Of a DNA stretch of 64,000 bases, positions 1 to 64,000 are shown piece after piece. The stretch is from Candidatus Omnitrophota bacterium (lineage in GTDB: Bacteria; Omnitrophota; Omnitrophia; Omnitrophales; Aquincolibacteriaceae): contig JAKLFP010000003.1 of NCBI GenBank assembly GCA_022711115.1, forward strand, positions 9,199 through 73,198. Direction: 5' to 3'. Position numbers and translations under genes: made by a program. Below the pieces are notes generated by a model. The model saw only the letters and a program-made list of their open reading frames with translations, ran no database searches and was not told the DNA's origin. Each line of letters opens with the position of its first letter. Within the stretch, counting starts at the first letter, position 1.

Positions 1-400
1 TGGAATTTTCCAACTCCGTATTCAGCTCGTCAATTTGCGCGCCCGAATCTTTAATGCGCTGTGCCGATTGCTGTTCCACTTTCCTCACCTTATTCAAAAG
101 ATCGCTTTTCTCCAAGGTCATTTTTTCAAAGGACGCCTGGAGATCGCGCATGCTTTGCCGGATCCTGCGATTCTCTTCAAGCGTCTGGTTGAGGGTGTTG
201 ATCAATTGCTCGACATTTTGTCCTCCCGAAGACTTGGCCGTTTCCTCGGGAGCGGCGACATCCAGCAATTCTTTATTTTTATCCTTGGTCTTGGTTTTAT
301 CCGCAGCAAGGCACTGATCCGCGACGCCCATCGCTGAAAAAACGAGTGCGAAAATGACCAGAAAAAATATCATTTTTGAGGCATGCACCGGCCGGGTCAT
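1..400 (-). CDS. partial CDS (C-terminus beyond window start): signal-peptide/TM-anchored coiled-coil protein, translationally coupled to the secretin
   Basis: Minus-strand ATG at 398-400 overlaps the secretin TGA as an ATGA coupling, with a gagg SD 5 nt upstream. Translation starts MTRPVHASKMIFFLVIFALVFSAMG and continues into heptad-like EEN..QRIKD..ELNTELEN with no stop before position 1. The gene is absent from the ORF track because it runs off the window edge. Confidence 0.4.
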   Translation of the reverse strand, partial: MTRPVHASKMIFFLVIFALVFSAMGVADQCLAADKTKTKDKNKELLDVAAPEETAKSSGGQNVEQLINTLNQTLEENRRIRQSMRDLQASFEKMTLEKSDLLNKVRKVEQQSAQRIKDSGAQIDELNTELENS

Positions 401-2310
401 TTGGACCTCTTGATAGGTGAAAGTTTTGCAAGTCCATCCGCCAGACCGCCCATGAGCGAACTTGAATTTCCGGCTTTTGCTTCGGCCCTGGAAGCCGCCG
501 CATCGACGGACCTGACTTCCAGCGTATCCAACGGGCTCGCATGAAATTCGGCGACCGAGGTATTTCCGTTTGTCTTGCCTTTGATCGGGATCGGCTGGTC
601 CAGGACATCTTTTTCGCCGGTCACGATGTGCGGTGTGATGATGATCACGATCTCGGTCTTTTTGATGCTTTCATGCCGGCTCTTGAAGAGGTTTCCAACA
701 ACGGGGATGTCCATCAGATACGGAAGTCCCTGATTCGTCCGGTTCTGTTCATCCCGCATCAAACCTCCCAGCACCACGGAGACACCGTCCTGAACGATCA
801 CGGTGGAGTCCACAAAAGTCGTGTTCACCTTCGGGATAAGATTCCCTGATTTGGTCGAAAGGTCTCCCGTCTGGCTTGAGATCTCGGGCCGGATCTTCAT
901 GGTGATATAGCCGTTATCATTGATCACAGGAAGCACGGACATCATGATCCCCACATCGATAAAGCGGATATCTTCACTGACGGAAACGTTATTGCCGGTC
1001 CCGGTGGAAGTTGTCACCACATACGGGATCCGGTCACCGATATTGATCTTTGCCTCTTGCCGGTCCAGGATCATCACCCGCGGGCTGGCCAGTACTTTGG
1101 TATCCGTGATGCCTTTGACCGCGGTCAATCTCGCCGCAATTTCATCGGTATCAAAATTCCCGACTGTGATACGGCTCCTTCCTTGGCCGAGCGCATTGGC
1201 GGCATTCGTTCGGATGTCTCCCTCTCCGCTTGGGGCATAAAAAGGATAGACACTTTGGATGGAGTTGTTATTCCAGTCCCGAAATACTTTTTGCCAGGCC
1301 ACGCCAAAATCGAAGGAAGGATTCAGCGTCAGCTGGAGAATCCGTGTTTCGATCAGAACGCCTTTGGTCTGTTTATCGAGCGCCTTGACAAGTTCCAGAG
1401 CGCTGCCCATTCGGCCCGGATAGGCGCTAAGGATGACCTGGTTGGAACGAGCATCCCCGATAATCGTCCCAACACCTTTCGCCTCGAGCTGCGGCTTTAA
1501 CTGCGCCAGGACGTCGTCGACTTTCGCGAATTGAAGCTTGATCACTTTCATTTCAAGACTGTTTTCGACCTGATCCAGCACAGCCCCCATTTGCAATAAT
1601 TTTTGCGGGGTATCGATCATCACCACGGTCCCCGTGTCCTCATCGATAATAATTTTCCCGAGAGAACTTTGGACCGCCTGGAGCGCGGCCAGGACATAAC
1701 TCGGTTTGGCGTTTTTCAGCGTCCGGATCATGACTTTTTTAATGTCATTGAAATTTTTCCCGTGGGTAAGCGCGTATTCATCTTCGGTCATAATAAAGAT
1801 GATGTCGTCGCGGATTTCGTAGGCCAGCTGGTTCGAAATGATCAGGATATCGAGGGCATCCTTGATCTTGACGTTGCGCAGAAGCAGGGTCGAACGGCCC
1901 TGGACATTTTTGCTTGTCACAATGTTGAGGCTTCCCTGGGTCGCGAGAAATTTGAAGACATCCACGACGTTAATGTCGCGAAGATCGAGGAAAATAATTT
2001 TCTCAAGGCCTTCGCCGAGATCCGGCGCAAAGTTCACCGTCGTCCGGTCCGGGGCCTCGGCATTTTCCGTCCGCTCCATGGGATCCGCATTTTCCGTCCG
2101 CCCCCCGGATCCCGTATTTTCCTTCTGCTGCAAAAATCCGGCGTTTTCCGCCGGTTCCAATTTTTCTTCTTGGGAAAAAATGACGGGCATCGACACCAAG
2201 AAACAAGCCACAAGGAAAGCCGAAAACTTTCCGTTCTTTGTGATGTTCTTCACCGCGTCAGTTGAGTTCCACTGTTTCATTGCCGCTCTCCAAGACCACG
2301 TGATCTTCAT
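397..2310 (-). CDS. secretin (GspD/PilQ family outer-membrane channel)
   Basis: 637 aa with an N-terminal signal/TM segment. Repeated N-domain-like segments are followed by a C-terminal secretin-type region (VIKLQFAKVDDV..., GVLIETRILQLTL, VLGGLMRDEQNRTNQGLPYLMDIPVVGNLFKS). The true start is probably an internal Met (MKQWN...). Confidence 0.75.
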   Translation of the reverse strand: MKITWSWRAAMKQWNSTDAVKNITKNGKFSAFLVACFLVSMPVIFSQEEKLEPAENAGFLQQKENTGSGGRTENADPMERTENAEAPDRTTVNFAPDLGEGLEKIIFLDLRDINVVDVFKFLATQGSLNIVTSKNVQGRSTLLLRNVKIKDALDILIISNQLAYEIRDDIIFIMTEDEYALTHGKNFNDIKKVMIRTLKNAKPSYVLAALQAVQSSLGKIIIDEDTGTVVMIDTPQKLLQMGAVLDQVENSLEMKVIKLQFAKVDDVLAQLKPQLEAKGVGTIIGDARSNQVILSAYPGRMGSALELVKALDKQTKGVLIETRILQLTLNPSFDFGVAWQKVFRDWNNNSIQSVYPFYAPSGEGDIRTNAANALGQGRSRITVGNFDTDEIAARLTAVKGITDTKVLASPRVMILDRQEAKINIGDRIPYVVTTSTGTGNNVSVSEDIRFIDVGIMMSVLPVINDNGYITMKIRPEISSQTGDLSTKSGNLIPKVNTTFVDSTVIVQDGVSVVLGGLMRDEQNRTNQGLPYLMDIPVVGNLFKSRHESIKKTEIVIIITPHIVTGEKDVLDQPIPIKGKTNGNTSVAEFHASPLDTLEVRSVDAAASRAEAKAGNSSSLMGGLADGLAKLSPIKRSK

Positions 2311-2947
2311 GAATTTTCAGAACTCTCAACACCCCGAGGGGATCCCCCTCCCGAAGAAACGTCGTAATGTTCTTTTCCACATCCTCAATCATGCAATAGG
2401 CGCGTTTCGGTTCCGTCGGGTTAAAAGAGATCCCCGTCAGTTTCAAATTTTTTGTAATTTCAACGAGCCGGCTTGATTGCTCTTTCTGAAGCCTTTCGGC
2501 CTCTTCCTGCCGCTTGCCGTAAGGCATAAAAATTTTTCCCAAATCCCAGCTCTCCACCGGCTCGCCTTCTTTGGACATCTCTTTCGGCTCCGGCACATCA
2601 AATATTTTGTTCTCGGGGATCGTGATTTTTTTGGAGAAATCCTGCTGCACCCCCACATATCCCCATATAAAATCCACCGTCAAAAACAAGGCCAGGATCA
2701 TCACGATGAACTTCAAGGTACGGTTCAACTGTTTGATCCCAAAAGCCGCTTTATGCCGCTCCACCCATTGCGTGACACCAGCATTAAAAGACGCCAGCAT
2801 CCCCTTTAAATCTCCGGGTGAAAAAAGGCCTCCTCGTCTTCCTTTTTTCGCTCCGGCCGCCACCTCTTTTTTGAGGGTCTCCGGCTCCTCGATCAGATCC
2901 AGAAGCCGTTTTTCCGGCGTTAATGATGGGTCTGCTGGTTCAGCCAT
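2258..2947 (-). CDS. single-pass membrane protein, ExeB/GspB- or GspC-like secretin assembly partner (tentative)
   Basis: 229 aa with a charged N-terminus, one TM helix (FIVMILALFLTVDFIWGYVGV) and a periplasmic domain. It sits between the ExeA-like ATPase and the secretin and overlaps both neighbours. Confidence 0.35.
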   Translation of the reverse strand: MAEPADPSLTPEKRLLDLIEEPETLKKEVAAGAKKGRRGGLFSPGDLKGMLASFNAGVTQWVERHKAAFGIKQLNRTLKFIVMILALFLTVDFIWGYVGVQQDFSKKITIPENKIFDVPEPKEMSKEGEPVESWDLGKIFMPYGKRQEEAERLQKEQSSRLVEITKNLKLTGISFNPTEPKRAYCMIEDVEKNITTFLREGDPLGVLRVLKIHEDHVVLESGNETVELN

Positions 2948-3801
2948 CCCGCACGCATATCCTCGGAGACGATCTCCCCGACAACCTCTTCATCCACAGA
3001 CCACTTGCGTTTCATCACAAGTTGTTTCAAGGCACGATGACAAAGCATCGTGATTTTCCTGGGATATCCCTGTGAAATCTCATGGATCATTTCTACCGCA
3101 TCATCCTGAAACAAGACCGATTGAGAGCAATAATCCGCCTGTTTAATGCGAAAATGGATCATCTCTCGGGTTTCCTCCAGACTCAGAGGGTTCAGGGTAT
3201 ATTTAAAACTGATCCGGTCCATGAAATTCGGTATCTTTATGATCTTGGAATGAAGCTCCAGCTGCCCGAAAAGAACGAGCTGGAGAAGTTTGGTGTCATT
3301 GGTTTCATAATTTAAAATGACGCGGAGTATTTCCATGGACGCTTCCGTAAGTTTTTGGGCTTCATCGATGATCAGGACCACGGTTTTATTCGCGATAATT
3401 GTTTTCTCATAAAGAAATTTCTCGACGGCCTCTTTGAGGTCCATCACGCTGTAGCGGGAGCCGCTGCCTTGCGAAAAACCGGGATTGTACTGTTCCATAT
3501 TGATCCCGAAATTCCGTACGAGCGAGTATAAAAATTCATGTTCCGTCTCGAAGCAGGGATCCAAAACATAATGAACAATAAAATCTCCGCGTTCCCGCAG
3601 TGACTGGATCAGTTTGCGCGAAAGCGTGGTCTTCCCCGTGCCGATGTCCCCGAGCACGACGGAAAGTCCCCGCCGCAAACGCAGTTCGATCAGAACATTG
3701 GTCATCGTTGCCTGGTGGCCTTGCGCCAAATAAAGAAATTCCGGATCCGGACTCGTCGAAAATGGCTCTTTCTCAAATCCAAGTATTCGATAGTAACTCA
3801 T
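2920..3801 (-). CDS. ExeA/GspA-like AAA+ ATPase
   Basis: Walker A GDIGTGKTT and Walker B VLIIDEAQ. The layout matches the general-secretion-pathway protein A family, and an SD (gaggag) precedes the ATG. Confidence 0.7.
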   Translation of the reverse strand: MSYYRILGFEKEPFSTSPDPEFLYLAQGHQATMTNVLIELRLRRGLSVVLGDIGTGKTTLSRKLIQSLRERGDFIVHYVLDPCFETEHEFLYSLVRNFGINMEQYNPGFSQGSGSRYSVMDLKEAVEKFLYEKTIIANKTVVLIIDEAQKLTEASMEILRVILNYETNDTKLLQLVLFGQLELHSKIIKIPNFMDRISFKYTLNPLSLEETREMIHFRIKQADYCSQSVLFQDDAVEMIHEISQGYPRKITMLCHRALKQLVMKRKWSVDEEVVGEIVSEDMRAGWLNQQTHH

Positions 3802-3942
3802 GCCGCTCCTCTTTGAGCGCTGCCTCTGAAGACAATGCGCCCATATCCTTTAGCACCTAAAATTTGCTGTACTATTTTACGGCTATTGTCCTGAAATGAT
3901 TTAGCTTAATTGATTTAGAAAAATGAAGATTGTTTGAGGGAT

Positions 3943-5856
3943 TTATTTTTCAAAACGGCCGCCAAGATGTCGGGCGAGAAATGCCTCGGCGGTCTGGAAG
4001 AGCTTCAGACGGTTCTCCGGTTTCACAAATCCGTGTCCTTCGTCAGGGAAAAACAGATATTCACACGGAATTCCCCGGATGCGAAGGGCCTGAACGATCC
4101 GGTCGGACTCCGTTCTTGGCGTGCGCGAATCATTTTCACCCTGAGCGACCAAGACGGGTATGCGGATCCGGTCTGCATGATAAAGCGGAGAACGCTCCTT
4201 CATGAAAGCAGTTTCGGTATCCGGATTCCCCACCATGCGCATGATATTGGCCTTTTCGACTGACCAATAAGGCGGCATGGACCGAATGAGCGTTGCCAGA
4301 TCGCTCGGGCCGAAGAGATCGATCGCGCATTGAAAAACATCCGGAGTAAACGCCGCGGCCGCAAGCGCCGCATACCCGCCGTAGGAGGATCCGATAATCC
4401 CCAGACGTTTTGGATCTGCAATTTTTTGCTGAACGGCCCACGCAACGGCATCCACAAGATCGTCTTGCATCTTACGGCCCCATTCTTTGTTGCCGGCATT
4501 GACAAACTGCTTGCCGAAACCGGTCGAACCCCGGAAATTCACCCGCAACGAAGCGTACCCGCGGTTGGCAAGCCACTGGCTGACAGGACTAAAACCCCAA
4601 CCGTCCCGCATCCACGGCCCGCCATGCACCACAAGCACCATCGGAAATGGTTTTGATCCGTTATCAGGCAATGTTAAATAGCTTTGCAATTTAAGTCCGT
4701 CCCTTGATGAAATCTCAACGGATTTCATGGGAGCAAGTTTATATTTGGCGAGGGCCGGCCGCTGGGTAAAAAGGAATTCTGCCTTCTTACTTTTTTGATC
4801 GTAAATATAGCTTTTTAAAGGACTTACATCATTATTGAATCCGACAATCCAATACCGTTTATCCTCACTCCGGTTTCCAAAAGAAAGATCTCCGGCATCC
4901 ACTGTCTTTAAGATCGCCAGATCTGCCCGGACTCTTTCATGAAGAGGAATCCACTCATTTCGTGACCGGTAAACGGAGACCATTTCGATTTCCCGATCAT
5001 CCGGATCCACGACCACACCTCCGACATCATATTGGGGATCCGAAAAAAAAGTTTTTGCCGTTCCGGTCACGAGATCCATGACCCCTAAACGGGCCGTATT
5101 CGATCCCCGTGAGTCAATCAAATAAAGTTCATTTCCGGTTCTGGAGAATCCAAGGACATCACTGGTCATGGCGTCCTCAAAATCCCAGGAAAAAAGAGTT
5201 TTCCAGGCCGATCGTTCATCCTGGCGGATCAAAACATCATGCCCGCCATCCGCTCTCGCCGAAACCGCACCGCGGACTTTCATAGCCGCATCCACGATCC
5301 ACTTCGAGATCTGGCCTGTATTTTTCTCCACAAGTTCTATCGCGCCGGAATTCAGATCCAGGCGATAAACATCATGGCGAGACTGGTCTTCCCGGTTCAT
5401 CAGAATCAGGATCTGGTCCGGAAAATGTTTATCCACGAAAAGCACCCGCACCTGAACCCCGTCGAACGGCGTCAGATCTTTCGCACCGCCGCCGGTGACA
5501 TCACTTCGATACAAATGCCAGTTCTCATTGCCACCTTGATCCTGGAGAAAAAGAATGGATGGACCGCCAGGCACCCAAAAAAAAGACTGGATCCCACGGT
5601 TTTTATCCCGGGTTAAAACGCGGTCGGTCTTTGTTTTTCGGTCATGCAGCCAGATATTCAACACACCGCCCTGAGGCGCGAGATAAGCAACCAGAGAACC
5701 GTCCGGCGAAATTTGCGGGCCGTTTTTCTGATCAGGGCCGAAAAGGACCTTTCTCGGGATGAGGCTAGGGGCTTTTTCCGTTTTTTCGGAAAACAGCAGA
5801 CAGAAAACAGCCAAGATCCCCACGAGCGCTAAAATGATCCCATGTATTTGCTTCAT
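3943..5856 (-). CDS. S9 family serine peptidase (prolyl oligopeptidase / acylaminoacyl peptidase-like)
   Basis: 637 aa with a signal/TM N-terminus and a beta-propeller-like N-half. The C-terminal alpha/beta-hydrolase carries the nucleophile motif GIIGSSYGGYAA, with downstream Asp and His in DEGHGF. Confidence 0.8.
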   Translation of the reverse strand: MKQIHGIILALVGILAVFCLLFSEKTEKAPSLIPRKVLFGPDQKNGPQISPDGSLVAYLAPQGGVLNIWLHDRKTKTDRVLTRDKNRGIQSFFWVPGGPSILFLQDQGGNENWHLYRSDVTGGGAKDLTPFDGVQVRVLFVDKHFPDQILILMNREDQSRHDVYRLDLNSGAIELVEKNTGQISKWIVDAAMKVRGAVSARADGGHDVLIRQDERSAWKTLFSWDFEDAMTSDVLGFSRTGNELYLIDSRGSNTARLGVMDLVTGTAKTFFSDPQYDVGGVVVDPDDREIEMVSVYRSRNEWIPLHERVRADLAILKTVDAGDLSFGNRSEDKRYWIVGFNNDVSPLKSYIYDQKSKKAEFLFTQRPALAKYKLAPMKSVEISSRDGLKLQSYLTLPDNGSKPFPMVLVVHGGPWMRDGWGFSPVSQWLANRGYASLRVNFRGSTGFGKQFVNAGNKEWGRKMQDDLVDAVAWAVQQKIADPKRLGIIGSSYGGYAALAAAAFTPDVFQCAIDLFGPSDLATLIRSMPPYWSVEKANIMRMVGNPDTETAFMKERSPLYHADRIRIPVLVAQGENDSRTPRTESDRIVQALRIRGIPCEYLFFPDEGHGFVKPENRLKLFQTAEAFLARHLGGRFEK

Positions 5857-6013
5857 TCAAGATGTCCCGTTTTTCGTTTTGAGCTTGTAAAGTTTCTCAA
5901 GACCGATATGATACCAATTATTCTGACGCTGCGTTAATACAGATTTTTAAGGTCCTCCTATCCTCAAGAAAAAGAAATGAAAAATTTGGGTAGCGCCCTT
6001 CTAAATTTTAAAA

Positions 6014-9000
6014 ATGAGCGGGTCAGGATTTGAAAGACGCGTCAAAATTCAATCGATAGGTTTTATGTCAGATCATTCCCAAAAAATTCTGGACGAACCG
6101 ATTCCCCGACCTGGGACACCCTTCCTGCAACAAGTCCGATCCATGTTGCGAACACTTCTTGCTGTAAAGCGCATCGATGAAAAAAAAATGCAGCGGCTTT
6201 TGCTGCTTTGCTTTTTTGTTTCCGGCGCGTGCGGCCTCATCTATGAAGTGGCCTGGCTCCGCGTCATGGGGCTCATTTTCGGAAATACCACTTTTGCGAC
6301 AAGTACGGTGCTCGCAGGATACATGGCCGGTCTTGGCCTGGGAGCTCTCTGGTGGGGAAAACGCATCGATCACGGCGGCGATCCCGTCAAAACCTATGCC
6401 CGTCTCGAATCGGGAATCGGCATTTATGCCCTTTTGACGCCTTTGATCTGGAAACTGATCGATCTTCTCACCATCGGTTTCTACCGTTTTATTTCGCCTT
6501 CTTTTTTTACCGCGCTTGTTTTCAAGTTCATGATTTCGTTTGTCGCCCTTCTTTTTCCGACTTTCCTGATGGGCGCGACGCTTCCGGTCCTTTCAAAATA
6601 TTTTGTCAAGAATCATGAGGAAGTCGCAAAACAGGTCGGCCTCCTTTACGGTCTTAATACCCTCGGTGCGGTCCTGGGCGTTCTTTTTAGCGGCTTTATC
6701 GCCCTTCAGCATTTCGGCGTTTGGGAGACGGTCTATCTCACCGGCATTCTTAATCTGGTGATTTTCTTTTTATGCAATTATCACGCCCCGACCCTTGAAC
6801 CCATTTCCCTTATTTCAAATAAATTCGTTTCCGCGCCCGAGCCGAAAAAACTCGCTCCTTTTTCCCCGTCTGTCACCCGTATCCTTCTAACTTTTTTCGC
6901 AGTCTCAGGCGCCGTGTCCATGATGTACGAAATTGCCTGGACACGCGTTCTGGCGATGGCGGTCGGCAGTTCGGTCTACGCCTTTTCTATCATGTTGGCG
7001 ACTTTTCTTTTCGGTATTTCGGCCGGCAGTTATCTTTTCAGCCGCATCCCGCGCTCCTTCCCGATGAATCTCCACACCTTTGCCGCCTTCCAGGCATTGA
7101 CCGCACTGACAGCGATCCTCGGCATCAATCTTTTTAATGACATGCCTTATTATTTTGTGCAGATCTTTTACGCATCCCGAGGGTCCGACCTTGCGCTGCA
7201 GTTCGGAAGGTTCCTGCTTTGTTCGGCGGTCATGCTGCCGCCCACGCTTTGCATCGGCGCGATGTTCTCGTGTTTTATTCATGTCCTGCGCACCTCGCAA
7301 CCGCTCGGCAAAGAAATTGGTAATGCGTATTTCGCGAATACCATCGGGACGATCCTCGGATCGATCGGCGCCGGTTTTTACATGATCCCTCTTTTCGGCA
7401 TTCAGCACACTCTGATGATTGCGGCAGGACTTAACGCCGCGATCGCCTTTTTCGTTTTTTTTCTTCCCAAGGAATCTTTTCACTGGAGACGGTATGTCTT
7501 GTGCGGCCTTGTCCTGGGTTCCATCATCTTCAGTGCGAACACCGTCAAGCCATGGGACCGCGGTTTCATTTCAAGTGACCTTGCGGTCAAACCTGAGCGG
7601 GCCAAGGGTTTGAACAAGAGCACACTTCTCAGGAACATGCAGGAAAGAAATCTTCTCTTCTATAAAGAAGGACTCAGCGCAACCGTTACGGTCATAAAAA
7701 TCGGCGACAATCTTTCTTTATCCGTCAACGGCAAAGTCGACGCCTCCCTCCAGGACACATTCACACAATTCCTTCTCGGTCATCTTCCCATGGCGCTCCA
7801 TGCGAACCCGAAGAAAGTTCTCGTGATCGGGTTGGGAAGCGGTTCGACCGGCGCGGCGGTCGCCTCTTATCCTGTGGACAAGATCGACCTGGTAGAACTT
7901 GAGAAAGCGGTGGTGGAAGGCGCGGGATATTTCCATGATCTGAACCGGAACGTGTTGCAAGACCCGCGACTGCATATCCATATCAATGATGGACGGAATT
8001 TCGCGCTCCTCCATCCCGAAAAATACGATGTCATCATTTCAGAACCGTCCAATCCCTGGATGGCGGGCGTTGCAAACCTTTTTTCCCTGGAACACTACAA
8101 AACCTTGCAGAAAAGGCTTGCGCCGGACGGAATCGTCTGCCAATGGCTGCACGCCTACAGTATGTCGCCGGAAGATTTTCGCATGATTATCCGGACTTTT
8201 TCCGAAGTTTTTCCGGACATCAGCCTCTGGACTTCTTATTACCCGGATCTGATGCTGATCGGCAAAAATGAGCCGCTCAAGCTTGATATGAAAAATTTCG
8301 AGCATGCGTTCGCGATCCCCGCAGTTCAAAGCGACCTCCGCCCTCACGGGATCCAACATCCTGCCGGGTTCCTCTCCAACGCGCTGCTTTTCGATCATGC
8401 GCTGAGGCTTCTTGCCAAGGGTGCGCGGGTGAATTCTGATAACCACCCGCATCTTGAATTCTCAGCGCCCAAGAATCTTTATAAAAATACGATCCAGGAA
8501 AACCTCGCCATCATCAGTTTTTACAGCAAAGACAGCATCATGCCTGCCATTCAAAACTTGGAACCTCCCCTGGAACAAAACGCCGATGCTTTAAATGCCG
8601 TTGCCCGTGGATGGCTCGCAAAACAGTTTCACAATCAAGCCGAAGCGATGCTACTCAGATCCCTTGCGATTAATCCGGAAAATGCCGAAACATGGACCCT
8701 ACAAGGCATGCTTTTTTACCAGAAAGGTTATAAAGAAAAAGCCACGGAACTATTATCCAAAGCGCTTGAAAAAGATCCCCAATCCAAAACCGCCCATTAT
8801 GCCTTGGGCCTTGCCTTGCAGGATCAGGGACAGATGCTCAAGGCCATCGGATCTCTTCAAAAGGCCGCAGAAATGGATCCTCAAAACGCTTCTTACCTCA
8901 CCGCGCTTGCCAATGCGTTGCTGAAGATCAATAAGGAAGAGCAAGCACTGAAATATTTCAATCGGGCCCTGGTCCTCCAGCCGAATGACCTTCCAAGCTG

Positions 9001-9334
9001 GATCAAAAAAGCTACTCTTACAAATAAGCTCGGAACGTATGAAGAGAAGAAAAAAGTCTACATGAAAATCATCGGTCAATACCCGCGTTTCAGCGGCGGC
9101 TATGAATGGCTGGGCAATCTTTATGAAAAGAACGGAAAAGTTTTAGAGGCTTATGAAATTTATCAAAAAATGAAGTCCTTTTTCCCGAACGACGCCCCCG
9201 TTTATATCAGCCTCGCGCGTCTGAGTGACCTTCTTGGCCGGAAAAAAGACGTAAAAAAATACATCTCCCTCGCAATCCGTTACAATCCGTCTCTGGCAAC
9301 TAATCCCACGATCCAAAAAATCCTGCAATCCTAG
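6014..9334 (+). CDS. fused polytopic membrane domain / spermidine-synthase-like domain / TPR-repeat protein
   Basis: 1106 aa. About 480 aa of multi-TM N-terminus precede a spermine/spermidine synthase fold (VLVIGLGSGSTGAA, IISEPSNPWMAG) and a C-terminal run of TPR repeats (AHYALGLALQDQGQMLKAIGSLQKA etc.). Confidence 0.7.
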   Translation: MSGSGFERRVKIQSIGFMSDHSQKILDEPIPRPGTPFLQQVRSMLRTLLAVKRIDEKKMQRLLLLCFFVSGACGLIYEVAWLRVMGLIFGNTTFATSTVLAGYMAGLGLGALWWGKRIDHGGDPVKTYARLESGIGIYALLTPLIWKLIDLLTIGFYRFISPSFFTALVFKFMISFVALLFPTFLMGATLPVLSKYFVKNHEEVAKQVGLLYGLNTLGAVLGVLFSGFIALQHFGVWETVYLTGILNLVIFFLCNYHAPTLEPISLISNKFVSAPEPKKLAPFSPSVTRILLTFFAVSGAVSMMYEIAWTRVLAMAVGSSVYAFSIMLATFLFGISAGSYLFSRIPRSFPMNLHTFAAFQALTALTAILGINLFNDMPYYFVQIFYASRGSDLALQFGRFLLCSAVMLPPTLCIGAMFSCFIHVLRTSQPLGKEIGNAYFANTIGTILGSIGAGFYMIPLFGIQHTLMIAAGLNAAIAFFVFFLPKESFHWRRYVLCGLVLGSIIFSANTVKPWDRGFISSDLAVKPERAKGLNKSTLLRNMQERNLLFYKEGLSATVTVIKIGDNLSLSVNGKVDASLQDTFTQFLLGHLPMALHANPKKVLVIGLGSGSTGAAVASYPVDKIDLVELEKAVVEGAGYFHDLNRNVLQDPRLHIHINDGRNFALLHPEKYDVIISEPSNPWMAGVANLFSLEHYKTLQKRLAPDGIVCQWLHAYSMSPEDFRMIIRTFSEVFPDISLWTSYYPDLMLIGKNEPLKLDMKNFEHAFAIPAVQSDLRPHGIQHPAGFLSNALLFDHALRLLAKGARVNSDNHPHLEFSAPKNLYKNTIQENLAIISFYSKDSIMPAIQNLEPPLEQNADALNAVARGWLAKQFHNQAEAMLLRSLAINPENAETWTLQGMLFYQKGYKEKATELLSKALEKDPQSKTAHYALGLALQDQGQMLKAIGSLQKAAEMDPQNASYLTALANALLKINKEEQALKYFNRALVLQPNDLPSWIKKATLTNKLGTYEEKKKVYMKIIGQYPRFSGGYEWLGNLYEKNGKVLEAYEIYQKMKSFFPNDAPVYISLARLSDLLGRKKDVKKYISLAIRYNPSLATNPTIQKILQS

Positions 9335-9357
9335 CATCCGGCAATCTTTTGAAGCTC

Positions 9358-10041
9358 TCAACCCTGAAGCCTCTTTACCTCTTCCAGCGAATGAACCATG
9401 TGGTCCCGTTCATCCAATCCGATACGGCGGATCAAATCCGCTAAAGATCGCTGCCGGGGATAATATTGAAACCACACCGACTCCACGGCTTCATGTTCAA
9501 ACTCGGGATGTTCCTGGGCATAAAGCATGTATTCATGTTCGGCATGGGATTCGAACGCGGCGTTCATCGCAAAGGACCAGACGGGACGGACCCCATACAT
9601 AATCCGGGTGATCCAAAAATAAGTCAGGGTCATGATCTTGGGCAAAAGAAAATGATAGGCCCAACTCAGCCGGATCCCTTTCTGGTGGCAAAGATCGGCA
9701 CAAAGAAGCATATGACACTGTTCATTATCCTGCGCCTCACGGCCCATCCGGATATGACGAAGGGCCTTCTCGACCTCGGCTTGAGGCGCCTTCTCCGTGC
9801 TGCTGTAAAGCTTCGAAAGAAGATGGTACGCGCCGTTTTCCCATGCCCAATACGGATACCGCGCTAAAATTTCAAGCACCAGAATTTTCGGCAAGGAACG
9901 CGGCACCCCATAGAGCACATCAAAAGTCCAGAACATGCCTTTCAGGATGATGTTAGCCGGAAGTTTCGGAGTTTGAAGGGTTTTTTCCTGTTCCTCTTTC
10001 AGATTCAATGTCTTGCCTATCGTATATTCAAAAGCGCTCAT
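9358..10041 (-). CDS. alternative oxidase-like di-iron carboxylate protein (AOX/PTOX family)
   Basis: 227 aa with four E/ExxH iron-ligand motifs spaced as in AOX (EILARY..., EAQDNEQCHM, ESHAEHEYM, DERDHMVHS). Confidence 0.55.
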   Translation of the reverse strand: MSAFEYTIGKTLNLKEEQEKTLQTPKLPANIILKGMFWTFDVLYGVPRSLPKILVLEILARYPYWAWENGAYHLLSKLYSSTEKAPQAEVEKALRHIRMGREAQDNEQCHMLLCADLCHQKGIRLSWAYHFLLPKIMTLTYFWITRIMYGVRPVWSFAMNAAFESHAEHEYMLYAQEHPEFEHEAVESVWFQYYPRQRSLADLIRRIGLDERDHMVHSLEEVKRLQG

Positions 10042-10880
10042 TCTTTCTTTTGCCTCACTGAGATATCACGCACGTTTTGAAACTGGCGGATGGTTTTTTG
10101 ATCCAAATGATACAGACTATCGAATAATTTTCCCTTGAAAGCCGCGGGACCGGCAGCTTTTTTCGCGGCACATTCCGCGGCAATTTCAAAACATATCAAA
10201 CCGGAAACTGCCGCCAAGACGAGGTTCTTTTCAACGGCCGCAAAGGTCCCGATCACGGACGCAGCCATACAACCGGTCCCCACGACATCGGCCATCAAGG
10301 AATGCCCGTTGCGGATCAAGTAAGTTTTATGCCCGTCTGTCACGATATCTTCCTTACCCGTCACAACGACGATGCATTTTTTTTGTTTCGCGAAGCGTCC
10401 GGCAAGTACAGCCATATTTTTTTTGACAGAAGCCGCATCCACCCCCTGGGTCCTGACATTTTCCCCAGCCATCCTGGCAATTTCCGAGGTATTCCCCTTG
10501 AGGATATCAATGGTCACTTCGTTTAAAAGTTCCCGGCATTTTTGATCGCGCAGTTTTGTCGCACCAGCACCGCAAACATCCAAGACCACCGGGATGTGCC
10601 TTTGGTTAGCCTCTCGGGCCGCGATTTTCATCGCCTCCACAAATTCCACGGTCAACGTCCCGATATTCAGCACCAGCGCGGAAGCGAGCCCCGCCATCTC
10701 GGCCGCCTCCTCCTTGGCATGCGCCATCACGGGCGATGCCCCGAGCGTTTTGACGATCTGCGCGCAATCATAGATCGTTACCCAGTTCGTTAAATGATGA
10801 ATGACGGGTTTTTGTTTTCGAATTTGATTTAATAGTTTCGCTGCCTGGATTTTAGCCTTCATAAAATATTTTCTAAGCAT
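10038..10880 (-). CDS. thiM: hydroxyethylthiazole kinase
   Basis: Shows the ThiM hallmarks GASPVMAHAKEEAAEMA, ALVLNIGTL, LDVCGAGAT, NGHSLMADVVGTGC. Confidence 0.8.
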   Translation of the reverse strand: MLRKYFMKAKIQAAKLLNQIRKQKPVIHHLTNWVTIYDCAQIVKTLGASPVMAHAKEEAAEMAGLASALVLNIGTLTVEFVEAMKIAAREANQRHIPVVLDVCGAGATKLRDQKCRELLNEVTIDILKGNTSEIARMAGENVRTQGVDAASVKKNMAVLAGRFAKQKKCIVVVTGKEDIVTDGHKTYLIRNGHSLMADVVGTGCMAASVIGTFAAVEKNLVLAAVSGLICFEIAAECAAKKAAGPAAFKGKLFDSLYHLDQKTIRQFQNVRDISVRQKKE

Positions 10881-10962
10881 TTCGGTTTTTGAGAACCCTC
10901 TTGACCGAAAAATAGGCTTCCGTTTTTCACCGCTCGAGATTCCCGTGCGAGATCCATGTCAT

Positions 10963-11286
10963 TTACTTTTCTTCAGCTTTCGTGATCGCAATGGCACGAG
11001 CCATCTCCGTCAATTTCGCTTCAAGATCGCGAAGTTTTGACCAAAGTAACAGACAAAAAAAAGTCAGTCCCAAAAGCCCAAAGTAAGAAACCAAATCCGT
11101 ACCGCGTCCCACGCCAAGGTCATTCGCCAGTTTGCTTGTCCAATCAGGCCTCAAGATCATGACGATCCCGAAAACCCCAACGGCTAAAATCAGCAACCGG
11201 TCCAAAAGAAGCGTCCGGAAACGGCGCAAATAAACGATGACCACAAAAGCAATCGCGGGAATCAAAAGAAATTGAATCAGCCTCAT
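10963..11286 (-). CDS. DUF2304-family small membrane protein (GT2-associated)
   Basis: 107 aa with two TM helices, a central DRLLILAVGVFGIVMILRP segment and a charged C-terminal tail. It is coupled by a 4-nt overlap to the upstream GT2 gene. Confidence 0.5.
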   Translation of the reverse strand: MRLIQFLLIPAIAFVVIVYLRRFRTLLLDRLLILAVGVFGIVMILRPDWTSKLANDLGVGRGTDLVSYFGLLGLTFFCLLLWSKLRDLEAKLTEMARAIAITKAEEK

Positions 11287-12038
11287 TTAAATACCCTCCT
11301 TAGTAAAAGATCGATAAGAATGTTAACAGCATTCCACACAGACTGCCCTTTTGCCCGTGAATATTGTGAATAATGAATCCGGACAGGTTTTTCGACATAG
11401 CTCAATTTTTGCCTCCGGATCTGATTGATGATCTCCGTCGCATGGGCATAGCTGTTTTCGTGAAGAAATATTTTCTCGGCCGCGTCGCGCGAAAGCACGC
11501 GCAGACCGTTATGCGCGTCCGTAAGCCAGAGACCGGTCATGATCCCATTGACTATGATGGCCATCTTCAGAAGGACGCGCTTTAAAAAAGGAACGGCATT
11601 TTTGTCGTCGCGGTTGATAAACCGGGATCCCAAGGCAACCTTCGCTTCTCCTTTGATCACAGGCTCCAAAAGAACGGCCACATCTTTAAGCCGGTGCTGG
11701 CCGTCCGCGTCAAAAGTCACGATCACTTTCGCGCCTTTTGATAGCGCAAAGGTCATGCCGGTTTGCAATGCGGCTCCCTGCCCAAGATTGATCGGATGAC
11801 GCAGCGCATAGAGCGGCATTTTTTTGATGATATCCCAGGAGCCATCCCAGGAACCATCATCCACCACCACGACGGAATAGCCCTCTTTGAGCACAGGCCT
11901 AAGCGTTGAGTCCAGCACCGTGCCTTCATTGTAAGCGGGAACAATGAAGAAAATATCTTTTTTTTCACAATCCATCATGATGAGATAGGACCTTTCGGGC
12001 TTTGAAAGTATATTCTCACACCTCAAGGCAGGATTCAA
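11283..12038 (-). CDS. family 2 glycosyltransferase (polyprenyl-phosphate sugar transferase-like)
   Basis: FIVPAYNEG, VVVVDDGSWDGS and a DxD-type region. The true start is probably MMDCEKK. Confidence 0.7.
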   Translation of the reverse strand: MNPALRCENILSKPERSYLIMMDCEKKDIFFIVPAYNEGTVLDSTLRPVLKEGYSVVVVDDGSWDGSWDIIKKMPLYALRHPINLGQGAALQTGMTFALSKGAKVIVTFDADGQHRLKDVAVLLEPVIKGEAKVALGSRFINRDDKNAVPFLKRVLLKMAIIVNGIMTGLWLTDAHNGLRVLSRDAAEKIFLHENSYAHATEIINQIRRQKLSYVEKPVRIHYSQYSRAKGQSVWNAVNILIDLLLRRVFK

Positions 12039-12117
12039 GTAACGGAGTAAAATGGCGTATCTTTACAAGGCATTCTATGAAATGATAAGATCAAAATAAT
12101 CGAAAGGCTATTTCATC

Positions 12118-13158
12118 ATGACTCCGGGTCTTGTTTCAACGATTGTGCTCAATTGGAACGGAAAAGATATTATCTTTCCCTGTCTGAACAGTCTTTGCAA
12201 ACAGACCTACCCTTATCATGAAATTATCTTAGTGGATAATGCCTCAACGGACGGTTCTGTCGAACTGATCGAAAAGGAATACGGGCATGTCGTCACCATC
12301 GTTCGCAATCCCAAAAACCTCGGTTTTGCCGAAGGCGTCAATACCGGCATCCGAAACAGCCGTGGCGAATTCATCGCTTTGCTCAACAGTGATGCCACCG
12401 TAAAAAACAATTGGTTAGAGCAACTTGTCCGCAAAATGCAATCCTCAGAATCCCTGGGCATGTGTGCCTGCAAAGTTTATTTGGCCGATCGTGAAGGAAT
12501 CCTGGACAACACCGGCGAACTTTTCTGCCGCGATGGACTCAACAGAACCCGCGGACGCCTGGAACCTGATACCGGACAGTATGATACCTCGGAAGATGTG
12601 CTTTGCCCGAGCGGTTGCGCTGCCCTCTACCGGCGTAAAATGTTAGAAGACGTGGGATTTTTCGATAAGCACTTCTTCGCCTACGGCGATGACATGGACA
12701 TCGGACTACGGGGACGCATGCTGGGCTATCAGGCCGCTTATGTTTCCTCTGCGATTGCCCATCATCAACTGTCCGCTTCGTCCGGTCTTGTTTCTCCTCT
12801 CAAGGCTTACTATGTCGAACGGAATCGTCTCTGGATCGCCATCCGGTGTTTCCCTCTCTATCATCTGCTCCTTTCTCCTTTTTATACCGGCCTGCGTTAT
12901 TTTTTCCATCTCAAAGGCATTTTTACGAAAAAAGGACCTGCCTCCGAATTTTCTAAAAAAAGTTCCCCGTTCCGTCTTCTTTGGATTTTGTTCAAAGTTT
13001 ATGCCGTCACCCTTTTTTATCTGCCTTATCTTCTCCGGGAAAGATTTAAAATCCAAAAATGTTCTCTTTGGAAGAAAAAGGAATTTGAGGCGTGTTTTAA
13101 AAATTACGGCATCAGCCCGCGAGAGGCTGCCCTGAACGAAGTTTTATCGGAAAAATAA
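12118..13158 (+). CDS. family 2 glycosyltransferase
   Basis: IVLNWNG, ILVDNASTDGS and a DxD region, with a C-terminal hydrophobic segment. Confidence 0.7.
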   Translation: MTPGLVSTIVLNWNGKDIIFPCLNSLCKQTYPYHEIILVDNASTDGSVELIEKEYGHVVTIVRNPKNLGFAEGVNTGIRNSRGEFIALLNSDATVKNNWLEQLVRKMQSSESLGMCACKVYLADREGILDNTGELFCRDGLNRTRGRLEPDTGQYDTSEDVLCPSGCAALYRRKMLEDVGFFDKHFFAYGDDMDIGLRGRMLGYQAAYVSSAIAHHQLSASSGLVSPLKAYYVERNRLWIAIRCFPLYHLLLSPFYTGLRYFFHLKGIFTKKGPASEFSKKSSPFRLLWILFKVYAVTLFYLPYLLRERFKIQKCSLWKKKEFEACFKNYGISPREAALNEVLSEK

Positions 13159-13235
13159 AACTGTTGCCTGCGGCATCATAAAAGGTTTTGGCCGCACGCA
13201 CCCCGCAAACGATTTCTGAAAATTTTTTTAATGAA

Positions 13236-14513
13236 CTACCGGGCATCCCTTTGAAGTGTTTGATCAAGGATGCCTTTAATTTTTGCGATGGTATCAGCCA
13301 TCACAAAATGCTGCGGAATTCTTTGACAGGCTTTTTCTCCGAGTGTCTTTAATTTTTGAGGGTCTTCCGCCAAAGCAAGCACTGCGTCCGTGATCGCCTT
13401 GCTATCCCCGGGAGGCACCAGCAATCCAACCAAGCCGTGCTCCATCACTTCCGGAATGCCTCCCACCCGAGACGCGATAGAAGGCACTTTGTAAAAAGAG
13501 GCTTCAACCCAAGTGCGCCCCATAGGCTCATAAAGAGACGGCACAAGCAAAATATCCGTGATCTGGTAAACGGAAGACGGCTCGGAAAGATAGCCCAGAA
13601 ATTTCACTACGGATTCCAGTCTATGTTTTTTAATTTCAGACATGATTTTCATTTTATAATCCGAAGTCCCACGCGCAAATTCTCCGGCCAACAGGAGTTT
13701 GGCATGCGGGTATTTCTTCAGGATCGAAGGCATGGCCTGAATAGCATACCATTGCCCTTTTCTTTCCTGGAGGCTGCCGGCCACCGTCAAAACCATATCC
13801 TTCTCCCCTACCTCATAGTGCCGTTTCATTTGCATTTTCGCTTCATCGGAAAGAACTGAGGGGGAGGAATCAATCCCGTGGTAGACAACGGATATTTTTT
13901 CCCAAGTGTCTTTTAAAAAACACTCACGGAGAAATTTCGACGGCACAATCACGGCATGGCTTAATTTTAAAATCATTGCGGCTATGTTCTTTTTGCTTAA
14001 AAAAGGAAAACCGTACTCATAGCTTCCCTTTCCAAACGCTTCCTGTATATTCCAGATATGGGGAATGTTGCATACCTTTGCGGCCAGCGGGCCTGACACG
14101 GCAACGCAAGTATTCGTGTAGACAAGATCAAATTTAAACTTCTTCATGAATCGGATGATCCAAAAAAATGTGATCAAATTAGCCGGAAGAAAAACAAGCT
14201 GGGTCCAAAAAAAGGAGGGCGCCGTCAAAAACCAAAAATAAGGAATCACATGCGTTGGTATTTTTTCGCGTTGAGCTTTTTCCGTAAGACGGCCACGTCC
14301 GGGGCATAAAAGATGCACTTCGAAGGAATTCTTGAGGGCGCACATCACCTCAAAAAGATATTGTTCAGCGCCCGCCATTTTCCATGAGTGAGAAATAAAT
14401 AATATTTTTTTCAAAAATTTTCCCTTTGGCCTTTTCGAAATACTAGGGAGTGATCGAAAGCCACCGCTGAACAGCAATGCGGCAACGTACATAAATATAA
14501 TAAAGTAAAACAA
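13236..14513 (-). CDS. family 4 glycosyltransferase (GT-B)
   Basis: ILFISHSW N-terminal Rossmann start and a C-terminal EPMGRTWVEA motif (the E-x7-E region). The listed start probably over-extends by about 25 aa, since it overlaps the upstream methyltransferase. Confidence 0.7.
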   Translation of the reverse strand: MFYFIIFMYVAALLFSGGFRSLPSISKRPKGKFLKKILFISHSWKMAGAEQYLFEVMCALKNSFEVHLLCPGRGRLTEKAQREKIPTHVIPYFWFLTAPSFFWTQLVFLPANLITFFWIIRFMKKFKFDLVYTNTCVAVSGPLAAKVCNIPHIWNIQEAFGKGSYEYGFPFLSKKNIAAMILKLSHAVIVPSKFLRECFLKDTWEKISVVYHGIDSSPSVLSDEAKMQMKRHYEVGEKDMVLTVAGSLQERKGQWYAIQAMPSILKKYPHAKLLLAGEFARGTSDYKMKIMSEIKKHRLESVVKFLGYLSEPSSVYQITDILLVPSLYEPMGRTWVEASFYKVPSIASRVGGIPEVMEHGLVGLLVPPGDSKAITDAVLALAEDPQKLKTLGEKACQRIPQHFVMADTIAKIKGILDQTLQRDAR

Positions 14514-15342
14514 TGGGATTCAAATAGACCCGCAACCGATCCCACGAATTTATGGATGATTTTTTAAGAAATTCCATGGGTTTAAATAATATCAGCGGGT
14601 GTGTGCAGAAATAGGTTAAACAGAGCCCCTGCGACAAGAAAAGAAAGGGCGTTCGCCCCGCATAGCGAAGATTCGATTTAAGGTGTGTCGGAAATTGCGG
14701 CGTCACCCCCAGAAAACATTCGGAAACGAGCGCGCAACCTTCGCTTTTCAGGAATTCGGCGATTTGATGGATGCTTTGCAAAGGATCGGGAAGGTGCTCG
14801 AGCACTTCCAAGCAGATGACCATATCAAAAAAATTTTTAGGAATATTGTCAAATTCGATAAGTATTTTTGGATATGCGCTATATTTTTTAAACCGTTTGA
14901 CCGCGAAATCAAACGTCTTGCTCCCCGGAACATCCAAATAATAAAATTCCGCTTGGTCCCCATACAGATTAAAGAGAGCGATGGTATCACTGCCGATCCC
15001 GTCGCCTAGCATTAAAACGCGTATTTTTCCGTTGAAATCTTTCAGATTTTGCAGATAGCGGGCAAATCTTTTTTGGACATTTTCAAACATCCGGCGCCGT
15101 GGCCACCGGCTGAATTCGACCGCCAAAGAAAAAATCCAGATGTCCGTTTCTTTATAGAAAGCTTCCATTTTTTCGTTGTAGACAAAAGAATCAATCTTTT
15201 GGTCCGCGGCTTCGAGGATCAAACTGTTGGGCGACCGGAACTCCTGAGCCACTTTCCGTTCCACCAGATCAGAAGGCAAACCGGTCAACTCGATAATTTC
15301 ATCAACGATTTCTTTCTGAGTCAACGGCGGGAATGACGTCAT
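14443..15342 (-). CDS. class I SAM-dependent methyltransferase
   Basis: VLMLGDGIGSD (motif I) and ICLEVLEHLPDP (motif II/post-I). Confidence 0.6.
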   Translation of the reverse strand: MTSFPPLTQKEIVDEIIELTGLPSDLVERKVAQEFRSPNSLILEAADQKIDSFVYNEKMEAFYKETDIWIFSLAVEFSRWPRRRMFENVQKRFARYLQNLKDFNGKIRVLMLGDGIGSDTIALFNLYGDQAEFYYLDVPGSKTFDFAVKRFKKYSAYPKILIEFDNIPKNFFDMVICLEVLEHLPDPLQSIHQIAEFLKSEGCALVSECFLGVTPQFPTHLKSNLRYAGRTPFLFLSQGLCLTYFCTHPLILFKPMEFLKKSSINSWDRLRVYLNPIVLLYYIYVRCRIAVQRWLSITP

Positions 15343-15414
15343 CGAGAGGGATGGCTCCCCATGGAGGCTATGAATAAAACTGAAGCGGTCGACAACATTT
15401 CCATCTTAGGCCGT

Positions 15415-15873
15415 TTAAGAAGATTTTTGGATCCAATCGCCTGAAGCGGTTTGAATAAATTCACCCGCAGATGCTTTTTCGTTTTGGACTTCGGCAAAGG
15501 CCCGCTGAACTTCACGCATCCCGTTCGGCCCCAGCGTATTTTGCTGGACTAGAGCGCGATAAATGACGCCGCGGTCGGTATTTTCTGCGGAGGCAACCGA
15601 TACGGCCAACGGATCGCTTTTCAGGTTTGTCACATAACCCTGATTATTTTCACCGATCAGTCCTGCCTGCTTTAAACGCTGCAGATTCCCGTAACGGGCC
15701 TGCCGATTCTTCAAAGCCTGGTTGATCTCAGGCGTCATTTTTTTAAAATCATATTGGGCGGCAAAACAGGGCGGAAAGGCCATCAGCATTGCCAGAAAAA
15801 ACAAACTCATCAGACCGCTCATACGTTTCATCGCTGGAACCTCCATCCATTTCACATCCGAATCCCGTTTCAT
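15415..15873 (-). CDS. YdbL-like periplasmic protein (DUF1318)
   Basis: Signal peptide, then a small conserved domain. It lies in the ydbH-ynbE-ydbL gene order. Confidence 0.5.
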   Translation of the reverse strand: MKRDSDVKWMEVPAMKRMSGLMSLFFLAMLMAFPPCFAAQYDFKKMTPEINQALKNRQARYGNLQRLKQAGLIGENNQGYVTNLKSDPLAVSVASAENTDRGVIYRALVQQNTLGPNGMREVQRAFAEVQNEKASAGEFIQTASGDWIQKSS

Positions 15874-16058
15874 TTGGCACCTCCTTGGGCGACCATGTCT
15901 TCAATATTGGTCGCTGTCTGCTTCAACCCGCGGATATCCACGACCACATTGGCATTGATCGTGATGGGGCGGTTGGGATCCCCCACGGCCTTGACGGTAC
16001 ACCCTGTCACAAGTAACAAAGCAATAAAAACATTGATCATTTTTTTCGATTTTTTCAT
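15870..16058 (-). CDS. YnbE-like lipoprotein
   Basis: 62 aa with lipobox LVTGC and sequence PNRPITINANVVVDIR. It overlaps both neighbours by 4 nt. Confidence 0.6.
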   Translation of the reverse strand: MKKSKKMINVFIALLLVTGCTVKAVGDPNRPITINANVVVDIRGLKQTATNIEDMVAQGGAK

Positions 16059-16933
16059 GACGTCTTCACCTCAATCATGCCCATGAATTGGGCGATCTGT
16101 GAAAATGCGTTTTTTTGATCCAGTCGGATCTCCACGTTCAGTGTCAATTTAAGATTATAGTCCAGAACCAGGATACGAAGGAGGATTTTCATACGGTCGC
16201 TCTGAGACAACCCCACCTGCAATGCGGCATCCTGATAACGCACCAGCTGATCTTTTTGGGAAATGAGCTTCACCACCCTCTCTTTTTGCACGGACTTCGG
16301 AAGATACGGCAGAAAAAGATTAAAAAAGCGGGCTTGAACAAGTCCGCCCGGCTGCGGGGCTTCAAGGTTCATATCAAAGACAGGCTCGTGGTTGGCTTCT
16401 TGGACAAACATCAGCCGCCCCTTCACAGCGCCCGTCGCGCCTGATAAATCCTGGGGAGCCAGCCAGCGGAAATCTTCGAGATCCGTTTCTGTAAAATCAG
16501 CCAACAGGTCAAACCTCCAAAAGCGTCCTGCCAAAAATGAAAAATGTCCGGATAGCCCGGCATGGGCAGAGCCTTGCGGGCGGGCGCCCCGGAACAAAAA
16601 CCGGACGGGCTTGTTTTTCAATAAAGATAGAAGGGAATCCTGCGATTCTACAGACTTTATTTCCAAAGGTACCGGTCCCTGACGCGCCTGAAATGCTCCG
16701 GTAATTCCGTCGAAGCGGATCTTCAAGTGACGGTCCATGCTGATTTTTTTAATACGAATGGAATCTTTGAAGAACGGCTGTATGTTTTGATTCTTGCGAA
16801 GGATGCTTTCCAACATAAAACGCCCGAGGGCAGGCCCCTGGCTGATCCCGGCCAAGATCAGGCCGGCCAAAAACAGCAGGAAGAAAAAATAAAAAAAGAT
16901 TTTATTTTTTTTCATTGAACACCGCCTCGCCAT
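16055..16933 (-). CDS. YdbH-like (AsmA-superfamily-like) membrane-anchored protein, short form
   Basis: N-terminal TM anchor. It sits first in an operon with the ynbE/ydbL homologues. At 292 aa it is far shorter than E. coli YdbH. Confidence 0.4.
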   Translation of the reverse strand: MARRCSMKKNKIFFYFFFLLFLAGLILAGISQGPALGRFMLESILRKNQNIQPFFKDSIRIKKISMDRHLKIRFDGITGAFQARQGPVPLEIKSVESQDSLLSLLKNKPVRFLFRGARPQGSAHAGLSGHFSFLAGRFWRFDLLADFTETDLEDFRWLAPQDLSGATGAVKGRLMFVQEANHEPVFDMNLEAPQPGGLVQARFFNLFLPYLPKSVQKERVVKLISQKDQLVRYQDAALQVGLSQSDRMKILLRILVLDYNLKLTLNVEIRLDQKNAFSQIAQFMGMIEVKTS

Positions 16934-17023
16934 AGAACATGCGAAGATCAGCTTTTTTTTGAAATCACTTTATAGAAAAACAGTCCCGTAGTGTTGACCT
17001 TAAAAACCGATTTTACAGCGCTG

Positions 17024-17866
17024 CTAGCAGGAGCGCCGCACAATCAGCTCCGGTGTGAATTTTTTCTGAACAGGCGGTTGGACGCTTCCTTCCATGAGAT
17101 CGATCAGGATACGTACCATCTCCGAGCCCATCTGCTCCAAGGGCTGATTGACAGTGGTCAATGATGGCTCCATTAGTTTCCCTTTCACAATCCCGTCATA
17201 ACCGATCACACCTACCTGCCCGGGACACATAATCCACGACTCTTTTAACGCTCGCATGGCTCCGATCGCAATATCATCATTAAAACACAGCATGGCCTGC
17301 GGTAAGGATTGATGGGTGTGAATGATATCCATCATTTTAAGATAGCCGTCTTCCTCAAAATAATAATCACACTTCCGGTAGTGGGCCTCATCCGCCGTCA
17401 ATCCATACTGATCCAAAAGCTCATGCCAAAGCCGGAGCCTTTCCCGGGAATCCACGGAGGCATCATCAGGCGCCTGGAGCATCCCGATCCTCTTGCGTCC
17501 GGTTTTACGCAAATGCTGCAAACTCTGTTCCACCCCGGCTCTGTTATCACTATAAACAATATTTTCTTGAAGCCCGGGCGTGAAATCATTGATCACCACC
17601 GTAGGAATATTCATGTCCTTGGCCTTTTGAAGATAGACTCGATGAATCGTCCAGGTTAAAAATAACATCCCTTGAACAGGATCCGTCTCCAACATTTGCC
17701 AAGCAAGGTCATTCCCTTCTCCGTCACGCACCATGATCGGCTTTAACTCATATTTTGACTGCCGCACCGCATCGATCATGCCGGTCATGATCCTCACAAA
17801 ATAATCCCCTTTCAGGATTTCACTCGTGAAAGAGGTTAATAACCCGATTTTTTTCTGCCGCATCAT
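17024..17866 (-). CDS. LacI/periplasmic-binding-protein-type ligand-binding domain protein lacking an HTH
   Basis: Begins directly at the KKIGLL hinge-like segment. Type-I PBP fold markers are present (CFNDDIAIGAMRAL, GVIGYDG), but there is no N-terminal HTH. Confidence 0.55.
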   Translation of the reverse strand: MMRQKKIGLLTSFTSEILKGDYFVRIMTGMIDAVRQSKYELKPIMVRDGEGNDLAWQMLETDPVQGMLFLTWTIHRVYLQKAKDMNIPTVVINDFTPGLQENIVYSDNRAGVEQSLQHLRKTGRKRIGMLQAPDDASVDSRERLRLWHELLDQYGLTADEAHYRKCDYYFEEDGYLKMMDIIHTHQSLPQAMLCFNDDIAIGAMRALKESWIMCPGQVGVIGYDGIVKGKLMEPSLTTVNQPLEQMGSEMVRILIDLMEGSVQPPVQKKFTPELIVRRSC

Positions 17867-17922
17867 TTTTCAAATTCTCCTAATCCCGAGGCGTCCGGCA
17901 CCCATTTCTCCGGAAATAACCA

Positions 17923-18354
17923 TTATGAGTTCTTGATTCTTACGGTAAAAATTTCTTTTTTGGCAGGCGCAACACCCTTTTCCCAAGGCCGCACATAATC
18001 GAAAGGTATTTTGCCTTCACCCTCCCGGAGGGCCTGGAATGTCCAGAGATCTTTTCCTCCGGCACCCACCTTCTCACCCTTATCCCGGCGATGTTTAATC
18101 TCAACGACTTTCAACAACGTTTTGTCAATCGTTTCGGAAAGTTGCCAGCCATAGCCCGTGCTCGGGTTCGCATCTAACACGATCGTAAATTCACTGCCTG
18201 AAAAAACAAGGATTTCTTTCGAAGGATCCTTGTATTCCGAAAGTTTTGCGTCTTTTCCCCATTCCGGAAAACGGATATTCGCCTTCTGGAAATAATGGAG
18301 CAACAGCATTGCCAACGCTGTTGAAATAAAAAAAATTATCAAACGTCTCTTCAT
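17923..18354 (-). CDS. chagasin-family peptidase inhibitor I42
   Basis: Signal peptide plus the NPSTGYGW (NPTTGY-type) and GxGG loop motifs. Confidence 0.65.
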   Translation of the reverse strand: MKRRLIIFFISTALAMLLLHYFQKANIRFPEWGKDAKLSEYKDPSKEILVFSGSEFTIVLDANPSTGYGWQLSETIDKTLLKVVEIKHRRDKGEKVGAGGKDLWTFQALREGEGKIPFDYVRPWEKGVAPAKKEIFTVRIKNS

Positions 18355-18485
18355 AGTTTCTATTTTATCGCTTTTCTCTCTTAAATATAAAATTTTGTTT
18401 TCCAGGGAAACAGATGAGAGATAGGAAGGTGTTGTTTTATGCCCCCAAAGGCAGGCTGCATAAACAACGCCATAAGAACTTTGAC

Positions 18486-20090
18486 TCAGATTTGCGAACG
18501 ATCAATCGGCATAAAAACCGGACGGTCCTCATCAAACCTTTTGGTTCCCGCTATCAACCTCCAGACCTTGCGATCCTTGAAGTAATCCACCGCTTTTCGA
18601 TTTTGGGCCTTGTCCATGTCACGGGCCCACACCACAGGCGCATGATCAATCTCCGCATCATTATAAACCCATTCGTCGTCGGGAGAATGCATGTCCCCAT
18701 AACGCACAAAGACCAGATGCTTTTGCCCCGTTTTTTTCATTTCTTGAATGAATTCAGCCCGCACCGACGCCCAACGAAAAAGCGGGTAAGGTTGAGGACT
18801 CGGCATGGAAAACATCGTGATCGCTGCAATAATGATAAACGCCTTTACCGTCTTCCTCAAACTTGGCATTTCAATCAAGTCGAAAACCCGGAATCCGGAA
18901 ATCAAAATAAAATAGTAAAAAACCACCACCGGAGCAAGATAATGCAGTTGCATCAAAATGACCAGAAGAAACGAAAAAATCGCACAGAAAGCGAATAGAT
19001 TCAAATAGGCGAAGATAACCCACCGGTCTTTGCGCAGAAACCAAAAAAAACCGCACAGCATCGGAATGATGAAAAATGGGTTTGGAATAAAACCGCCTCG
19101 ACTAAAAAAAATAGACCGCAAATAACGCCAAGTCCGCTCAGGCTGGTTTACCGAAATAAGCGGCTCGTAAATTGTTTTCAATTTCGTCAAGGAATAAATC
19201 CTCATATCATGGTGACGAAGAAAAATATCCGGACGAGGCTTCTCCCAGAAAAAAATAGGCGCCGCCAAATACGCGGCATCGTACTTTTTATACGGCATCA
19301 CGCGCCAATCCCCTGTCACCCGCCAGTTGTAGTACCCCATGGCGGCCAGCGTGATCCCTCCGGCGATCACCACCGGTACCACGATTTTTTTCAGGACGGG
19401 TTTGAATAAAACAGTTTTGATGTTTGAGAAAATAAAAAAAAGTAACACGCCTGCGGACGGTAAAACCGCAAGAGCTCCTTCAAGCGGCCGCGAGTTGGCA
19501 AGAACGGCAAGCCCCGCACTCAGAATCAATGAATCCGTGATATTGGGCCTTCTAAGGATTCGACGAAGACCGCCCCATACGAGCGCTCCGCCCAAAGCGG
19601 CGACCGCTCCTCCCCAATAGGATTGCGCCCAATAATAACGGACTCCAAAGACCGGATGCAGGATCGAAAATAAGCCGCCGAGAAAAGCCCATCGCGGCGT
19701 GGTCCACGCCTGCAGCATCCAGCAAATACTCGCGCACATCAGCGCCATGCCAAGCCACACCCCGTAAATCGGATGTCCGAACACAACCTGACCCAAAGCC
19801 ATCACGGCGCCCTGTGCCGGAGGATATTTGGACATATAGGTCGGCTGTTGAAGAACGTGCATGGTCTCAAAATGGGTCCACACCGGGTGTGCGGGATTGG
19901 TCAGACGTCCCTGTGCAAAAGTGTCCGAGGCAAGCAAATAACTGAATTCATCGTGAACCTGCGGCACCGGAATGCCTTGAAAGTACGCAACAAGCCAACA
20001 GCCGAAGAATGCGAGAAGTCCGATGAGCAGCACGGACGTTTTTTGACGATCCGCCAGGACAGTCACGCTTTTTAAGATGCGGTGGAACAT
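18486..20090 (-). CDS. polytopic integral membrane protein (GT-C-like fold possible)
   Basis: 534 aa with at least 12 predicted TM helices. It shares an upstream regulatory motif with the inhibitor gene. Confidence 0.45.
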   Translation of the reverse strand: MFHRILKSVTVLADRQKTSVLLIGLLAFFGCWLVAYFQGIPVPQVHDEFSYLLASDTFAQGRLTNPAHPVWTHFETMHVLQQPTYMSKYPPAQGAVMALGQVVFGHPIYGVWLGMALMCASICWMLQAWTTPRWAFLGGLFSILHPVFGVRYYWAQSYWGGAVAALGGALVWGGLRRILRRPNITDSLILSAGLAVLANSRPLEGALAVLPSAGVLLFFIFSNIKTVLFKPVLKKIVVPVVIAGGITLAAMGYYNWRVTGDWRVMPYKKYDAAYLAAPIFFWEKPRPDIFLRHHDMRIYSLTKLKTIYEPLISVNQPERTWRYLRSIFFSRGGFIPNPFFIIPMLCGFFWFLRKDRWVIFAYLNLFAFCAIFSFLLVILMQLHYLAPVVVFYYFILISGFRVFDLIEMPSLRKTVKAFIIIAAITMFSMPSPQPYPLFRWASVRAEFIQEMKKTGQKHLVFVRYGDMHSPDDEWVYNDAEIDHAPVVWARDMDKAQNRKAVDYFKDRKVWRLIAGTKRFDEDRPVFMPIDRSQI

Positions 20091-20382
20091 GCGATTTTTT
20101 TTTGATGCGCTGAAAGTCGGAAAACCATGGAGTCTCTTTTCATATTCTGCGTCTTATCGTTTTTCGGTCTTAAATATAAAATTTTTGTTTCCCGGAAAGA
20201 TAACGTTCTATTTTTATCGCGAAAATGGCCGGATGGTATAAGGGCATGGGCCGCGCGGATCAAATCCTGCGAATGGTTTCTTTAGAAAATAAATATCTCA
20301 AAAGTTCTGCCAAAAAATAAAAAATTTACAACAAATACGCTGAAGGTCTTTGTCCTGCGCTATAAAAAAATCCGCTCTCACA

Positions 20383-21252
20383 TTATGCCTCAGCATCCGA
20401 AGATTGTTTTGTGAGATGCACCTCCAAGCGGCGCCTCTCGTCGATGCCCATGGAAAGAAACATTAACCCGACCTCAAAACAACCTTCCTGGCTGGACGGC
20501 AGGCACCGAACAACGCGGCAGACCATGCGCAAAGGCTTATTGTTCTGATAAAGATCCAGGGCTACATTCAGCGTATGGCCCGGCACCAGTCTCTCTTTCG
20601 CAAGAATCAACAGCCCCCCCGCACTCACGTTGACCGCCTGGGCAATCTTGCCTTCCGAAACCTCCTGCTTGCTCCCATGAACCAACCGATATGCCACCGG
20701 CGCGCCAAACGGCACCCTTTGGAAAAACCGTTTGTTTTTCGCTTGATCCGCCTCGGGTTTGCCGGACTCTGCCGTCGAGAGGCGATGCTTTTGTTCGGCA
20801 GCATTTTGCTCCGTGAGCTGATTCATCAAATGTGACAAAATTTTGCTAAGACTCACGATCCCGACCACTTTGGTTCCGTGATCCACCACCGCCATCTTGG
20901 AGATTTTTTCGAAAAGCATCAGCTCCGCCATATGCTCGATCGTCTCAAGAGGCGTAAACGCCTGAAGTCTGGAACTCATGAATTTATGAACAGAAGTTTT
21001 TCGAAGCTCTTCCTTCAAAATTTTGGGGAATTCGACGTTGCTCGAGAGGCTGACCTTTTCGGTCTCGCTGTACAACTTATTCAGAAGTTCTGTTTCGAAC
21101 AACATGCCACAATAATTTAAATCCGAATCGACCACCACAAAATCCGCCGTTCCGCGCACGCGTGACATCTCAAAAACCTCTTCCACGGTCGTCTTCTCAT
21201 GCACGGTCACAATGTGCGAGTCCATCACTTCTTTAGCGATCATGCGGGTCAA
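20383..21252 (-). CDS. CBS-pair plus PilZ domain protein (putative c-di-GMP receptor)
   Basis: Two CBS motifs sit at the N-terminus. The C-terminus has the RFFQRV (RxxxR) and NVSAGGL (DxSxxG-like) PilZ signatures. Confidence 0.55.
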   Translation of the reverse strand: MTRMIAKEVMDSHIVTVHEKTTVEEVFEMSRVRGTADFVVVDSDLNYCGMLFETELLNKLYSETEKVSLSSNVEFPKILKEELRKTSVHKFMSSRLQAFTPLETIEHMAELMLFEKISKMAVVDHGTKVVGIVSLSKILSHLMNQLTEQNAAEQKHRLSTAESGKPEADQAKNKRFFQRVPFGAPVAYRLVHGSKQEVSEGKIAQAVNVSAGGLLILAKERLVPGHTLNVALDLYQNNKPLRMVCRVVRCLPSSQEGCFEVGLMFLSMGIDERRRLEVHLTKQSSDAEA

Positions 21253-22052
21253 GATCCTTTTCCAATCGAAAGTATTCTCGTCAACGCAGCCAAGAGGTCC
21301 GGGCTTTCATGAAACGAAATGACACGATCACGAGGCATGAAATCGCAGGTAAAGCCTGCGAGCTTCTCGTCCGAGAACACATAAAAAGGAGTAGTTTGGA
21401 GATGGGGGTCTTCCGCTAATTCCTTCTGGATCTTTCGGGCGTTGAAAATGTTCATATCCTGCCAGAATTGAACAAAAATATAATGGGGCCTTATCTTTTT
21501 GGCCGTTTGGATCACGTCCTTTTCATCCCACTCTATTTCCACGGTAAAACCCTCGGACGCCAAAAAACTCTGCATCTTCTTGAGAATAAACTCACTGGGC
21601 CCTCCCAAGAGAACCCGCCTCTTTCCCGAAGGGGATTTTAAACCACCTTCCTTGGATTCCGCGGTCTTTTCCGTTTCCGCGGGTTTGACAGCCAAAGAAA
21701 CTTTTTTCATGAATTCCGCGCACAGAATAGGTTTCGAACAAAAATAAAAAACATCTTCTGCCCGGAAGAGATCACGGGCCAAACCTGGATCCGCAATGAC
21801 AATCACGGGAGTACGCCGAAAATCCGGCAACGCCTTCACTTTTTCAAAAAGCTGATAGCCCGGCATTTTGGAAAGGACCGCATCAAGGATGATGAGCTGC
21901 GGTTGGAGTTCGTGAATTTTTTGAAATCCCAGGAGCCCGTCTTCCGCGGTAAAAACCTCATAGCCGTCTAGGAGAAGACGGGCTTCGAGCATGGTGGTTA
22001 AATTAATATCAGAACTAATGATCAGGATTTTCGGCATACATAAAACTAGCAA
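21249..22052 (-). CDS. receiver-domain protein (REC plus degenerate second REC-like half)
   Basis: KILIISSDINL...IILDAVLSKMPG is a CheY-like fold. A 4-nt overlap couples it to the CBS-PilZ gene. Confidence 0.5.
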   Translation of the reverse strand: MLVLCMPKILIISSDINLTTMLEARLLLDGYEVFTAEDGLLGFQKIHELQPQLIILDAVLSKMPGYQLFEKVKALPDFRRTPVIVIADPGLARDLFRAEDVFYFCSKPILCAEFMKKVSLAVKPAETEKTAESKEGGLKSPSGKRRVLLGGPSEFILKKMQSFLASEGFTVEIEWDEKDVIQTAKKIRPHYIFVQFWQDMNIFNARKIQKELAEDPHLQTTPFYVFSDEKLAGFTCDFMPRDRVISFHESPDLLAALTRILSIGKGS

Positions 22053-22093
22053 AAATTATTCATTTTAGCCAGTAAAAGTAAAAAGGTACCGTT

Positions 22094-23164
22094 CTACGTT
22101 TGTTCATCCCCCGGGCGATCCAGTGATACACCCCCGTCGGACTTTCCTCTCTCTTCTTGCGCGGCATTCATCAATACCTTCCTTTCATTCAATTCAACTT
22201 TTACCCTTCCCCGCGGGACGGCGTCCGGTTTACAACCTGTCCCCTCGGTACCCGGTACCGTTCTAGGTACCGTTCTAAAAAGTTGATATTTATTGATGCG
22301 TTGCTTCAGATGGTCAATCACTTGGGGCATTAAACCGGAAAGAAAACGATGATACTGTCCTTGCGGGTTGAGCATGTTTTCCTTAATCCAGACAAGCATT
22401 TCTTTTTCCTTAGCTTCATCTCCTGTTAACTCGGACATGCGCTGTACTGCCGCATGAAGCATCACCCACGCCCCTTCACCTTGTGCCACAATAACATCCT
22501 GTCTTTTTTCAACCAGTTGTTCATAATATTTTCTTGCGTCCTTAAAATTACCGGCATGTTCCGCCATCATCGCTTGTTTTGAAAGCCTTAAAATATCCGT
22601 ACTTTCCGGTAGCTTTTCTTCCATATATCGCTTTTGCTCATCATAAGAAGCCGTCTCAAAATCAGCAAGGCTGCGGATAGCACCAACACTTTGAGGCATA
22701 GGCTTGGACTCTACGATCTTTTTACCCCGCTTCTGCGCTTCGATTTTTTGAAGTAAACGAGTTTTCATATTTTTATATCTGATTCGATTTTTGCTTTTAG
22801 ATGAAACATTTTGTTTATCAAAAAAATAAATCCACCAATCAACTTGCTCTATGGCTTTTTGATATTCGCCTGTTTGTTCATAAAAATTCGCAAGCCCACC
22901 TCTTACCACTTTCTCAAGTACGCCACCTTTAGCCAATGACAAAGCCTTAAAATAAAGCGCCTCTGATTCGTGCATGCGTCCATCTTTCATATAATCATAA
23001 GCGTGTGAACAAAGCGTAAAAACGGCTTCATGTTTTTTGGTCTCGTTCGATATGGTTTGCTCATTGGCAACAGGATTTGCAAAGTTATTTTCTATGTGTG
23101 CAAATAAAATCGAGAAGGAAATAATCATCCCCAAAATGCCCTTAAACAATATTTTGTTTTTCAT
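22094..23164 (-). CDS. secreted TPR-like protein, paralogue of the 23984-24883 product (candidate orphan immunity protein); C-terminus reads through a REP-like repeat
   Basis: Signal peptide. The C-terminal 180 aa are paralogous to the 23984-24883 product, including a 100% identical 115-nt tract. The tail ...TVPRTVPGTEGTG... is encoded by a REP copy. Confidence 0.5.
   Translation of the reverse strand: MKNKILFKGILGMIISFSILFAHIENNFANPVANEQTISNETKKHEAVFTLCSHAYDYMKDGRMHESEALYFKALSLAKGGVLEKVVRGGLANFYEQTGEYQKAIEQVDWWIYFFDKQNVSSKSKNRIRYKNMKTRLLQKIEAQKRGKKIVESKPMPQSVGAIRSLADFETASYDEQKRYMEEKLPESTDILRLSKQAMMAEHAGNFKDARKYYEQLVEKRQDVIVAQGEGAWVMLHAAVQRMSELTGDEAKEKEMLVWIKENMLNPQGQYHRFLSGLMPQVIDHLKQRINKYQLFRTVPRTVPGTEGTGCKPDAVPRGRVKVELNERKVLMNAAQEERGKSDGGVSLDRPGDEQT
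22234..22278. repeat. solo REP-like palindromic repeat (aacctgtcccctcggtacccggtaccgttcta, with the last 12 nt duplicated)
   Basis: Same unit as those flanking both RAYT genes. It contains two GGTACC palindromes. Confidence 0.6.
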
Positions 23165-23338
23165 AAAAAATATCTCGTATATTTGGAAGGATCTATTTTG
23201 ATAACTCCGCTTTCTTCATCAACATAGACGCCGCGACTTTCATCCTCAGCCAAAAAGTCAAAAAGAACATTAGGGTCGTGGTTACCTGCCGCAAGATTTA
23301 AATCCCTCATAAACAAATTGGTTTGCTGGTAATAAAAA

Positions 23339-24020
23339 GGTACCGGGTACCAAGGGGACAGGTTAATCTAGACACCCACCAACTCCTTATCAATGAGTTC
23401 TTCATAGGGACGAGTTGCTTCGACATGTCGACGGTAACGTTCTTGCCTTATCTCTGGCTGTCCTCCCAATGCTTGATATGCAACCGATACCGTCAAAAGT
23501 TCGTTTTTGATCCCGTACGCATAAAAACCATAACTGGAATAGGGCCATTCTGCCGGATTTGAAACCATTTTCGCTCTTACCGGATTCCTTTCGATATATC
23601 GGCCGCAATCCAATAAATAGTTCTCTTTTTCAATTGGTAAGCTTCGATAACGTCCTTGAAATAAATGGCCGAAATGCGTATAGTTTTTTCGGTAGTAATG
23701 ATGATAAGCTCGCTGAATTCCATGCATGTAGCGGCTTAACTCCAAAGAGTTTTCACTTCTCAACAAAAGATGCGCATGATTCGTCATAAGACAGTAATGT
23801 TGAATTTGAACCGGATATTTTTTGAGATATTCACCTATAATTTCGAGAAATTCGTCAAAATCTTCATACCCATGAAACAGTCTCCCTTTATTGTTCCCCC
23901 GAACAATAACATGATAAAGTCCTGTTCCTGACTCTTGCCTTGGACTTCTCCCCATTCATACTCACCTGCCTTTACTGTCTATTTCAACCTGTCCCCTCGG
24001 TACCCGGTACCGTTCTATAA
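23339..24020 (-). mobile_element. RAYT unit 1: REP-like IR, Y1/IS200-like transposase gene, REP-like IR
   Basis: Inverted copies of aacctgtcccc(t/c)(t/c)ggtacccggtacc lie at 23339-23364 and 23986-24020, bracketing the CDS. Confidence 0.65.
23368..23955 (-). CDS. REP-associated tyrosine transposase (IS200/IS605 Y1 HuH family)
   Basis: HuH motif in LMTNHAHLLL and catalytic Tyr in CGRYIERNP. About 90% identical to the second copy at 25343-25930. Confidence 0.75.
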   Translation of the reverse strand: MGRSPRQESGTGLYHVIVRGNNKGRLFHGYEDFDEFLEIIGEYLKKYPVQIQHYCLMTNHAHLLLRSENSLELSRYMHGIQRAYHHYYRKNYTHFGHLFQGRYRSLPIEKENYLLDCGRYIERNPVRAKMVSNPAEWPYSSYGFYAYGIKNELLTVSVAYQALGGQPEIRQERYRRHVEATRPYEELIDKELVGV

Positions 24021-24883
24021 AGTTGATATTTATTGATGCGTTGCTTCAGATGATCAATCACTTGAGGCATCAAACCAGAAAGAAAGTGATGATATTGCCC
24101 TTGAGGATTGAGCATGTTTTCCTTGATCCAAACAAGCATTTCCTTTTCACGAGCTTCATCACCGGTCAATTCAGACATGCGCTGAACCGCACAATGCAAC
24201 ATCGGCCAAGCCATCTCTCCCTGAGCCGCAGTTACAGCATCCTTTTGAGGCAGCAGCTGTTCGTAAAAACCTTTGGCATCTTTAAAATTTCCAGCATGTT
24301 CCGCCATCATCGCTTGTTTTGAAAGCCTTAAAATATCCGTACTTTCCGGTAGCTTTTCTTCCATATATCGCTTTTGCTCATCATAAGAAGCCGTCTCAAA
24401 ATCAGCAAGGCTGTGAATGGAATTAGGATTCTGAGGCATAGCCTTTGGCTCTTCGATCTTTTCGCCTCTTTTTTGAGCTTCTATTTTTTGAAGGAGGCGT
24501 TGTTTGGTTTTTTGATATTTTTGCAAGGTCTCAGGCACCCGATTAACTTGAAGCATTTTTTCGACAAGTGGCAATGCTTGTTCGTATAATTTAAGCCCCT
24601 CATATATTCGGATTAAACCTACTTGAGCCATCCCTTGTATACTACTTGTAGCCCAATCTTCATATAACACCTCGTAAATTTCCCTTGCGTCGGAGAATTT
24701 CCTTTCCTCCTCAAATTGACGCGCCCGATGAAGCAACGCCCATTGTTCATCGATGTTCTGCGCTATTTGATGATACTTATTCCCGCTTAGCATTTCTTTT
24801 TCAGCAGCACTGCAAACAATGAAATGATGCATCATAAAAAACAAAATCAATTCTATTATTAAAATGCATCGAACATTTTTCAT
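23984..24883 (-). CDS. secreted TPR-like protein, paralogue of the 22094-23164 product (candidate immunity protein for the upstream toxin fragment)
   Basis: Signal peptide. Its shared C-terminal region ends in a REP-encoded ...YRTVPGTEGTG. Confidence 0.5.
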   Translation of the reverse strand: MKNVRCILIIELILFFMMHHFIVCSAAEKEMLSGNKYHQIAQNIDEQWALLHRARQFEEERKFSDAREIYEVLYEDWATSSIQGMAQVGLIRIYEGLKLYEQALPLVEKMLQVNRVPETLQKYQKTKQRLLQKIEAQKRGEKIEEPKAMPQNPNSIHSLADFETASYDEQKRYMEEKLPESTDILRLSKQAMMAEHAGNFKDAKGFYEQLLPQKDAVTAAQGEMAWPMLHCAVQRMSELTGDEAREKEMLVWIKENMLNPQGQYHHFLSGLMPQVIDHLKQRINKYQLYRTVPGTEGTG

Positions 24884-25350
24884 GGCGTATTTCGCAGTCT
24901 AGATATAAATTTATCGAGATTGATTTTGTAGATATCATTTATTTTTTCTACGCAACCATCTGTTCTTTCATTTAAAAATTCGTCAATACCAGCTGACCCA
25001 CGAGCCGCAACCAAATTTAATTCTCTCATAAACAAACTCGTCTGCTGGTTAATGAAATCCGAACACTCATTCTGATTCGGCCCAGAGGCACAACTAAAAT
25101 CCAAATGCCCTGCACCCAGGATTTCTATATTGTACTGGTTTTCGACAGGTCTTACATTACCATTTGCATCTTCAATTTGAAACGTTTGCCCGAGATCCTG
25201 GAGCGGCACAGAATCATATTCCCCCATGACGCGTATCAACGTCTTAAGAAAAGGATCATTGATCACGCCATCGCCGACATAAGGCGCCCCATAAGTAACT
25301 ACGGTTGTAAAACGGTACCGGGTACCCAAGGGACAGGTTGATTTAAACAC
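24880..25350 (-). pseudogene. orphan C-terminal fragment homologous to the hydrolase-like C-terminus of the large effector-like proteins
   Basis: VVTYGAPYVGDGV...ILGAGHLDF aligns with INVYGENDFVPLA...ILGADHFDYF of the 563- and 571-aa proteins. Its N-terminus runs out of the REP flank. Confidence 0.5.
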
Positions 25351-25994
25351 CGATTAGCTCCTTATCAATCAATTCCTCATAAGGCCGTGCCGCTTCAACA
25401 TGTTGGCGGTAAAGCTCCTGCCTCATCTCCGGCCGATCGCCTAATGCCTGATACGCCACTGATTCTGTTACAAGTTCGTTTTTGATGCCATAAGCATAAA
25501 AACCATAACTCGAATACGGCCACTCTATGGGAGCCAAAATCATTTTCGCTCTTAATGGATTTCTTTCAATATATCGTCCACAATCCAATAAATAATTCTC
25601 TTTTTCAATGGGTAAACTTCGATAACGTCCTTGAAATAAATGGCCGAAATGCGTATGGTTTTTTCGGTAGTAATGATGATAAGCCCGCTGAACTCCGTGC
25701 ATGTAGCGGCTTAACTCCAAAGAGTTTTCACTTCTCAACAAAAGATGCGCATGATTCGTCATAAGACAGTAATGTTGAATTTGAACCGGATATTTTTTGA
25801 GATATTCACCTATAATCTCGAGAAATTCGTCAAAATCTTCATGCCCATGAAACAGTCTCCCTTTATTGTTCCCCCGAACAATAACATGATAAAGTCCTGT
25901 TCCTGACTCTTGCCTTGGACTTCTCCCCATTCATACTCTCCTGCCTTTACTGTCTATTTCAACCTGTCCCCTCGGTACCCGGTACCTTTCTATT
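25314..25994 (-). mobile_element. RAYT unit 2: REP-like IR, Y1 transposase gene, REP-like IR
   Basis: IRs lie at 25314-25339 and 25961-25994. Confidence 0.65.
25343..25930 (-). CDS. REP-associated tyrosine transposase (IS200/IS605 Y1 HuH family), second copy
   Basis: Same motifs as copy 1. Confidence 0.75.
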   Translation of the reverse strand: MGRSPRQESGTGLYHVIVRGNNKGRLFHGHEDFDEFLEIIGEYLKKYPVQIQHYCLMTNHAHLLLRSENSLELSRYMHGVQRAYHHYYRKNHTHFGHLFQGRYRSLPIEKENYLLDCGRYIERNPLRAKMILAPIEWPYSSYGFYAYGIKNELVTESVAYQALGDRPEMRQELYRQHVEAARPYEELIDKELIGV

Positions 25995-26160
25995 TTTTAC
26001 CATTTTGATCTACAATTTGAAAATTCTGGTGATCAAGAAAGGGCACTGACAAGCCGTCCGCTGACCCGCGAACCCGGATTAATGTCTGAAGATAAGGATC
26101 ATTGATGATGTCATCCCCGGCATGAGGACCTTCATAAACTGTTTTATATAACCTATACTC
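25995..26160 (-). pseudogene. second remnant of the effector C-terminal region (non-coding relic)
   Basis: Nucleotide similarity to 25215-25320 (aggatcattgat...gacatgagg...cataa), but with no intact ORF. Confidence 0.3.
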
Positions 26161-26169
26161 TTTTACTTA

Positions 26170-26649
26170 TTATGTTTGGCCAAGTAATTTTTGTTTTTTA
26201 TCAAATAATTCTTTTTTGGTTTCTTCGCTTTGACAATTTTTGATTAACCAATTAATTTCTTTTACTGCATCATTAAAAGCACCTTTGCTTTGATATAACC
26301 GAGCCAATGCATAGTGTGATGTCCAGGAATAAAAACTATTTTCACTAACTTGAATGGCTCTATTAAATTCAGCTATCGCCTCATCAATATTTCCTTCTTT
26401 CTCAAGTTGGATCGCACGGTCTTCTGCTGCCCACCGTGGTTGGCTTTTCATAGTCACTTTTTTAAGACCTTCTTGTTGTTTATCATTTATTCCAATCCAC
26501 AAAATATTAGCAGGAATCTGCTCCTTAGAATCTTTTCGTTCTTGATAATTCTCAGTAGCCAGAGCTGGTGGTACTATAAAAAAAATTAACACAAGACAAA
26601 ATGTGATTTCGCTTTTCTTTTTCTTATTGATAATCATCTGGCAACTCAC
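26170..26649 (-). CDS. small secreted TPR-like protein (candidate cognate immunity/partner of 26624-28315)
   Basis: 159 aa with a signal peptide and TPR-like helices (YALARLYQSKGAFNDAVKEINWLIKN). It overlaps the stop of the large gene. Confidence 0.5.
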   Translation of the reverse strand: MSCQMIINKKKKSEITFCLVLIFFIVPPALATENYQERKDSKEQIPANILWIGINDKQQEGLKKVTMKSQPRWAAEDRAIQLEKEGNIDEAIAEFNRAIQVSENSFYSWTSHYALARLYQSKGAFNDAVKEINWLIKNCQSEETKKELFDKKQKLLGQT

Positions 26650-28315
26650 TTGAATTTACTTTGTAGCTCCCGTCGCTTTGCTTAAACTGAGCTAAAAAAC
26701 TTAACAGATAATCTTGACCTTTATCAGATAAGCGGGCTATTTCGGCCACAAATTTCCCGATTCTACTGCTCCCATCCGCCTTAGGAAAGTAATCAAAATG
26801 ATCGGCCCCAAGGATTTTAATGTTGATATTTTCGATAGGGACACCATTGGGTCCTGTAAAAGATTTGTTACCTGACGCCAACGGAACAAAATCATTTTCA
26901 CCGTATACATTAATGAATCGTTTGACATTTGAGTTGTTGATCGTCCCCTCATAGAGCGTACCCTCAAGCGTCGGGCCGCCAAGAGCAATTATAGTTGAGA
27001 CATTGTAGTCCCTCTGATCGATCGCTTTCAAGAAGGGATTTGTGCTTCCCGAATACATTACAGCCGTCACACCATGCGTTCTTTGAGCTTCGGTCAAAGC
27101 AATCCATTTTTGATCCAATTTATTCATAAGTTCATTGGTCAATTGATCGCCGCCGAGAGCATCAACGACCCAAGACAAGCTATCTGTAACCGGATTGCCG
27201 TTTTCATACATCGGAGCTAAAAAAATACTCGCAGGATCTACCCCGCGTTCAATCAAGCGGTTCATGAGATTGAATTCATAATCTGGAGGCACACCTTCTG
27301 GCTTAGTATTCCATATCCCATTAGACGCTACAAAGGAGACGAGAGCTTGCTTTTGGATAGAAGTCAACTTTGCAAGGCTCATACCACTAAGGTTAAGATT
27401 CTGTCCGCTTGTCGCAGGCATTGCCAAAGAAATCAACTGTCCTTCAGAAAATTCAAGGCGCGCACCTGTTACTTTATTGATAAAAACAGCTGAATAAATC
27501 GTCCCATCCGGATTTAATACTATCTGATTACCTCCGGTCGCATAAATTTCAAAAAGTTGTTTGTCATTAGAAAAAACTCGATATCCGTGAGCCAGCCCGT
27601 TTTTAACTTCCAAAACCGTATGCAACCCATCAGAAAAGACAGTTTCTACAACACCCTCCTTTAACAAAAACTGTCCATCAGGACCGACCACAAAGATGCC
27701 TCTTTCCGTTTGATCTCCTATCCTCCGTCCGAGCAGAATAGAATCATCGGTGGTTGAAAAATAAAGATCATTATTGGAATCAATATGAACTGCTTTGACG
27801 GGGATTCCATTTAGCACCGTATAATCTGATCTATGAGTAAGGATATCTAATAATCCACCTTGATTTAAAATTGATTCAATAGCATTTCTTTTAAAAATAG
27901 CCGTGGCAAATGTGTCTAAAGCGCCTAAAAGTCCTCTTTGTTTAATCACCTGCATAAAATCAAGAGCTTCTCCAAAGTAAGCCGCTAAGCTCTCAAGGTT
28001 TGTCATTTTAATTCCAAAAAAAGGATTGATTTGCTTAACAGACTTTAAGAAAGCTTCAGCCATAGAACTAACAATCGTCTGATTAGGATTAATCGCCCCA
28101 ATAACTCCAGCCGTTGCAAAACGAAGACCCAAGGCAGTAAAAAGTGGATCAACATTTAGTTTTTCACTGGTAAAATCTAAACCAACCGATATAAGCCCTC
28201 CCATCGTTTCTCTGTTCAATATCGCATTCTGGATCGATTGCCACAAAGAAGCGGGATTGCTGTTTGGATTTATGAATGAACTAATGGCACCTCCCACGGC
28301 TGCGGCCAGCGGCAT
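26624..28315 (-). CDS. large effector-like protein A with alpha/beta-hydrolase-like C-terminal domain
   Basis: 563 aa with no signal peptide. C-terminal motifs are MYSGS (possible nucleophile elbow), YGENDFVP (acid) and ILGADHFDYF (His). About 75% identical to protein B. Confidence 0.55.
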   Translation of the reverse strand: MPLAAAVGGAISSFINPNSNPASLWQSIQNAILNRETMGGLISVGLDFTSEKLNVDPLFTALGLRFATAGVIGAINPNQTIVSSMAEAFLKSVKQINPFFGIKMTNLESLAAYFGEALDFMQVIKQRGLLGALDTFATAIFKRNAIESILNQGGLLDILTHRSDYTVLNGIPVKAVHIDSNNDLYFSTTDDSILLGRRIGDQTERGIFVVGPDGQFLLKEGVVETVFSDGLHTVLEVKNGLAHGYRVFSNDKQLFEIYATGGNQIVLNPDGTIYSAVFINKVTGARLEFSEGQLISLAMPATSGQNLNLSGMSLAKLTSIQKQALVSFVASNGIWNTKPEGVPPDYEFNLMNRLIERGVDPASIFLAPMYENGNPVTDSLSWVVDALGGDQLTNELMNKLDQKWIALTEAQRTHGVTAVMYSGSTNPFLKAIDQRDYNVSTIIALGGPTLEGTLYEGTINNSNVKRFINVYGENDFVPLASGNKSFTGPNGVPIENINIKILGADHFDYFPKADGSSRIGKFVAEIARLSDKGQDYLLSFLAQFKQSDGSYKVNSSELPDDYQ

Positions 28316-28418
28316 TCCGAGAAGTTCGGAGATGCGCGGTTTTCAGCAGTCAGAGGGGAATCGATTTTGATGCCCCATAGTGGCCTATGGTCGAAACAAA
28401 TGTCAAAGATCAAAAAAA

Positions 28419-28919
28419 CTATCGGCCGTTTTTTAAAATTTGTTTTTGGTTATTCTTATCCTTCAAGACAGCTTCGAGAAGATTTTGCTTTCTCTCAGCA
28501 TATTTGGTCGCCAAGCTTGGTTTCAATATGATCAACTGGTTTAGATGTTCAAGCGCAAGACGATAGTCACCTTTTTTCTCATAAAGATCGAGCAACGAAC
28601 GTCGCGGCACACCTTCGTCACCTTTGGTCTTCGCCAACTTTAAAGCGATATTGTATTCTTCTATGGCCAAATCAAGTTCACCAGCATCTTCGAACTTACT
28701 TCCCTTACGAATATGTTCCCACTGCTCATGTATTTTTTGTCTTCTAATTTGAAAAGCATCGCTCTGTTCTTTACTTGCACCAACAATCATTATCGTGTCT
28801 CCTCCTGATTCGCGCGATTCACTACTTTTAGTCTCTTGAGACGGCTTGCCGGCAAAGCCCATAAGCAAAAAAACTATTCCACACACATACGTTATTGTTT
28901 TAATTTTATCGTATCGCAT
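28419..28919 (-). CDS. small secreted TPR-like protein (candidate cognate immunity/partner of 28919-30634)
   Basis: 166 aa with a signal peptide and TPR-like helices. Its ATG abuts the stop of the large gene. Confidence 0.5.
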   Translation of the reverse strand: MRYDKIKTITYVCGIVFLLMGFAGKPSQETKSSESRESGGDTIMIVGASKEQSDAFQIRRQKIHEQWEHIRKGSKFEDAGELDLAIEEYNIALKLAKTKGDEGVPRRSLLDLYEKKGDYRLALEHLNQLIILKPSLATKYAERKQNLLEAVLKDKNNQKQILKNGR

Positions 28920-30634
28920 TAGGAGTTCCCTTCTTCAAAAGATAATTCATCTGGATTAACAATATAAGTATGCGTATTCTCATCATACGAAACGCCAGCG
29001 GTAGTTTCAAAGAAATAGTCGAGTTTACTACCACTTGCTTGCGCCGCTTCACTAAGCCGTGCTACAAACTCTCCTATCTTATTGCTGCCATCTGGCACGG
29101 GGAAATAATCGAAGTGATCAGCGCCAAGAATTTTGATATTTAGGGTGGTGATACCTTCAAAGGATTTGTTACCACCTAAAACTGGGCCAGCAAGCGGCAC
29201 ATAATCTTTATCACCATAGATATTGATAAACGTTTTTACGTGAGAATTATCAATATGCCCTTCATAAAATGTCCCTTCGATCGATGGCCCGCCAAGCGAA
29301 ATAATCGTGGAGACATTGTAGTCTCGTCTATCAATTGCTTTCAAGAAAGGATTTAGACTTCCCGAATACAACACCGAAACGACGCCGTGATCTCGCTGAG
29401 CTGGTGTCATCGTGATCCATTTCTGATCCAGCTTATTGATAAGCTCATCGGTAAGCTGGTCTCCTCCCAGCATATCCGTCACCCAGGAAAAAGTATCTGT
29501 GACCGGATTACCGTTTTCATACATAGGCGCCAGAAAAATACTGGAAGGATCTACACCGCGCTCTACCAAGCGATTTACGAGGTTAATCTCATAATCGGGG
29601 GAAACGCCTTCCGGCTTGGTATTCCAAATTCCGTTCGACGCGATAAAAGAAACGAGACCCTGTTTCTGGATGGATGTCAACTGGGCCAGTGTCATTCCGC
29701 TGACATTAATACTCTGTCCGCTGGGTGCCGTCATGCTAAAAGAAACAAGCTGGCCTTGGGAAAACTCGAGTCTCGCTCCGGTTACCTTATTAATGAAAAC
29801 GGCTGAATAAATACTTCCATCCGGATTCAAAGCGATCTGATTCCCGCCTGTTGCATAAATTTCAAAAAGATCCTTACTATCTGAAAAAACCCGGTAGCCA
29901 TGAGCTTGCCCGTTTTTCACTTCCAGAACAGTATGCATACCATCGGGGAATGTGGTTTCTACAACCCCCTCTTTTAATAAAAACTTTCCGCCGGCGCCGA
30001 TTACAAACGCGCCTCGTTCCACCTGATTACCACTTCTTCGCCCTAAAAGGATCGAATCATCCGTTGTTGAAAAATACAGATCGTTGTTTGCATCAATGTG
30101 GATAGCTTTTACGGGTATTCCGTTCACGGTCGTATATTCCGCCTGTCCTGTAAGAATATCGGCAAGTCCGCCTTGCCGCAGAATGGATTCGATCGCATCC
30201 CTCTTGAAAATAGAAGTGGCATACAAATCCAACGCAGCCAGGAGCCCTTTTTCCCGAATCAGATCAACAAAGTTAATGGCTTGGGAAAAATAGAACGCCA
30301 GACTTTCGGGACTCGTTACATCCATCCCGTCAAAAGGGTTCAGCCGTTTGACGGAATCCAAAAAGGCTTCGGCCATGGCACTCATGATCGTCTGATCGGG
30401 ATTGATTGCTCCCATCACTCCAGCAGTAGCCAAACGTAAACCTAAAGCCGAAAAAAGAGGGTTGATATTAAGTTTTTCGCTCGCAAGATCGAATCCAATG
30501 GAAAGAACACCCCCTATCGTTTCTCGACTGAACACGGCATTTTGGATGGACTGCCATAAGGAAGTCATCCCGCCATTCGGATTTAAGAGGTCCCTTGTAA
30601 CGCCTCCCACTGCCGCGGCAAACGGCAAACCCAC
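28919..30634 (-). CDS. large effector-like protein B (paralogue of A); GTG start as listed
   Basis: 571 aa with the same motif set as A (LYSGS, YGDKDYVP, ILGADHFDYF). Confidence 0.55.
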   Translation of the reverse strand: MGLPFAAAVGGVTRDLLNPNGGMTSLWQSIQNAVFSRETIGGVLSIGFDLASEKLNINPLFSALGLRLATAGVMGAINPDQTIMSAMAEAFLDSVKRLNPFDGMDVTSPESLAFYFSQAINFVDLIREKGLLAALDLYATSIFKRDAIESILRQGGLADILTGQAEYTTVNGIPVKAIHIDANNDLYFSTTDDSILLGRRSGNQVERGAFVIGAGGKFLLKEGVVETTFPDGMHTVLEVKNGQAHGYRVFSDSKDLFEIYATGGNQIALNPDGSIYSAVFINKVTGARLEFSQGQLVSFSMTAPSGQSINVSGMTLAQLTSIQKQGLVSFIASNGIWNTKPEGVSPDYEINLVNRLVERGVDPSSIFLAPMYENGNPVTDTFSWVTDMLGGDQLTDELINKLDQKWITMTPAQRDHGVVSVLYSGSLNPFLKAIDRRDYNVSTIISLGGPSIEGTFYEGHIDNSHVKTFINIYGDKDYVPLAGPVLGGNKSFEGITTLNIKILGADHFDYFPVPDGSNKIGEFVARLSEAAQASGSKLDYFFETTAGVSYDENTHTYIVNPDELSFEEGNS

Positions 30635-30810
30635 AAGTTCCGCAATGCGGGGCTCTCAGCAGTCACAGATCTATTGGTTTTGATGCCCCATAGCGGCTTA
30701 TAGGCAGAATATAACCCAGATCGAGATTCGCGGGATTGTGGCACTGTGAAGAAAAAGAACTAAAGAAGAAGTTATTTCGATGCCGTGATTACGGCATTCG
30801 CAAGATTGAT

Positions 30811-31335
30811 TCAGCCCCAACGCACCATGTCAGGGTTAACAACTTCATTGCATTTTGTACATTTCGGTTGCGAACGAGACACTTTACCCTCTTCGCAGTT
30901 CGGGCAGACATCAGTATCAAGGAGAAGGAAAACGTTTTTTCCCATCTCGGCACCACATTCCGGACATGTGGAATGCAACAACTTGAAGTCCCAAACTCCC
31001 CAGCACGAGGGACAATAATCATGCGGAACCTTTTTGATGACACCATCTGTAATATAAGTATGGACGGTGGAACTGCTATCGACGCGAAATGGTTTCTTTT
31101 CTCCTCCAAAACAAGCGATTCCGGTTCTAACCATAGAGATTGATTTTTCTTTTTCCGAATCAAACACGTCAAGATCCATGTTGATGGAGATCGAATATTT
31201 TGTGGCAAGAGAAGCACACAAATCTTCCAGTTTCGCCTTTAATTCTTTTAGATGCCCCGCTTTATGCAATTCTTCAAATTTATCATAAACGGCGTCCGCT
31301 AACTTATCCAACTTGTCGAATTGATTCGGCTCCAT
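30811..31335 (-). CDS. double zinc-ribbon protein with helical N-terminal domain
   Basis: Four CxxC pairs (CPSC...CPEC...CPNC...CTKC) in the C-terminal half. Confidence 0.45.
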   Translation of the reverse strand: MEPNQFDKLDKLADAVYDKFEELHKAGHLKELKAKLEDLCASLATKYSISINMDLDVFDSEKEKSISMVRTGIACFGGEKKPFRVDSSSTVHTYITDGVIKKVPHDYCPSCWGVWDFKLLHSTCPECGAEMGKNVFLLLDTDVCPNCEEGKVSRSQPKCTKCNEVVNPDMVRWG

Positions 31336-31403
31336 TCCGCCCTCCCATTAAACGCCATGATTTATGTAAAAAACGAGAACCAATTTTTGAATTCTTCTTA
31401 CTT

Positions 31404-32051
31404 TCAAGGTTGCACGTTATTGCGAATCCTCTCCAGAACGGTCCGATCCAATTTAGCAAGATCGTGTTCGCTGACAAGACCGTAAAGTTCAAAGCCATCC
31501 GCATAAAGCTGCAATTGTATTTCGGGACATTGTTCCGACAGGAAGTTCAACCAGCGCAAAAAGCTTTCTCTCGCTTGAGTATTCTGACCTAGCTCTTTTT
31601 CGGCTTTAGCCTTAGCCGCCCATGCAGAAACGCTATTTTCGGGATCCATACCCAAAGCAGCATTGAAGCACTCTAAAGCTTCCTCCCATCGGTTATTCTC
31701 CAGGAGCAAATTTCCTTTTTCCTGGAGCCAGCCGGTATTCTGCGGGTCAATGGCGATGACTTTATCGTAATTCTCAAGCGCATCCGTGAGATTACCAAGA
31801 CAACCTAAACAATAAGCCTTTCCGCTATATATGAATTTTTCTTCGCTTGCTCGATATTCAACATTACTTGCTAAAGTTTTATCAAAATATTCTAGGGCAG
31901 TTTTAAATTCTTCCTTATCCATAGCCTCCCGTGCAAGCTTAAGGTATCCAACTTGATGCAATTCACGACGATAAATGGCCATATTGTTCCTTGGATGTCG
32001 CTTTTGAGGGATAAAATGACATGAATTTTTAAAAAGCAATTCTAACATCAA
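31404..32051 (-). CDS. TPR-repeat protein
   Basis: Three or four TPR units. The likely real start is MAIYRRE with an aagga SD near 31982. Confidence 0.5.
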   Translation of the reverse strand: MMLELLFKNSCHFIPQKRHPRNNMAIYRRELHQVGYLKLAREAMDKEEFKTALEYFDKTLASNVEYRASEEKFIYSGKAYCLGCLGNLTDALENYDKVIAIDPQNTGWLQEKGNLLLENNRWEEALECFNAALGMDPENSVSAWAAKAKAEKELGQNTQARESFLRWLNFLSEQCPEIQLQLYADGFELYGLVSEHDLAKLDRTVLERIRNNVQP

Positions 32052-35000
32052 TATTCATACTTATCTTTACGGTGGATAAATGCTTTCTTGCCTCCTTCCA
32101 AAATCTCAGCACCATGTTCACGTATACCTTGCTTTTTTAGAGGATCCTTAAGGGCGTTGTTAATAAATGAGTTTTCTATCGCTCCACTTACGTACCTTAT
32201 TCTTGCTTGGCCAGCGGAAGGCGCAACTTGGAAGTCGGCTACAATTACTTGTTCAGCGTCAGTATTTAAAACAAGATTAGGGTTATGCGTGACAACAATA
32301 ATTTGGCGCCGTTTCTTTGCTTGGCGGAAATAATCGATGAGATGCGCATACACAGATTTATTATCAAGGTTTTCCTCTGGCTGGTCTATGATAAGCGGTA
32401 TCCCGCTTTTCGCATCTAACGTGAGGTACATAAGCAGCAACACAATCCCCTTCTTGCCGGGAGACAGCAACTCAATATATGTGTTCTGATATTTTATGCT
32501 ATACGTCACACTAAAGAATGAAACACCGAAAAGCCATGCATCAAAATCGATCTGCCTCTTTCCCTTCTTGAACTGATTTTCGGCATCTGATCCCTTTCCA
32601 TCTTCTTTGCCAAACGCCTGCATGAAACGTTCGACAAGAAGGTTGTATGTATCGGCATCTTCTACAAGTTCAATTTTCTCCGCAATAGATTTTATATCCT
32701 TAAACAATTGTTTATCGTCTTGATGATAACGACCAGATGCTTTAAAGTTAACAACCTCGCATGCCTTATCATAAAATCCATTTACATCAAATTCGATTCT
32801 TGCAGAATATCCGATTTGCTTCTCCCCTACATTCTCAGCGTCTATTTTTGCTTTAATGGGAGCACTAAGCGCTTCGAAAATTTCCTTTTCCTTTTGAAGA
32901 AGAATAAAATAATTTTTATAGGTTGTTTTTCTATCTTCGATTTTTTTTGCAAGGATAGGCATCTTAGTTTGTTCTATTTCAGCAATATTCTTCTCTAAGG
33001 CTGAAACCGTTTTCTTATTCTTCTCAATTTTGTCTTCAAAATCTTTGATTACATTTCTCGCATCAGAGGCGATGCTTGATTTTGCCTCTAACCAAGCGAT
33101 TTCCGCATTTAACCCAGAAAGGGAAAGCTTGTTAATATAATCTGAAGTTATTTCGCCGATCTTTTTGTCTTTGCCAGAAACAGGTGATGCCTCCTCCGTT
33201 GCACCTTCTAGAACAATTATCTGTCCCGTTAGTTTCTTCCTCGCTTCTTCTAGTTTAGTTTTAAACTCTGGGTCTACAGTAAATTTCAATTTACTATGAA
33301 TACCGCCTAGACCGATTGAATCAAGATCGGTTTTAATATCACTCAGTTCTTTTTCGATATGTTGAGACAATGTTGAGACCTTTGTCTCTATTGACTCTAT
33401 AGTGCTTAACTGAAGTTTGCACTCAGCAATCTTTTCGTTAATTTCGTTCTTCTTGGCGTAAAGAATAGTCAGCTTATCTTCGATGGCTTTCTCTTCAGCG
33501 TCTGCAGGCTTAGGCTTTTGCTCGTTTAATTGAGCTATTTCTTCTTCGGTCTTCTTTTTTGTTGTCCTTTGAATCTCGAGACTCCCAATCTCTTCCCTTA
33601 ATTTAGCGATCTCGCCATTGAGTTCAAAAATAAGTTTTTTGCAGCTACTCTTTTCCACCTCTACACTTCGTGTTCTCAGGCGTTTCAGGTCAGCAAATGT
33701 TGTTTGCCCAAGCCTGTCGGATATTGGAATATACTGAAAAACGATGTTTTCAATCTCTTGCCTTAATTCATCTGCGTGCTCAGGACGACATCTATTTTCA
33801 ATAAAACTTTGGGAAAGGTATTTAACCTTTTTCTTAGTTTTATAATCAGTCAATTCTTCATCTATAACAATCTCGTCAGGGTCGCCCTCTTTCCATCGAA
33901 TAGTTACCTTGCACTTATCAATCGTTTTTTCAATTTGTTTTGTTGGAGTTAAGGCTTTAAACACAAACGAGCTTGCATCGCCTTTTAGAAGCTCAAAATC
34001 ACCGCATGCTAACGCTATAAAATCAGCAAGTGCAGTCTTACCTGCACCTTTTTCACCGATGATAGCAACTAAGTCTTCATTTAGAGGAAGTGGCGTCTCT
34101 TCAAACCAACCGTTGGAATTTGCAATTTCGACTTTATCAATCACATTCGCTAGATTTTTTCCTTTTGCAGGCATCTTGCCAATATGAATCCTATCTTCTG
34201 GCTCAAGAACAACCTGCTTAAGGCCTATAAATGTCGGGTCTGCTTTTATCCAGCAAAAGCGTTCGAGGTCTGGTCTAGTCTCAAGCTCCTGCTCCGTGTG
34301 AGCATCTGACCCATGGACGCAGGGAAACAATCTGCCGAATTCAGCAATAAATTCTTTCGGCTCTGCATAAGAGGCTTTGTCTTTGCCAAGGAACCAAGCA
34401 ATGTCGTTAGGATTAGAATTAAAAATGCCGTGAGAGATTTGAAGCAGAGTCTTTCGCAATCCATAATCCTGCCCCCAATCGATATCGGACCAAAATTCGC
34501 TTTCTAGAAAAAGAAGATATTTCCCCTTAAAATAATCTGGTTTGTTGCGTAAAGCATTTACTATCTCATCTATTTTAAAAACGATATTCTTTGTGCCGGC
34601 AGACAAATCAGTATCGTGTTTAAAATCGGCCTGTTTCCTACACTCTTTGCCATAATCCTCTATAGCCTTCTTATCAAGCTTAATTTTAGAAAGCTCTCCG
34701 GCGCTACCGCTTCCTTTATAAAAATGAAGATCACCCAAAAACTGCGCCTTAATATCTTGCGGAGAAACTTCGTCACTAAATATGACATGGAAGTTTAATC
34801 GTTTCGGCTCTTTATTGCCCCGCTTACAGACTATATTGTCCAAACGAAATTCTATGTTAGGAAGGATTAATTCCACACTTCCAAGTTTTCCTTTGTAGTC
34901 GGTTATAAGCTTCTCGTACCCATCTATGGAAAAATAATCTGTAACACCAATAACCTTGATCTCTTTTTGCTTCGTAACTTCATCAAGCTTCTTAAAGTAA

Positions 35001-35092
35001 GAATCCCAATTACTAAACCCATTACAGAAAGAAGCTGGAGAATGAACGTGTAAATCCCATTTTCGCCATACAGATCCTCGTTCATACTTCAT
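32048..35092 (-). CDS. PHP-domain phosphoesterase fused to SMC/Rad50-like ABC ATPase with long coiled-coil insert (candidate defence protein)
   Basis: The N-terminus has WDLHVHSPAS...GVTDYFSIDGY (PHP metal-binding motifs). Walker A is GEKGAGKT, followed by about 450 aa of coiled coil, then signature/Walker B/H-loop LIIDQPEENLD...VVTHNPN. Confidence 0.6.
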   Translation of the reverse strand: MKYERGSVWRKWDLHVHSPASFCNGFSNWDSYFKKLDEVTKQKEIKVIGVTDYFSIDGYEKLITDYKGKLGSVELILPNIEFRLDNIVCKRGNKEPKRLNFHVIFSDEVSPQDIKAQFLGDLHFYKGSGSAGELSKIKLDKKAIEDYGKECRKQADFKHDTDLSAGTKNIVFKIDEIVNALRNKPDYFKGKYLLFLESEFWSDIDWGQDYGLRKTLLQISHGIFNSNPNDIAWFLGKDKASYAEPKEFIAEFGRLFPCVHGSDAHTEQELETRPDLERFCWIKADPTFIGLKQVVLEPEDRIHIGKMPAKGKNLANVIDKVEIANSNGWFEETPLPLNEDLVAIIGEKGAGKTALADFIALACGDFELLKGDASSFVFKALTPTKQIEKTIDKCKVTIRWKEGDPDEIVIDEELTDYKTKKKVKYLSQSFIENRCRPEHADELRQEIENIVFQYIPISDRLGQTTFADLKRLRTRSVEVEKSSCKKLIFELNGEIAKLREEIGSLEIQRTTKKKTEEEIAQLNEQKPKPADAEEKAIEDKLTILYAKKNEINEKIAECKLQLSTIESIETKVSTLSQHIEKELSDIKTDLDSIGLGGIHSKLKFTVDPEFKTKLEEARKKLTGQIIVLEGATEEASPVSGKDKKIGEITSDYINKLSLSGLNAEIAWLEAKSSIASDARNVIKDFEDKIEKNKKTVSALEKNIAEIEQTKMPILAKKIEDRKTTYKNYFILLQKEKEIFEALSAPIKAKIDAENVGEKQIGYSARIEFDVNGFYDKACEVVNFKASGRYHQDDKQLFKDIKSIAEKIELVEDADTYNLLVERFMQAFGKEDGKGSDAENQFKKGKRQIDFDAWLFGVSFFSVTYSIKYQNTYIELLSPGKKGIVLLLMYLTLDAKSGIPLIIDQPEENLDNKSVYAHLIDYFRQAKKRRQIIVVTHNPNLVLNTDAEQVIVADFQVAPSAGQARIRYVSGAIENSFINNALKDPLKKQGIREHGAEILEGGKKAFIHRKDKYEY

Positions 35093-35243
35093 TTTTTACC
35101 GCCCTTTTTCTTTGAAGTCATGCGTAACGACATCCTTTAAAATCTTTTTGACACAATTCAAGCAAAAGACGATATTCGATTTTCAAAGTTTCCTTGCGAC
35201 GCGCCATCTTAATAGCAGGCACTTTCTCGTCCTACAATTATCC

Positions 35244-38200
35244 TTAAATCTTTCCACCTGAAATATCAAAAAACCGCTCAAAGAAGCGTGTCAATTTATC
35301 TAAAACACTCTCGCGTTTTTTGGAACGCTCCCCTCCGGGAGAAAAACGTGATACCGGCGGCAAGACTTTGACCAGAGCAGTACCCGTGGTCGCAACCCTG
35401 CCATTACGGAACGCATCCCGAACAAACTGATAGGTTTTGTCGCGATCAAGATTTTCCTGTTTAATAATCGTTTCCAGTTCTTCTGTCTTTTTCTTTTCCA
35501 CATACTTCTGCCAGTCCTCGTCAACAGAAGCATGGATATCCAGGGAAGCGATAAACTCGTTGATGAGATCTTTTTTGTTGCGCAATTCAACGCTTGAGTC
35601 GATGGCCTTGTTGATGTCGACAAGGATTTCGCGGTTTTTGATGTGGTCTTCGTGGTACTTTTTAACGAGACTCAAAATATAATCGATATTGATCTCAATC
35701 TGTTTGATCAGCTCCATCTCAAACACGATATCGTCGTTAATATTCTCCTTTTCAGCTTCACCGGTATTCCGAAATTCATTATAAAGGTCAATGTAGATGC
35801 TGTGATAGTCCTGCGTTTGGCGCTGGGTTAAAATTTCGTGACCGCTGAATTCGTCAAAAGTAACGAGGATATTTCGGACCCGCAAAATGGCGCTGTAAAG
35901 CCTGATGAAATCTTTTTGATTTTGTTCTCCGACGATCCGCTCACCAATCGGGAATTTTGCCAAAAGCTCTTGAACGAGAGAGGCATATCCACGGATTTCC
36001 TTGTCACCGTCTTTGTAGCCGTTGTAGTACTCCTCATACGTTTTTAGAAGAACGATTCCGCTGGCTTCCTTATCGCCAAAGAGGGCGATGGATTCATTGG
36101 TTGCTTTTTCCAGATTCCGAAAGCAAACAATATTTCCGAACGTCTTGACGCTGTTTAAAATGCGATTGGTGCGGGAATATGCCTGCAACAAGCCATGCAG
36201 GCGAAGATTTTTATCCACCCACAACGTGTTGAGCGTCGTGGCGTCAAAGCCAGTCAGAAACATGTTCACAACGAGCAGAAGATCCACTTCCCGATTTTTC
36301 ACCCGCTCGCTGACATCCTTATAGTAATTCTGAAACTTATCGGAAGACGTGTCATAAGAGGTCCCAAACATCGCGTTGTAGTCTTGAATGGCGCTCTCAA
36401 GAAAATCCCTTGAGCTTTGGTCCAATCCGCTGGTGTCCTCGGAATTTTCGTCAATCACCCCATCAATCTCTTCCTCATTGATACCAAAGCTGTAAATCAG
36501 GGCTATTTTGAGTTTTCTATCGCTCGGTGCCTCTGCGATCTGTTTCTTGAATTCAGCGTAATACTTCTTGGCCACTTCGATTGAAGAGACGGCGAAAATA
36601 GAATTAAAACCGGCCAGCCTGCGATTCTTAAGCTTGTAAAAGCTGTTTCGTTTCGTTTTTTGATCGAAATGCTCGCGGATATAGTTCACGATATTGGCTA
36701 AACGTTTCGGTGAAGCAAGCACCGCTTCCCGGTCAATATCGCGCACTTTCTTGTCCTCAATATTTTCAGCTTCCTTTAAAGTCGAAACATAATCCACTTT
36801 GAACGGCAGAACATTTTTGTCCGCAATAGCATCGACGATGGTGTAGGTATGGAGTTTATCGCCAAAAGCCTGCTCGGTCGTCTTAAAATCCGGACGTCCA
36901 CCCGCCGAAGCATTCACTGCAAAAATCGGCGTCCCGGTAAAACCGAAGAGATGGTAATTCTTAAATGCTTTCGTAATCGCGGCATGCATTTCACCGAACT
37001 GAGACCGATGACATTCATCAAAAATCAGCACCACATGGCCGTCAAAAATTGTATGTCCCTTGTTGCGGCCGATGAACCGGTCGAGTTTTTGAATGGTAGT
37101 GATGATAATGCGGGCCTTAGTGTCTTCCAGCTGTCGTTTCAATATCGAAGTACTGGTATTGCTATTGGCCGCACCTTTTTCAAACTTGTCGTATTCCCGC
37201 ATGGTTTGATAATCAAGGTCTTTGCGGTCCACAACAAAAAGCACCTTGTCGATAGAAGACAGTTTACTTGCGAGTTGGGCGGTTTTGAAACTCGTCAGAG
37301 TCTTGCCCGAGCCGGTGGTATGCCAAATGTAACCGCCCGCCGCTACGGTTCCGAGTTTTTTATAGTTCGTGCTCACCTCAATCCTGTTCAATATTCTTTC
37401 CGTTGCCACAATCTGATACGGGCGCATTACCAAAAGCTGTTTGTCAGCCGTGAACACGCAGTAGCGGGTGAGGATATTAAGAAGAACATGTTTGGCAAAA
37501 AAGGTCTTGGCAAAATCGACAAGATCAGCAATCGGTTTATTGGTCGCATCCGCCCACCAGCTTGTGAATTCGAAGCTGTTACTGGTCCGCTTGCCTTTCT
37601 TTAAGGAGCCTTCGCTTAATTCTTTGATATGTTCCGCACGTGTCGTGTTGCTGTAGTATTTCGTGTGAGTGCCGTTCGAGATGACAAAAATCTGAACATA
37701 TTCAAAAAGCCCAGAGCCCGCCCAAAAACTCTCCCGCTGGTAACGTCTGATCTGATTAAAAGCCTCCTGAATCGCCACCCCACGTCGTTTCAGTTCAATA
37801 TGAACGACTGGTAAGCCGTTAACCAGCACCGTTACATCGTAGCGGTTGGCTCTTTGACCTTCTTCAGTGGCGTATTGATTGATAACCTGTAGCCTGTTTT
37901 CGTGAATTTTGTCTTTGCGGAGCAAATAGATATTTTTAACTGTTCCGTCATCTCTTTTCAGGTTCTTGATAAAATCTTCCTGAATCGTGGCCGTTTTTTC
38001 GGCAATACTCTGGTTGGGATTAGCTATCTCGCCCGTAAAAAAGCGATCCCATTCCATATCGGAGAAGGTGAAGTCATTCAGTTTTTCAATTTGTTTGCGA
38101 ATGTTAAGAATCAAGTCGGTTTCGGAAGTGATCGCCAAATAGTCATAAGCCTGCGATTGCAACTGCTCGATAAACGCACGTTCCAGTTCCGCCTCACCTT

Positions 38201-38399
38201 GATACGATCTTGCAGTTCGGTACTCGGCTGAGTATTCCGCCACGACCGTACTTTGTGGATTTTCTGCCACCAACTTGTATTCTTTATTGCTTGGCATATT
38301 CTTTTTCCAACGGTTTAAAAGTAAGAAGTTTCTTTCGGTAGTATTCGTATTGTTTTTTTCGGGCATCGAGTTCCGCTGGCAAACCCATCGAAATATCAT
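35244..38399 (-). CDS. hsdR: Type I restriction enzyme R subunit
   Basis: Type I HsdR N-terminal nuclease domain, then an SF2 helicase with TGSGKT and DECHRSQ. The real start is probably MPSNKEYK at about 38297. Confidence 0.8.
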
Positions 38400-39465
38400 T
38401 TACCAGTGCTTCGAATTTATCGAGAATAGCAACGATGCGTTCCTGTTCATCAAGAGGCGGAATCGGTATAAGGTAAGACTCAAAATCCCTAACACGAACA
38501 TGTGGCACTCCACTGCCTTTTTTCATGGAATGGATTGTTTCCTGTTTTTGCTTCAATAAGTAATAAACAAATTTAGCTTTTAGCAGGGCGTGATCCACAC
38601 GAACGCTGAACGCATCTGTGAGAAAGATCGGTTGGTTCCAGAAACTTACTAACCCCGCGTAAGCGCCAGACCTAGCGACAACGATAGTCTCTCCGCTTCT
38701 GTTACTCTCGTTGTGAAAATAAATAGGGCTGGGCGCATTTGCAACAACCGGAATTTCACCAGCTGTGGTTTCCTTAGCCGTTATGGCTGTCCCTCGCATA
38801 AGCTGGCCGACCTCCGCCAGTGACTTCCATTCAACATCTTCTTCAAACGTCAATAGTTCTTCGCTATAATAATTATATTGGTGTTTTCTCGCCTCCAGCT
38901 CCGCCTCCAGCTCCGCCTCCAGCTCCGTAAAGTTATCTAAAATTTTCACGATTTCTTGTTGAACGGCAAGTGGTGGCGTAGAGATTCCAATCTCTAACAT
39001 CTTTCCTTTAGTCAACTTTGCTCGAGTTCCGCCAGTCAAGTACGGAACAAAGTTCATATTTTTAAGGTAATGAAATAGGAATCTGTTATCGAGATCACCA
39101 TTTCCTCTTACAACATGAACGTGATTATTTGCCCAAAATTTACCCGAAGCAAATTGTATTGAATAATTCTCCAAACTTGCGGAACCATCTTCAGCAATCA
39201 GCACATAATCGCCTTCATGGGTAAAACCCTCAACGTAATCTTGAATGTTGTTCGCGCCATAGTATGGAATTTCACCCGCTAGGCGCAAACTTGACTTTAC
39301 CGGCTTTCTTTTATTGTCCGCAATTTCACAAATTTCTCCTAATTCCTTAAGCTCCACACCATCGGGACAAATTCCGGCGATTAGTTTTTCAATTTTATTC
39401 ATAGACTTATTCATGCTTGTTTTCAATATCAGCAACAATTTCATCAATCGCCGTGCGCAGTTCAT
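38284..39465 (-). CDS. hsdS: Type I restriction-modification specificity subunit
   Basis: Two target-recognition domains separated by a central conserved helix carrying an ELEA x3 repeat. Confidence 0.75.
38891..38926. repeat. perfect 12-bp direct repeat x3 (gcctccagctcc) encoding (AELE)3 in the HsdS central spacer helix
   Basis: Read directly from the sequence. Confidence 0.8.
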
Positions 39466-40987
39466 TTTGCCGCGTAACGATGCCTTTTATTTCCGCATTG
39501 AGTTTCTTAATATCGATCACTTCGCGGGTGTCTTTTTGCGCTACATAGGTGGATACCGCGATGTTGTAGCCGTTTTCCTCAATAGTTTTGTAATCTACGA
39601 GCTTCGCGAAATGTTCGATATCATCACGTTTGGTAAACGCCTTGAGGATTTTGGCGCGGTTTTCATCGCTCAGCTTGTTCTTGTTGCCGCCTCGGACAAA
39701 TTCGGTTGATGCGTCAATGAACAGGATTTTATTATCTTTCTTGCTTTTTTTGAGCACGATGACACAAGTTGCGATGGTCGTGCCGAAGAAAAGATCGGGC
39801 GGAAGCTGGATCACGGTATCGATGTAGTTGTTATCCACCAGATATTTGCGAATCTTCTGCTCTGCGCCGCCGCGGTAAAGAACGCCCGGAAATTCAACGA
39901 TAGCCGCCGTGCCGCTCGTGGAAAGCCATGAGAGCATGTGCATAGTAAAGGCAAGATCGGCCTTGCTTTTCGGGGCCAGAACTCCCGCAGGGGAGAAGCG
40001 AGGATCATTGATGAGAAGAGGATTGCTGTCGCCATCCCATTTGATTGAATACGGTGGATTGGAAACGATAGCGTCAAACGGTTCGTCATCCCAGTGCTTT
40101 GCGTCGGTTAGCGTATCCCCGTGGGCAATATCGAAGTGATTGTAATTGATATCGTGCAAAAACATATTGATGCGGCACAGGTTGTATGTGGTGAGATTGA
40201 TTTCCTGCCCAAAGAAGCCTAATCTCACGTTTCCCTTGCCGAGAATCTTGGCAAACTTTAGAAGAAGCGAACCAGACCCGCAGGCCGGGTCATAGACCTT
40301 GTTGACTTCCTTCTTACCCACAGTCGACAGACAAGCAAGCAGTTCGCTCACTTCCTGCGGCGTAAAAAATTCGCCTCCGGATTTTCCCGCGTTGGAAGCG
40401 TACATGGTCATCAAGAACTCATAAGCGTCCCCAAAAGCGTCAATCGTATTGTCGTAATAATTACCCAACCGGAGGTCGCCGATTGCTTCCAAAAGCTTCA
40501 CAAGTTTCTGGTTTCTTTTCTCAACGGTATTTCCTAGCTTGCTGGAATTTACATCAAGATCGTCAAACAAACCTTTGAGATCATCTTCGCTGTCCGAACC
40601 CTTGGCCGATTTTTCAATGTTGCGAAATACCGCGGCGAGCGTTTCGTTAAGATTAGCGTCCTGACGCGCTTTCGCGCGGACATTGACAAAAAGCTCGCTC
40701 GGCAAAATGTAAAATCCTTTTTCCTTCACCGTATCAGCACGCCCGAATTCAGCTTTCTTGTCCGGTATCTTGGTATAGTCAAAATCTTTATTGCCACTGC
40801 GCCGTTCGTCTTCATTGATATAGCTGGTGAGATTTTCACTGATGAAGCGGTAAAAAAGCATCCCTAAGACATATTGTTTGAAGTCCCAGCCGTCCACGCT
40901 GCCGCGCAGATCGTTTGCGATTTGCCAGATGGCTCGGTGCAGTTCAGCGCGTTCCTGCTCTTTGGTTGTATTGAGATTATTTGCCAT
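39407..40987 (-). CDS. hsdM: Type I restriction-modification DNA methyltransferase subunit (N6-adenine)
   Basis: Motif [11 protein letters not shown] and motif IV NPPY, with an HsdM N-terminal domain. Confidence 0.8.
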
Positions 40988-41176
40988 TTATGATCTCCGT
41001 GTCTTTGCAGGTCGCTGCTTCCTGACCCAATTATCCACTTCCTTCAAATCAAATCTCCACTGCCCGCCTACTTTTGAAGCTGGCATCTTCCCCTTTTGGC
41101 AAAGCCGGTAGATCTTCTCCCTAGATACTTGCAGATAGCCAGCTATTTGCTCAATCGTTAGCCATTTATCAGTCAT
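40988..41176 (-). CDS. excisionase-family (MerR-like) DNA-binding protein
   Basis: 62 aa with LTIEQIAGYLQVSREKIYRLCQKGKMPASKVGGQWRF. It abuts the hsdM start. Confidence 0.6.
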   Translation of the reverse strand: MTDKWLTIEQIAGYLQVSREKIYRLCQKGKMPASKVGGQWRFDLKEVDNWVRKQRPAKTRRS

Positions 41177-41367
41177 TTTTTATCCCTTAAATTCGGTCCA
41201 AAATTGGATTGCGAAAATTGACCAAATTATACCAAGGAATGACTGCCAAGGCATTGACTTTTACTGGACTATTCCTGGGAGGGATTTTACAGGGTAAGAG
41301 CGACAGCGTCATGTCGCGAGGAGTTTTGAATGTCACTTTCCGACGAAATACGACAATATTTTTCGTT

Positions 41368-42216
41368 TCAGAGCCTATGACGTCTAAACCTTCTTGCATT
41401 TAGTAGCGCGAGAGGATCCGGATATTGTCTTCCGGTATGAGCGGCAGCGTTCTCACGCTGGAGCCGAATATATTCCGCGATATAGCAAAGATTCCCTTGA
41501 GCAATAAGTAAGTCAGGGGCCGTAGAAGCTAATTTTACAAGTTCTTCCCGCCTCACTCCGGCTACTACAGCAAACCCTTCCACACGATTGGGAAATAGAC
41601 ACCACAGAGCGGAACGTCTCGCATCTTCCTGAGGAACAGAATCATCCCTACCCTGAAAATCAAAATAAACTGGAACTGAACATGTAAGCCAGTTTGCAGG
41701 GAAACATTCATCAGGAAACGACGAAAGAAAAAAGCCCTTAACTGTTTGTCTGAGACTCCTAAAACCTTTACAAAATCGCGGGTAGTCCCTTATGAGACGC
41801 GTACCATCAACAACCCATAACATATTTTTATAGAAACGTTCGCGGCTTTGCATTTCATCGGGCTGGATTGCGGAACGTTGAAATTCTATTACCAATCCAC
41901 TAGTTGTTTTAATGTCTGCTTTATGTATTTCTCCGGATGCAGGATCTCTGTGGATTATTTCTTGGCAATTTTCAGGAAAACGATTTTTCCATGCTCTGTG
42001 CCATTCCGTTTCATTCTCCCACCACGAATCACATGAAATTTTACTTTTGTGCGCCCAATGCTTAATTCTTTCTTTCCCGCATTTAGCAATCATAACGCTT
42101 TGGCAAATGTCACAAGTACCTCGCAGTCCTTGCTGAGCTTCCGCCTTAACTCCGTTTATTTGAGCGAATTTCATAGTCCGGTCCTTGTAAGCAATTTTCC
42201 AAACGCATTTCCACAA
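41368..42216 (-). CDS. CoiA-like competence-family protein (nuclease-like)
   Basis: CDIC...AKCG...HWAH...C..WWENETEWH matches the CoiA N-terminal pattern. The real start is probably MKFAQING. Confidence 0.55.
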   Translation of the reverse strand: MWKCVWKIAYKDRTMKFAQINGVKAEAQQGLRGTCDICQSVMIAKCGKERIKHWAHKSKISCDSWWENETEWHRAWKNRFPENCQEIIHRDPASGEIHKADIKTTSGLVIEFQRSAIQPDEMQSRERFYKNMLWVVDGTRLIRDYPRFCKGFRSLRQTVKGFFLSSFPDECFPANWLTCSVPVYFDFQGRDDSVPQEDARRSALWCLFPNRVEGFAVVAGVRREELVKLASTAPDLLIAQGNLCYIAEYIRLQRENAAAHTGRQYPDPLALLNARRFRRHRL

Positions 42217-42265
42217 ATTGGATGCAAATATTACTTTTCGGGCAGACGATCAAAAACGGACACCA

Positions 42266-42853
42266 TCATGAGACATTTCGATTTTTTAGCCACAGATCAA
42301 AAACATATCCAGTCGCAACCCGAAATTGAGAAACATCCGATTCGAAACAATAGCACACCGTTTTATCCCCTGCGCTTCCGAGAAAATTTCTAATATCCGT
42401 TAAAAATTGCTCGGCTGTTTGCAAAAAAAAGCTTAGTTTTTCAACCGCAGGGATCCAAAAAGAACTTTCGCCTGGCTTCTCAGGCTTTAAATGGCCAATT
42501 CTTTTATTTCGAAAATCTGACAGATTCTTATAATCTTGGCCGCTTACTAACTCGTTCATGCCAACAAAAAGTTTATCTGCTTCAGGAATATCCAGAAAAC
42601 GATTCTTAAAAATATTCAAATAATCTCCATATATTTTACAAATAGTCAAAACCATCATATCCCGAGCCACGCGCTGCAAATTAGCCCAAAAAGTTTTACC
42701 GCATCCTCCATTGTTCACCTTACTCGCATTTTCCCCAATGTGTCCCCAAAGAAACAAAGTCATTCGAAAATCATAAATAAGCGCATGGAAATGCTGACAC
42801 AAATCATCCATGGTTTCCGAATCAATATTTTTATTTCCAAATTTAACTTTCAT
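42266..42853 (-). CDS. HEPN-like (Rx4-6H motif) Abi-type protein, tentative
   Basis: 195 aa, helical, with an RNKRIGH motif near the C-terminal third. No other recognisable domain. Confidence 0.3.
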   Translation of the reverse strand: MKVKFGNKNIDSETMDDLCQHFHALIYDFRMTLFLWGHIGENASKVNNGGCGKTFWANLQRVARDMMVLTICKIYGDYLNIFKNRFLDIPEADKLFVGMNELVSGQDYKNLSDFRNKRIGHLKPEKPGESSFWIPAVEKLSFFLQTAEQFLTDIRNFLGSAGDKTVCYCFESDVSQFRVATGYVFDLWLKNRNVS

Positions 42854-42987
42854 AGATGCCTTTCTTTAAACAAAATTCGCATTCTGCATAAATTACGACT
42901 CTCAGAAATTCGGTCCAGCCCCCTCCCAGAGGACTTAGCATCTAGCTGACGAGCGCATAGGAGGTTGGGACATTCACGATTTTATAT

Positions 42988-43341
42988 TCATCCCTTTTTA
43001 TATTGTTTCTTAATCCTTGGTTCCCGTGCCCGATCGTTTGCATTTTGTTTTTGGGTCCACTTTGGTGCCCAAACTACCCGGTTATTTGTAATGGAGTAAT
43101 GAGACTGGCAAGGCAGGTTCCAGTTTCCTATCGAGGGATAGAGCGAAACGGTTTTGCCATCAAAAATCAGTTTCCAGCCCGCCGGTGAAAGCGGCGTTAC
43201 GACCTCCCGTCCACAGCCACAACAACACTTGTGCAGGACGGTGCAATAGGTGTACGAAATATAAAGCGTTCGCTCCTTGAGTTCATTGGGGATGAACTCC
43301 ACGAATTCATGGCTGAGAACGATCTCATGCGCCATAAACAT
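42988..43341 (-). CDS. Cys-rich DUF6527-like zinc-binding protein (ubiquitin-like-system accessory)
   Basis: HKCCCGCGREVVTPLSPAGW...SLYPSIGNW...CQSHY. Coupled by a 17-nt overlap to the E1 gene. Confidence 0.45.
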   Translation of the reverse strand: MFMAHEIVLSHEFVEFIPNELKERTLYISYTYCTVLHKCCCGCGREVVTPLSPAGWKLIFDGKTVSLYPSIGNWNLPCQSHYSITNNRVVWAPKWTQKQNANDRAREPRIKKQYKKG

Positions 43342-44524
43342 CCTCCGATATTAGTTGATTCGATCTAATCGTATAGGCGCAATAATGCTCTTTGGTCACA
43401 TCGTCAAAATATCCGCAAAGCTTCTTCCATTTGATAACTGCAAGAGCCGCGTTCAATGCGCTTAGTTCTGAAATTTGGACATTTTGGGAATATTCATTGG
43501 GCGCTTCGCCATCGGATAAAGCAATGCGACTGTTGATGTGATCACGCTTGTCTACGGTGCTGGCCGTAACCGTGACAATCCCTGCAAGTGTATTGTTTTC
43601 TCCAAGTTGGATTCCCATCCCTACGTCAATGAATGGAATACTCCATTCTTGCAGTCGCTCGATAATTAACCGCTTGCTTATGCCTTTATCGATGCAAATG
43701 AAGACAAAATTCATATTCTTAAGTTGCTCGATCGTATATTCATCAACGAAGAAGTCGTGAGGAATAATCCTTTTTCGCATCTGCGAATATATGCTTGCAA
43801 GATAATGGGCTTTCCGATGTTTTTTGCCAAGTTCGTCTCTTGATGGCGCTCCGGGGCATCTAAACGCATTGTGGTTCAAGAAAAGATCGTGGTCAAAAAG
43901 ATGAATCTCCTCGACGGGCGTCTTGGCAACAAAGTCAAGCACGTAACTGCCTGTTGCGCCAGCACCTACGATGGCGATCTTCTGCCCCTCCAACTTTTGA
44001 TTGGCTAGGACAATGCCCGCTTTGGTGGGTGCGGTATCGAGGTAGTTGAAGATTGAATCATCCTCTTCATCGGGCACAACCACGGGATTAGTATAGGCCG
44101 TAACGGTTGGATCGATCGCCTGTGCCGGACTACAAACAATTGCGATATAAGTTTTTATCTTCTCGTAATAATCCACATATCTGCCAGCTGTCGGACCCGT
44201 TGTGGGTTTCCTCGAAATTTGATGGTTGGGGGCAAGACCATCACCCAGAGATTGGTTGACGTTTTGAGTTACTCCGGGCAAGACAGAGCCGTGCTCGTCA
44301 CAAGGCGGGTCACCTACAAAAAAAATGACATGCGACGTCGGGGCAACGGTGACTTCTCCAGCGAGGTCAAGCACGGATGCAATAATTCCGCGCTTGACCT
44401 CCTTGGCGGCGTTCACATAAGGAACGCCGCAGACGAATAAGTACTTCGACTTGCTGGAGATATCTAAACCTTCAGCACGAAGTCTGCTCAGATCGGTATT
44501 AAGACTGACCAGTTTCTGTGACAT
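43325..44524 (-). CDS. ThiF/MoeB-family E1-like adenylyltransferase with an N-terminal roughly 190-aa E2-like extension
   Basis: Rossmann GxGxxG in IAIVGAGATGSYVLDFV, with downstream NHNAFRCPG and RIIPHDF. The N-terminal domain has H...C spacing (SHVIFFVGDPPC) compatible with a UBC-like active site. Confidence 0.65.
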   Translation of the reverse strand: MSQKLVSLNTDLSRLRAEGLDISSKSKYLFVCGVPYVNAAKEVKRGIIASVLDLAGEVTVAPTSHVIFFVGDPPCDEHGSVLPGVTQNVNQSLGDGLAPNHQISRKPTTGPTAGRYVDYYEKIKTYIAIVCSPAQAIDPTVTAYTNPVVVPDEEDDSIFNYLDTAPTKAGIVLANQKLEGQKIAIVGAGATGSYVLDFVAKTPVEEIHLFDHDLFLNHNAFRCPGAPSRDELGKKHRKAHYLASIYSQMRKRIIPHDFFVDEYTIEQLKNMNFVFICIDKGISKRLIIERLQEWSIPFIDVGMGIQLGENNTLAGIVTVTASTVDKRDHINSRIALSDGEAPNEYSQNVQISELSALNAALAVIKWKKLCGYFDDVTKEHYCAYTIRSNQLISEDVYGA

Positions 44525-44729
44525 CGAACTTCATTCCGTTTTGGAGCTGAACGCTTTTACCAGGGGTGAGGCTCCCCCCCTGATTGCCGTGACTCCAGGT
44601 AACCGTAAAAAATGCGTTCGGTGGAACGGGATTAAAGGCTAACGCCACAACCCGCTCGAAGGTGATGGATGGTCCTGGTTCCTTTTTGGGCCGCCCGTTG
44701 ACGATGATGTTGAATTCATTGTGATTCAT
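44499..44729 (-). CDS. small beta-grasp/ubiquitin-like candidate protein (76 aa) ending ...TGQS
   Basis: Its size and position as the first gene of the E1 operon suggest this. A strong SD (aggagga) precedes it, and it overlaps the E1 start. Confidence 0.35.
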   Translation of the reverse strand: MNHNEFNIIVNGRPKKEPGPSITFERVVALAFNPVPPNAFFTVTWSHGNQGGSLTPGKSVQLQNGMKFDVTETGQS

Positions 44730-44826
44730 ATGTCCTCCTGTTCTATTAGCGACCTTTTTCTTAATCTTTCTGGCACAACCGCGCCGCTTTTAACGGTTAC
44801 GCTTTCAGAATAAATTTTATCAAGCC

Positions 44827-44875
44827 CGCTAAGTTTGTCAAGCAAATAAAATTAGCGCGCTTGACATCCTTAGCG
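44827..44875. promoter_or_regulatory. 15/17-bp inverted repeat operator candidate (cgctaagtttgtcaagc ... gcttgacatccttagcg) overlapping a TTGACA-N17-TATCCT promoter
   Basis: Read from the divergent intergenic region between the Ubl operon and the HTH/ImmA pair. Confidence 0.45.
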
Positions 44876-44903
44876 TTCAGCGATATCCTATGGCTGTCAG
44901 GAG

Positions 44904-45254
44904 GTGATAACCATGCCAGAAAAAGACCAGAATCTAGGCCAATATCTTAAAGAACTCCGGATAGTAAAAAACCTTAGCCTGCGCGATGTTGAGAAAGCCA
45001 CTAACAATTCCGTGTCAAACGCGTATTTGAGTCAATTAGAGTCAGGGAAAATTTCCAAACCCTCCCCTCACATATTAGAAAGTCTCGCAAAAGTCTATGA
45101 AGTGCATTACGAAGACCTTATGGCTGTAGCAGGTTATATGCGTTCATCCAAAACAAAAAAAAGTGGCGTCGCATTTTTTAACCAGCATGATCTCAGCGCC
45201 GAAGAAAAAAAGAAGTTGCTAGATTATTTGCAGTTTCTTAGAAAACAGAAATAA
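44904..45254 (+). CDS. XRE-family HTH transcriptional regulator (CapH-like)
   Basis: LGQYLKELRIVKNLSLRDVEKATNNSVSNAYLSQLESGK, preceded by an SD (aggaggtg). Confidence 0.75.
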   Translation: MITMPEKDQNLGQYLKELRIVKNLSLRDVEKATNNSVSNAYLSQLESGKISKPSPHILESLAKVYEVHYEDLMAVAGYMRSSKTKKSGVAFFNQHDLSAEEKKKLLDYLQFLRKQK

Positions 45255-46174
45255 TGAAAAAAGATGATTCAAGCCTCCATCCGGAAGAACTGAATAATGT
45301 GCGAAAACATGCTCGGTTGCTTCTTAATCAAGCAGATGCCCTTAATCAGCTTCCCACCCCCGTTGACCGATTAGTCGCAACGGCAAAGCTTACCGTTAAT
45401 CGCGAAGTTTCCCTTAGCCAAGACGAAAGTCTCCTGTCAAGATTCAGCACCAACATAGGTAAGATCGCTCGACCTCATCTTCATGGTGTTAAAAAGCTTC
45501 TCGGCCTGCTTCATGTACCCTCCGGTGAGATTTGGATTGATCAATCTCAACACGAAAGCAAAAAAAAGTTTATTAAACTTCATGAGACTGGTCATGGATT
45601 TATACCTCATCAGAAGAAAATGTATGAATTTATGGAGGATGGCATGCTCGAACTCGCTCCGGAAATCGAAGACCAGTTTGAACGAGAAGCGAATAATTTT
45701 GCATCCGAAACACTATTCCAGTTAGATAAATATGAAAAAATGGCCGCGGATTACGAAATCTCAATAAAAACGCCTTTGGATTTGTCGAAAACATTTGGGG
45801 CGTCAGTATATTCAAGTATGCGACGATACATCCAAACTCATTTTGCTCCATTAGCCCTAGGCGTATACGACTTACCAAATCGTTCGCAAGGGACTAATTT
45901 GTTTTCCTTAAGAAGAGCGGCGATGTATTCTCCTTCCTTCTTCAAAGAATTCGGTGCGGTTCATTTTCCAGCAACATGCACCGAATCCGATTATTTAGGA
46001 TCGATATTAATGAGGGCAAAACTCCAGACTCATCATATTTGTTCGCTTAGAGACCTGAATGGGGACATCTACGAATGCGCTGTCCATGTTTTTTCCAATT
46101 CCTATGAAAAATTTGCAATGCTCATTCCTCTCAAAAAATCTTCGAAGAAACTATTGATTCATTGCTTAAATTAA
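45254..46174 (+). CDS. ImmA/IrrE-family zinc metallopeptidase (CapP-like)
   Basis: HExxH in LHETGHGFI. It abuts the HTH gene, the typical pairing. Confidence 0.7.
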   Translation: MKKDDSSLHPEELNNVRKHARLLLNQADALNQLPTPVDRLVATAKLTVNREVSLSQDESLLSRFSTNIGKIARPHLHGVKKLLGLLHVPSGEIWIDQSQHESKKKFIKLHETGHGFIPHQKKMYEFMEDGMLELAPEIEDQFEREANNFASETLFQLDKYEKMAADYEISIKTPLDLSKTFGASVYSSMRRYIQTHFAPLALGVYDLPNRSQGTNLFSLRRAAMYSPSFFKEFGAVHFPATCTESDYLGSILMRAKLQTHHICSLRDLNGDIYECAVHVFSNSYEKFAMLIPLKKSSKKLLIHCLN

Positions 46175-46190
46175 TTTTTAAACCTTAGGA

Positions 46191-46267
46191 TGTCGCTTTT
46201 TGAATTCAAAGCGACATTCGGGAAAAGCCAGTTAGGCGGTTGTGAACCAGCCCGGAACACAACCGCC
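46191..46267. terminator. two stem-loops between convergent genes (atgtcgcttt..aaagcgacat around an EcoRI site; ggcggttgtg..cacaaccgcc)
   Basis: Read directly. Likely bidirectional terminators. Confidence 0.4.
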
Positions 46268-46308
46268 AAGCCCATAGGGGCCTTTTCACTGAGGACTGCC
46301 GTCCAAAA

Positions 46309-47070
46309 TCAGCCGACTAAGGCGAGATCTTCTTTTTGCCGGTATGCTTGCGCCACCGGGAATGTCAGCATAAATGTAGTGCCGCACCCTTTGAAACTCG
46401 AAACGGTGATACTACCGCCGTTCCTCCGGACGAGCGCGTTAACGATACAGAGACCGAGACCGTTCCCGCCATTTTGCTCTTTCGTTGTTACAAACGGTTC
46501 GAAAAGACGGTTCAGGATCTCTTCGGGTATGCCGGGACCTGTATCGGCAATCGTGATCGTCGCTATCGGCACTTCTTTAGCCCGGAATCCGAGGCTCGCC
46601 CGGATGATCAATTTTCCCTTTTCTTTTTGATCGGAAGACTGCGTATTTTTCCCATAAGACATGGCTTGCGCGGCATTATCCGCAAGGCAATATAGAATCT
46701 CCGTAAGATCATTCTTGTCGCAAAGAACATTGGGAAATTCGCTGGCAATATGACTTATGATCTCAATATGTCCGGATTTTGAGCGCTGCCTTTGTAACAT
46801 TCCGGTTACTTCCTGCCAAACATCCTTGACCGAGGTGTGTTCGATATCGCCGGATGCTTTGGGAAGCGCCTTCATGGCAAGCCCGATTCTTTTCGTGATT
46901 AAAAGCGCCTTGTCAGTTTGAGAGTAAATGCGCTTCATCATTTCCCGGGCATGCTGCAAGGCTTCATCGTCATCGCGGAACCGTCCTTCTTCGAATCGGC
47001 AAAGGTGCGATTCGACGTATCCTTTCACGGTATACAAAACGCTCACGAGATTGTGGCGCATTTCCAACAT
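46309..47070 (-). CDS. cytoplasmic histidine kinase (HisKA plus HATPase_c only)
   Basis: H-box MRHNLVS, and G-boxes DTGPGIP and GGNGLGL. Confidence 0.6.
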   Translation of the reverse strand: MLEMRHNLVSVLYTVKGYVESHLCRFEEGRFRDDDEALQHAREMMKRIYSQTDKALLITKRIGLAMKALPKASGDIEHTSVKDVWQEVTGMLQRQRSKSGHIEIISHIASEFPNVLCDKNDLTEILYCLADNAAQAMSYGKNTQSSDQKEKGKLIIRASLGFRAKEVPIATITIADTGPGIPEEILNRLFEPFVTTKEQNGGNGLGLCIVNALVRRNGGSITVSSFKGCGTTFMLTFPVAQAYRQKEDLALVG

Positions 47071-47127
47071 GCTGTGCTCCTTCTATTCTGAATTTTACTT
47101 CTGCTTCAAAATACTCGATCGGATCAG

Positions 47128-47373
47128 CTAAATGATGCGCTGCCGTCTGAGAAATTTCGAGATACGTAATTTTTGTTCCTCCGAAAGCTCAAACAAACCA
47201 AGTTCCGCCTTCGAAATATCCGAAATGCTGACTCCTGTCCGCTCAAATAATTCGATCTTGGTAATCCCCCGCTCCTTGCGGCGTTGAAGAAGGCTTGCGC
47301 CGTATTCTTTGAGCATACGGTGGCGAGTAATTCTTCTCGCTTCTTCCATGGGCATTTCCATTAGCTCCATCAT
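47128..47373 (-). CDS. small HTH (XRE-like) protein
   Basis: GITKIELFERTGVSISDISKAELG. Confidence 0.4.
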   Translation of the reverse strand: MMELMEMPMEEARRITRHRMLKEYGASLLQRRKERGITKIELFERTGVSISDISKAELGLFELSEEQKLRISKFLRRQRII

Positions 47374-47393
47374 TCCTTCTCCCTTCTGGGAAT

Positions 47394-47858
47394 TTATTTA
47401 AGTGTTTCCGAATCACTCACGCTGTCCGTGCGTGTCTGGCCCCTGAACTCTTTCCGTTTTCCAAAGAGCTCATCAAGGTAAAGCGTTTCCCGAAGATTTA
47501 ATAACCGCTGCCTCGCATTTAAACGTTCTTCCTCATCCTGAGAAAGGACGTAACACTTGATAGATATGGAGGCATAAACCCAATGCATCAGAACATCGAC
47601 CGGCATCCCCGAAAGAGACTGCCCGAGAAATTCATTCTGCCCTAAAAGAAGCGAAGATATGGTTTCCTTGGGCATTTGAAACCTCAACGCATTGCGTTCG
47701 AGAATATTTAAAAGCAAGGTCGTTGTCTCATTGATGAAATAAAAGGATGTGAATGGAAAAACCCGATGCTCAAAGTGAACGTTGTTGGAGGCTTTGTCCA
47801 GATATGGAATGGATCCTTGCGGCTCCTCCATTTCAGCAAGCATGGATCTCGCCCCCAA
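47394..47858 (-). CDS. hypothetical protein
   Basis: ORF only. Codon usage is consistent with its neighbours. Confidence 0.3.
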   Translation of the reverse strand: MGARSMLAEMEEPQGSIPYLDKASNNVHFEHRVFPFTSFYFINETTTLLLNILERNALRFQMPKETISSLLLGQNEFLGQSLSGMPVDVLMHWVYASISIKCYVLSQDEEERLNARQRLLNLRETLYLDELFGKRKEFRGQTRTDSVSDSETLK

Positions 47859-47969
47859 GCTCCGCTTCGACCATATTGATTCGCCTGCGATAATAGCGGT
47901 GATTTACGAACAAACGGTAAAGCGCGGCGCATCGCCTCGTGATTTTCTTGAAGGTTTTCTTATGGCTTT

Positions 47970-48437
47970 TCATAGTTTCGCTCCTGTGGTTTCAGATTTT
48001 AGATTTATGTCAAAAACCGTATAGAGAGTCTGGGCAAAATCGATGGCGCGGCTTCTCTGTGAAGGCTTAACATCAGGGAGCTTTTGAACGAACCGCTTAA
48101 GCCATACAAAGACCCGGCGAAATCGTTTCTGGTTCTCATTCGCGAGCATGTGGTGATAAAGGTCATCCAAGAAACAGCACACTCCATTTACGACCCTCGC
48201 CTCGGATTTGTGCTGTTTGGCTTGGATGAGAAAGATAAGGACCGTCATCTTGTTGTTGAAATAACCTTTGAACAACTGGCCGAGCAGGTGTTCTTCCGAC
48301 AAAAGATGCTGGTCCTTCGGGTCATGAATTGCCGTCCCGTTCTCCTGACCCGCTCTTTCTTTGATATCGATTACTTTTAAGTTCGTCATTTTCTTGTCCT
48401 CTACTAGAGGCATAGCATCAGAAAATCTCACCGGCAA
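47970..48437 (-). CDS. hypothetical protein
   Basis: ORF only. Confidence 0.3.
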   Translation of the reverse strand: MPVRFSDAMPLVEDKKMTNLKVIDIKERAGQENGTAIHDPKDQHLLSEEHLLGQLFKGYFNNKMTVLIFLIQAKQHKSEARVVNGVCCFLDDLYHHMLANENQKRFRRVFVWLKRFVQKLPDVKPSQRSRAIDFAQTLYTVFDINLKSETTGAKL

Positions 48438-48569
48438 GGGTTTAGCAAAAAGTTATTTAAAAATTCTCTATGGGCAACTTGCATACCCTCAAAATCTATG
48501 ATATCCTTCTTAGTAAGATAATTGGCATAATCGTTGTTTTAAAAAACTAATGAGCTCAGCAGTCGGGAG

Positions 48570-49217
48570 GTGGCTATGTATGACGAGATAGGAAAAGACC
48601 TAGTGGAAAAGAAAGTTGGTAAACGGCCTATTCGAGCACCCCAATGGGGAAAAGCTGTCCAGGCTCTGCTCGTCCAAAAAGCAGGCTCAAAACAGCCCAT
48701 GCCTGTAAGTTGGCTTGCCAACAAAACAGGAATCAAAGATAAAAATATACACAACCTTATCGGGGGACGGATACAGGATATGTCTTCTGATAAACTCGTT
48801 AAGATCGCGGACGCTTTTGGAATCTCATTCTCCGAGTTTGCAAGACGGGCTATGGCCGAGAATCAGGGGAGTTTCTTCGTTTGTGGATTCGATGAGAGAG
48901 GATCTATTAATTACCATCAGCACGGATTCACCATCCAGTCCTTGAGCCCGCAGACAAACTCTCAGCGGGATTTCTTTTTCGGAAGAATGGCCTTAAAACC
49001 GTTCAAGGAGCTTCGCAAATGGCAGTTCAGGGAAAACTCAACCGTAGCGATTTTCGTGGAATCAGGAACGCTTGAAATGACCTACGGAGACTTGCCGGTT
49101 AGAAAGATCTCTTCTAACGAATCGGTCTATTTTGATGCGGGAGTGCCCCACAAAATCAAAAACATTGATTCCATTGAGGCGAAACTATTTATCGTGACCT
49201 GCCCATCTATCTTTTAG
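48570..49217 (+). CDS. XRE-family HTH plus C-terminal cupin transcriptional regulator
   Basis: HTH (IHNLIGG...LVKIADAFGISFSEFAR) and a cupin beta-barrel (AIFVESGTLEMTYGD...GVPHKIKN). Confidence 0.65.
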   Translation: MAMYDEIGKDLVEKKVGKRPIRAPQWGKAVQALLVQKAGSKQPMPVSWLANKTGIKDKNIHNLIGGRIQDMSSDKLVKIADAFGISFSEFARRAMAENQGSFFVCGFDERGSINYHQHGFTIQSLSPQTNSQRDFFFGRMALKPFKELRKWQFRENSTVAIFVESGTLEMTYGDLPVRKISSNESVYFDAGVPHKIKNIDSIEAKLFIVTCPSIF

Positions 49218-50043
49218 GCTTTTTTCTCAGGAGATTATGCCTGACGCATATTCTTTTGAGAACGTCGACAAGTTTTTCGAAATCTGTTGGCTTCGCAAAA
49301 ACACGATGCCCTAATTTCTTTGCCCGTTTCATTTCCTCTGTATTATCAACACCGGTGAATATCACGAAGTCTTTTGGAGAACAACCTTCGCCCGCCTTGA
49401 ATCGCTCAATTAGTTCATCGCCCCACATATGCGGCATCTTGATGTCGATGATACCGATATCCGGTTGAAACTCACGTGATACGCGCAATGCTTCATCACC
49501 AGAAAACGCGGATCTTACCTCGTAATGAGCATCACCAACGTCTCGCACGAGAACGTCTTGAAAGAAGTCGCAGACTTGTTCTTCATCATCGACAACCAGT
49601 ATCTTGGCGCAAGGTTCGTAGCCGGGTTCGATTTCAATAGGGCTTTCCGCTTCCCCGCTATTTTCGAAAACCCTCTCTATTACGATATCCAGATCTTTTA
49701 GGCTGTACGGCTTTGTAATGAATGCTTCGATGCCCAAATCCTCGCACTCCTTCCCCATATCACAATAAGCGGTCAGAATGATTACGGGAATCTTGGAGTG
49801 GCGGTTGCGAATGGACTTCAGCACCTCTAGGCCCCCCATCCCGGGCATTTTTAAATCGAGAATGATGAGGTTTATTTTATCACCGCGCTCCTCGATGATT
49901 TTCAGAGCCTCTTGACCGCTTCCGGCAGTGAGAGTTTCATAACCAAGCGGTTGATACGTTCGCGTAAGAAACCAGAGCAAATCTTCCTCATCATCAACGA
50001 ATAATATCGTTCCTTTAATTTTAGGCGCATCCACCATATACAA
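49207..50043 (-). CDS. tandem-receiver response regulator (REC-REC, no output domain)
   Basis: Two CheY-like folds (ILFVDDEED...DLKMPG; ILVVDDEEQ...DIKMPH). Confidence 0.7.
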   Translation of the reverse strand: MYMVDAPKIKGTILFVDDEEDLLWFLTRTYQPLGYETLTAGSGQEALKIIEERGDKINLIILDLKMPGMGGLEVLKSIRNRHSKIPVIILTAYCDMGKECEDLGIEAFITKPYSLKDLDIVIERVFENSGEAESPIEIEPGYEPCAKILVVDDEEQVCDFFQDVLVRDVGDAHYEVRSAFSGDEALRVSREFQPDIGIIDIKMPHMWGDELIERFKAGEGCSPKDFVIFTGVDNTEEMKRAKKLGHRVFAKPTDFEKLVDVLKRICVRHNLLRKKPKR

Positions 50044-50050
50044 GTCCCCC

Positions 50051-50413
50051 CTATTTCTTCCAATTCATCGCTTTTTCAACTGATTCTTCGAGTTCCTTTA
50101 AACTGCTCGGCTTGCTGATACAAAATAAAGCGCCGTTTTTTAACGCTTCCTTTTGAACATCCTGATATGCGGTAAAAAGAATCATTTTTTGTCCGGGATT
50201 CTTTTGATGAATTTCTCTGATAACCGTAAGCCCATTAATCTCATCTTTTAATCGAACGTCAATAATGGCTACGTCAGGTTTCTCGTTTAAAAGAATCGAA
50301 ATAGCTTCCTTCCCAAACTGGGTTTTAAGAACCTCATAGCCTACTTCTTTAAGGTATCCCCCGATAAATTCCAAAAGGTCTTCTTCATCGTCAACTATTA
50401 GAACCTTTGCCAT
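50051..50413 (-). CDS. single-domain response regulator (CheY-like)
   Basis: VLIVDDEED...DVRLKD...ISKPS. Confidence 0.75.
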   Translation of the reverse strand: MAKVLIVDDEEDLLEFIGGYLKEVGYEVLKTQFGKEAISILLNEKPDVAIIDVRLKDEINGLTVIREIHQKNPGQKMILFTAYQDVQKEALKNGALFCISKPSSLKELEESVEKAMNWKK

Positions 50414-50414
50414 G

Positions 50415-52619
50415 TTATACCTCTCCTACAGCGGGAATAAAGATACGAAAAGTCGTGCCTTCACCACGCGCCGACTCAAGCTCAATATCACCTTTATGGG
50501 CTTCCACCATTTTCCGAATAACATAAAGACCAAGGCCTGTTCCTTTGTCTGCGCCCTTGGTCGTGAAAAATGGAACGAAAATTTTTTGTTTATCAGCATC
50601 CGACATTCCAATCCCGTTATCGGTTATGACGAGCTCCACGCCTCGCCTCTTATGACGAAGTATTTCCTTTGCTGAAAGAATAATTCGACCTCTTTCTGGA
50701 TTCGAGGGTTTTTCAAGGGTTCCTAGCTTCCAAGCTTCCTCTTTCATTTTTATTGCATCAAAAGCATTGTCCAGAAGGTTGAAAAGAATTTCCTCGAGCT
50801 CGCTGAAGTTTCCATAGACTTTTACGAGACCGTCAGGGATCTCATCACGGAAATCAATTTCGGAAAGCGTTCGCTTGCATTCCCATAAACGAATGCAAGT
50901 TGAGGTTAGCTCCCGGATCATAACGGGCTGAAAACCTTCACTTAATCTACTGAAGCTTAATAGCCTCTTAACAATTTCGGAACCGTGATCGGAACTTTTC
51001 ATAACACGGCTACAAACGCCATCGAGAGCTTCTACCATTTTTCGTTGATCGGGAAAACTGCTGTTCTCTTGAAAGAATTTTGTGAGCTTTTTGAGTTCCG
51101 TCATATGAGCTGATTCCACTCCGAGTTTGATGACGGCAAATCGATTATTGATCTGATGAGCAATCCCGGCAGCCATAGTTCCTAAGTCCGCCATTTTTGC
51201 CGCTTGGAAAAAGTGCGCTTGCTGCTGTTCAAACTCGGTCAGGAAAATACAATTCTCGATGGCAAGAGCCGCCTGATTGGCAAGGGTAGAAAGCGTATCG
51301 AGATCGCTTTCGGTATAAAGACGTTTTGATTTTTTATCACCGAGCACTACAAATCCTAGCAAACGATCCTGAACAAAACTTGGCACGATCACCGCCGCGT
51401 CGAGCTTCTCCATTTCCTGAATGATTTCGCCAGAAGTCACAGGCCCTTGAGCCCGGATTTCTTCAAGCATCAGTGGCTCCTTGGTATCTTTGATGCGCTG
51501 AATCAGCGAAGCAACTTCAGAAATAGTATCACTCCCTTGCTTGCGATGGTCTCCACGGGCCGCCTTACAGATGAACTGCTTACTTCCACTATCCCAAAGG
51601 AAAATCCGAGCGTGAGTGATTCGAATGGTTTTGGTGAGAATGTGAACCATTAATCTTAGCAGACGGTTCAGATCCTTTATAAGGGTCATGCCCTTCGACG
51701 CTTGAAGGAGGGTCTGCTGATAAGCTTTCTGTTCTCTCAAAAGGACTCCTTCTGCCCTGCGCTGAACGGTCATATAAATAAATGGGCCTATGAAGCTCAA
51801 CAAACTGAATAACCCGGCAGGGAGCATCCACCAGTTAACACCAAATTGCCGCTCAAGAAAACCTCTCATCTGGAAAATCAGGAAGGCAGGTATTCCAACA
51901 ACGCCACAGTAAATCAAAATGAAAATGCCCGTTCGGGTCACTGCGAGCCGAACATCCATTAGGCGATATTTGATTATGACATATGCCGCAATTCCGACAT
52001 ATGCTGAAACAAGAATATTTCCGATCGGAGGTATGGGGATTCCATACCACAAGATGTAATTGGTTGCTCCACCTATCCATCCAATGGCTGTCGCTATTAA
52101 AATGTATCGCATTTGATTGCGGACCAGTCCAGAAGATTTCCTGAATTCTTGATAGATGAGTACCGCTCCGTAAATAACGAGACCAATCCAGAAGAACAAA
52201 AAGGGATGAAATAATGGGCCAGGGTCCGGCCAGAATTTGAAAGATAATTTGGCGCTTACACCGGAAACGAAAAATGGCGTAAAACAAAAAAGCGCAGAAC
52301 AGATTGCAAAAAAATAAGCCCATCTTAATGTTTTCTTTCGGCTATCCACTTGATTCAAAAACGCCAAAATATGATGCAAATAAAAAATGGGGATAAAACT
52401 TGCCCCAATCATTAACCCTCTCGAATAAAAAAGTGCCGTCTGATAATTGCTTGCGTTTTGCCACAAAAAATAGGCAAAACTCCACACGGCGACGGAAAGG
52501 GAGAAGAAGAAATAAGTGATATTTTTGAGGCTTCGGCGATTCTGCCTGATGACAAAAATTCCAAAAACGAGGCTAACGACTCCGTTAATTAAACTGCTGA
52601 TAATGCAGTAAATTACCAT
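50415..52619 (-). CDS. sensor histidine kinase with N-terminal 7-TM sensor, GAF, HisKA and HATPase_c
   Basis: Seven TM helices are followed by a GAF-like region, H-box ([10 protein letters not shown]) and N/G boxes (LDNAFDA, DNGIGM, GTGLGL). Confidence 0.7.
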
Positions 52620-52631
52620 GCGGATGAATTC

Positions 52632-53663
52632 TTATGACGGCTTTTGAGCAATAACATACTGGATGATGCCCTGTTGTTCGAACTCTGTTCTTAGATTTTC
52701 TTTATTGAAACCTGCCGCAAGAAAAATTCGCTTAAACTCGTCCTCGCTTCGATAAATTAACTGCCATTCTCCGACCCATTCTAAAAAATAAAATGAAGGG
52801 TTTTGATACTTTTCCCCGAAGTTTGCAATAAATAGCAAGCCGTTCGGTTTTAGGAGCCCTTTTAACGCATCGATTAGTCTTTGAGCCAAACGTTCATCCA
52901 GATAATCAAAAAGCCCTAGCGAAAATATCATGTCGTATCGTTCTTTCGGGATGGCTTTTTTAAAAGCAATTCGCACGGCGTTTTCTTTGTGGAAATTTAC
53001 GAATTTCAAGTTGTTTCCCAAAATATTTTTTGCATATTCAATGGCATTCTCATCTTGGTCATAGCAATCGATGAAAAGATTGCGATGACCGGCAGGGATT
53101 TCTTCGAGCATCTCGCTGATATCTCGGCAAGGGCCAGAAGCTAGGTCCATTATTTTCAAAGTCTTGCCCTCATTTGTTTTTACTAAAGACCCAATGAATT
53201 TCTTAATGTCTTCTTTTCGATTTCGAATAGCAAAAGCCGCCGCTGACATTTGGGAATAATTATCAAAGAGGCGGGCGAAGCCCGTTGTTTTAGGGTCGTT
53301 CCGATATATATCATCTATGATTTTAAAATCGCCTGCATAGCCATACGGCTTCTTAAGACTCCAACAAATATGCTCACCATGCAAAAAATCTGCCCGAAGA
53401 TGATTGACGAAAATTCTTTTTAGTTTATAGACGCTCGCCTCGTCGCCTTTCGCCAGTCGTTCTTGTTCAAAAAGCATTAAGGCTCGAAAGATGGCATTTA
53501 TTTCCTGATTAAAAAGGCTCTGGTATTTTCCCCAATCATTGGGATTGGCATCCAAATGAGTTTTTATTTCTCTGGCGACTTCACGATATTTTTTAATGCG
53601 CTTTCTCAATGATGTCTCCTGATTCTTAAGGAGAGTGTCGATTTTGGTCATTTGTCCACTCAC
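52632..53663 (-). CDS. SAM-dependent methyltransferase-like protein
   Basis: IMDLASGPCRD (motif I-like) and a DxxxGxF-like downstream region. It sits between the HK and a REC gene. Confidence 0.45.
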   Translation of the reverse strand: MSGQMTKIDTLLKNQETSLRKRIKKYREVAREIKTHLDANPNDWGKYQSLFNQEINAIFRALMLFEQERLAKGDEASVYKLKRIFVNHLRADFLHGEHICWSLKKPYGYAGDFKIIDDIYRNDPKTTGFARLFDNYSQMSAAAFAIRNRKEDIKKFIGSLVKTNEGKTLKIMDLASGPCRDISEMLEEIPAGHRNLFIDCYDQDENAIEYAKNILGNNLKFVNFHKENAVRIAFKKAIPKERYDMIFSLGLFDYLDERLAQRLIDALKGLLKPNGLLFIANFGEKYQNPSFYFLEWVGEWQLIYRSEDEFKRIFLAAGFNKENLRTEFEQQGIIQYVIAQKPS

Positions 53664-54049
53664 GCTCCTAGAGCCTTCTTCACTTCTTCCAAAAACTGGA
53701 TAAGATCAAAAGGCTTTAAAATATATGCTTTAGGTTTTAATGTTTTTGCGTCTATCTCAGCCTGTGGGTCGGCGTATCCGGTCATAAAAATTCTCGGAAC
53801 TTGTTTAACTCCACGTTTCATCATTACATCCAAAATTTTTCTTACTGTTTCAATTCCATCGATTCCCGGCATACGGATATCGCTGATGATGAGGTCGAAA
53901 TCAACGGCCTCGGCCATGGCCGTCGCTTCATCACAACGTTTCGCTACAAGCACCTCGTAACCACTTTTTTCAAGCGCAAGCACAAGGCTTTTTGTAATGA
54001 GTTCTTCATCGTCAATTACGAGGATTTGTTTTTTCATCTTCCGCTCCAT
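53660..54049 (-). CDS. single-domain response regulator
   Basis: ILVIDDEE...DIRMPG...LKP. Confidence 0.7.
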   Translation of the reverse strand: MERKMKKQILVIDDEELITKSLVLALEKSGYEVLVAKRCDEATAMAEAVDFDLIISDIRMPGIDGIETVRKILDVMMKRGVKQVPRIFMTGYADPQAEIDAKTLKPKAYILKPFDLIQFLEEVKKALGA

Positions 54050-54540
54050 GCTCTTTCAGTTCACGCTCAAATAACCATTTGAACTGTTTCAAATAATACT
54101 CTTTGAAAGCGTCTTTCAAACGTTTTTTGTCTTTTTCAATCTTGCGAATTATCCAAACCCCTAGGACCCCACAAACAATAACGTCTAGCCAGAAAAATAC
54201 CACCCAAAAAGGACTGTTCGGTCCTATGTCCATAGACACCCCCACATTTAACCTTTTTAAGTTATCGGACTTTTGGAAATATCCTAGAGGGGAATTCCCA
54301 GGAAATGCGATAAAGATGATGGTTCGAATTTTGGGTTATTCCACACCCGATTCGGATCATTGCGTAAGAGACGCACTCAATAAGAGTCCATAAAAACCGT
54401 TTCGAAAAGTAAGAGCCGTATTCATTTAGACGTAACGTCTATTTGTCTATATTAGGACCGGTAAGATCGCCGGGAAATAAGATCGAATCGATTAAGTCCT
54501 TGGAATTTAAGAACTCGTCTTGGAACGGTGCCCGGTATTT

Positions 54541-55542
54541 TTAATGAGCGTTTTCATTGCGCGATAATGGAACCCTTTCGGAAAGCACGAATTTTCTCCG
54601 AAGCCGTGCACGGGGATGATATTGGGCATGAACCTGTTGAATGTGCGCAGGCAGAATTCTTGTGTAAATTTGCGTGCTTGTAATACTGCTGTGACCCAGA
54701 AGTTCCTGGATATAGCGGATATCTGCTCCATTTTGAAGCATTCCGATCGCACAGGCATGACGAAGGCTGTGGGCTTTCAGCCGCTTCCCTTTCCGTGCGC
54801 CTCCCATCACGAGAATCAATTCCTTATATTTCAGTTTATTCCCCCACATGCTCAGAAAAAGCTTTTTCTCGCCCGTGATGGCCGCCTGATGTTTCCGGAC
54901 ATCCTCGATGTAAGCTTTAAGCGATTCGGTCGCTTTTCTCCCGAACGGCACGACCCTGTCTTTGTTGCCCTTCCCGTTACGCACCAGGATGGTTTTCTTC
55001 CGAAAATCCACGTCGTAAATATCAAGGTTCAAAAGCTCATTAGCGCGGATGCCCGTGGAATAAAAGAGTTCCAAGATAGCTTTGCGCCTTTTCCCGACCA
55101 TCGACGCCGTTTCCAAGCCGTCCAGTATCTTTTGTATTTCACCAGTAGCCGGAATATCTTGGGGTAGCGTTTTGCCGCCCTTCGGGAGTTCCAGCGCATC
55201 CGCAGGGTTGAAAAGATAACGCTTCGTTTCCGTCAGATACCGGAAATAACAGCGTATCGCAACAATTCTGCCCTTTAGGGTCCAATACTTATATTTCTTT
55301 TCGTCCTTGAGATACCTCGCATACCGTTGAAACGCCTCCCTGTCGATCTTCTTTATCCTTTTTTCCTTCAAAAAATTATAGAAATAAACGATCCTTCTCC
55401 GGACATCCACGACCGTACGGGGACTGAATCCTCGTTTTGCCATGTGCTGCACATATTCTTCGATATACTTTTTCATTTCACGTTTTCCTTTCGCGAGTTT
55501 CCGTCGAATTGAACCGAGAATCGGGGTGTCGTTCCATGCCAC
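54541..55542 (-). CDS. tyrosine recombinase/integrase (subfamily 2, copy 1)
   Basis: R...HSLRHACA...LLGHSSITSTQIYT with catalytic Tyr. The real start is probably MKKYIEEY at about 55476. Confidence 0.75.
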   Translation of the reverse strand: MAWNDTPILGSIRRKLAKGKREMKKYIEEYVQHMAKRGFSPRTVVDVRRRIVYFYNFLKEKRIKKIDREAFQRYARYLKDEKKYKYWTLKGRIVAIRCYFRYLTETKRYLFNPADALELPKGGKTLPQDIPATGEIQKILDGLETASMVGKRRKAILELFYSTGIRANELLNLDIYDVDFRKKTILVRNGKGNKDRVVPFGRKATESLKAYIEDVRKHQAAITGEKKLFLSMWGNKLKYKELILVMGGARKGKRLKAHSLRHACAIGMLQNGADIRYIQELLGHSSITSTQIYTRILPAHIQQVHAQYHPRARLRRKFVLSERVPLSRNENAH

Positions 55543-56725
55543 CGGAAGAAATGCGCTTGGTCTTAAGGAGTGCCCGAGGATGATATTGAGCGTGAACTTC
55601 TTGAATGTGCGTCGGAAGGATTCTCGTATAAATCTGCGTGCTTGTAATGCTGCTGTGGCCCAAAAGTTCCTGGATATAGCGGATATCGGCCCCGTTTTTA
55701 AGCATTCCGATCGCGCACGCGTGCCTCAAACTATGGGCTTTCAGCCGCTTACCGTTTCTCCTGCGCGGCATGACACGAATCAATTCGTTATACCGCAGCC
55801 GATGTCCCCACATACTCAAGAAAAGTTTCGTCTCGCCCGTCGCTTCGGCATGATATTTCCTGGCATTTTCGATGTAATCCTTGAGCGCCACCGCCGCATT
55901 CCTGCCGAAAGGAACCACCCTGTCTTTATTGCCTTTACCGTTACGAACGAATAGGGTTCTCTTTCCGAAGTCGATGTCATAAATATCGAGATTCAGAAGC
56001 TCTTTGGCGCGGATTCCCGTGGAGTACAAAAGTTCGAGGATCGCCTTCCGCCGTTTATTGACCCTCCCTGTCGTATCGATAGCATCCAGCAATGCTACGA
56101 TTTCTCCGGGGGCGGGAATGTCCTGTGACAGCGCTTCCGGCCTTTTTGGAAGTTCGAGAACAGCCGCCGGATTGAAAAGATAACGCTTCGCCTCCGTCAA
56201 ATAGCGGAAATACGACCGGACCGGCAGAATCCGGTCTTTGATCGTCGCGTATTTGAATCGCCTCCCGCTCATAAGATAATCCCCGTAGATCTGGAATGTG
56301 TGCCGGTTGATTTTCGAGATCCTTCTTTTTTTCAGAAAGTTAAAGAAATACTGGATGCTGCGTCTCGAGTTTTGAACCGTCGCCGGACTCAGCCCGCGCT
56401 TGTTCATGGAGTGCAGATATTCTTCGAGGTATTTTTTCATGCTTCGTCCGTTCTTTCCCGGGGATGCGTCCTCCGATGCACTTTCCTGAGATCCGAGATC
56501 TCCACATGAGTGTAGATTTGGGTGGTATCGAGTTTTTTGTGCCCGAGCATTTCCTGAATCACGCGGATCGGAGCGCCGTTCCTCAGCATATGGGTCGCGG
56601 TCGTGTGCCGGATCATGTGGGCCGAGGTATGGCGCTTGAAGCCCGCTCGCTTCGCATACTTTTGCACGATGGGGGCGATATTCATGTTCTGCATTTTCGT
56701 CCCCCGCAAACTCAGAAACAGCCAC
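55478..56725 (-). CDS. tyrosine recombinase/integrase (subfamily 2, copy 2)
   Basis: Same motifs. The real start is probably MKKYLEEY at about 56437, abutting the next gene. Confidence 0.75.
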   Translation of the reverse strand: MAVSEFAGDENAEHEYRPHRAKVCEASGLQAPYLGPHDPAHDRDPYAEERRSDPRDSGNARAQKTRYHPNLHSCGDLGSQESASEDASPGKNGRSMKKYLEEYLHSMNKRGLSPATVQNSRRSIQYFFNFLKKRRISKINRHTFQIYGDYLMSGRRFKYATIKDRILPVRSYFRYLTEAKRYLFNPAAVLELPKRPEALSQDIPAPGEIVALLDAIDTTGRVNKRRKAILELLYSTGIRAKELLNLDIYDIDFGKRTLFVRNGKGNKDRVVPFGRNAAVALKDYIENARKYHAEATGETKLFLSMWGHRLRYNELIRVMPRRRNGKRLKAHSLRHACAIGMLKNGADIRYIQELLGHSSITSTQIYTRILPTHIQEVHAQYHPRALLKTKRISSGGMERHPDSRFNSTETRERKT

Positions 56726-57372
56726 GAAAGTTTATCCGCGTTCTTGAACCGATTCCTTCCATACTCGATATATTCGTCGAGATATCCCATGGCAATTTCT
56801 CCGATAGGCACTACTCGGTCTTTATTTCCTTTTCCCGCTTTTACCGAGATCGTTCCGTACTCTTTCTGAACGTCATAGAGCGTAAGATTGCAGAGCTCCC
56901 CAGAGCGGATCGCAGTCGTGTACAAAAGTTCGAGAATGGCCTTATCCCGAAGTCCTAACTTAGAATCGATTTCCACGGCATTCAGAAGCTGCTTGATTTC
57001 TTCTTCCTTGAAAATGTCGCGAGGAAGCCGTTCGGGTTTTTTAGGAAGTTCGATCTTCGTGGTCGGATCAAAAAAGAGTATCCCTTCTCTTTCGAGCCAT
57101 TTGAAAAATCCTTTGAGGGCAACCAATCTGTGCCCCTGGCTCACCAGGCAAAGCCCTCTTTTTTCGTTATAGAGATAGCCCTGATACCGGGCTATCACCT
57201 GGCGATCCACCTGTTTGAGATCATCGAGGCCTTCGTCCTCCTGGAGATACCGCAGAAATTCCGTGTTGTACCGCCGGTACAAAACGAGAGTGGTCGGAGC
57301 ATACCCCTTCTGCCCCAAACACTGGCTATACCGCTCGATCAAAAGCCCCGCTTGGTTGAGTTTGGTATTCAT
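56437..57372 (-). CDS. tyrosine recombinase, XerC/D-like (subfamily 1, copy 1)
   Basis: RSGELCNL...HMIRHTTATHML...LGHKKLDTTQIYT. Confidence 0.75.
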   Translation of the reverse strand: MNTKLNQAGLLIERYSQCLGQKGYAPTTLVLYRRYNTEFLRYLQEDEGLDDLKQVDRQVIARYQGYLYNEKRGLCLVSQGHRLVALKGFFKWLEREGILFFDPTTKIELPKKPERLPRDIFKEEEIKQLLNAVEIDSKLGLRDKAILELLYTTAIRSGELCNLTLYDVQKEYGTISVKAGKGNKDRVVPIGEIAMGYLDEYIEYGRNRFKNADKLSWLFLSLRGTKMQNMNIAPIVQKYAKRAGFKRHTSAHMIRHTTATHMLRNGAPIRVIQEMLGHKKLDTTQIYTHVEISDLRKVHRRTHPRERTDEA

Positions 57373-58307
57373 GACGCAGCCAATCCCTTCTCCCGTGGAT
57401 GCGTTCTTTGATGCACCTTCTTAAGATCCGAGATTTCCACTTGAGTATAGATCTGAGTAGTCTCAAGCTTCCTATGCCCGAGCATTTCCTGAATCACGCG
57501 GATCGGAGCGCCGTTACGAAGCATATGCGTCGCAGTCGTGTGGCGAATCATATGCGCCGTCGCATACCGTTTGAGCCCGGCCCGTTCCGTGTATTTCTGG
57601 ACGATCGGCGCGATATTGCGATTCTCCATTTGCGTCCCCCGGTAAGTCACGAACAGCCATGGAAGAGTATCCGCGTTGGGAAAGTTCTTCCGTCCGTGTT
57701 CGAGAAACTCCTCGACGTAGCCCATGGCAACTTCGCCGACCGGCACGACGCGGTCTTTGTTCCCTTTGCCGGCTTTTACCGAGATCGTTCCGTATTCTTT
57801 CTGAACGTCGTAGAGCGTAAGATTGCAGAGTTCGCCGCTGCGGATCGCCGTCGTATAAAGCAGTTCGAGAATTGCCTTGTCCCGCAATCCCAATTTCGTA
57901 TCGATATCGACCGCGTTAAGAATTCTGGAGATTTCTTCCACGTTGAAAATGTCGTGCGGAAGCTGATCGGGTTTTCTGGGAAGCTCGATCTTCGTGGTCG
58001 GATCATAAAAAAGAATGCCTTCCCGCTCGAACCATCTGAAAAGATTCCTGAGGGCCACCAGCCGGAGACTCTGACTCCTTAATCCGAGCCCCCGCTCTTC
58101 GGTATAAAGATAACTTTGAAAACGGGAGATCACCTGCCGGTCCACCTGCTTGAGATCATCGAGTTTTTCGTCCTCCTGGAGATATTTCAGGAATTCATTG
58201 TTGTACTGGCGATAAAGACGCAGCGTGCCCGATGCGTACCCCTTCTGGCCCCGGTCCTGAATATAGCGCTCCATAAGGAGCGCTGCCCGGTCAAGCCGTG
58301 TATCCAT
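57369..58307 (-). CDS. tyrosine recombinase, XerC/D-like (subfamily 1, copy 2)
   Basis: About 75% identical to the previous gene. The starts and stops overlap by 4 nt. Confidence 0.75.
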   Translation of the reverse strand: MDTRLDRAALLMERYIQDRGQKGYASGTLRLYRQYNNEFLKYLQEDEKLDDLKQVDRQVISRFQSYLYTEERGLGLRSQSLRLVALRNLFRWFEREGILFYDPTTKIELPRKPDQLPHDIFNVEEISRILNAVDIDTKLGLRDKAILELLYTTAIRSGELCNLTLYDVQKEYGTISVKAGKGNKDRVVPVGEVAMGYVEEFLEHGRKNFPNADTLPWLFVTYRGTQMENRNIAPIVQKYTERAGLKRYATAHMIRHTTATHMLRNGAPIRVIQEMLGHRKLETTQIYTQVEISDLKKVHQRTHPREKGLAAS

Positions 58308-59142
58308 CGACCGTCCTTTCGGTTCGAGGCGCGGACGCGGCCATGCGAATCATGTGCCCCGAGATATAACTTTTGAACCCGGCCAGCCTCGCATACCGTT
58401 GGATAACCCCGGAAACATGCGAAAGCCCCATCCTTGTTCCTTCTTCTCTCAAAAAGAGCCAAGGCAGCTTATCCGCGTCCGGAAATTTTTCGCGGCAGGA
58501 TTCGAGATATTGTTTGATACGGTCCGCTGTTTCTTTGCTTACGGTCACTACCCGATTATCTATTTTTCTCTGGCTCCTGATCGAAACCGATTGGTTGTCT
58601 TCCCGGACATCACCAAGCGTAAGATTGCAGATTTCTCCCGCCCGGATGGAATACTTCGAAAGAAGTTCGAGGATCGTTTTATCCCTCAGTCCTCTTTTTG
58701 TTACCGTTTCTACGGAATCGACGATTTTTTCGATGTCTCCGTTGGCAAGATTGGTTCGCGGAAGCGTTGCCGGCCTTTCGGGAAGCTCCACGGAACCCAC
58801 GGACCCAGGGAAACGAACGCCTCTGCGTTCGAGCCACATCAAGAAATCCTGGATCGCCAGAAATCGCGCGCCGGTATCGTTGTTCGCTTTTCTTTGACTC
58901 GCACGAAGATAACTTCGATACCGCGAAATTACGCGGCGGTCGACCTTGGCAAGATTCCGCAGCTTTTCCCTGGTCCGGAGATATCCCAGAAAATCAGCGT
59001 AATAACGGCGGGAACGATTCAGAGCTCCCGAAGCGTAACGTCCCCAGCTTCGGGCCTGGAGATACTGTTTAATCAACTGTTCCGCCTGATCGATTTTCGT
59101 GTTTATCGAGAATGAATTACCCATTTTTTTCATGCCCTCCAT
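58291..59142 (-). pseudogene. truncated/degenerate tyrosine recombinase (subfamily 1-like) lacking the C-terminal His/Tyr catalytic segment
   Basis: Conserved KVDRRVISRYRSYL and LRDKTILELL segments are present. It ends at ...GHMIRMAAS before the LGH...Y region, and its 3' end is overlapped by the next integrase start. Confidence 0.55.
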
Positions 59143-59290
59143 AGAGCTTTTTCAAAAAACTCGGGAAATTGCGGCTAACTTATTTATTCTAAACAACTTA
59201 ACCACCGCCAATAGCCGCCAAATACTTCAAATACTCTCTCTACAACCCGATCCAAATAGTGCCCAAATACTTCCAACTACTTTCCGGTCG

Positions 59291-61555
59291 TCAAAGGCCT
59301 TCGGCATCCACAAGGCACAAATCCTTTTCGGTCCAAGGCGTCACGCCGTCCCATGCGAGCTTATAGGCGCATTTCTGTCCGCGTTTACCGCCAGCCACTG
59401 GATAAAGATATTCGAGCTCTACAAGTTCCCGCATCTGCATATGAATTTGGTAGTGGCTCCACCCCGACGTTTTCCGGATCTCTTTTCTCGTGAAAATCAC
59501 GTCGTCCCCGGAGATCCTCGATGCTTGCGCGTTCTTCTTTACCATTTCGCCGATAATTTGAATCAGACGTCTCCCCTGCGGACTGAGTTCATCGAGGCCT
59601 TTCAAAAGGAACTCGCGGGCCAAATCGTTGGCGATCCGGATATCGGTTTTGCCCACCTCGATATATTTGAAACTTTCGTTGCCGTCCTTCCCCATTTTGA
59701 TCTCTTTTTGATACTGTCTGAGAAGAGCAATGGTCCTGATAAGGCTGTGGTATTTCTTTTGCTCGCGCCTCGCCCGAAGAAGGCTGTCCAGAAACCTGAG
59801 CTTCTCCGCGTAAGGATTCACCACTTCGAGAGGCTCGATCAGACGCTGCATGTTCTGATGAAGCCTCCGGATTTTTTCGTATTTCCGCTGTTCAAGAACC
59901 CCTTCCAAGGTTTCCATGCGCCGCTGGACTTCGAGAATTTTCCTGGTCTGCGCCTGGCTTTCATCCACCGATAGCACGAGAAACCGATTGTAGGTTTCGT
60001 AGTTGATCTCGGGATTCGTCGTCGTGATCATCATGCTAACGGGTCCCTGCACTTTATGGCTCACGGCCTTGAGTTTCCCCGTGGCTTCGTCGCGGATCGT
60101 GGTCATGGAAGTCAGGTGGTTGGTACTCAAAAGATGCCGGATGGAGTAGCCGGCCCCGGTGATCCCCTGTTCTTCCTCCACGGCGATCAGCTTATGAGCC
60201 AGCGTCTGTTGTCCTTGATAAAAAAGCGATTGATCGGTAAGACGGGTCACTTTGAGGTAATCTTCCGGAGGCGTGAAGGAAAGCACCCGGTCCTGGAGCT
60301 CCGTCTTTCCCGCTCCGCTCTGCGAAACGATGAACAATGCGAGAGGCTGCCTGAGTTTCCTCGAAAGGGATACGAGATATCCCAAAAGAAGGTTTTTTTC
60401 TTCGCCAACGTAAGCGCAGGCCTTGGCGTCGTCGACGATCTTTTGAACGAGAGTTTCGGATTTGAGAAATCCGAGCGCTTCCGTTCGTTCTTTCTCAGTC
60501 ATGATCTCCTTTTCCTCCGGAGGCTCGTCTCCGAGCATTTTAAGCTGAATGGTTTCGAGTTTTTCGACGATCTCCTTCATGTCCAGATTCGTCCGGCTTT
60601 CTTCCAGTTTCATGACCTTCTTAACCTGACGCGCAAACCCCGCCCGCGCCCGTGAACTGTAGAGATCGAAAGTATCGAGATGGTAGCTCTCGCTGTTCTG
60701 CACCTTGATGGTGGCCTTGAGACTGCCGACTCTCCTGACATTGAGTCCCTTGATCCGGTAAGTCAGATCGCCCCGGATGAAATAAATGGCGGATTCTTCC
60801 TGAATGACTTTGAAAGGAATGCGGTTTTTCACCGCTTCCGCCGGTTCGGATTTCACGATTTCGATCTTCGCCGCTTTCTCGATCAGGGTCTGAATGTTTC
60901 CGCCGCCGCTCAAAAAACGGGAAATGCTCCCTGCTTTCTCGGGAAGGCTGACTTTGAAGATCTCCAGATCCTTTGCCGCGACTGGATCCATCAATTCGCG
61001 GATTTTTCCTTCGTCCCAAAAGAAGTAGACTCTTTTTAAGGTCGATTCCTCGAAAATGCTCCTGTCCGCCGACGGCGGCGATTCTCCGCAGAACGCGACC
61101 GTTTCATGAAGCCCCGCGTTGATCAGACTTAATGCTTCGAACGGATTCGGCACTACGTACAAAGTGTCCCTGCCGGTGGCGAAAGTGGCGTTAAAAACCG
61201 AATTCCCGCGCTCTGGCAGATACAAATGAGTTCCCTGATAAATATAGTGGGCGTAGAGGCCAAGCGGAGTCCCGTTCTCTTTGGTAATAGGGATAACGAT
61301 GAAATTCCTGAGCAGCTCCTTTCCCTTTTTGTCCAATATCCCAAGACTGACGAGTTCACCGCGCACATCGGGTTCCTTCGGCAAAGAACCGTCGCAGAAT
61401 CCCACGCGATACCGTTGCAGGATCTCTCCGTTCAGAAGACCGTTTCGCCTCAGGAATTCCTGCGCCTTCTGGCTTTCCTTCAGGACATCCTGGTAATGCA
61501 GCGCTGCGCGCTCGAGGATTTTTCCGTTCACTTCATTTTGATCCATTCGAAACAC
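59291..61555 (-). CDS. P4/D5-type primase-helicase (SF3 NTPase) of integrative elements
   Basis: C-terminal Walker A SQSGAGKT, with Walker B/motif C in an SF3 arrangement. A large N-terminal primase-like region precedes it. Confidence 0.6.
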   Translation of the reverse strand: MFRMDQNEVNGKILERAALHYQDVLKESQKAQEFLRRNGLLNGEILQRYRVGFCDGSLPKEPDVRGELVSLGILDKKGKELLRNFIVIPITKENGTPLGLYAHYIYQGTHLYLPERGNSVFNATFATGRDTLYVVPNPFEALSLINAGLHETVAFCGESPPSADRSIFEESTLKRVYFFWDEGKIRELMDPVAAKDLEIFKVSLPEKAGSISRFLSGGGNIQTLIEKAAKIEIVKSEPAEAVKNRIPFKVIQEESAIYFIRGDLTYRIKGLNVRRVGSLKATIKVQNSESYHLDTFDLYSSRARAGFARQVKKVMKLEESRTNLDMKEIVEKLETIQLKMLGDEPPEEKEIMTEKERTEALGFLKSETLVQKIVDDAKACAYVGEEKNLLLGYLVSLSRKLRQPLALFIVSQSGAGKTELQDRVLSFTPPEDYLKVTRLTDQSLFYQGQQTLAHKLIAVEEEQGITGAGYSIRHLLSTNHLTSMTTIRDEATGKLKAVSHKVQGPVSMMITTTNPEINYETYNRFLVLSVDESQAQTRKILEVQRRMETLEGVLEQRKYEKIRRLHQNMQRLIEPLEVVNPYAEKLRFLDSLLRARREQKKYHSLIRTIALLRQYQKEIKMGKDGNESFKYIEVGKTDIRIANDLAREFLLKGLDELSPQGRRLIQIIGEMVKKNAQASRISGDDVIFTRKEIRKTSGWSHYQIHMQMRELVELEYLYPVAGGKRGQKCAYKLAWDGVTPWTEKDLCLVDAEGL

Positions 61556-61659
61556 CTCCGTTCCTCAAATTTCCGCTTTGCGGATACGCCTTCCCAGGCT
61601 AAAATAAAAATGGCCACAGACACTAAAGGCATGTGCCTTGAACCGTCTCCAATTCGGCC

Positions 61660-61699
61660 AGCCGCTGACTGCCCTCGAAAAGCTTCAGCGGCTTTTTTA
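61660..61699 (+). terminator. hairpin agccgctga-N16-tcagcggct followed by T6 (intrinsic terminator-like on + strand)
   Basis: Read directly. Confidence 0.35.
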
Positions 61700-61705
61700 T
61701 GGTTT

Positions 61706-61733
61706 ATATGTGTTAGATTTTTCTAACACATAT
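61706..61733. promoter_or_regulatory. perfect 12-bp inverted repeat atatgtgttaga-tttt-tctaacacatat between the alpA-like gene and the primase
   Basis: Read directly. Not followed by a U-tract on either strand, so more likely a protein-binding site than a terminator. Confidence 0.4.
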
Positions 61734-61754
61734 TAGCAAAAAATTTTTTGCCGT

Positions 61755-61976
61755 TCAAGACTTTTTTCTATAGCGCTTTGGGATCTTATCCATATCACGG
61801 CTCTTGAGGTACTTTTTGACAGCCTGGTCCGTCGTATACCAGGTAGAACCAATTTGAAATCCCTCAAGACGTTTCCGCTCGATTGCGCGCCGTAAAGACG
61901 CCCATGTAAATCCGTGTTTTTGATATCGGTCGACCGCCTCAGGCAGCCTTAACCGGTCTGGAGGAAATCTCTTCAT
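61755..61976 (-). CDS. AlpA/excisionase-family HTH protein
   Basis: 73 aa with RLPEAVDRYQKHGFTWASLRRAIERKRLEGFQIGSTWY. Confidence 0.6.
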   Translation of the reverse strand: MKRFPPDRLRLPEAVDRYQKHGFTWASLRRAIERKRLEGFQIGSTWYTTDQAVKKYLKSRDMDKIPKRYRKKS

Positions 61977-62083
61977 GGAATAATCTCTGGTTCACCTGTC
62001 AACTTTTCATATTCTACAAAGGGATTCCTTTTTTCGCTACTTGTTTTCATCCTCCAAAATCAATCCGACGAGAGAAAGCTGTT

Positions 62084-62692
62084 TTATTCTTTCGAGAACG
62101 CGATTTGATCGATTAGGACCGCGCCGTTTTTCGGCATCGAATGGAGATCGTCAAATACGACGACAAACTCGCTTAAAGCGCTCCAATCCGTTATGCGGTT
62201 GAACTTTTCGAACGGGATCGAAATTTTCCGCCATGCTTCCGTGATATTTCCAAGCATGTAGGCGGACGTTTTGCTGCCTTGATCTTTCAGCTCGATTTTT
62301 ACCCGTTTGCTGAATCCTTTCGCCGCATCCCCTTTTATATAAAACGTCAGAGCATTGAATTCTCCGGCATCCTCTCCGTTCAGCTTCATCCAGAATCCGT
62401 TGTAAGCCGGATTCGAAGAATCCACATCGTAGTCCAAACGGATCGAATGCCCCAATGGATTTCCCAAGGCGTCATCGGACGCAAACGACATTTTCGTTCC
62501 CTGCGTGCCGTCTCCGGGATCCTTGTCCCACGCCCCGAAATCGCCTCCGATGTTATTTGGTTTATCGCCGGCATCGAAATCCGCTATCACGAGCTCTTTC
62601 CCGCCTGCCATTGCCGGCGAACTTGGAATCGCTATTGCCGTCAAGATCACGGCCATGACAACGCTTAAAATCATTTTTTTATTCATATTCAA
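62084..62692 (-). CDS. secreted beta-sandwich protein (carbohydrate-binding-module-like, tentative)
   Basis: Signal peptide MNMNKKMILSVVMAVILTAIAIPSSPAMA. Confidence 0.3.
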   Translation of the reverse strand: MNMNKKMILSVVMAVILTAIAIPSSPAMAGGKELVIADFDAGDKPNNIGGDFGAWDKDPGDGTQGTKMSFASDDALGNPLGHSIRLDYDVDSSNPAYNGFWMKLNGEDAGEFNALTFYIKGDAAKGFSKRVKIELKDQGSKTSAYMLGNITEAWRKISIPFEKFNRITDWSALSEFVVVFDDLHSMPKNGAVLIDQIAFSKE

Positions 62693-62714
62693 CCGTTCTC
62701 CTTTTGTTTTAGAT

Positions 62715-63269
62715 TTAAAAAATAGACGCGATTGCTCCCAAAGTTCCGTATTTGTATTTCGCTATAATCTTTTTCAGCTCCGGATCTTCGTCCAATCGCA
62801 TGAGGGCGTCTTTCACGGCCCCTTTTGCAAGATCGTCCGCGCTTTCCTCCAGGACGGCGAAAGCATTTTGATTCGCGTGATGGCCGTCGACGATTTTCCG
62901 GTAGATTTCGGCTCCGTCCTTATCGAGCGCCCTCACTTCAAGCGTCAAATCGGCTTCGAGAGGTTTAAGAAGCGCATCCTCCGAGAAAATCCGGAACTTT
63001 CCGACCCGCAGAAATACGCTCTCCTCTTTTTTGCTTTTTTCCGCAGCCAGCTCGATAGTTTTTGACTTTTCTGCGCGGATCCGTTCAAGACGGAGGCCCG
63101 CCTTCGCATCGATGTAATAAATCAGATAATGCGCGACCAGTTCGGATAGATCCGTCTTCGCGGGCTTGCTTTCGATGGCTGCGGGCCCTGCCCCGCCCGT
63201 CTGTCCAGCAGGCGCGGACACGCAACCCGACGCCGTCAGAAGAATAAGCGCAAAAAGGATGATTCTCAT
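62715..63269 (-). CDS. lipoprotein of unknown function
   Basis: Lipobox LLTASGC. It overlaps the upstream gene by 4 nt. Confidence 0.45.
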   Translation of the reverse strand: MRIILFALILLTASGCVSAPAGQTGGAGPAAIESKPAKTDLSELVAHYLIYYIDAKAGLRLERIRAEKSKTIELAAEKSKKEESVFLRVGKFRIFSEDALLKPLEADLTLEVRALDKDGAEIYRKIVDGHHANQNAFAVLEESADDLAKGAVKDALMRLDEDPELKKIIAKYKYGTLGAIASIF

Positions 63270-64000
63270 GCCGCGGCCTCCCCGGCTGTTTCCTTCCGTT
63301 CGATGAGGCGGGATGCCTGATGCCGCAGAAAAAGATCCCTGCCGCGTTCAAGCTCCCTCTGAAGCTCTTCGGGTTTTGGGAGTTCGAGGAGATATTTCGA
63401 AACGAAAATCTTATTGCTCAAACCGCCCGTCGCGTACCGGACGGTCGCGTTGTTTTTATCCGAACACAGAATGATGCCGAACGGCTCATTCTTTGCCCTC
63501 GGCAAAATATTGTCTTTGACCCAGTTGACGTAGAAATTGATTTGGCCGGCGTGGGAATGCGTGAATTTATCGAGCTTCAGCTCGACGACGATATACCGGC
63601 TTAAAGCAATATTGAAGAGCAACAAATCGATGCGGTATTCATCGCTTCCGACCATGAATCTTTTCTGGCGCGCGACAAAAGCAAATCCTCTTCCAAGTTC
63701 AAGCAAGAAACTTTCGATATGCCGGATCAACGCATCTTCAAGATCCGACTCCGAATATTCGTTTTTAAGGCCGAGGAAATCCAGGACATAAGAATCCTTG
63801 ACCTCATCCTCGGGCCTCGCCAAAACCGCATGCTCATTTGCTTTGGCGATCACAATTTCCCGGCGCTTGGAAAGCGCCGTTCTTTCATAGAGCAGCGCAT
63901 TGATCTCGCGTTCCAAGTGCCTGGATGACCAATGTCCCTGAATGCTCAATCTTTCATAAAAAGTCCTTTTCTCCGCTTTCTCGATACGCATGAGAAAACG
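63266..64000 (-). CDS. YhcG/DUF1016-type PDDEXK nuclease-family protein, probably N-terminally incomplete at the window edge
   Basis: C-terminal VVELKLDKFTHSHAGQINFY (E-x-K core), with the upstream D in IDLLLFN. There is no stop between the first Met (63991) and the window end. Confidence 0.5.
   Translation of the reverse strand, partial: RFLMRIEKAEKRTFYERLSIQGHWSSRHLEREINALLYERTALSKRREIVIAKANEHAVLARPEDEVKDSYVLDFLGLKNEYSESDLEDALIRHIESFLLELGRGFAFVARQKRFMVGSDEYRIDLLLFNIALSRYIVVELKLDKFTHSHAGQINFYVNWVKDNILPRAKNEPFGIILCSDKNNATVRYATGGLSNKIFVSKYLLELPKPEELQRELERGRDLFLRHQASRLIERKETAGEAAA

Follow-up and report, generated by a model that had tools for sequence, protein, structure and literature searches.

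Orphan hydrolase-tip and TPR cassettes of polymorphic giant proteins in a gene array of an Omnitrophota bacterium

A 64,000-nucleotide stretch of DNA from an uncultured Candidatus Omnitrophota bacterium (GCA_022711115.1, JAKLFP010000003.1:9199-73198; the window hereafter) carries an array of large hydrolase-like proteins, small secreted TPR proteins, gene fragments and transposases, and raises the question of what such an array is and where it comes from. The first-pass annotation had read it as a polymorphic toxin/immunity-like locus. Every gene it listed is present on the minus strand, at the positions given below, and the toxin/immunity reading is largely supported by the sequence comparisons described here. 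The array is made of four detached C-terminal cassettes of an Omnitrophota polymorphic-effector family, two of them intact and two truncated, and the cassettes have a toxin/immunity-type layout built from protein families not previously described.

The two intact cassettes begin with Large B (571 aa, 28919-30634) and Large A (563 aa, 26624-28315), which are 69% identical over their full length and have no match in Pfam, NCBIfam or PADLOC. An exhaustive profile search identified both as the C-terminal ~560 residues of giant proteins from Omnitrophota. Large B resembles the last ~570 aa of a giant ORF of more than 3,872 aa in locus L005, with 85% identity in the N-terminal module and 97% in the catalytic core. 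What had been taken for whole proteins are thus the detached 3' ends of giant-protein genes, each with a conserved module of ~310 aa followed by an α/β-hydrolase tip (residues ~315-563 in Large A); the hydrolase content proposed earlier was retained. Neither protein was found to have a signal peptide or any transmembrane or hydrophobic segment, and since the window copies also lack the repeats and the peptidase, they are orphan cassettes, undeliverable as they stand. In both genes the homology to the giants ends at one common codon, at an in-frame TGA. The non-coding elements 5' of Large B (30635-30701, direct repeat D4) and 5' of Large A (28316-28388, also a direct repeat), both seen in alignments with giant genes, share this junction, and their 22-nt core occurs within the window only at these two sites. 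Conservation of the elements exceeds that of the synonymous sites in Large A and Large B, which are saturated, and the two genes are under strong purifying selection (pN 0.18, pS saturated). Both observations count against the explanation that we prefer below, since a silent reservoir has no such need; they hint that Large A and Large B may be expressed as stand-alone proteins.

The exhaustive search gave 245 relatives, and in all of them the match lies at the C-terminal end. Among 154 proteins (the listed matches plus those of the first search), 54 are giants of 2,063-4,772 aa, and wherever the source of a giant is named, it is Omnitrophota. From the N- to the C-terminus, the giants examined have, in most cases, a signal-peptide-like start (an N-terminal hydrophobic stretch in 32 of the 54; a signal peptide in P0007), a long repeat region with weak RHS/YD, FG-GAP and TcdB-mid similarity or, in certain giants, with domains of the laminin-G or cadherin-like kind, then a C39-like peptidase domain, one or two hydrophobic helices, a Gly/Ala-rich stretch, the ~310-aa module and an exchangeable tip. 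Three giants match RHS_repeat (weakly), TcdB_toxin_midN, FG-GAP and Peptidase_C39. The first ~310 residues of the shared C-terminal part are conserved and the last ~250 can be exchanged: in 43 relatives, profile positions 1-300 are retained and give way to unrelated tails of 200-730 aa, which form at least 23 clusters, and two of the tails match Pfam PT-TG. The genes of two giants, P0108 (4,455 aa) and P0118, sit at a shared chromosomal locus (hrcA-grpE-dnaJ...) with different tip and partner alleles. One conserved module with many unrelated tips is the polymorphic architecture that had been suspected.

The lack of a delivery system, also noted in the first-pass annotation, holds for the window, where the longest ORF is at most 1106 aa, so that no parent or delivery protein lies within the 64 kb. 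It does not hold elsewhere, where the giants, with their RHS repeats, C39-like domain and mostly signal-peptide-like N-terminus, would be the vehicle. It is worth noting what counts against our preferred explanation here. Besides the missing parent in the window, the Rhs core-end motif PxxxxDPxGL is found in none of the 54 giants, which makes release of the tip by the classical Rhs route impossible, and the position of the tip behind hydrophobic helices could place it outside the cell, in the periplasm or in the cytoplasm.

The suggestion that the tip is a lipase-like α/β-hydrolase, drawn from a Ser-Asp-His motif, has stood up well. Across 56 diverse homologues, S422 (in YSGS) and H506 (in GADHFDY) are 100% conserved, G423 is likewise invariant, and D475, the aspartate of the ND/KD motif, is 95% conserved. 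The predicted structure (pLDDT 95.3) places the Ser at the elbow between a strand and a helix, and the loops that follow the next two strands contain the Asp and the His; according to this model, the C-terminal domain folds as an α/β-hydrolase whose conserved Ser422, Asp475 and His506 occupy the canonical topological positions. The structures nearest to the ~250-aa tip are minimal lipases and cutinases, with PET esterases also among the closest. The sequence identity to Bacillus lipase A and Lip_vut1 (PDB 1i6w, 6nkc) is just 13-15%, and the tip differs from these enzymes in its nucleophile motif, (G/M/L)-Y-S-G-(S/G), and in an extra helical tail of ~50 residues.

Each hydrolase is accompanied by a TPR protein. 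Small B (166 aa, 28419-28919), the type B partner, starts next to the stop of Large B, and Small A (159 aa, 26170-26649), the type A partner, overlaps the 3' end of Large A. The two putative immunity proteins are 25% identical (E 5e-12), and the TPR matches of the small proteins are mostly slightly under the Pfam cut-offs (TPR_2 at E 6.7e-6 for Small A). All four partners in the array have exactly one N-terminal hydrophobic segment (signal-peptide-like, residues 14-32, in Small A), in agreement with the earlier proposal that they are secreted. The absence of the small partner beside homologues elsewhere had been named beforehand as a ground for abandoning the pairing; the partner is in fact kept, and it co-varies with the type of hydrolase. 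A signal-peptide TPR gene follows a hydrolase-tipped gene in 12 places outside the window, this order being seen in L001, L002/L004, L005, L006, L007 (twice), L008, L011, L013, L015 and the P0118 locus, and the tip stop and partner start codons usually overlap or adjoin.

The partners in L001 and L004, two loci that share the type A hydrolase tail, are 40-42% identical to Small A. The identity of Small B is 61% with the gene directly 3' of the L005 giant and 70% with the second of the TPR genes in L004, a locus with a tip fragment and a B-type TPR gene behind its A-type pair. Between the Large B cassette and L001, the cores are 91% identical and the partners only 30%; between L001 and L004, the core is 90%, the tail 69% and the partner 64% identical. 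The type of TPR protein goes with the last ~50 hydrolase residues and not with the catalytic core, which suggests that the TPR protein probably binds these variable residues. The co-variation covers five loci and two to three types, and it would also suit a chaperone or adaptor; both points count against the explanation that we prefer.

The other two cassettes are truncated. The C-terminal fragment (156 aa, 24880-25350) is 37% identical to residues 437-509 of Large A (E 5e-10), matches profile positions 437-524 (E 2e-7) and is 58% identical to the extreme C-terminus of P0108. It retains the Asp and His regions and the tail, without the Ser nucleophile region, and its 5' end falls inside a REP. 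A relic of 58 codons (25993-26166), cut on its 3' side by the REP/RAYT1 unit, translates into a piece of the same type of tip, 82% identical to residues 3350-3398 of P0118 and 54% to the fragment beside it. A remnant (23165-23330, direct repeat D8) follows a REP directly and precedes TPR356; it aligns, as DNA, with the 3' end of the fragment gene and represents about the last 55 codons of a hydrolase gene. All three derive from a third cassette type, the relic from a different allele; a search for full-length parents of the fragment had been advised, and these exist elsewhere (P0108, P0118).

By sequence, the cognate partners of the third type are TPR299 (299 aa, 23984-24883) and TPR356 (356 aa, 22094-23164), both secreted and 54% identical to each other. 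TPR299 is 50% identical to a 298-aa gene overlapping the stop of giant P0108 in L015, and its N-terminal half matches the small-TPR profile (E 2.6e-12); its start overlaps the fragment stop and its last ~9 codons are REP-derived. TPR356 is 42% identical over the whole of the same 298-aa partner, whose end aligns at residue 295. Its natural end is at ~22280, and the ORF continues through a REP at 22230-22265 (REP match 22234-22259). The fragment-type tip pairs with a ~298-aa TPR protein elsewhere as it does in the window, and orphan fragment-plus-partner pairs, pointed out earlier, recur in other loci.

Interleaved with these remnants are two REP-RAYT-REP units, one at 25305-25994 with RAYT1 (25343-25930) and the other at 23331-24020 with RAYT2 (23368-23955). 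The two transposases, of 195 aa each, are 91% identical and match Pfam Y1_Tnp, the Y1 tyrosine transposases, at E ~1e-15 (1.5e-15 for RAYT1). They lie between inverted repeats of 42-45 nt (25305-25349 and 25951-25994, I2 and I4, for RAYT1; 23331-23374 and 23976-24020 for RAYT2), and the REP core occurs five times in the window, with zero occurrences expected by chance. Known RAYT/REP systems likewise have a Y1_Tnp protein flanked by inverted palindromic repeats. Unlike these, the window has two copies 2 kb apart inside a gene array, REPs that overlap the ends of coding regions, a RAYT scoring below the NCBIfam REP_Tyr_transpos cut-off (58.6 bits for RAYT1 versus 80), and an association with toxin-like cassettes that recurs across loci, a truncated cassette lying beside a RAYT in two other loci. 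The units may have inserted into the array and been duplicated with it, which would have left two cassettes truncated.

The explanation that we consider reasonably probable is that the array represents orphan tip/TPR cassettes of polymorphic giant effectors, with an exported lipase-like toxin, a periplasmic TPR immunity protein and a reservoir of tips. Russell et al. are said to have described, in 2013, T6SS Tle lipase effectors with periplasmic Tli immunity proteins, and the Tli5 group of immunity proteins is Sel1/TPR-like. The pairs in the window share with them a lipase-like serine hydrolase and a periplasmic repeat-type partner, whose immunity role here is putative; this combination implies an envelope target. 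The likeness drawn to Tle/Tli in the first-pass annotation does not extend to the type of system. The Omnitrophota hydrolase is the tip of a giant with a signal-peptide-like N-terminus, it matches neither DUF2235 nor other Tle-related Pfam families, and no T6SS, VgrG or PAAR is present in the window; the pairs are not of the Tle/Tli type and not linked to a T6SS.

The orphan cassettes of Rhs and CDI (CdiA) systems are likewise 5'-truncated copies of a variable C-terminus with immunity genes, and both they and the Omnitrophota copies keep some conserved upstream region (PMC3150448; PMC3967940). As in those systems, orphans outside the window come after a tip/partner pair (in L006) or after a parent gene (in L012), and fragment-plus-immunity pairs occur. 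In contrast to them, the array is not beside a parent gene and has REP/RAYT units between its cassettes. The parents are set apart from T6SS Rhs and T5SS CdiA proteins by a signal peptide, by the C39-like domain and hydrophobic helices that precede the module, and by the absence of the PxxxxDPxGL core end. Zhang et al. 2012 (PMC3482391) catalogued polymorphic toxins that are Sec/T2SS-dependent and carry RHS repeats and Tox-ABhydrolase tips; lipase-like α/β-hydrolase toxin domains are a recognised class there, and the catalogue did not extend to Omnitrophota. These toxins share with the present family the signal peptide, the repeats, the variable C-terminal toxin, the adjacent immunity gene and PT-TG, here in sister tips. 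The catalogue lists C39-like domains as toxin domains, whereas that of the giants is internal; TPR repeats appear in it only fused to other immunity domains, and secreted TPR proteins are not listed as immunity proteins in their own right. For the Omnitrophota family, no Pfam model matches the hydrolase domain, the ~310-aa module or the TPR partner.

Giant Omnitrophota proteins, “Archaeovorins” and Dockerin-type, of at least 7,000-30,000 aa have been published (bioRxiv 10.1101/2023.11.21.568195). They share with our parents the phylum, C39-like domains, transmembrane segments near the C-terminus, RHS-like β-helical regions and neighbouring T2SS-like and pilZ genes; the parents here are only 2,063-4,772 aa, and the preprint contains no description of a polymorphic tip, a partner gene or an orphan cassette; a search of its text by terms gave no occurrence of polymorphic toxins. 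These giants bring up a different use of the same parts, possible but unlikely in our estimate, as machines with which predatory or epibiotic Omnitrophota attack prey or hosts; in such machines the tip would digest lipids or esters of the prey envelope, the TPR protein would shield the producer's own envelope, and variability would reflect prey range, not kin competition. The published giants lie near type II secretion-like loci with pilZ genes after them. T2SS-like or pilin-like genes are within 6-10 kb in L001, L005, L014 and L015, and the array is directly followed by a CBS-PilZ gene, with the secretin gene recorded earlier (397-2310) ~20 kb off. A giant with a non-hydrolase tip and no partner gene (P0047) would fit tips that are harmless to the producer. 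The allelic swap of tip and partner at one syntenic locus, the orphan partners and the tip-fragment/partner pairs are, however, a self/non-self signature among relatives, and tight cognate co-variation would be needless if only the producer's own enzyme had to be blocked.

The dependence of partner type on the hydrolase tail, together with the fact that TPR domains typically bind peptide tails, also bears on a reading that we find rather improbable, namely that the TPR protein is a periplasmic chaperone or export adaptor for the tail and the hydrolase a non-toxic tip on a giant surface protein, such as a polymer esterase for feeding. Small A does match the LcrH/SycD chaperone weakly (E 0.054), and cutinases and PET esterases are close in structure. 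A chaperone would have no reason to persist beside tips without a nucleophile (the fragment with TPR299, the remnant with TPR356, the L004 fragment with its B-type TPR) or to accumulate in extra copies; moreover, the PT-TG pre-toxin domain occurs on other tips of the same module, and a single scaffold with unrelated tips is characteristic of toxins rather than of an enzyme for feeding. An anti-phage defence or abortive-infection module is hardly credible, even though the array adjoins a Ppl-like ATPase and a type I restriction-modification system with three integrases further on, as PADLOC gives no match to any large or TPR protein, the large ORFs are termini of giants that mostly start with a signal-peptide-like segment, the partners are exported, and the pairs in other genomes sit in housekeeping neighbourhoods, not in defence islands.

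Returning to the explanation by orphan cassettes of giant effectors, the parent protein would be exported and would present or release the hydrolase, which would attack ester bonds, perhaps of lipids, in the envelope of a target cell, while the TPR protein in the producer's periplasm would neutralise the matching hydrolase. The copies in the window would keep immunity genes against the toxins of neighbours, and may also keep spare tips that could enter a parent gene by recombination within the ~310-aa module that both share.

The array lies at 22094-30720 on the minus strand, and every gene the first-pass annotation had listed for it was found, in the same order: Large B (571 aa) with its TPR partner small B (166 aa), Large A (563 aa) with its partner small A (159 aa), a relic of a truncated hydrolase tip, a RAYT, a tip fragment of 156 aa, the secreted TPR protein TPR299, a second RAYT and the secreted TPR protein TPR356. 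The two large proteins are indeed paralogous, with 69% identity from end to end, and the fragment is related to them as had been proposed, aligning with Large A residues 437-509. Among the partners, small A and small B share 25% identity and TPR299 and TPR356 share 54% in pairwise comparison, and each of the four has the single N-terminal hydrophobic segment expected of a secreted protein; a search for hydrophobic segments in Large A and Large B found none. The G+C content of the array is 38-43%, below that of the flanking sequence. The large proteins gave no match in Pfam, NCBIfam or PADLOC, and sequence searches of the PDB with the protein and with a domain profile returned chance-level matches only, the best of them being the hydrolase YahD (E 0.41), on the Y-S-x-G nucleophile motif.

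The origin of such proteins is better seen in their relatives. Each word-indexed homologue search gave only six proteins, none of them a giant, and an exhaustive profile search was needed; it gave 245 relatives of the large proteins, and in every long match the matched region was the C-terminal end. Among 154 proteins, comprising the matches listed and those of the first search, 54 are giants of 2,063-4,772 aa, and every giant bearing a source name comes from Omnitrophota. Profile scans of genome contigs led to one locus and those of metagenome contigs to three, the window's own genome not being among these. In P0007, a giant of 3,827 aa, residues 3273-3827 match Large A with an E value of 1.6e-267; its gene is complete in an Omnitrophota MAG (L003) and encodes an N-terminal signal peptide, and most parents have a signal-peptide-like N-terminus. 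RHS_repeat, TcdB_toxin_midN, FG-GAP and Peptidase_C39 were matched in three giants, the C39 domain lying 300-900 residues N-terminal of the matched region. This C39-like domain is separated from the matched region by a Gly/Ala-rich stretch and by strongly hydrophobic helices, one or two in number. Other parents carry laminin-G or cadherin/Big_9 domains instead of the RHS region and keep the C-terminal part. By eye, P0007 at about residues 2810-2960 and the giant of L005 both keep the C39-like His motif GNHYV[IV], and have G-Q-S-A-F at the expected position of the catalytic Cys; the Pfam match there spans profile positions 46-121 only.

The giants were also compared with classical Rhs/YD toxins. 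RHS_repeat is clear in P0008, another giant (8e-25), and weak or faint in other parents, and only 8 of the 54 giants have at least three YxYDxxG motifs. The core-end motif PxxxxDPxGL is found in 0 of the 54, so the giants are not classical Rhs toxins and this membership was rejected. The architecture differs as well: in classical Rhs proteins the toxin domain directly follows PxxxxDPxGL, whereas in the giants the repeats are separated from the C-terminal module by the C39-like domain and hydrophobic helices.

That C-terminal end is made of two parts, a conserved module at profile positions 1-300 and a separate domain, the tip, at positions 326-557. Among the relatives listed, 43 have the module followed by a non-matching tail of 200-730 residues, these tails falling into at least 23 unrelated clusters, and 56 further relatives carry the hydrolase tip. 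The sole Pfam result from 30 alternative tails was a PT-TG pre-toxin domain, in two of them; several other tails have differing GxSxG motifs. Polymorphic toxins are described as large secreted proteins in which an N-terminal or central region is conserved and the C-terminal domain is exchangeable, with a small gene for the cognate immunity protein immediately 3' (PMC3482391), and one module with many unrelated tips is their defining pattern, which upholds the polymorphic architecture first suspected from the window. The giants P0108 and P0118 occupy the same neighbourhood (hrcA-grpE-dnaJ ... Toluene_X) with differing tips and partners. At this one syntenic site after hrcA-grpE-dnaJ, in L015 and the P0118 locus, the giants are of 4,455 and 3,475 aa, and they are closely followed by small toxin-antitoxin genes (MazE/PIN, BrnT).

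The tip found in the window had been read as an α/β-hydrolase from a Ser...Asp...His-like arrangement, and this arrangement holds up both in conservation and in topology. Across 56 diverse tip sequences S422, G423 and H506 (Large A numbering) are 100% and D475 is 95% conserved, and G333, in an N-G motif after the first strand, is 98% conserved. An AlphaFold model of Large A residues 315-563, made with a 32-sequence alignment, reached a pLDDT of 95.3 and a pTM of 0.93; a full-length model with six sequences (pLDDT 43) was unusable. In the tip model, with its own numbering, the Ser is the first helix residue after strand 102-107, a strand-helix elbow, and the Asp and the His stand in the loops of the next two strands, after strand 152-158 and strand 181-188, respectively; these are the canonical topological positions. 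The expected resemblance to lipase folds was also seen, in that the tip model matched Bacillus lipase A and cutinases in Foldseek (E 2e-6). As modeled, the window tip is an α/β-hydrolase fold with a Ser-Asp-His triad at canonical positions and a predicted hydrolase activity.

At the sequence level the tip is an undescribed family, since 32 tip sequences searched against Pfam at E up to 1 matched no family and gave only a single chance-level match to Lipase_3. The same result led us to reject membership in the T6SS families Tle1-5 or Tox-ABhydrolase-1 (DUF2235), and the likening of the array to Tle/Tli pairs is not borne out at the level of Tle profiles. No VgrG/PAAR (T6SS) or TcA gene was seen among the window ORFs searched or the loci fetched. 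Tox-ABhydrolase-2 and -3 are known only by description (PMC3482391), and the novelty of the hydrolase tip is meant relative to Pfam.

The second element of the cassettes is the TPR partner. Homologues elsewhere do have it: a TPR gene with a signal peptide or lipoprotein signal stands directly 3' of a hydrolase-tipped gene, the stop codon of the one often overlapping the start codon of the other, and such adjacency occurs at 12 places in 10 loci outside the window (L001; L002/L004; L005; L006; L007, twice; L008; L011; L013; L015; the P0118 locus). The L005 partner follows a giant ORF of more than 3,872 aa that runs off the fetched locus, and in the small TPR-like ORF of L008 no signal peptide was seen. 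No partner gene was found for P0047, a giant with a non-hydrolase tip encoded between dapA and dapB; at L009 (10001-20422) the member between dapA and dapB, in a row of arginine/lysine biosynthesis genes, has 3,473 aa, a non-hydrolase tip and no partner gene. The TPR profile matches of the partners are mostly just under the Pfam gathering scores; TPR356 passes those of TPR_12 and TPR_7.

In the few loci compared, the type of partner tracks the final ~50 hydrolase residues rather than the catalytic core. Large B and its relative in L001 are 91% identical in the core, 37% in the tail and 30% in the partner; for L001 and L004 the corresponding values are 90%, 69% and 64%, and for Large B and L005 they are 97%, 64% and 61%. 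This co-variation in a small sample of sequences suggests that the TPR protein may bind the tail of the hydrolase.

The relic, the fragment and the two longer TPR proteins belong to a third type of cassette, next to those of Large A and Large B. Full-length parents, for which the earlier reading had proposed a search, exist elsewhere: the fragment matches the very C-terminus of the giant P0108 (4,455 aa) at 58% identity, and the relic is 82% identical to the giant P0118. Each of these giant genes overlaps by 4 nt a downstream gene for a TPR protein of 286-298 aa, and the partner in L015 shares 50% identity with TPR299 and 42% with TPR356. Because the fragment and the relic match P0108 and P0118 and the L015 partner matches both TPR proteins, TPR299 and TPR356 are assigned as the cognate partners of the third type. 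Their N-terminal halves are similar to the small partners, and upstream of TPR356 the last ~55 codons of a third-type tip survive as a remnant. At 22094-22280 the TPR356 ORF reads through a REP at 22230-22265, by which it has about 60 residues more than its 298-aa homologue; TPR299 ends in the REP-encoded residues TVPGTEGTG.

It should be stressed that the window copies are detached from any giant. The homology of Large A and Large B to the giant genes ends at the same codon, with an in-frame TGA in both; the window copies are without the signal peptide, repeats, peptidase and hydrophobic helices of the parents, and there is no ORF of more than 1106 aa in the window. Orphans with other break points are present in L002, L004 and L006, and in L012 they stand downstream of a parent gene. 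In L004 a tip fragment (profile positions 458-559) with a B-type TPR gene sits behind an A-type pair. Stand-alone C-terminal cassettes with immunity-like genes are seen as A and B in the window, in L002, L004 and L006, and in L012, and in this respect the window resembles the orphan cassettes of Rhs and CDI systems (PMC3150448, PMC3967940).

Such orphans could be thought of as a purely silent reservoir of tips. Between Large A and Large B the synonymous sites are saturated and pN is 0.18, and ~73 nt upstream of each orphan (28316-28388 and 30635-30701) are ~70% identical between the copies; selective retention of the protein sequence at saturated synonymous sites and a conserved upstream element would not be expected of a reservoir that is wholly silent. 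The upstream element is unrelated to the giant genes and absent elsewhere in the window and in eight fetched loci. Its RNA folding was not significant (z -2.1 and -1.4), the two copies folding differently, and promoter and terminator scans gave background levels; none of these features accounts for its conservation.

Both RAYTs of the window match Pfam Y1_Tnp, at 57.8 and 58.6 bits against a cut-off of 23, and score 58.6 and 66.6 bits with NCBIfam REP_Tyr_transpos, under its cut-off of 80. Each is flanked by inverted repeats of 42-45 nt, with a core that is present five times in the window where chance predicts 0. In L008 and L012 as in the window, Y1 transposases with REPs on their flanks adjoin modules that are truncated 5', the break points being different. 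RAYTs are domesticated transposases, and their place beside truncated cassettes at three loci may reflect a role in cassette turnover, or a general abundance in variable regions. The RAYT-like units directly 5' of truncated modules lie at 1360-3585 in L008, a metagenome contig, and at 18680-22230 in L012, from a named Omnitrophota genome; their transposases come in two size classes of ~195 aa and ~300-320 aa. Elsewhere in the window, a ThiF + DUF6791 protein (43325-44524) lies beside a 195-aa ORF of RAYT length (42266-42853), which has no family match and no Y1_Tnp.

Directly upstream of the array, on the minus strand, is a defence island (31404-40987) with a TPR protein preceding a 1014-aa Ppl-like PHP/ATPase (32048-35092; PADLOC Ppl, 1.4e-20) and, after the Ppl-like gene, hsdR, hsdS and hsdM of a type I restriction-modification system (35244-40987); a zinc-ribbon protein likewise lies upstream of the array. 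A phage-defence reading of the array was rejected on the lack of any PADLOC match for the large proteins and on the contexts at other loci. Three tyrosine recombinases of the phage integrase family (54541-55542, 55478-56725 and 57369-58307, minus strand) within 4 kb suggest a mobile or shufflon-like region at 54541-58307. A CBS-PilZ protein and a response regulator (20383-22052, minus strand) lie directly downstream of the array, the secretin gene noticed earlier is confirmed at ~20 kb, and T2SS-like genes are near several parent genes. These surroundings agree with the published neighbourhoods of giant Omnitrophota genes, which adjoin T2SS-like loci and have pilZ genes downstream (bioRxiv 10.1101/2023.11.21.568195).

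Taken together, the structural and comparative evidence supports and extends the toxin/immunity reading of the first-pass annotation. The array is most likely a polymorphic lipase-like effector with its cognate periplasmic TPR immunity protein, kept in this window as orphan cassettes with this predicted function. The structural and comparative claims are demonstrated; that the tip is toxic and is neutralised by its partner, what it acts on, how it is exported and what the C39-like domain and the RAYTs do are inferences. The exchangeable tip, the co-varying downstream gene and the orphan cassettes of polymorphic toxin systems (PMC3482391) are all present here, with a putative immunity function. 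Term searches in the text of bioRxiv 10.1101/2023.11.21.568195 and in that of a 2026 Omnitrophota-genome preprint returned neither polymorphic toxins nor "immunity" in a relevant sense.

A much more ambitious joint reading, which we regard as improbable as a whole, would see a phylum-wide effector system of Omnitrophota, in which diverse giant surface proteins share a delivery cassette (the C39-like domain, the hydrophobic helices and the 310-aa module) that takes exchangeable tips, the TPR immunity protein in the periplasm reads a ~50-residue C-terminal "barcode" tail and not the active site, and REP/RAYT units and the 70-nt upstream element capture, duplicate and reshuffle the cassettes. If it were true, RAYTs would take part in toxin-array turnover.

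The bacteria of the Omnitrophota are ultra-small, have not been cultured and may be predators, and to our knowledge no mechanism has been assigned to their giant proteins. For the C-terminal ends of proteins of 2,063-4,772 aa there is now a hypothesis that can be stated concretely, a lipase-like effector paired with a cognate TPR protein of the periplasm, and the tips of the giants are exchangeable. Three undescribed families are defined for the ~310-aa module, the Pfam-less α/β-hydrolase domain of toxin type and the secreted TPR partner, and a new mode of recognition is possible, in which the partner may read a tail "barcode" and not the catalytic core. The concept of polymorphic toxins is not overturned by these cassettes; it now takes in a further phylum and a scaffold that is new to it.

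Follow-up and report, generated by a model that had tools for sequence, protein, structure and literature searches.

A TrlF-family protein fusing a predicted PHP nuclease to an SMC-like ATPase, encoded beside a Type I restriction-modification operon, is a candidate single-gene defence system

Introduction

The best match of the protein studied here to a catalogued defence system is Ppl, which unites an N-terminal PHP (polymerase/histidinol-phosphatase) phosphoesterase and a C-terminal NTPase in one polypeptide, and which is mostly found as a single-gene module on mobile elements. According to PMC12904381 and to Xu et al. (Mol Cell 2026, cited in PMC13434339), Ppl works as a 3'-5' ssDNA exonuclease that NTPs inhibit and that 3'-OH ends switch on, the inhibition being lifted. 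The TrlF family has its own record in Photorhabdus laumondii, where a trlR-trlF-trlG operon located between polA and dsbA leads to a temperature-dependent growth arrest, a phenotype that was mapped to trlG, trlF being unmutated in the screen (PMC7554251). Our literature search found no paper with a phage-defence or nuclease assay of a TrlF-family protein.

Two other groups are relevant. PrrC and RloC are large ATPase-effector fusions encoded in or beside restriction-modification (R-M) operons, with a C-terminal anticodon nuclease as effector. Mre11-Rad50/SbcCD, JetC (Wadjet) and LmuB (Lamassu) share with TrlF the coupling of a nuclease to an ATP-gated SMC-like clamp.

Results

A full-length TrlF-family protein beside a Type I R-M operon

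The window is a 64,000-nucleotide stretch from a Candidatus Omnitrophota bacterium (GCA_022711115.1 JAKLFP010000003.1:9199-73198). The genes of interest are as follows:

30811-31335, minus strand: zinc-ribbon protein gene (174 aa; helical N-terminus followed by two zinc ribbons)
31404-31982, minus strand: TPR protein gene (192 aa from M24; TPR_1 and TPR_2 matches, E 1e-15 to 1e-16)
32048-35092, minus strand: trlF-family gene (1014 aa; open reading frame and NF045780 profile match; predicted PHP phosphoesterase fused to an SMC/Rad50-like ABC ATPase)
35244-40987, minus strand: Type I R-M operon, directly upstream of trlF and co-directional (Pfam, PADLOC and NCBIfam matches, and gene calls of the source contig)
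35244-38297, minus strand: hsdR
38284-39402, minus strand: hsdS
39407-40987, minus strand: hsdM

The 1014-aa open reading frame described in the initial annotation was recovered with all of its motifs, namely WDLHVHS (residues 12-18), VTDYFSIDGY (50-59), GEKGAGKT (346-353), LIIDQPEENLD (900-910) and VVTHNPN (933-939). It matches the NCBIfam profile NF045780, "TrlF family AAA-like ATPase" (TrlF_fam_ATP), with 592.9 bits (cut-off 350), and the alignment runs end to end (residues 5-1013 on profile positions 1-944 of 944). The related Spaf_1101 family AAA-like ATPase (NF045781) is matched with 110.9 bits only, against a cut-off of 475, over residues 650-1013. Judged by sequence, the protein is thus a genuine full-length member of the TrlF family, which is curated apart from Ppl; it adds a further member to a widespread and already named family, and an identical protein is encoded by a Candidatus Omnitrophota MAG. 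The trlF gene has the lowest GC content within the window, and is low compared with its flanks.

The earlier suggestion of a Ppl-like protein stands as regards the shared architecture and a detectable homology, but the protein is a TrlF and not a Ppl, since its score with the NCBIfam Ppl profile (NF042955) is 74.8 bits, the cut-off being 1000. The 2023 release of PADLOC has no dedicated TrlF model, and its best defence match is a partial hit to Ppl (PDLC02208, 71 bits, E 1.4e-20; E 1e-20 to 4e-21 over both Ppl profiles). The best Ppl-aligned stretch covers the C-terminal ATPase only (residues 869-955; with PADLOC, residues 872-955 on profile positions 773-853 of 894). A Klebsiella TrlF also aligns with the Ppl profile at residues 210-376, so that the homology extends beyond the ATPase.

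Predicted structure and conserved residues

Two AlphaFold models of TrlF (pLDDT 85.8 and 90.6), together with Pfam and homologue alignments, delineate the following parts:

34178-35092, minus strand: predicted PHP domain (residues 1-305), with candidate metal ligands D13, H15, H17, D52, E81, H102, H221, D263 and H265
33671-34177, minus strand: N-terminal half of the ABC ATPase head (residues 306-474; Pfam SMC_N, 52 bits, and AAA_23)
34034-34057, minus strand: Walker A GEKGAGKT, in the N-terminal head half, which also holds the Q-loop (Q428)
32837-33670, minus strand: antiparallel coiled-coil arm (residues 475-752; AF2 model helices 475-592 and 658-752)
32051-32836, minus strand: C-terminal half of the ABC head (residues 753-1014, including a conserved C-terminal tail)
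32447-32467, minus strand: ABC signature LSPGKKG, in the C-terminal head half
32363-32398, minus strand: Walker B/D-loop PLIIDQPEENLD, in which Q904 replaces the catalytic Glu
32276-32290, minus strand: H-loop THNPN, in the C-terminal head half

The architecture is that of the TrlF family (an N-terminal PHP domain and an ABC/SMC-type ATPase split by a coiled coil). The model presents a split ABC head of the SMC/Rad50 type, and Foldseek matched it to the heads of SMC, Rad50, JetC, MukB and LmuB (E 9e-10 to 1e-3), which bears out the SMC/Rad50-like ATPase read from the motifs. The coiled coil between the head halves had been put at about 450 aa; the long helices total about 280 residues in the model. 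The head motifs (Walker A, Q-loop, signature, D-loop and H-loop) are all intact. G346, G351, K352 and Q428 are invariant among 53 homologues, as are S877, G879, D903, Q904, P905, N908, L909, D910 and H936 (53/53 sequences). The Walker B motif is D-Q, not D-E, family-wide without exception. The apex of the arm (approximately residues 593-657) is poorly conserved (0.31-0.45); the sole cysteines are at positions 484 and 558, and the homologue alignment revealed neither a CxxC zinc hook nor a conserved cysteine pair in the arm.

The PHP assignment holds at the level of predicted structure and conserved ligands, and not at that of sequence profiles: the prediction contains a PHP barrel fold, while the Pfam PHP profile (PF02811) reaches 17.5 bits against a gathering threshold of 26.4, over residues 13-69 only. 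At E below 0.1, Pfam matched PHP in 7 of 48 homologues and PHP_C in 10 of them. The initial annotation had named the absence of PHP metal ligands on alignment as the finding that would count against it; the PHP-type set (HxH, D/H, E, H, H, DxH) is in fact conserved among these 48 homologues (H15 in 45, D52 in 47, and H17, E81, H102, D263 and H265 in all 48), position 221 being H or D in 39. Position 53 is a Tyr, where canonical PHP and many PHP enzymes have a His, and the metal site of TrlF may accordingly differ from the canonical one.

Linkage to R-M genes

The Type I system is complete (hsdM, hsdS and hsdR), and trlF starts at position 35092, 151 nt 3' of the end of hsdR (35244) and in the same direction, in good agreement with the spacing of about 150 nt noticed earlier. 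The gene thus abuts a Type I R-M locus, as PrrC and RloC genes do. The operon provides the context of trlF, is likely a functional neighbour, and is no part of the TrlF protein. This linkage, proposed from the window alone, proved real and recurrent: 21 of 117 TrlF genes, dispersed over the tree, have Type I or III R-M genes at their side, and so do 11 of the 18 belonging to the window's own clade, frequently in the order mod-trlF-res, where adjacent genes range from overlapping by 4 nt to lying 16 nt apart. Other layouts among the relatives are hsdR-M-S-trlF-GmrSD, hsdM-trlF-hsdS and hsdR-hsdS-trlF. For the other 96 of the 117 copies, no R-M gene was detected within 3.5 kb.

The TPR and zinc-ribbon genes

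Both genes located downstream, which had been presented as partners of the large protein, are present on the minus strand and co-directional with trlF. The TPR start at M24 is the one chosen by public gene callers and is preceded by an AAGGAA Shine-Dalgarno sequence; an alternative TTG start at 32051 would give 215 aa (31404-32051). The zinc-ribbon protein carries four CxxC pairs (C108/C111, C124/C127, C144/C147 and C159/C162) and belongs to a small family (16 clusters, 44-87% identity).

It is very improbable that the three genes form one system, with the TPR protein as a sensor or adaptor and the zinc ribbon as a nucleic-acid-binding partner. Such a system would fit their common direction, the short gaps (trlF and the TPR gene are about 65 nt apart, or overlap by 4 nt with the TTG start, and 68 nt separate the TPR gene from the zinc-ribbon gene), the lack of a convincing terminator found between the genes and the identical layout in three assemblies of the same organism. 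However, these assemblies are near-identical contigs, not independent observations, and neither the TPR nor the zinc-ribbon protein has a homologue encoded next to TrlF in any of the approximately 115 other full-length loci examined, the closest relatives (50-64% identity) included. Furthermore, the zinc-ribbon homologues occur in unrelated neighbourhoods, with neither TrlF nor an adjacent TPR gene, and several other TPR genes are found nearby in the window. Hence, of the synteny expected among homologues, the R-M part recurs and the TPR/zinc-ribbon part does not, and the two genes are co-directional local neighbours outside the TrlF system.

Distribution and genomic context

At E 1e-5 or better, the query has matches in more than 5,000 database clusters, many of them perhaps through the ATPase half only. 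In a species-representative genome collection, the presence of relatives was confirmed for at least 585 stretches. TrlF also occurs in 689 plasmid records, 487 of which are conjugative, many of these being from Klebsiella and Escherichia, and as about 22 full-length copies in IMG/VR contigs. The distribution is patchy and horizontally transferred, over bacteria and archaea. Most copies devoid of R-M genes are solitary, on plasmids, prophages and integrase-flanked islands, and the PGAP name "TrlF" is also borne by plasmid homologues at 28-30% identity.

Among neighbour clusters, integrases occur at 14 loci, serine recombinases at six, YhcG-type nucleases at six and AbiE at three, and no partner recurs at position +1 or -1 across 80 genome loci. 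On a Klebsiella plasmid, TrlF stands between an AAA ATPase and UvrD helicase pair and an Abi-family protein with CcdAB; in a P2-like Yersinia phage, its neighbours on either side are gpA (replication) and gpQ (portal). One plasmid copy is near imuA and error-prone polymerase genes, and some close homologues sit among housekeeping or biosynthetic genes. In the window, the region upstream of trlF carries Multi_ubiq/E1/BubE genes, a CoiA-like nuclease and the Type I R-M operon, and this setting is a defence island.

Discussion

Comparison with described systems

Similarly to Ppl, TrlF joins an N-terminal PHP domain to a C-terminal NTPase and is mostly encoded by solitary genes; unlike Ppl, for which exonuclease activity and NTP/3'-OH sensing are known from the literature, it forms a separate curated family with a partial profile similarity. 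It resembles the Photorhabdus TrlF by its full-length family profile match and its PHP and ABC ATPase architecture, whereas the locus differs from the TRL operon: the scanned neighbours of trlF are HsdR, the TPR protein and the zinc-ribbon protein, a Pfam scan of these neighbours found no TrlG-like (AlbA_2 and HATPase_c_4) gene, the small regulator TrlR is absent from the locus, and trlF follows a Type I R-M operon.

TrlF shares with PrrC and RloC the large ATPase-effector fusion in or beside R-M operons, and with RloC the Rad50-like coiled-coil insertion. It differs from them by its effector (an N-terminal PHP instead of a C-terminal anticodon nuclease; Pfam detected neither AAA_13 at E below 0.01 nor an anticodon-nuclease domain), by the occurrence of relatives in Type III operons and, for most of them, outside R-M loci, and, compared with RloC, by the lack of a zinc hook. 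The best structural matches, over head and coiled coil, are Mre11-Rad50/SbcCD, JetC and LmuB. In contrast with these, the nuclease candidate of TrlF is in cis and of the PHP type, rather than an Mre11-type phosphoesterase (Pfam found no Metallophos domain), a Toprim (JetD) or an LmuA effector; its arm is short, without hook or hinge; its Walker B is D-Q instead of D-E; and no kleisin or partner gene is present for TrlF in the window.

Proposed function and alternatives

By analogy with Ppl and with SMC/Rad50 proteins, from which the head engagement, sensor and exonuclease steps are drawn, we propose that TrlF is probably a Ppl-like stand-alone, single-gene anti-phage nuclease-ATPase effector, carried by mobile elements and R-M operons, in which a PHP domain replaces Mre11 in a Mre11-Rad50-like logic. 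Two TrlF heads would engage around NTP, the arms and heads recognising DNA ends or unusual DNA. We infer from the D-Q Walker B that the NTPase site would hydrolyse slowly and serve chiefly as a nucleotide sensor or switch. Once TrlF is activated, for instance when infection exposes free 3'-OH ends and lowers the NTP pools, its PHP domain would degrade the invading DNA as an exonuclease, TrlF acting alone as a one-gene defence module of plasmids, prophages and genomic islands. It is worth noting that PHP enzymes also use non-DNA phosphoesters, so that DNA is a candidate substrate only.

The position of trlF directly after hsdR raises the question of a guardian of the PrrC/RloC type, i.e., a TrlF silenced by contact with the R-M complex and freed as an abortive-infection nuclease once that complex is disabled by an anti-restriction protein of a phage. 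The concept is established for PrrC and PARIS (PMC12707154). Many relatives also lie inside R-M operons with stop and start codons overlapping or nearly so, and the layout (ABC ATPase with coiled coil, plus nuclease) is like that of RloC. Nevertheless, we regard it as improbable, and PrrC-like licensing is disfavoured, because a single clade occupies R-M operons of Type I and of Type III, whose mechanisms differ, in slots that vary (after hsdR, after hsdS, between hsdM and hsdS, between mod and res), while most copies, including those on plasmids, are solitary; the absence of PrrC/RloC-type domain matches points in the same direction. The repeated entry of trlF into Type I and III R-M operons rather suggests co-expression and a functional synergy exerted through DNA, in that the ends which TrlF would process are produced by restriction, and not a specific protein-protein licensing. 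A stronger version, which we consider unlikely though less so than a guardian, is that TrlF is a dedicated end processor coupled to restriction, adding a third class of functional subunit to Type I/III R-M operons (mod-trlF-res, hsdMSR-trlF), R-M and TrlF forming one integrated two-layer system. If so, TrlF would load onto the double-strand ends that restriction leaves, and either degrade the fragments or keep them from being repaired or recombined; alternatively, it would fire as a back-up once restriction stalls. The natural D-Q Walker B would make the ATPase a nucleotide-level sensor, not a motor.

A role outside defence, as a housekeeping or element-maintenance DNA-end processor (a substitute for SbcCD/Mre11-Rad50 acting on hairpins and breaks, or a plasmid stability or growth-arrest factor), is consistent with the Rad50/SMC-like head and arm, the homologues amid biosynthetic genes, the plasmid copy near imuA and the growth arrest linked to the Photorhabdus operon. 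Yet this role is quite improbable too, given the patchy, horizontally transferred distribution, the enrichment on conjugative plasmids and prophages, the adjoining integrases, TA, Abi and R-M genes, the low GC content of trlF, the absence of an adjacent TrlG-like gene in the window and the fact that trlF was unmutated in the TRL screen.

Significance

TrlF is very common, being carried by hundreds of conjugative plasmids and also found in prophages. In this work, it emerges as a fusion of a predicted PHP nuclease with an SMC-like ATPase that is related to Ppl, with an entire clade built into R-M operons of both types (I and III). For the window, the more exotic hypothesis of a three-gene system is removed. 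The outcome is a concrete candidate, open to testing, for a single-gene defence system of wide occurrence, as well as for a cooperation between restriction and a downstream nuclease acting on DNA ends.

The trlF locus

The 1014-amino-acid ORF reported in the initial annotation is present on the minus strand with all the strings quoted for it (WDLHVHS, VTDYFSIDGY, GEKGAGKT, LIIDQPEENLD and VVTHNPN). It lies downstream of a complete Type I restriction-modification (R-M) system (hsdM, hsdS and hsdR), and its distance to hsdR, estimated at about 150 nt, was measured as 151 nt, since hsdR ends at 35244. The genes of this region are as follows:

44499-44729, minus strand: Multi_ubiq protein, upstream of the R-M genes
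43325-44524, minus strand: DUF6791 and ThiF E1-like protein, upstream of the R-M genes
42988-43335, minus strand: BubE, upstream of the R-M genes
42266-42853, minus strand: 195-aa protein without Pfam match, listed with the ubiquitin-like operon
41368-42216, minus strand: protein with CoiA N-terminal and nuclease-like domains, upstream of hsdM
40988-41176, minus strand: HTH_17 protein (62 aa), directly 5' of hsdM
39407-40987, minus strand: hsdM, upstream of trlF
38284-39402, minus strand: hsdS, upstream of trlF
35244-38297, minus strand: hsdR, upstream of trlF
32048-35092, minus strand: trlF, ORF of 1014 aa
31404-32051, minus strand: TPR protein gene read from a TTG start, downstream of trlF
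31404-31982, minus strand: the same TPR protein gene in public gene calls, starting at M24, which is preceded by AAGGAA
30811-31335, minus strand: zinc-ribbon gene (174 aa, four CxxC pairs), 3' of the TPR gene

The same locus is carried by the Candidatus Omnitrophota MAG assembly GCA_035390585.1. The GC content drops to 0.38-0.43 over about 22-36 kb, as compared with 0.48-0.51 at the window ends, and the trlF gene has the lowest GC of the window, within which no tRNA or other integration landmark was found. Scanning the intergenic regions hsdR-trlF and trlF-TPR-zinc-ribbon for promoters and terminators was uninformative, the counts being near the shuffled expectation.

Just 5' of the R-M genes, the Multi_ubiq, E1-like and BubE genes make up a ubiquitin-like conjugation operon (42988-44729), which resembles the bacterial ubiquitination-like (Bub/Bil-type) defence operons. 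In L081, another of the compared loci, an HTH_17 gene likewise directly precedes the Type I operon. The low-GC stretch 22094-30634 (minus strand) harbors a duplicated module encoding a ~565-aa protein and a ~160-aa TPR protein (28419-30634 and 26170-28315; the two ~565-aa proteins match each other with E 1e-262), together with further TPR proteins and two copies of an IS200/Y1 transposase (23368-23955 and 25343-25930).

Family assignment

The protein matched the NCBIfam model "TrlF family AAA-like ATPase" from end to end, with 592.9 bits for a cut-off of 350. On the curated NCBIfam cut-offs, membership of the Ppl family was rejected (74.8 versus 1000), and the score for the Spaf_1101 family was also below its threshold (110.9 versus 475). 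In PADLOC, Ppl was the top match with only 71 bits, the best stretch being limited to the C-terminal ATPase, and the weaker matches to LmuB, MAD3, AriA and PtuA also concerned the ATPase only. The comparison with the Ppl profile, proposed as a check on the initial annotation, thus leads to the TrlF family and not to Ppl itself: the protein is a further member of a family that already has a name, is distantly related to Ppl, and does not represent a new type of system.

Predicted structure and conserved residues

Pfam detected the SMC_N and AAA_21 domains, and no PHP domain at E < 0.01 (the PHP match was sub-threshold), so that the PHP assignment stands on structure and ligand residues. Searching the PDB by sequence, both with the whole protein and with an N-terminal profile, returned only marginal matches (ABC/SMC proteins, E 0.08-0.6; PsfC, E 1.4), and the PDB copy searched contained no structure of Ppl or TrlF. 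When residues 1-315 were modelled alone (pLDDT 90.6), all 11 significant Foldseek matches were PHP-fold proteins (PsfC, BAD_1165, Pol III alpha and RNase AM). Metal ligands were scored in 48 diverse homologues (26-49% identity) and two close relatives (~80%). Among the 48 diverse homologues, H17, E81, H102, D263 and H265 never vary, H15 and D52 show at least 94% conservation, and 39 sequences have a His or an Asp at position 221; position 53 is a Tyr, where many PHP enzymes have a His. Together, the fold matches and the conserved ligands support the N-terminal PHP domain announced from the sequence.

The full-length AlphaFold2 model (alignment of 53 homologues; pLDDT 85.8, pTM 0.71) best matched the coiled-coil-bearing heads of SMC, Rad50, JetC, MukB, condensin/cohesin and LmuB, in agreement with the Rad50-like head previously assigned to the protein. 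The coiled coil is also present, but its two long helices (475-592 and 658-752) add up to about 280 residues instead of the ~450 first estimated. Its apex is poorly conserved and, with no CxxC there, a zinc hook of the Rad50/RloC type was ruled out.

In the ATPase, G346, G351 and K352 (Walker A), Q428, S877, G879 and G882 (signature), D903, the D-loop N908-L909-D910, and H936 are invariant in 53/53 homologues. Canonical ABC/SMC ATPases possess a catalytic Glu immediately after the Walker B Asp; it is worth noting that this position, Q904 (codon 32383-32385), is always a Gln (DQPE) in the 53 homologues and in the phage copy described below. TrlF would thus be in a natural "EQ" state, suggesting slow hydrolysis.

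Linkage to R-M operons

In five relatives (52-60% identity), trlF lies between the Type III genes mod (methyltransferase) and res (helicase-nuclease), with intergenic distances ranging from a 4-nt overlap to 16 nt. The positions of trlF in these mod-trlF-res loci are:

L090, 468-3581
L091, 3901-7011
L092, 3572-6664
L094, 7919-11008
L104, 8001-11102

Two ThsB-like TIR genes occur 3' of res in L104. The Res proteins adjoining trlF have kept their C-terminal D...DxK (PD-(D/E)xK-like) motif, which rules out that TrlF serves as the nuclease of nuclease-less Type III-like helicases; TrlF is therefore an addition to Res. More distant genomes display Type I arrangements, such as hsdM-trlF-hsdS (L067), hsdR-hsdS-trlF (L008), hsdS-trlF (L003) and hsdM-S-R-trlF (L002), among others.

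Of the 117 full-length TrlFs placed on a neighbour-joining tree, at least 20 (21 with L089, where trlF is followed by a mod gene) have Type I or Type III genes within 3.5 kb, including at least 11 of the 18 members of the window's own clade; since many contigs are short, these counts are minimum values. The R-M-linked TrlFs outside this clade are scattered on the tree, implying repeated capture. The synteny with R-M genes, proposed as a check on the initial annotation, thus recurs in relatives, with both Type I and Type III systems.

The TPR and zinc-ribbon neighbours

The TPR and zinc-ribbon proteins had been regarded as partners of TrlF. We searched by phmmer the ORFs of TrlF loci, comprising 80 from species-representative genomes (27-54% identity), 8 from metagenomes, 73 of viral origin, and those from plasmids and look-ups, and found no homologue of either protein beside any TrlF gene. 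Among relatives of higher identity, trlF occurs in the order hsdR-hsdM-hsdS-trlF-GmrSD (P0002, 64%), among housekeeping genes (P0003, 63%), or next to DUF6998 and a transposase (P0016, 62%). The trlF-TPR-zinc-ribbon order is repeated in three assemblies, which are near-identical contigs of the same organism, and TPR genes are plentiful in this region (22094, 23984, 26170 and 28419). The zinc-ribbon family is small (16 clusters, 44-87% identity), and none of the homologues examined adjoins TrlF or an adjacent TPR gene; their contexts are a PglZ/BrxL (BREX-type)/Mrr/toxin-antitoxin island, a 165-aa protein and an aldo-keto reductase. A TrlF-TPR-zinc-ribbon three-gene module is not supported.

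L084:8001-8525 encodes the closest zinc-ribbon homologue (87% identity). Its island also contains PglZ/BrxL (BREX-type) and integrase genes, as well as those for an Mrr-like nuclease and a TacA/acetyltransferase toxin-antitoxin pair. The zinc-ribbon family may itself be island cargo.

TrlF on mobile DNA

TrlF matches 689 plasmid records, of which 487 are conjugative. Many come from Klebsiella and Escherichia, and the full-length matches are named TrlF by PGAP. On a Klebsiella IncFII plasmid (L097:3253-6392), TrlF is flanked on one side by an AAA ATPase and UvrD helicase pair, and on the other by an Abi-family gene and ccdAB; other plasmid copies stand alone, near integrases, relaxases and cargo genes. 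The P2-like Yersinia phage vB_YenM_42.18 encodes an 872-aa TrlF (L098:2751-5369; 464.8 bits, passing the TrlF cut-off), annotated as "chromosome partition protein", in the region bounded by gpA (replication) and gpQ (portal). IMG/VR contigs contain about 22 full-length copies, and about 50 others (L130-L178) match only the last ~140 residues of TrlF (31-46% identity), from the Walker B to the C-terminal tail, in proteins of 620-890 aa. Some of these are divergent TrlFs, and the ~630-aa proteins may form a related family devoid of PHP domain. In genomes, TrlF is recurrently accompanied by tyrosine integrases (14 loci), serine recombinases (6), YhcG-type PD-(D/E)xK nucleases (6), AbiEi/AbiEii (3) and conjugation genes. 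Apart from the R-M-linked copies, TrlF mostly occurs as a lone gene carried by mobile DNA.

Proposed mechanism

The sole characterised relative is Ppl, which the literature describes as a 3'-5' exonuclease that acts on ssDNA and is encoded by a single gene (PMC12904381; Xu et al., Mol Cell 2026, cited in PMC13434339). Bound NTPs inhibit its PHP and NTPase domains, and the protein becomes active when NTPs are depleted and 3'-OH ends are present (PMC12904381; PMC13434339). As for TrlF, its invariant D-Q Walker B would be expected, on the model of E-to-Q mutants of ABC and SMC ATPases, to allow nucleotide binding and head engagement with slow hydrolysis, which suggests a role as sensor or switch. 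The domain architecture, the conservation of catalytic-type residues and the genomic associations were observed; the mechanism that follows is inferred. From the Ppl mechanism and the D-Q Walker B, we favour the proposal that TrlF is an autonomous Ppl-like PHP nuclease aimed at DNA ends, the SMC-like NTP-binding head of which would gate the PHP nuclease. Its embedding in R-M operons would provide co-expression and a synergy at the DNA level, because restriction makes ends.

That TrlF is instead a PrrC-like guardian, held inactive by the R-M enzyme until a phage anti-restriction factor disables this enzyme, is less likely, because within a single clade trlF is combined with two unrelated R-M types and occupies several insertion slots, and most copies have no R-M genes nearby. 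The sole genetics on any TrlF comes from the Photorhabdus trlR-trlF-trlG locus, which causes a temperature-dependent growth arrest; all TRL mutations are in trlG, so this is not direct evidence on TrlF (PMC7554251). The growth arrest would fit a defence operon that is toxic or abortive.

The term "TrlF family" was not found in the literature searched, and the 2023 PADLOC release has no dedicated TrlF model. The value of following up this finding lies at the level of the family, as TrlF is very widespread and recurrently incorporated into R-M operons of both Type I and Type III.

Follow-up and report, generated by a model that had tools for sequence, protein, structure and literature searches.

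A locus in a Candidatus Omnitrophota MAG raises the question of whether three overlapping genes encode a ubiquitin-like conjugation pathway and, if so, of which type and under what control. An initial annotation had read it as an operon for a ubiquitin-like protein (Ubl), an E2-E1 fusion and a DUF6527 protein under a CapH/CapP-type switch, and Pfam and PADLOC matches bear this out. Because its domain content and gene order match the published Type II definition, we consider the locus very probably a Type II Bub (6E.2) operon, bubA-bubBD-bubE, under a divergent CapH/CapP regulator pair. Type II Bub has been described and biochemically dissected (Ye et al., bioRxiv 10.1101/2024.11.21.623953; Nat Struct Mol Biol 2026, 33:71), and the present locus is an ordinary, complete copy of such an operon: real, not new.

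All five genes lie where the initial annotation had placed them in the window (the whole 64-kb stretch of DNA analysed). On the minus strand, bubA (44499-44729, 76 aa; SD AGGAGG 5 nt upstream of its ATG) is followed by bubBD (43325-44524, 399 aa) and bubE (42988-43341, 117 aa); public gene callers begin bubE at ATG 43335, giving 115 aa, and this is the likely start. The overlap is 26 nt between bubA and bubBD and 17 nt between bubBD and bubE (11 nt with ATG 43335). On the plus strand, a capH-like gene (44904-45254, 116 aa from a GTG; 113 aa from ATG 44913, which has GGAGG 8 nt upstream and is the version used by gene callers) overlaps a capP-like gene (45254-46174, 306 aa) by 1 nt. Across 80 related genome loci drawn from many phyla, 77-80 keep the three Bub genes in this order and on one strand; of 74 loci, 72 have a bubA/bubBD overlap of exactly 26 nt.

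A Ser-terminated ubiquitin-like protein

BubA, proposed earlier to be a beta-grasp protein, does match Pfam Multi_ubiq (E 1.6e-12), and the best Foldseek match of its AF2 model (pLDDT 92.5) is BubA of E. coli ZDHYS365 (9cd2, TMq 0.83), with other bacterial multi-ubiquitin proteins, ThiS and ubiquitin as lower matches. It is a single-beta-grasp Ubl of the Ubl1 class with a flexible tail, ...TETGQS, whose last residue is Ser76. This ending had been taken for an anomaly, which it is not: Type II BubA proteins invariably end in Ser (77 of 77 related loci), Gly74 is not conserved, and the crystallised E. coli BubA is also Ser-terminated (...TQTDKS), an x-[K/Q]-Ser C-terminus being common to the E. 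coli ZDHYS365 protein and ours. With its ...DKS end, E. coli BubA undergoes conjugation in vitro with BubBD and ATP alone (Ye et al., bioRxiv 10.1101/2024.11.21.623953). Whereas BubA of E. coli ZDHYS365 has three beta-grasp domains in 222 aa, BubA here has one, and the Ca2+-dependent filament behaviour of three-domain Ubls may therefore not apply.

A small beta-grasp protein encoded beside an adenylating enzyme could also be a sulfur carrier for cofactor biosynthesis, of the ThiS/ThiF or MoaD/MoeB type. ThiS and MoaD are indeed distant fold matches of BubA, and the adenylation domain of BubBD matches ThiF-family models in Pfam and NCBIfam; its ThiF equivalog score, however, falls far under the cutoff (28 bits vs 275). 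Further, BubA does not end in Gly-Gly, the system lacks a conserved Cys as well as a rhodanese domain and a sulfur-transfer partner, the E1 is fused to an E2-like domain, and a DUF6527 protease gene is present in 80 of 80 related loci. The neighbourhood, singled out beforehand as a check on this point, is made up of regulatory and defence genes and in no case includes genes for thiamine or molybdopterin. We regard the sulfur-carrier reading as effectively refuted, its remaining probability being negligible.

The E2-E1 fusion and its DUF6527 partner

The E2-like (BubB) domain of BubBD spans aa 1-164 (44033-44524, minus strand), of which aa 11-164 match Pfam DUF6791 (E 8.6e-45). The AF2 model is of high pLDDT over this part, which runs helix, four strands, loop, long helix; two fold searches left a UBC-like fold of residues 1-164 unconfirmed because E1/Rossmann matches swamped both, and profile searches gave no E2 or BubB match. 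The E1 adenylation (BubD) domain (aa 175-399 plus stop; 43325-44002, minus strand) had been recognised as ThiF-type from its VGAGATGS motif, correctly so: aa 175-303 match Pfam ThiF (E 2.4e-11), and the motif is the invariant GxGxxG of residues 187-192 (G187/G189/G192). The domain also carries Asp211, Arg222 (codon 43859-43861), Lys238, Asp300 and the crossover-loop Tyr345 (codon 43490-43492). The E1 half is of low confidence in the AF2 monomer model. Citrobacter BubCD is the best match of BubBD both by sequence in the PDB (1.9e-6), where R222 falls on the adenylation Arg, and by Foldseek (9ea4); NCBIfam NF004805 matches at 514.7 bits (cutoff 352).

The initial annotation had tentatively assigned the E2 by an H(x10)C signature and had taken this motif, with a CPG motif in the E1 domain, to hold catalytic cysteines. 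The E2-like assignment stands, on DUF6791 and Ser104, but the signature does not: among 142 diverse representatives with 37-51% identity, none of the seven BubBD cysteines is conserved, C75 of the H...C motif being kept in 69% and C223 of CPG being a minority residue, with Ala more frequent. In the same set, conservation reaches 99% for S104, 100% for H65, at least 85% for K106, 100% for R222 and 99% for Y345. Ser104 (codon 44213-44215) is thus the predicted E2 nucleophile, with Lys106 and His65. Full-length identity of BubBD to the tested E. coli ZDHYS365 protein is 38%; to a copy from E. coli ES2 it is 47%. Residues S106, R219 and Y342, mutated in the ZDHYS365 protein, correspond to S104, R222 and Y345, the last of these mappings depending on a supplementary sequence read by machine, in which the column in question shows V; the S106A substitution abolishes conjugation (Ye et al., bioRxiv 10.1101/2024.11.21.623953). 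The family uses Ser/Tyr oxyesters, here presumably at S104 and Y345. The chemistry does differ from canonical ubiquitination, as had been suspected. Gene identity and residue conservation come from the present analysis; the conjugation chemistry we infer from the E. coli and Citrobacter homologues.

MccB and PaaA are among the sequence and structure matches of the adenylation domain, and the small partner protein is Ser-ended, not Gly-Gly; BubBD might then be a peptide-modifying adenylyltransferase of the MccB/PaaA type, making a RiPP- or microcin-like change at the partner's C-terminus with no conjugation. These matches are, however, weaker than those to BubCD and limited to the shared Rossmann core, and the partner folds as a beta-grasp domain, unlike a leader/core peptide. 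In E. coli, the homologous two proteins make covalent BubA-BubA conjugates via the E2 Ser and E1 Tyr, and an exporter or immunity gene is absent. We judge such an activity very unlikely.

A Cap2-type system (Type II CBASS or 6A-MBL) or a Bil-type system in place of Bub is refuted by gene content and, in our estimate, exceedingly improbable. Type II CBASS Cap2/Cap3 and Bil (BilABCD) have in common with this locus E1 adenylation, E2-like transfer, conjugation to a target lysine, a deconjugating peptidase and a defence-island location, and Cap2, like BubBD, is an E2-E1 fusion. The Cap2/Bil matches, however, cover only ~50-130 residues of the nucleotide-binding core (34 bits vs a family cutoff of 320), and the operon has no CD-NTase, MBL or JAB gene and no catalytic Cys. 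Bil needs separate E1 (IAD-AAD-CYS), E2 and JAB proteins, all absent. Both systems use cysteine thioesters and JAB peptidases, neither of which occurs here, and Cap2 conjugates a CD-NTase, not a Ubl, a feature without counterpart in this locus.

The third gene, earlier called DUF6527-like, matches Pfam DUF6527 (E 6.2e-24). The family had been described as functionally uncharacterised; it is in fact a known Zn-dependent Ser-His protease, BubE, that removes BubA conjugates (Ye et al., bioRxiv 10.1101/2024.11.21.623953), and the protease name is already in use in precomputed Pfam matches and NCBI PGAP annotation. E. coli ES2 BubE, 58% identical to ours, bears the PGAP label 'ubiquitination-like system serine protease family protein', and by homology our BubE would be a deconjugating serine protease. 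Its sequence predicts a C4 zinc site at Cys39/41/43/78 and a Ser70-His81 dyad; these residues are 99-100% conserved across 80 loci and align to Citrobacter C57/C59/C61/C99, S92 and H102. The CxSH motif (Cys78/Ser80/His81) is likewise 99-100% conserved in the 80 loci, and Cys40 of the CCCGCG run merely 73%. The lack of a JAB gene in the operon, remarked on at the outset, is confirmed and is normal for Type II operons (Ye et al., bioRxiv 10.1101/2024.11.21.623953).

Type II Bub of E. coli ZDHYS365 (BubA/BubBD/BubE) has the identical gene trio and order, likewise fuses E2 to E1 and has no JAB, and agrees with our locus in the residues of catalysis (S106/S104 as Ser, Y342/Y345 as Tyr, R219/R222 as Arg), in those of the BubE zinc site and dyad, and in a mobile/defence-island setting. 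It differs from ours in host, in regulator (CapH/CapP here) and in BubE, which in our locus has a short, N-terminal hydrophobic extension. The Type I Bub (6E.1) of Citrobacter sp. RHBSTW-00271 (BubAB, BubCD, BubE; PDB 9ea4, 9ea5, 9ea8, 9eae, 9eav) has a homologous E1 adenylation domain, a DUF6527 protease and the same oxyester logic of crossover-loop Tyr and E2 Ser. There, however, Ubl and E2 form one fusion and E1 and a JAB peptidase another, whereas the Ubl here is free-standing and JAB is absent; the Citrobacter Ubl needs a cut after a conserved Gly, whereas ours is Ser-ended; and the E2 Ser is assisted by His and Asp there, by predicted Lys and His here.

A divergent CapH/CapP-type pair and its putative operator

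The proposed divergent pair of an XRE HTH protein and an ImmA/IrrE peptidase is likewise upheld. The HTH repressor has HTH_3 (E 1.7e-10) and HTH_31 in Pfam, matches the PADLOC capH model over nearly its full length (2.6e-9), and includes DdrO (an IrrE substrate) and a phage immunity repressor among its PDB sequence matches. The 306-aa M78 zinc metallopeptidase matches Pfam Peptidase_M78 (E 2e-5) and PADLOC capP (8.6e-15), with HETGH at residues 110-114 and Glu143 as third ligand. Its sole PDB sequence match is Thauera CapP (7t5t, 0.0074), a distant relative from CBASS, with the HExxH and downstream Glu aligned. No Cys lies between H114 and E143; the cysteine-switch loop is thus absent, as in 67% of CBASS-associated CapP proteins. 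As in CBASS CapH/CapP (Lau et al. 2022), an XRE HTH repressor gene precedes that of an HExxH M78 peptidase, both placed upstream of the operon under control and encoded on the other strand, with a palindrome at the promoter; DdrO/IrrE of Deinococcus and ImmR/ImmA of ICEBs1 are related pairs. A capP-like gene lies upstream of the Bub operon in 59 of 80 loci. CapH and CapP accompany 168 of 544 (31%) catalogued Bub operons (Ye et al., bioRxiv 10.1101/2024.11.21.623953), and a 2022 report had linked them to 6e systems (Lau et al. 2022).

The divergent promoter/operator region (44814-44889) contains a bubA promoter (-35 TTGACA 44841-44836; extended -10 TAAAAT ending at 44814) and a capH promoter (-35 TTGACA 44861-44866; -10 TATCCT ending at 44889). 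The 17-nt inverted repeat reported earlier at one -35 element (arms 44827-44843 and 44859-44875) proves to span both consensus -35 boxes, one per arm; 15 of 17 positions match, a score reached by none of 2000 dinucleotide-preserving shuffles of the intergenic region (best 14), and partly automatic because the two TTGACA boxes are divergent. A second inverted repeat (44820-44836/44848-44864) overlaps the first. GCTTGA occurs three times in the 183-nt region (0.13 expected) and TTAGCG four times (0.05 expected), and both copies of GCTTGACA in the whole window lie in the operator region. Related loci do not conserve the operator sequence and carry different palindromes; we therefore infer CapH binding to the repeats solely from position and symmetry.

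Possible role and proposed mechanism

The label "defence module" had gone further than the literature, in which a Bub role, anti-phage or stress response, is unproven: phage protection has yet to be demonstrated for any Bub operon, a search for one that protects E. coli gave none, and a stress response was left open (Ye et al., bioRxiv 10.1101/2024.11.21.623953). A Type II Bub operon could accordingly serve a general DNA-damage or stress response, tagging host proteins after damage, which we hold to be a real though less probable option. The known Bub regulators (CapW, CapH/CapP, CapK/CapS) all sense DNA damage, not phage as such, and ordinary two-component signalling genes occupy the right-hand flank of the window. 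The nearest neighbours, by contrast, belong to defence: beside the Bub locus, the window has a type I R-M system and an SMC/Lamassu-like ATPase, and close relatives have CBASS, AbiE and a DNA methylase. The cassette's variable neighbours and patchy distribution over phyla, archaea included, are typical of mobile defence genes.

In the mechanism that we propose for the Type II Bub operon, CapH at rest would sit on the repeated GCTTGA/TTAGCG half-sites over both -35 boxes, repressing bubA-bubBD-bubE and its own promoter. Single-stranded DNA, arising from DNA damage or phage replication, would activate the CapP metallopeptidase, which would cut CapH and de-repress the operon, whose genes may be translationally coupled via their overlaps. 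BubBD, expected to form a homodimer through its E1 domain, would adenylate the C-terminal carboxylate of BubA (Ser76) via the Gly-loop and Arg222, without prior processing. BubA would then pass to an oxyester on crossover-loop Tyr345, to a second on E2 Ser104, assisted by Lys106 and His65, and from there to a lysine of a target protein. BubE, as a Zn-stabilised Ser70-His81 protease, may cut BubA-target isopeptides and so limit or reset the pathway.

Genes of the operon and its assignment to Type II Bub

All five open reading frames that the initial annotation had placed in a ubiquitin-like conjugation module at 42988-46174 are present, and every domain guess it made was matched in Pfam. On the minus strand, bubA (44499-44729, 76 aa) matches Multi_ubiq (1.6e-12), bubBD (43325-44524, 399 aa) matches DUF6791 over aa 11-164 (8.6e-45) and ThiF over aa 175-303 (2.4e-11), and bubE (42988-43341, 117 aa) matches DUF6527 (6.2e-24); bubA and bubBD overlap by 26 nt, and bubBD and bubE by 17 nt. 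On the plus strand, capH (44904-45254, 116 aa from a GTG start) matches HTH_3 (1.7e-10) and the PADLOC capH model (2.6e-9), and capP (45254-46174, 306 aa) matches Peptidase_M78 (2e-5) and PADLOC capP (8.6e-15). Public gene callers start bubE at the ATG at 43335 and capH at the ATG at 44913, the latter preceded by GGAGG at a distance of 8 nt. A contig of the Candidatus Omnitrophota MAG GCA_035390585.1 is identical to the window; there the five proteins are HOW59081-HOW59085 and gene names are generic only (ThiF family, DUF6527 family). PADLOC holds no model for the 76-aa BubA or for DUF6527; the label "BubE" is carried by PF20137 in precomputed Pfam matches.

Operons of the "6E/DUF6527" group have been renamed Bub, for bacterial ubiquitination-like, by Ye, Gong, Chambers and Corbett (Ye et al., bioRxiv 10.1101/2024.11.21.623953; published version Nat Struct Mol Biol 2026, 33:71), and the gene content of Type II Bub as these authors define it is exactly that of the window operon. 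The operon is thus a Type II Bub (6E.2) operon with a CapH/CapP regulator, a real system that has already been described. ATP-dependent conjugation of BubA via oxyesters, and its deconjugation by BubE, have been reported from the homologous systems of E. coli and Citrobacter only (Ye et al.). The beta-grasp fold proposed for the 76-aa protein is borne out by a confident AF2 model (pLDDT 92.5), whose top Foldseek match is E. coli BubA (9cd2, TMq 0.83), followed by other bacterial multi-ubiquitin proteins, ThiS and ubiquitin.

The same gene order recurs in a set of 80 related loci drawn from a species-representative genome collection: BubE follows BubBD in all 80 and BubA precedes it in 77, always on the same strand. 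These loci come from Planctomycetota, Acidobacteriota, Cyanobacteria, Proteobacteria, Chloroflexota, Actinomycetota, Bacteroidota and two archaeal MAGs. The window operon itself has no match in E. coli genomes, in a collection that does not include strain ZDHYS365. A different E. coli Bub operon was reached through a Vibrio relative, with matches to that query in 3 of 5426 complete E. coli genomes; one of these copies, in E. coli ES2 (NZ_CM184352.1, 4053393-4062822), adjoins an IS1 element and a tyrosine integrase at a tRNA-Leu gene.

Other systems that pair a ubiquitin-like protein with an E1 domain were weighed against this assignment. Type II CBASS (Cap2/Cap3) and 6A-MBL are rejected on the lack of a CD-NTase or MBL substrate gene in or adjoining the operon, of a conserved Cys and of a JAB peptidase; matches to the Cap2 model span the nucleotide-binding core only and fall far below cutoff. 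The initial annotation had remarked on the missing JAB deubiquitinase, and Pfam, PADLOC and NCBIfam likewise gave no JAB/JAMM match in the five genes or adjacent ORFs; the lack of this peptidase is normal for Type II Bub. Bil (BilABCD) has separate E2 (Cys), JAB and IAD-AAD-CYS E1 proteins, whereas the window operon encodes E2 and E1 as one chain with a single adenylation domain, and lacks both a JAB and a catalytic Cys. A ThiS/ThiF or MoaD/MoeB sulfur carrier would be expected to come with a sulfur-transfer partner, to lie among biosynthetic genes and to end in Gly-Gly, as opposed to the TGQS tail of BubA and the x-[K/R/Q]-S tail of its family; scores against the ThiF equivalog are far below cutoff, and the neighbours are regulators and defence genes. 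Homologues turned up in no thiamine or molybdopterin locus, which disposes of the objection, raised in advance, that they might consistently sit in such cofactor loci. A RiPP-type reading fails on gene content and residues.

Conserved residues of BubBD and BubE

An exhaustive search returned 1847 relatives of BubBD, from which we aligned 142 cluster representatives at 37-51% identity. In the E2-like domain, H65 (100%), S104 (99%) and K106 (at least 85%) are conserved; in the E1 domain R222 (100%) and Y345 (99%) are conserved, and the GxGxxG glycines G187, G189 and G192, together with D211, K238 and D300, are invariant. By contrast, none of the seven cysteines of BubBD is conserved. The initial annotation had pointed to an H(x10)C signature compatible with an E2/UBC-like fold and to a CPG motif in the E1 domain, but the cysteines of both vary in the alignment: C75 is present at 69%, and at position 223 Cys is a minority residue with Ala commoner.

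BubBD scores above the cutoff of NCBIfam NF004805 and aligns over its full length with the E. coli ZDHYS365 BubBD at 38% identity (47% to the E. coli ES2 protein). Among PDB sequences it is closest to Citrobacter BubCD, in an alignment of the E1 core that pairs Arg222 with the adenylation arginine. In the alignment with the ZDHYS365 protein, S104 pairs with S106 and R222 with R219, the arginine of the NxFR motif, and Y345 falls on the column of Y342, where the machine-read text prints V; the ZDHYS365 sequences are taken from a machine-read Table S2 of the Ye et al. preprint and contain visible transcription errors. The substitutions S106A, R219A and Y342F each abolish conjugation by E. coli BubBD (Ye et al.).

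The N-terminal domain of Type II BubBD has been described as a UBC-like (E2) fold without the two C-terminal helices (Ye et al.). Residues 1-164 of the window protein are confidently predicted as an N-terminal helix, four strands, a long loop carrying S104 and a long helix, an element order that, in this model, would fit a truncated UBC core. Sequence comparison returned no E2 match: a profile built from 33 sequences over residues 1-168 drew chance matches only when run with hmmsearch on PDB sequences, and hhalign of the 1-168 profile against the machine-read Citrobacter BubB gave a probability of 1%. Two fold searches were both swamped by E1/Rossmann matches.

BubE carries C39, C41, C43 and C78, the positions of a C4 zinc site, and S70 and H81, the positions of a Ser-His dyad, all conserved at 99-100% across the 80 loci and aligned with Citrobacter C57, C59, C61, C99, S92 and H102. 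The zinc site and catalytic dyad of Citrobacter BubE have been established by mutagenesis (Ye et al.), so that the earlier description of DUF6527 as functionally uncharacterised no longer holds. NCBI PGAP gives the E. coli ES2 copy of BubE the name "ubiquitination-like system serine protease family protein" in one of the three genomes.

The BubA terminal serine and the bubA/bubBD overlap

The BubA tail TGQS had been singled out as unusual, but its terminal Ser is the family norm: it is kept in 77/77 BubA proteins of the related loci, and two E. coli proteins share it, with TQTDKS at the end of the crystallised ZDHYS365 BubA and TIQS at that of the ES2 BubA. Aligned across the related loci, the tail reads [N/D]-V-[T/S]-x-T-x-[K/R/Q]-S, with the Gly of the window protein mostly replaced by Asp or Asn. 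To our knowledge, Gly occupies this terminal position in Type I Bub, in ubiquitin and in all other known ubiquitin-like proteins.

The end of bubA and the start of bubBD share exactly 26 nt (44499-44524 in the window), a length kept in 72 of 74 related loci from many phyla, and the bubBD ATG lies in the [N/D]-V codons of bubA. Codons 7-8 of BubBD, which overlap the terminal Ser of BubA, are variable, so the Ser is kept by selection on BubA itself. We found no mention of the terminal Ser or of the 26-nt overlap in the text of the preprint versions of the Bub papers.

E. coli BubA conjugates in vitro with BubBD and ATP alone (Ye et al.). By analogy, the activated group in the window system would be the carboxylate of the BubA terminal Ser, with no processing needed. 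It is improbable, at the level of a long shot, that this Ser is more than an exchange of one small residue for another and that its hydroxyl, or the conserved K/R/Q before it, takes part in activation or transfer; substrate-assisted oxyester chemistry, or a tail-specific recognition code for BubE, could be examples. If this were true, Type II Bub would be a chemically distinct sub-class, and the Omnitrophota operon, with its 76-aa single-domain ubiquitin-like protein, would be the simplest test system.

Regulation, genomic setting and significance

Upstream of the bub operon, on the opposite strand, an HTH gene is followed by an HExxH M78 gene in the capH-then-capP layout described by Lau et al. 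(2022). The divergent XRE HTH and ImmA/IrrE pair proposed earlier is thus recovered, by Pfam (HTH_3, Peptidase_M78) and PADLOC (capH, capP) alike. CapH resembles DdrO and phage immunity repressors. CapP has HETGH at 110-114, and its Glu143 falls on the third zinc ligand of Thauera CapP, its only PDB match; Pfam and PADLOC family matches are confined to the peptidase domain (aa 90-202), with none in the C-terminal 100 residues. CapP is without the cysteine-switch loop, which is missing in most CapP proteins (Lau et al., 2022).

Within the 174-nt intergenic region, two promoter-like sites point away from each other, each with a consensus TTGACA -35 box (matches of 11/12 and 10/12). A 17-nt inverted repeat with arms at 44827-44843 and 44859-44875 matches at 15/17 positions, a score reached by 0 of 2000 shuffled sequences; the repeat had been noticed over one -35 element, and in fact one arm lies on each -35 box. 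Its symmetry is partly automatic, because two TTGACA boxes face in divergent directions; the flanking CTTAGCG halves are not so explained. Half-sites are in excess across the intergenic region (GCTTGA, 3 versus 0.13 expected; TTAGCG, 4 versus 0.05 expected). By analogy with the system of Lau et al. (2022), we infer that CapH would bind the repeat over both -35 boxes and that ssDNA would trigger cleavage. The palindromes at related CapH/CapP-Bub loci are different ones, ACAAAC-N-GTTTGT for example, and only the -35 box aligns.

This regulator is common among Bub operons: CapH and CapP accompany 168 of 544 (31%) (Ye et al.), and their presence beside 6e systems had already been noted (Lau et al., 2022). 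By an iterated profile, 59 of our 80 related loci have a CapP-like gene upstream of the bub genes, and in about 40 of the 59 an HTH gene adjoins it. Ten of the 80 carry, at the usual CapH/CapP position directly upstream of bubA and on the same strand, a fusion of about 1150 aa that joins an M78 (IrrE-like) peptidase, a UvrD helicase and a PD-(D/E)XK nuclease (L061:1618-5019, L071:1740-5195, L065, L068, L072-L074, L076, L077 and L079). The fusion may serve as another kind of DNA-damage sensor or have an accessory part in the system.

The most likely order of events at the window operon begins with repression of the bub genes by CapH. DNA damage or phage replication would produce ssDNA, activating CapP, which would cleave CapH and allow the coupled operon to be expressed. 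BubBD would then adenylate Ser76 of BubA and pass BubA in oxyester form to Tyr345 and from there to Ser104, with a target lysine as the last acceptor, and BubE would undo the mark.

The left flank of the operon carries an orphan ORF, genes for a CoiA-like nuclease and for a small HTH_17 protein, a type I R-M system and an SMC-like ATPase. The orphan (42266-42853, minus strand, 195 aa) and the CoiA-like protein (41368-42216, minus strand; an N-terminal zinc-finger-like region and a nuclease-like region) fall between the R-M genes and bubE. As a fourth Bub component the orphan is rejected: it has no family match in Pfam, PADLOC or NCBIfam, and none of the 80 related loci has it, which puts it outside the Bub system. 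The R-M genes are hsdR (35244-38399), hsdS (38284-39465) and hsdM (39407-40987); adjoining them, the 1014-aa SMC_N/AAA ATPase (32048-35092, minus strand) matches PADLOC Ppl, LmuB (Lamassu) and AriA-type models and is probably a further defence gene. Farther left, two IS200-like Y1 transposase paralogues of 195 aa each (23368-23955 and 25343-25930, both minus strand; 91% identical, 1.4 kb apart) have TPR-repeat proteins around them, in a part of the window at roughly 22-36 kb where GC is low (38-42%).

The right flank carries two-component signalling genes. Immediately beyond capP, and encoded on the other strand, is a 253-aa protein with a HATPase_c (GHKL) domain only (46309-47070, minus strand), beside an 81-aa HTH protein (47128-47373, minus strand). 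Kinase regulators of the CapK/CapS type have been reported in the Bub literature to adjoin other Bub operons.

In relatives whose BubBD is 74-84% identical, the neighbours differ: a patatin and CD-NTase CBASS on the same strand as the HTH/M78 pair (L086:1-2547), AbiEi/AbiEii (L087:1-2523) and a DNA methylase (L085:1975-3027). These differences show that the cassette moves between defence islands. Protection from phage has been shown for no Bub operon to date (Ye et al.); any defence role of the window operon is therefore a putative one, drawn from its neighbourhood and regulators.

As one more Type II Bub operon with the commonest regulator, the finding adds little; the locus can be reannotated bubA, bubBD, bubE, capH and capP, and its very small, single-domain BubA may suit target-finding or structural work. 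The mildly novel points are family-level regularities only, namely the invariance of the BubA terminal Ser in Type II operons, the fixed 26-nt overlap and the recurrent upstream M78-UvrD-nuclease fusion in some relatives, and these may help with the question of what Bub systems tag and what they serve.
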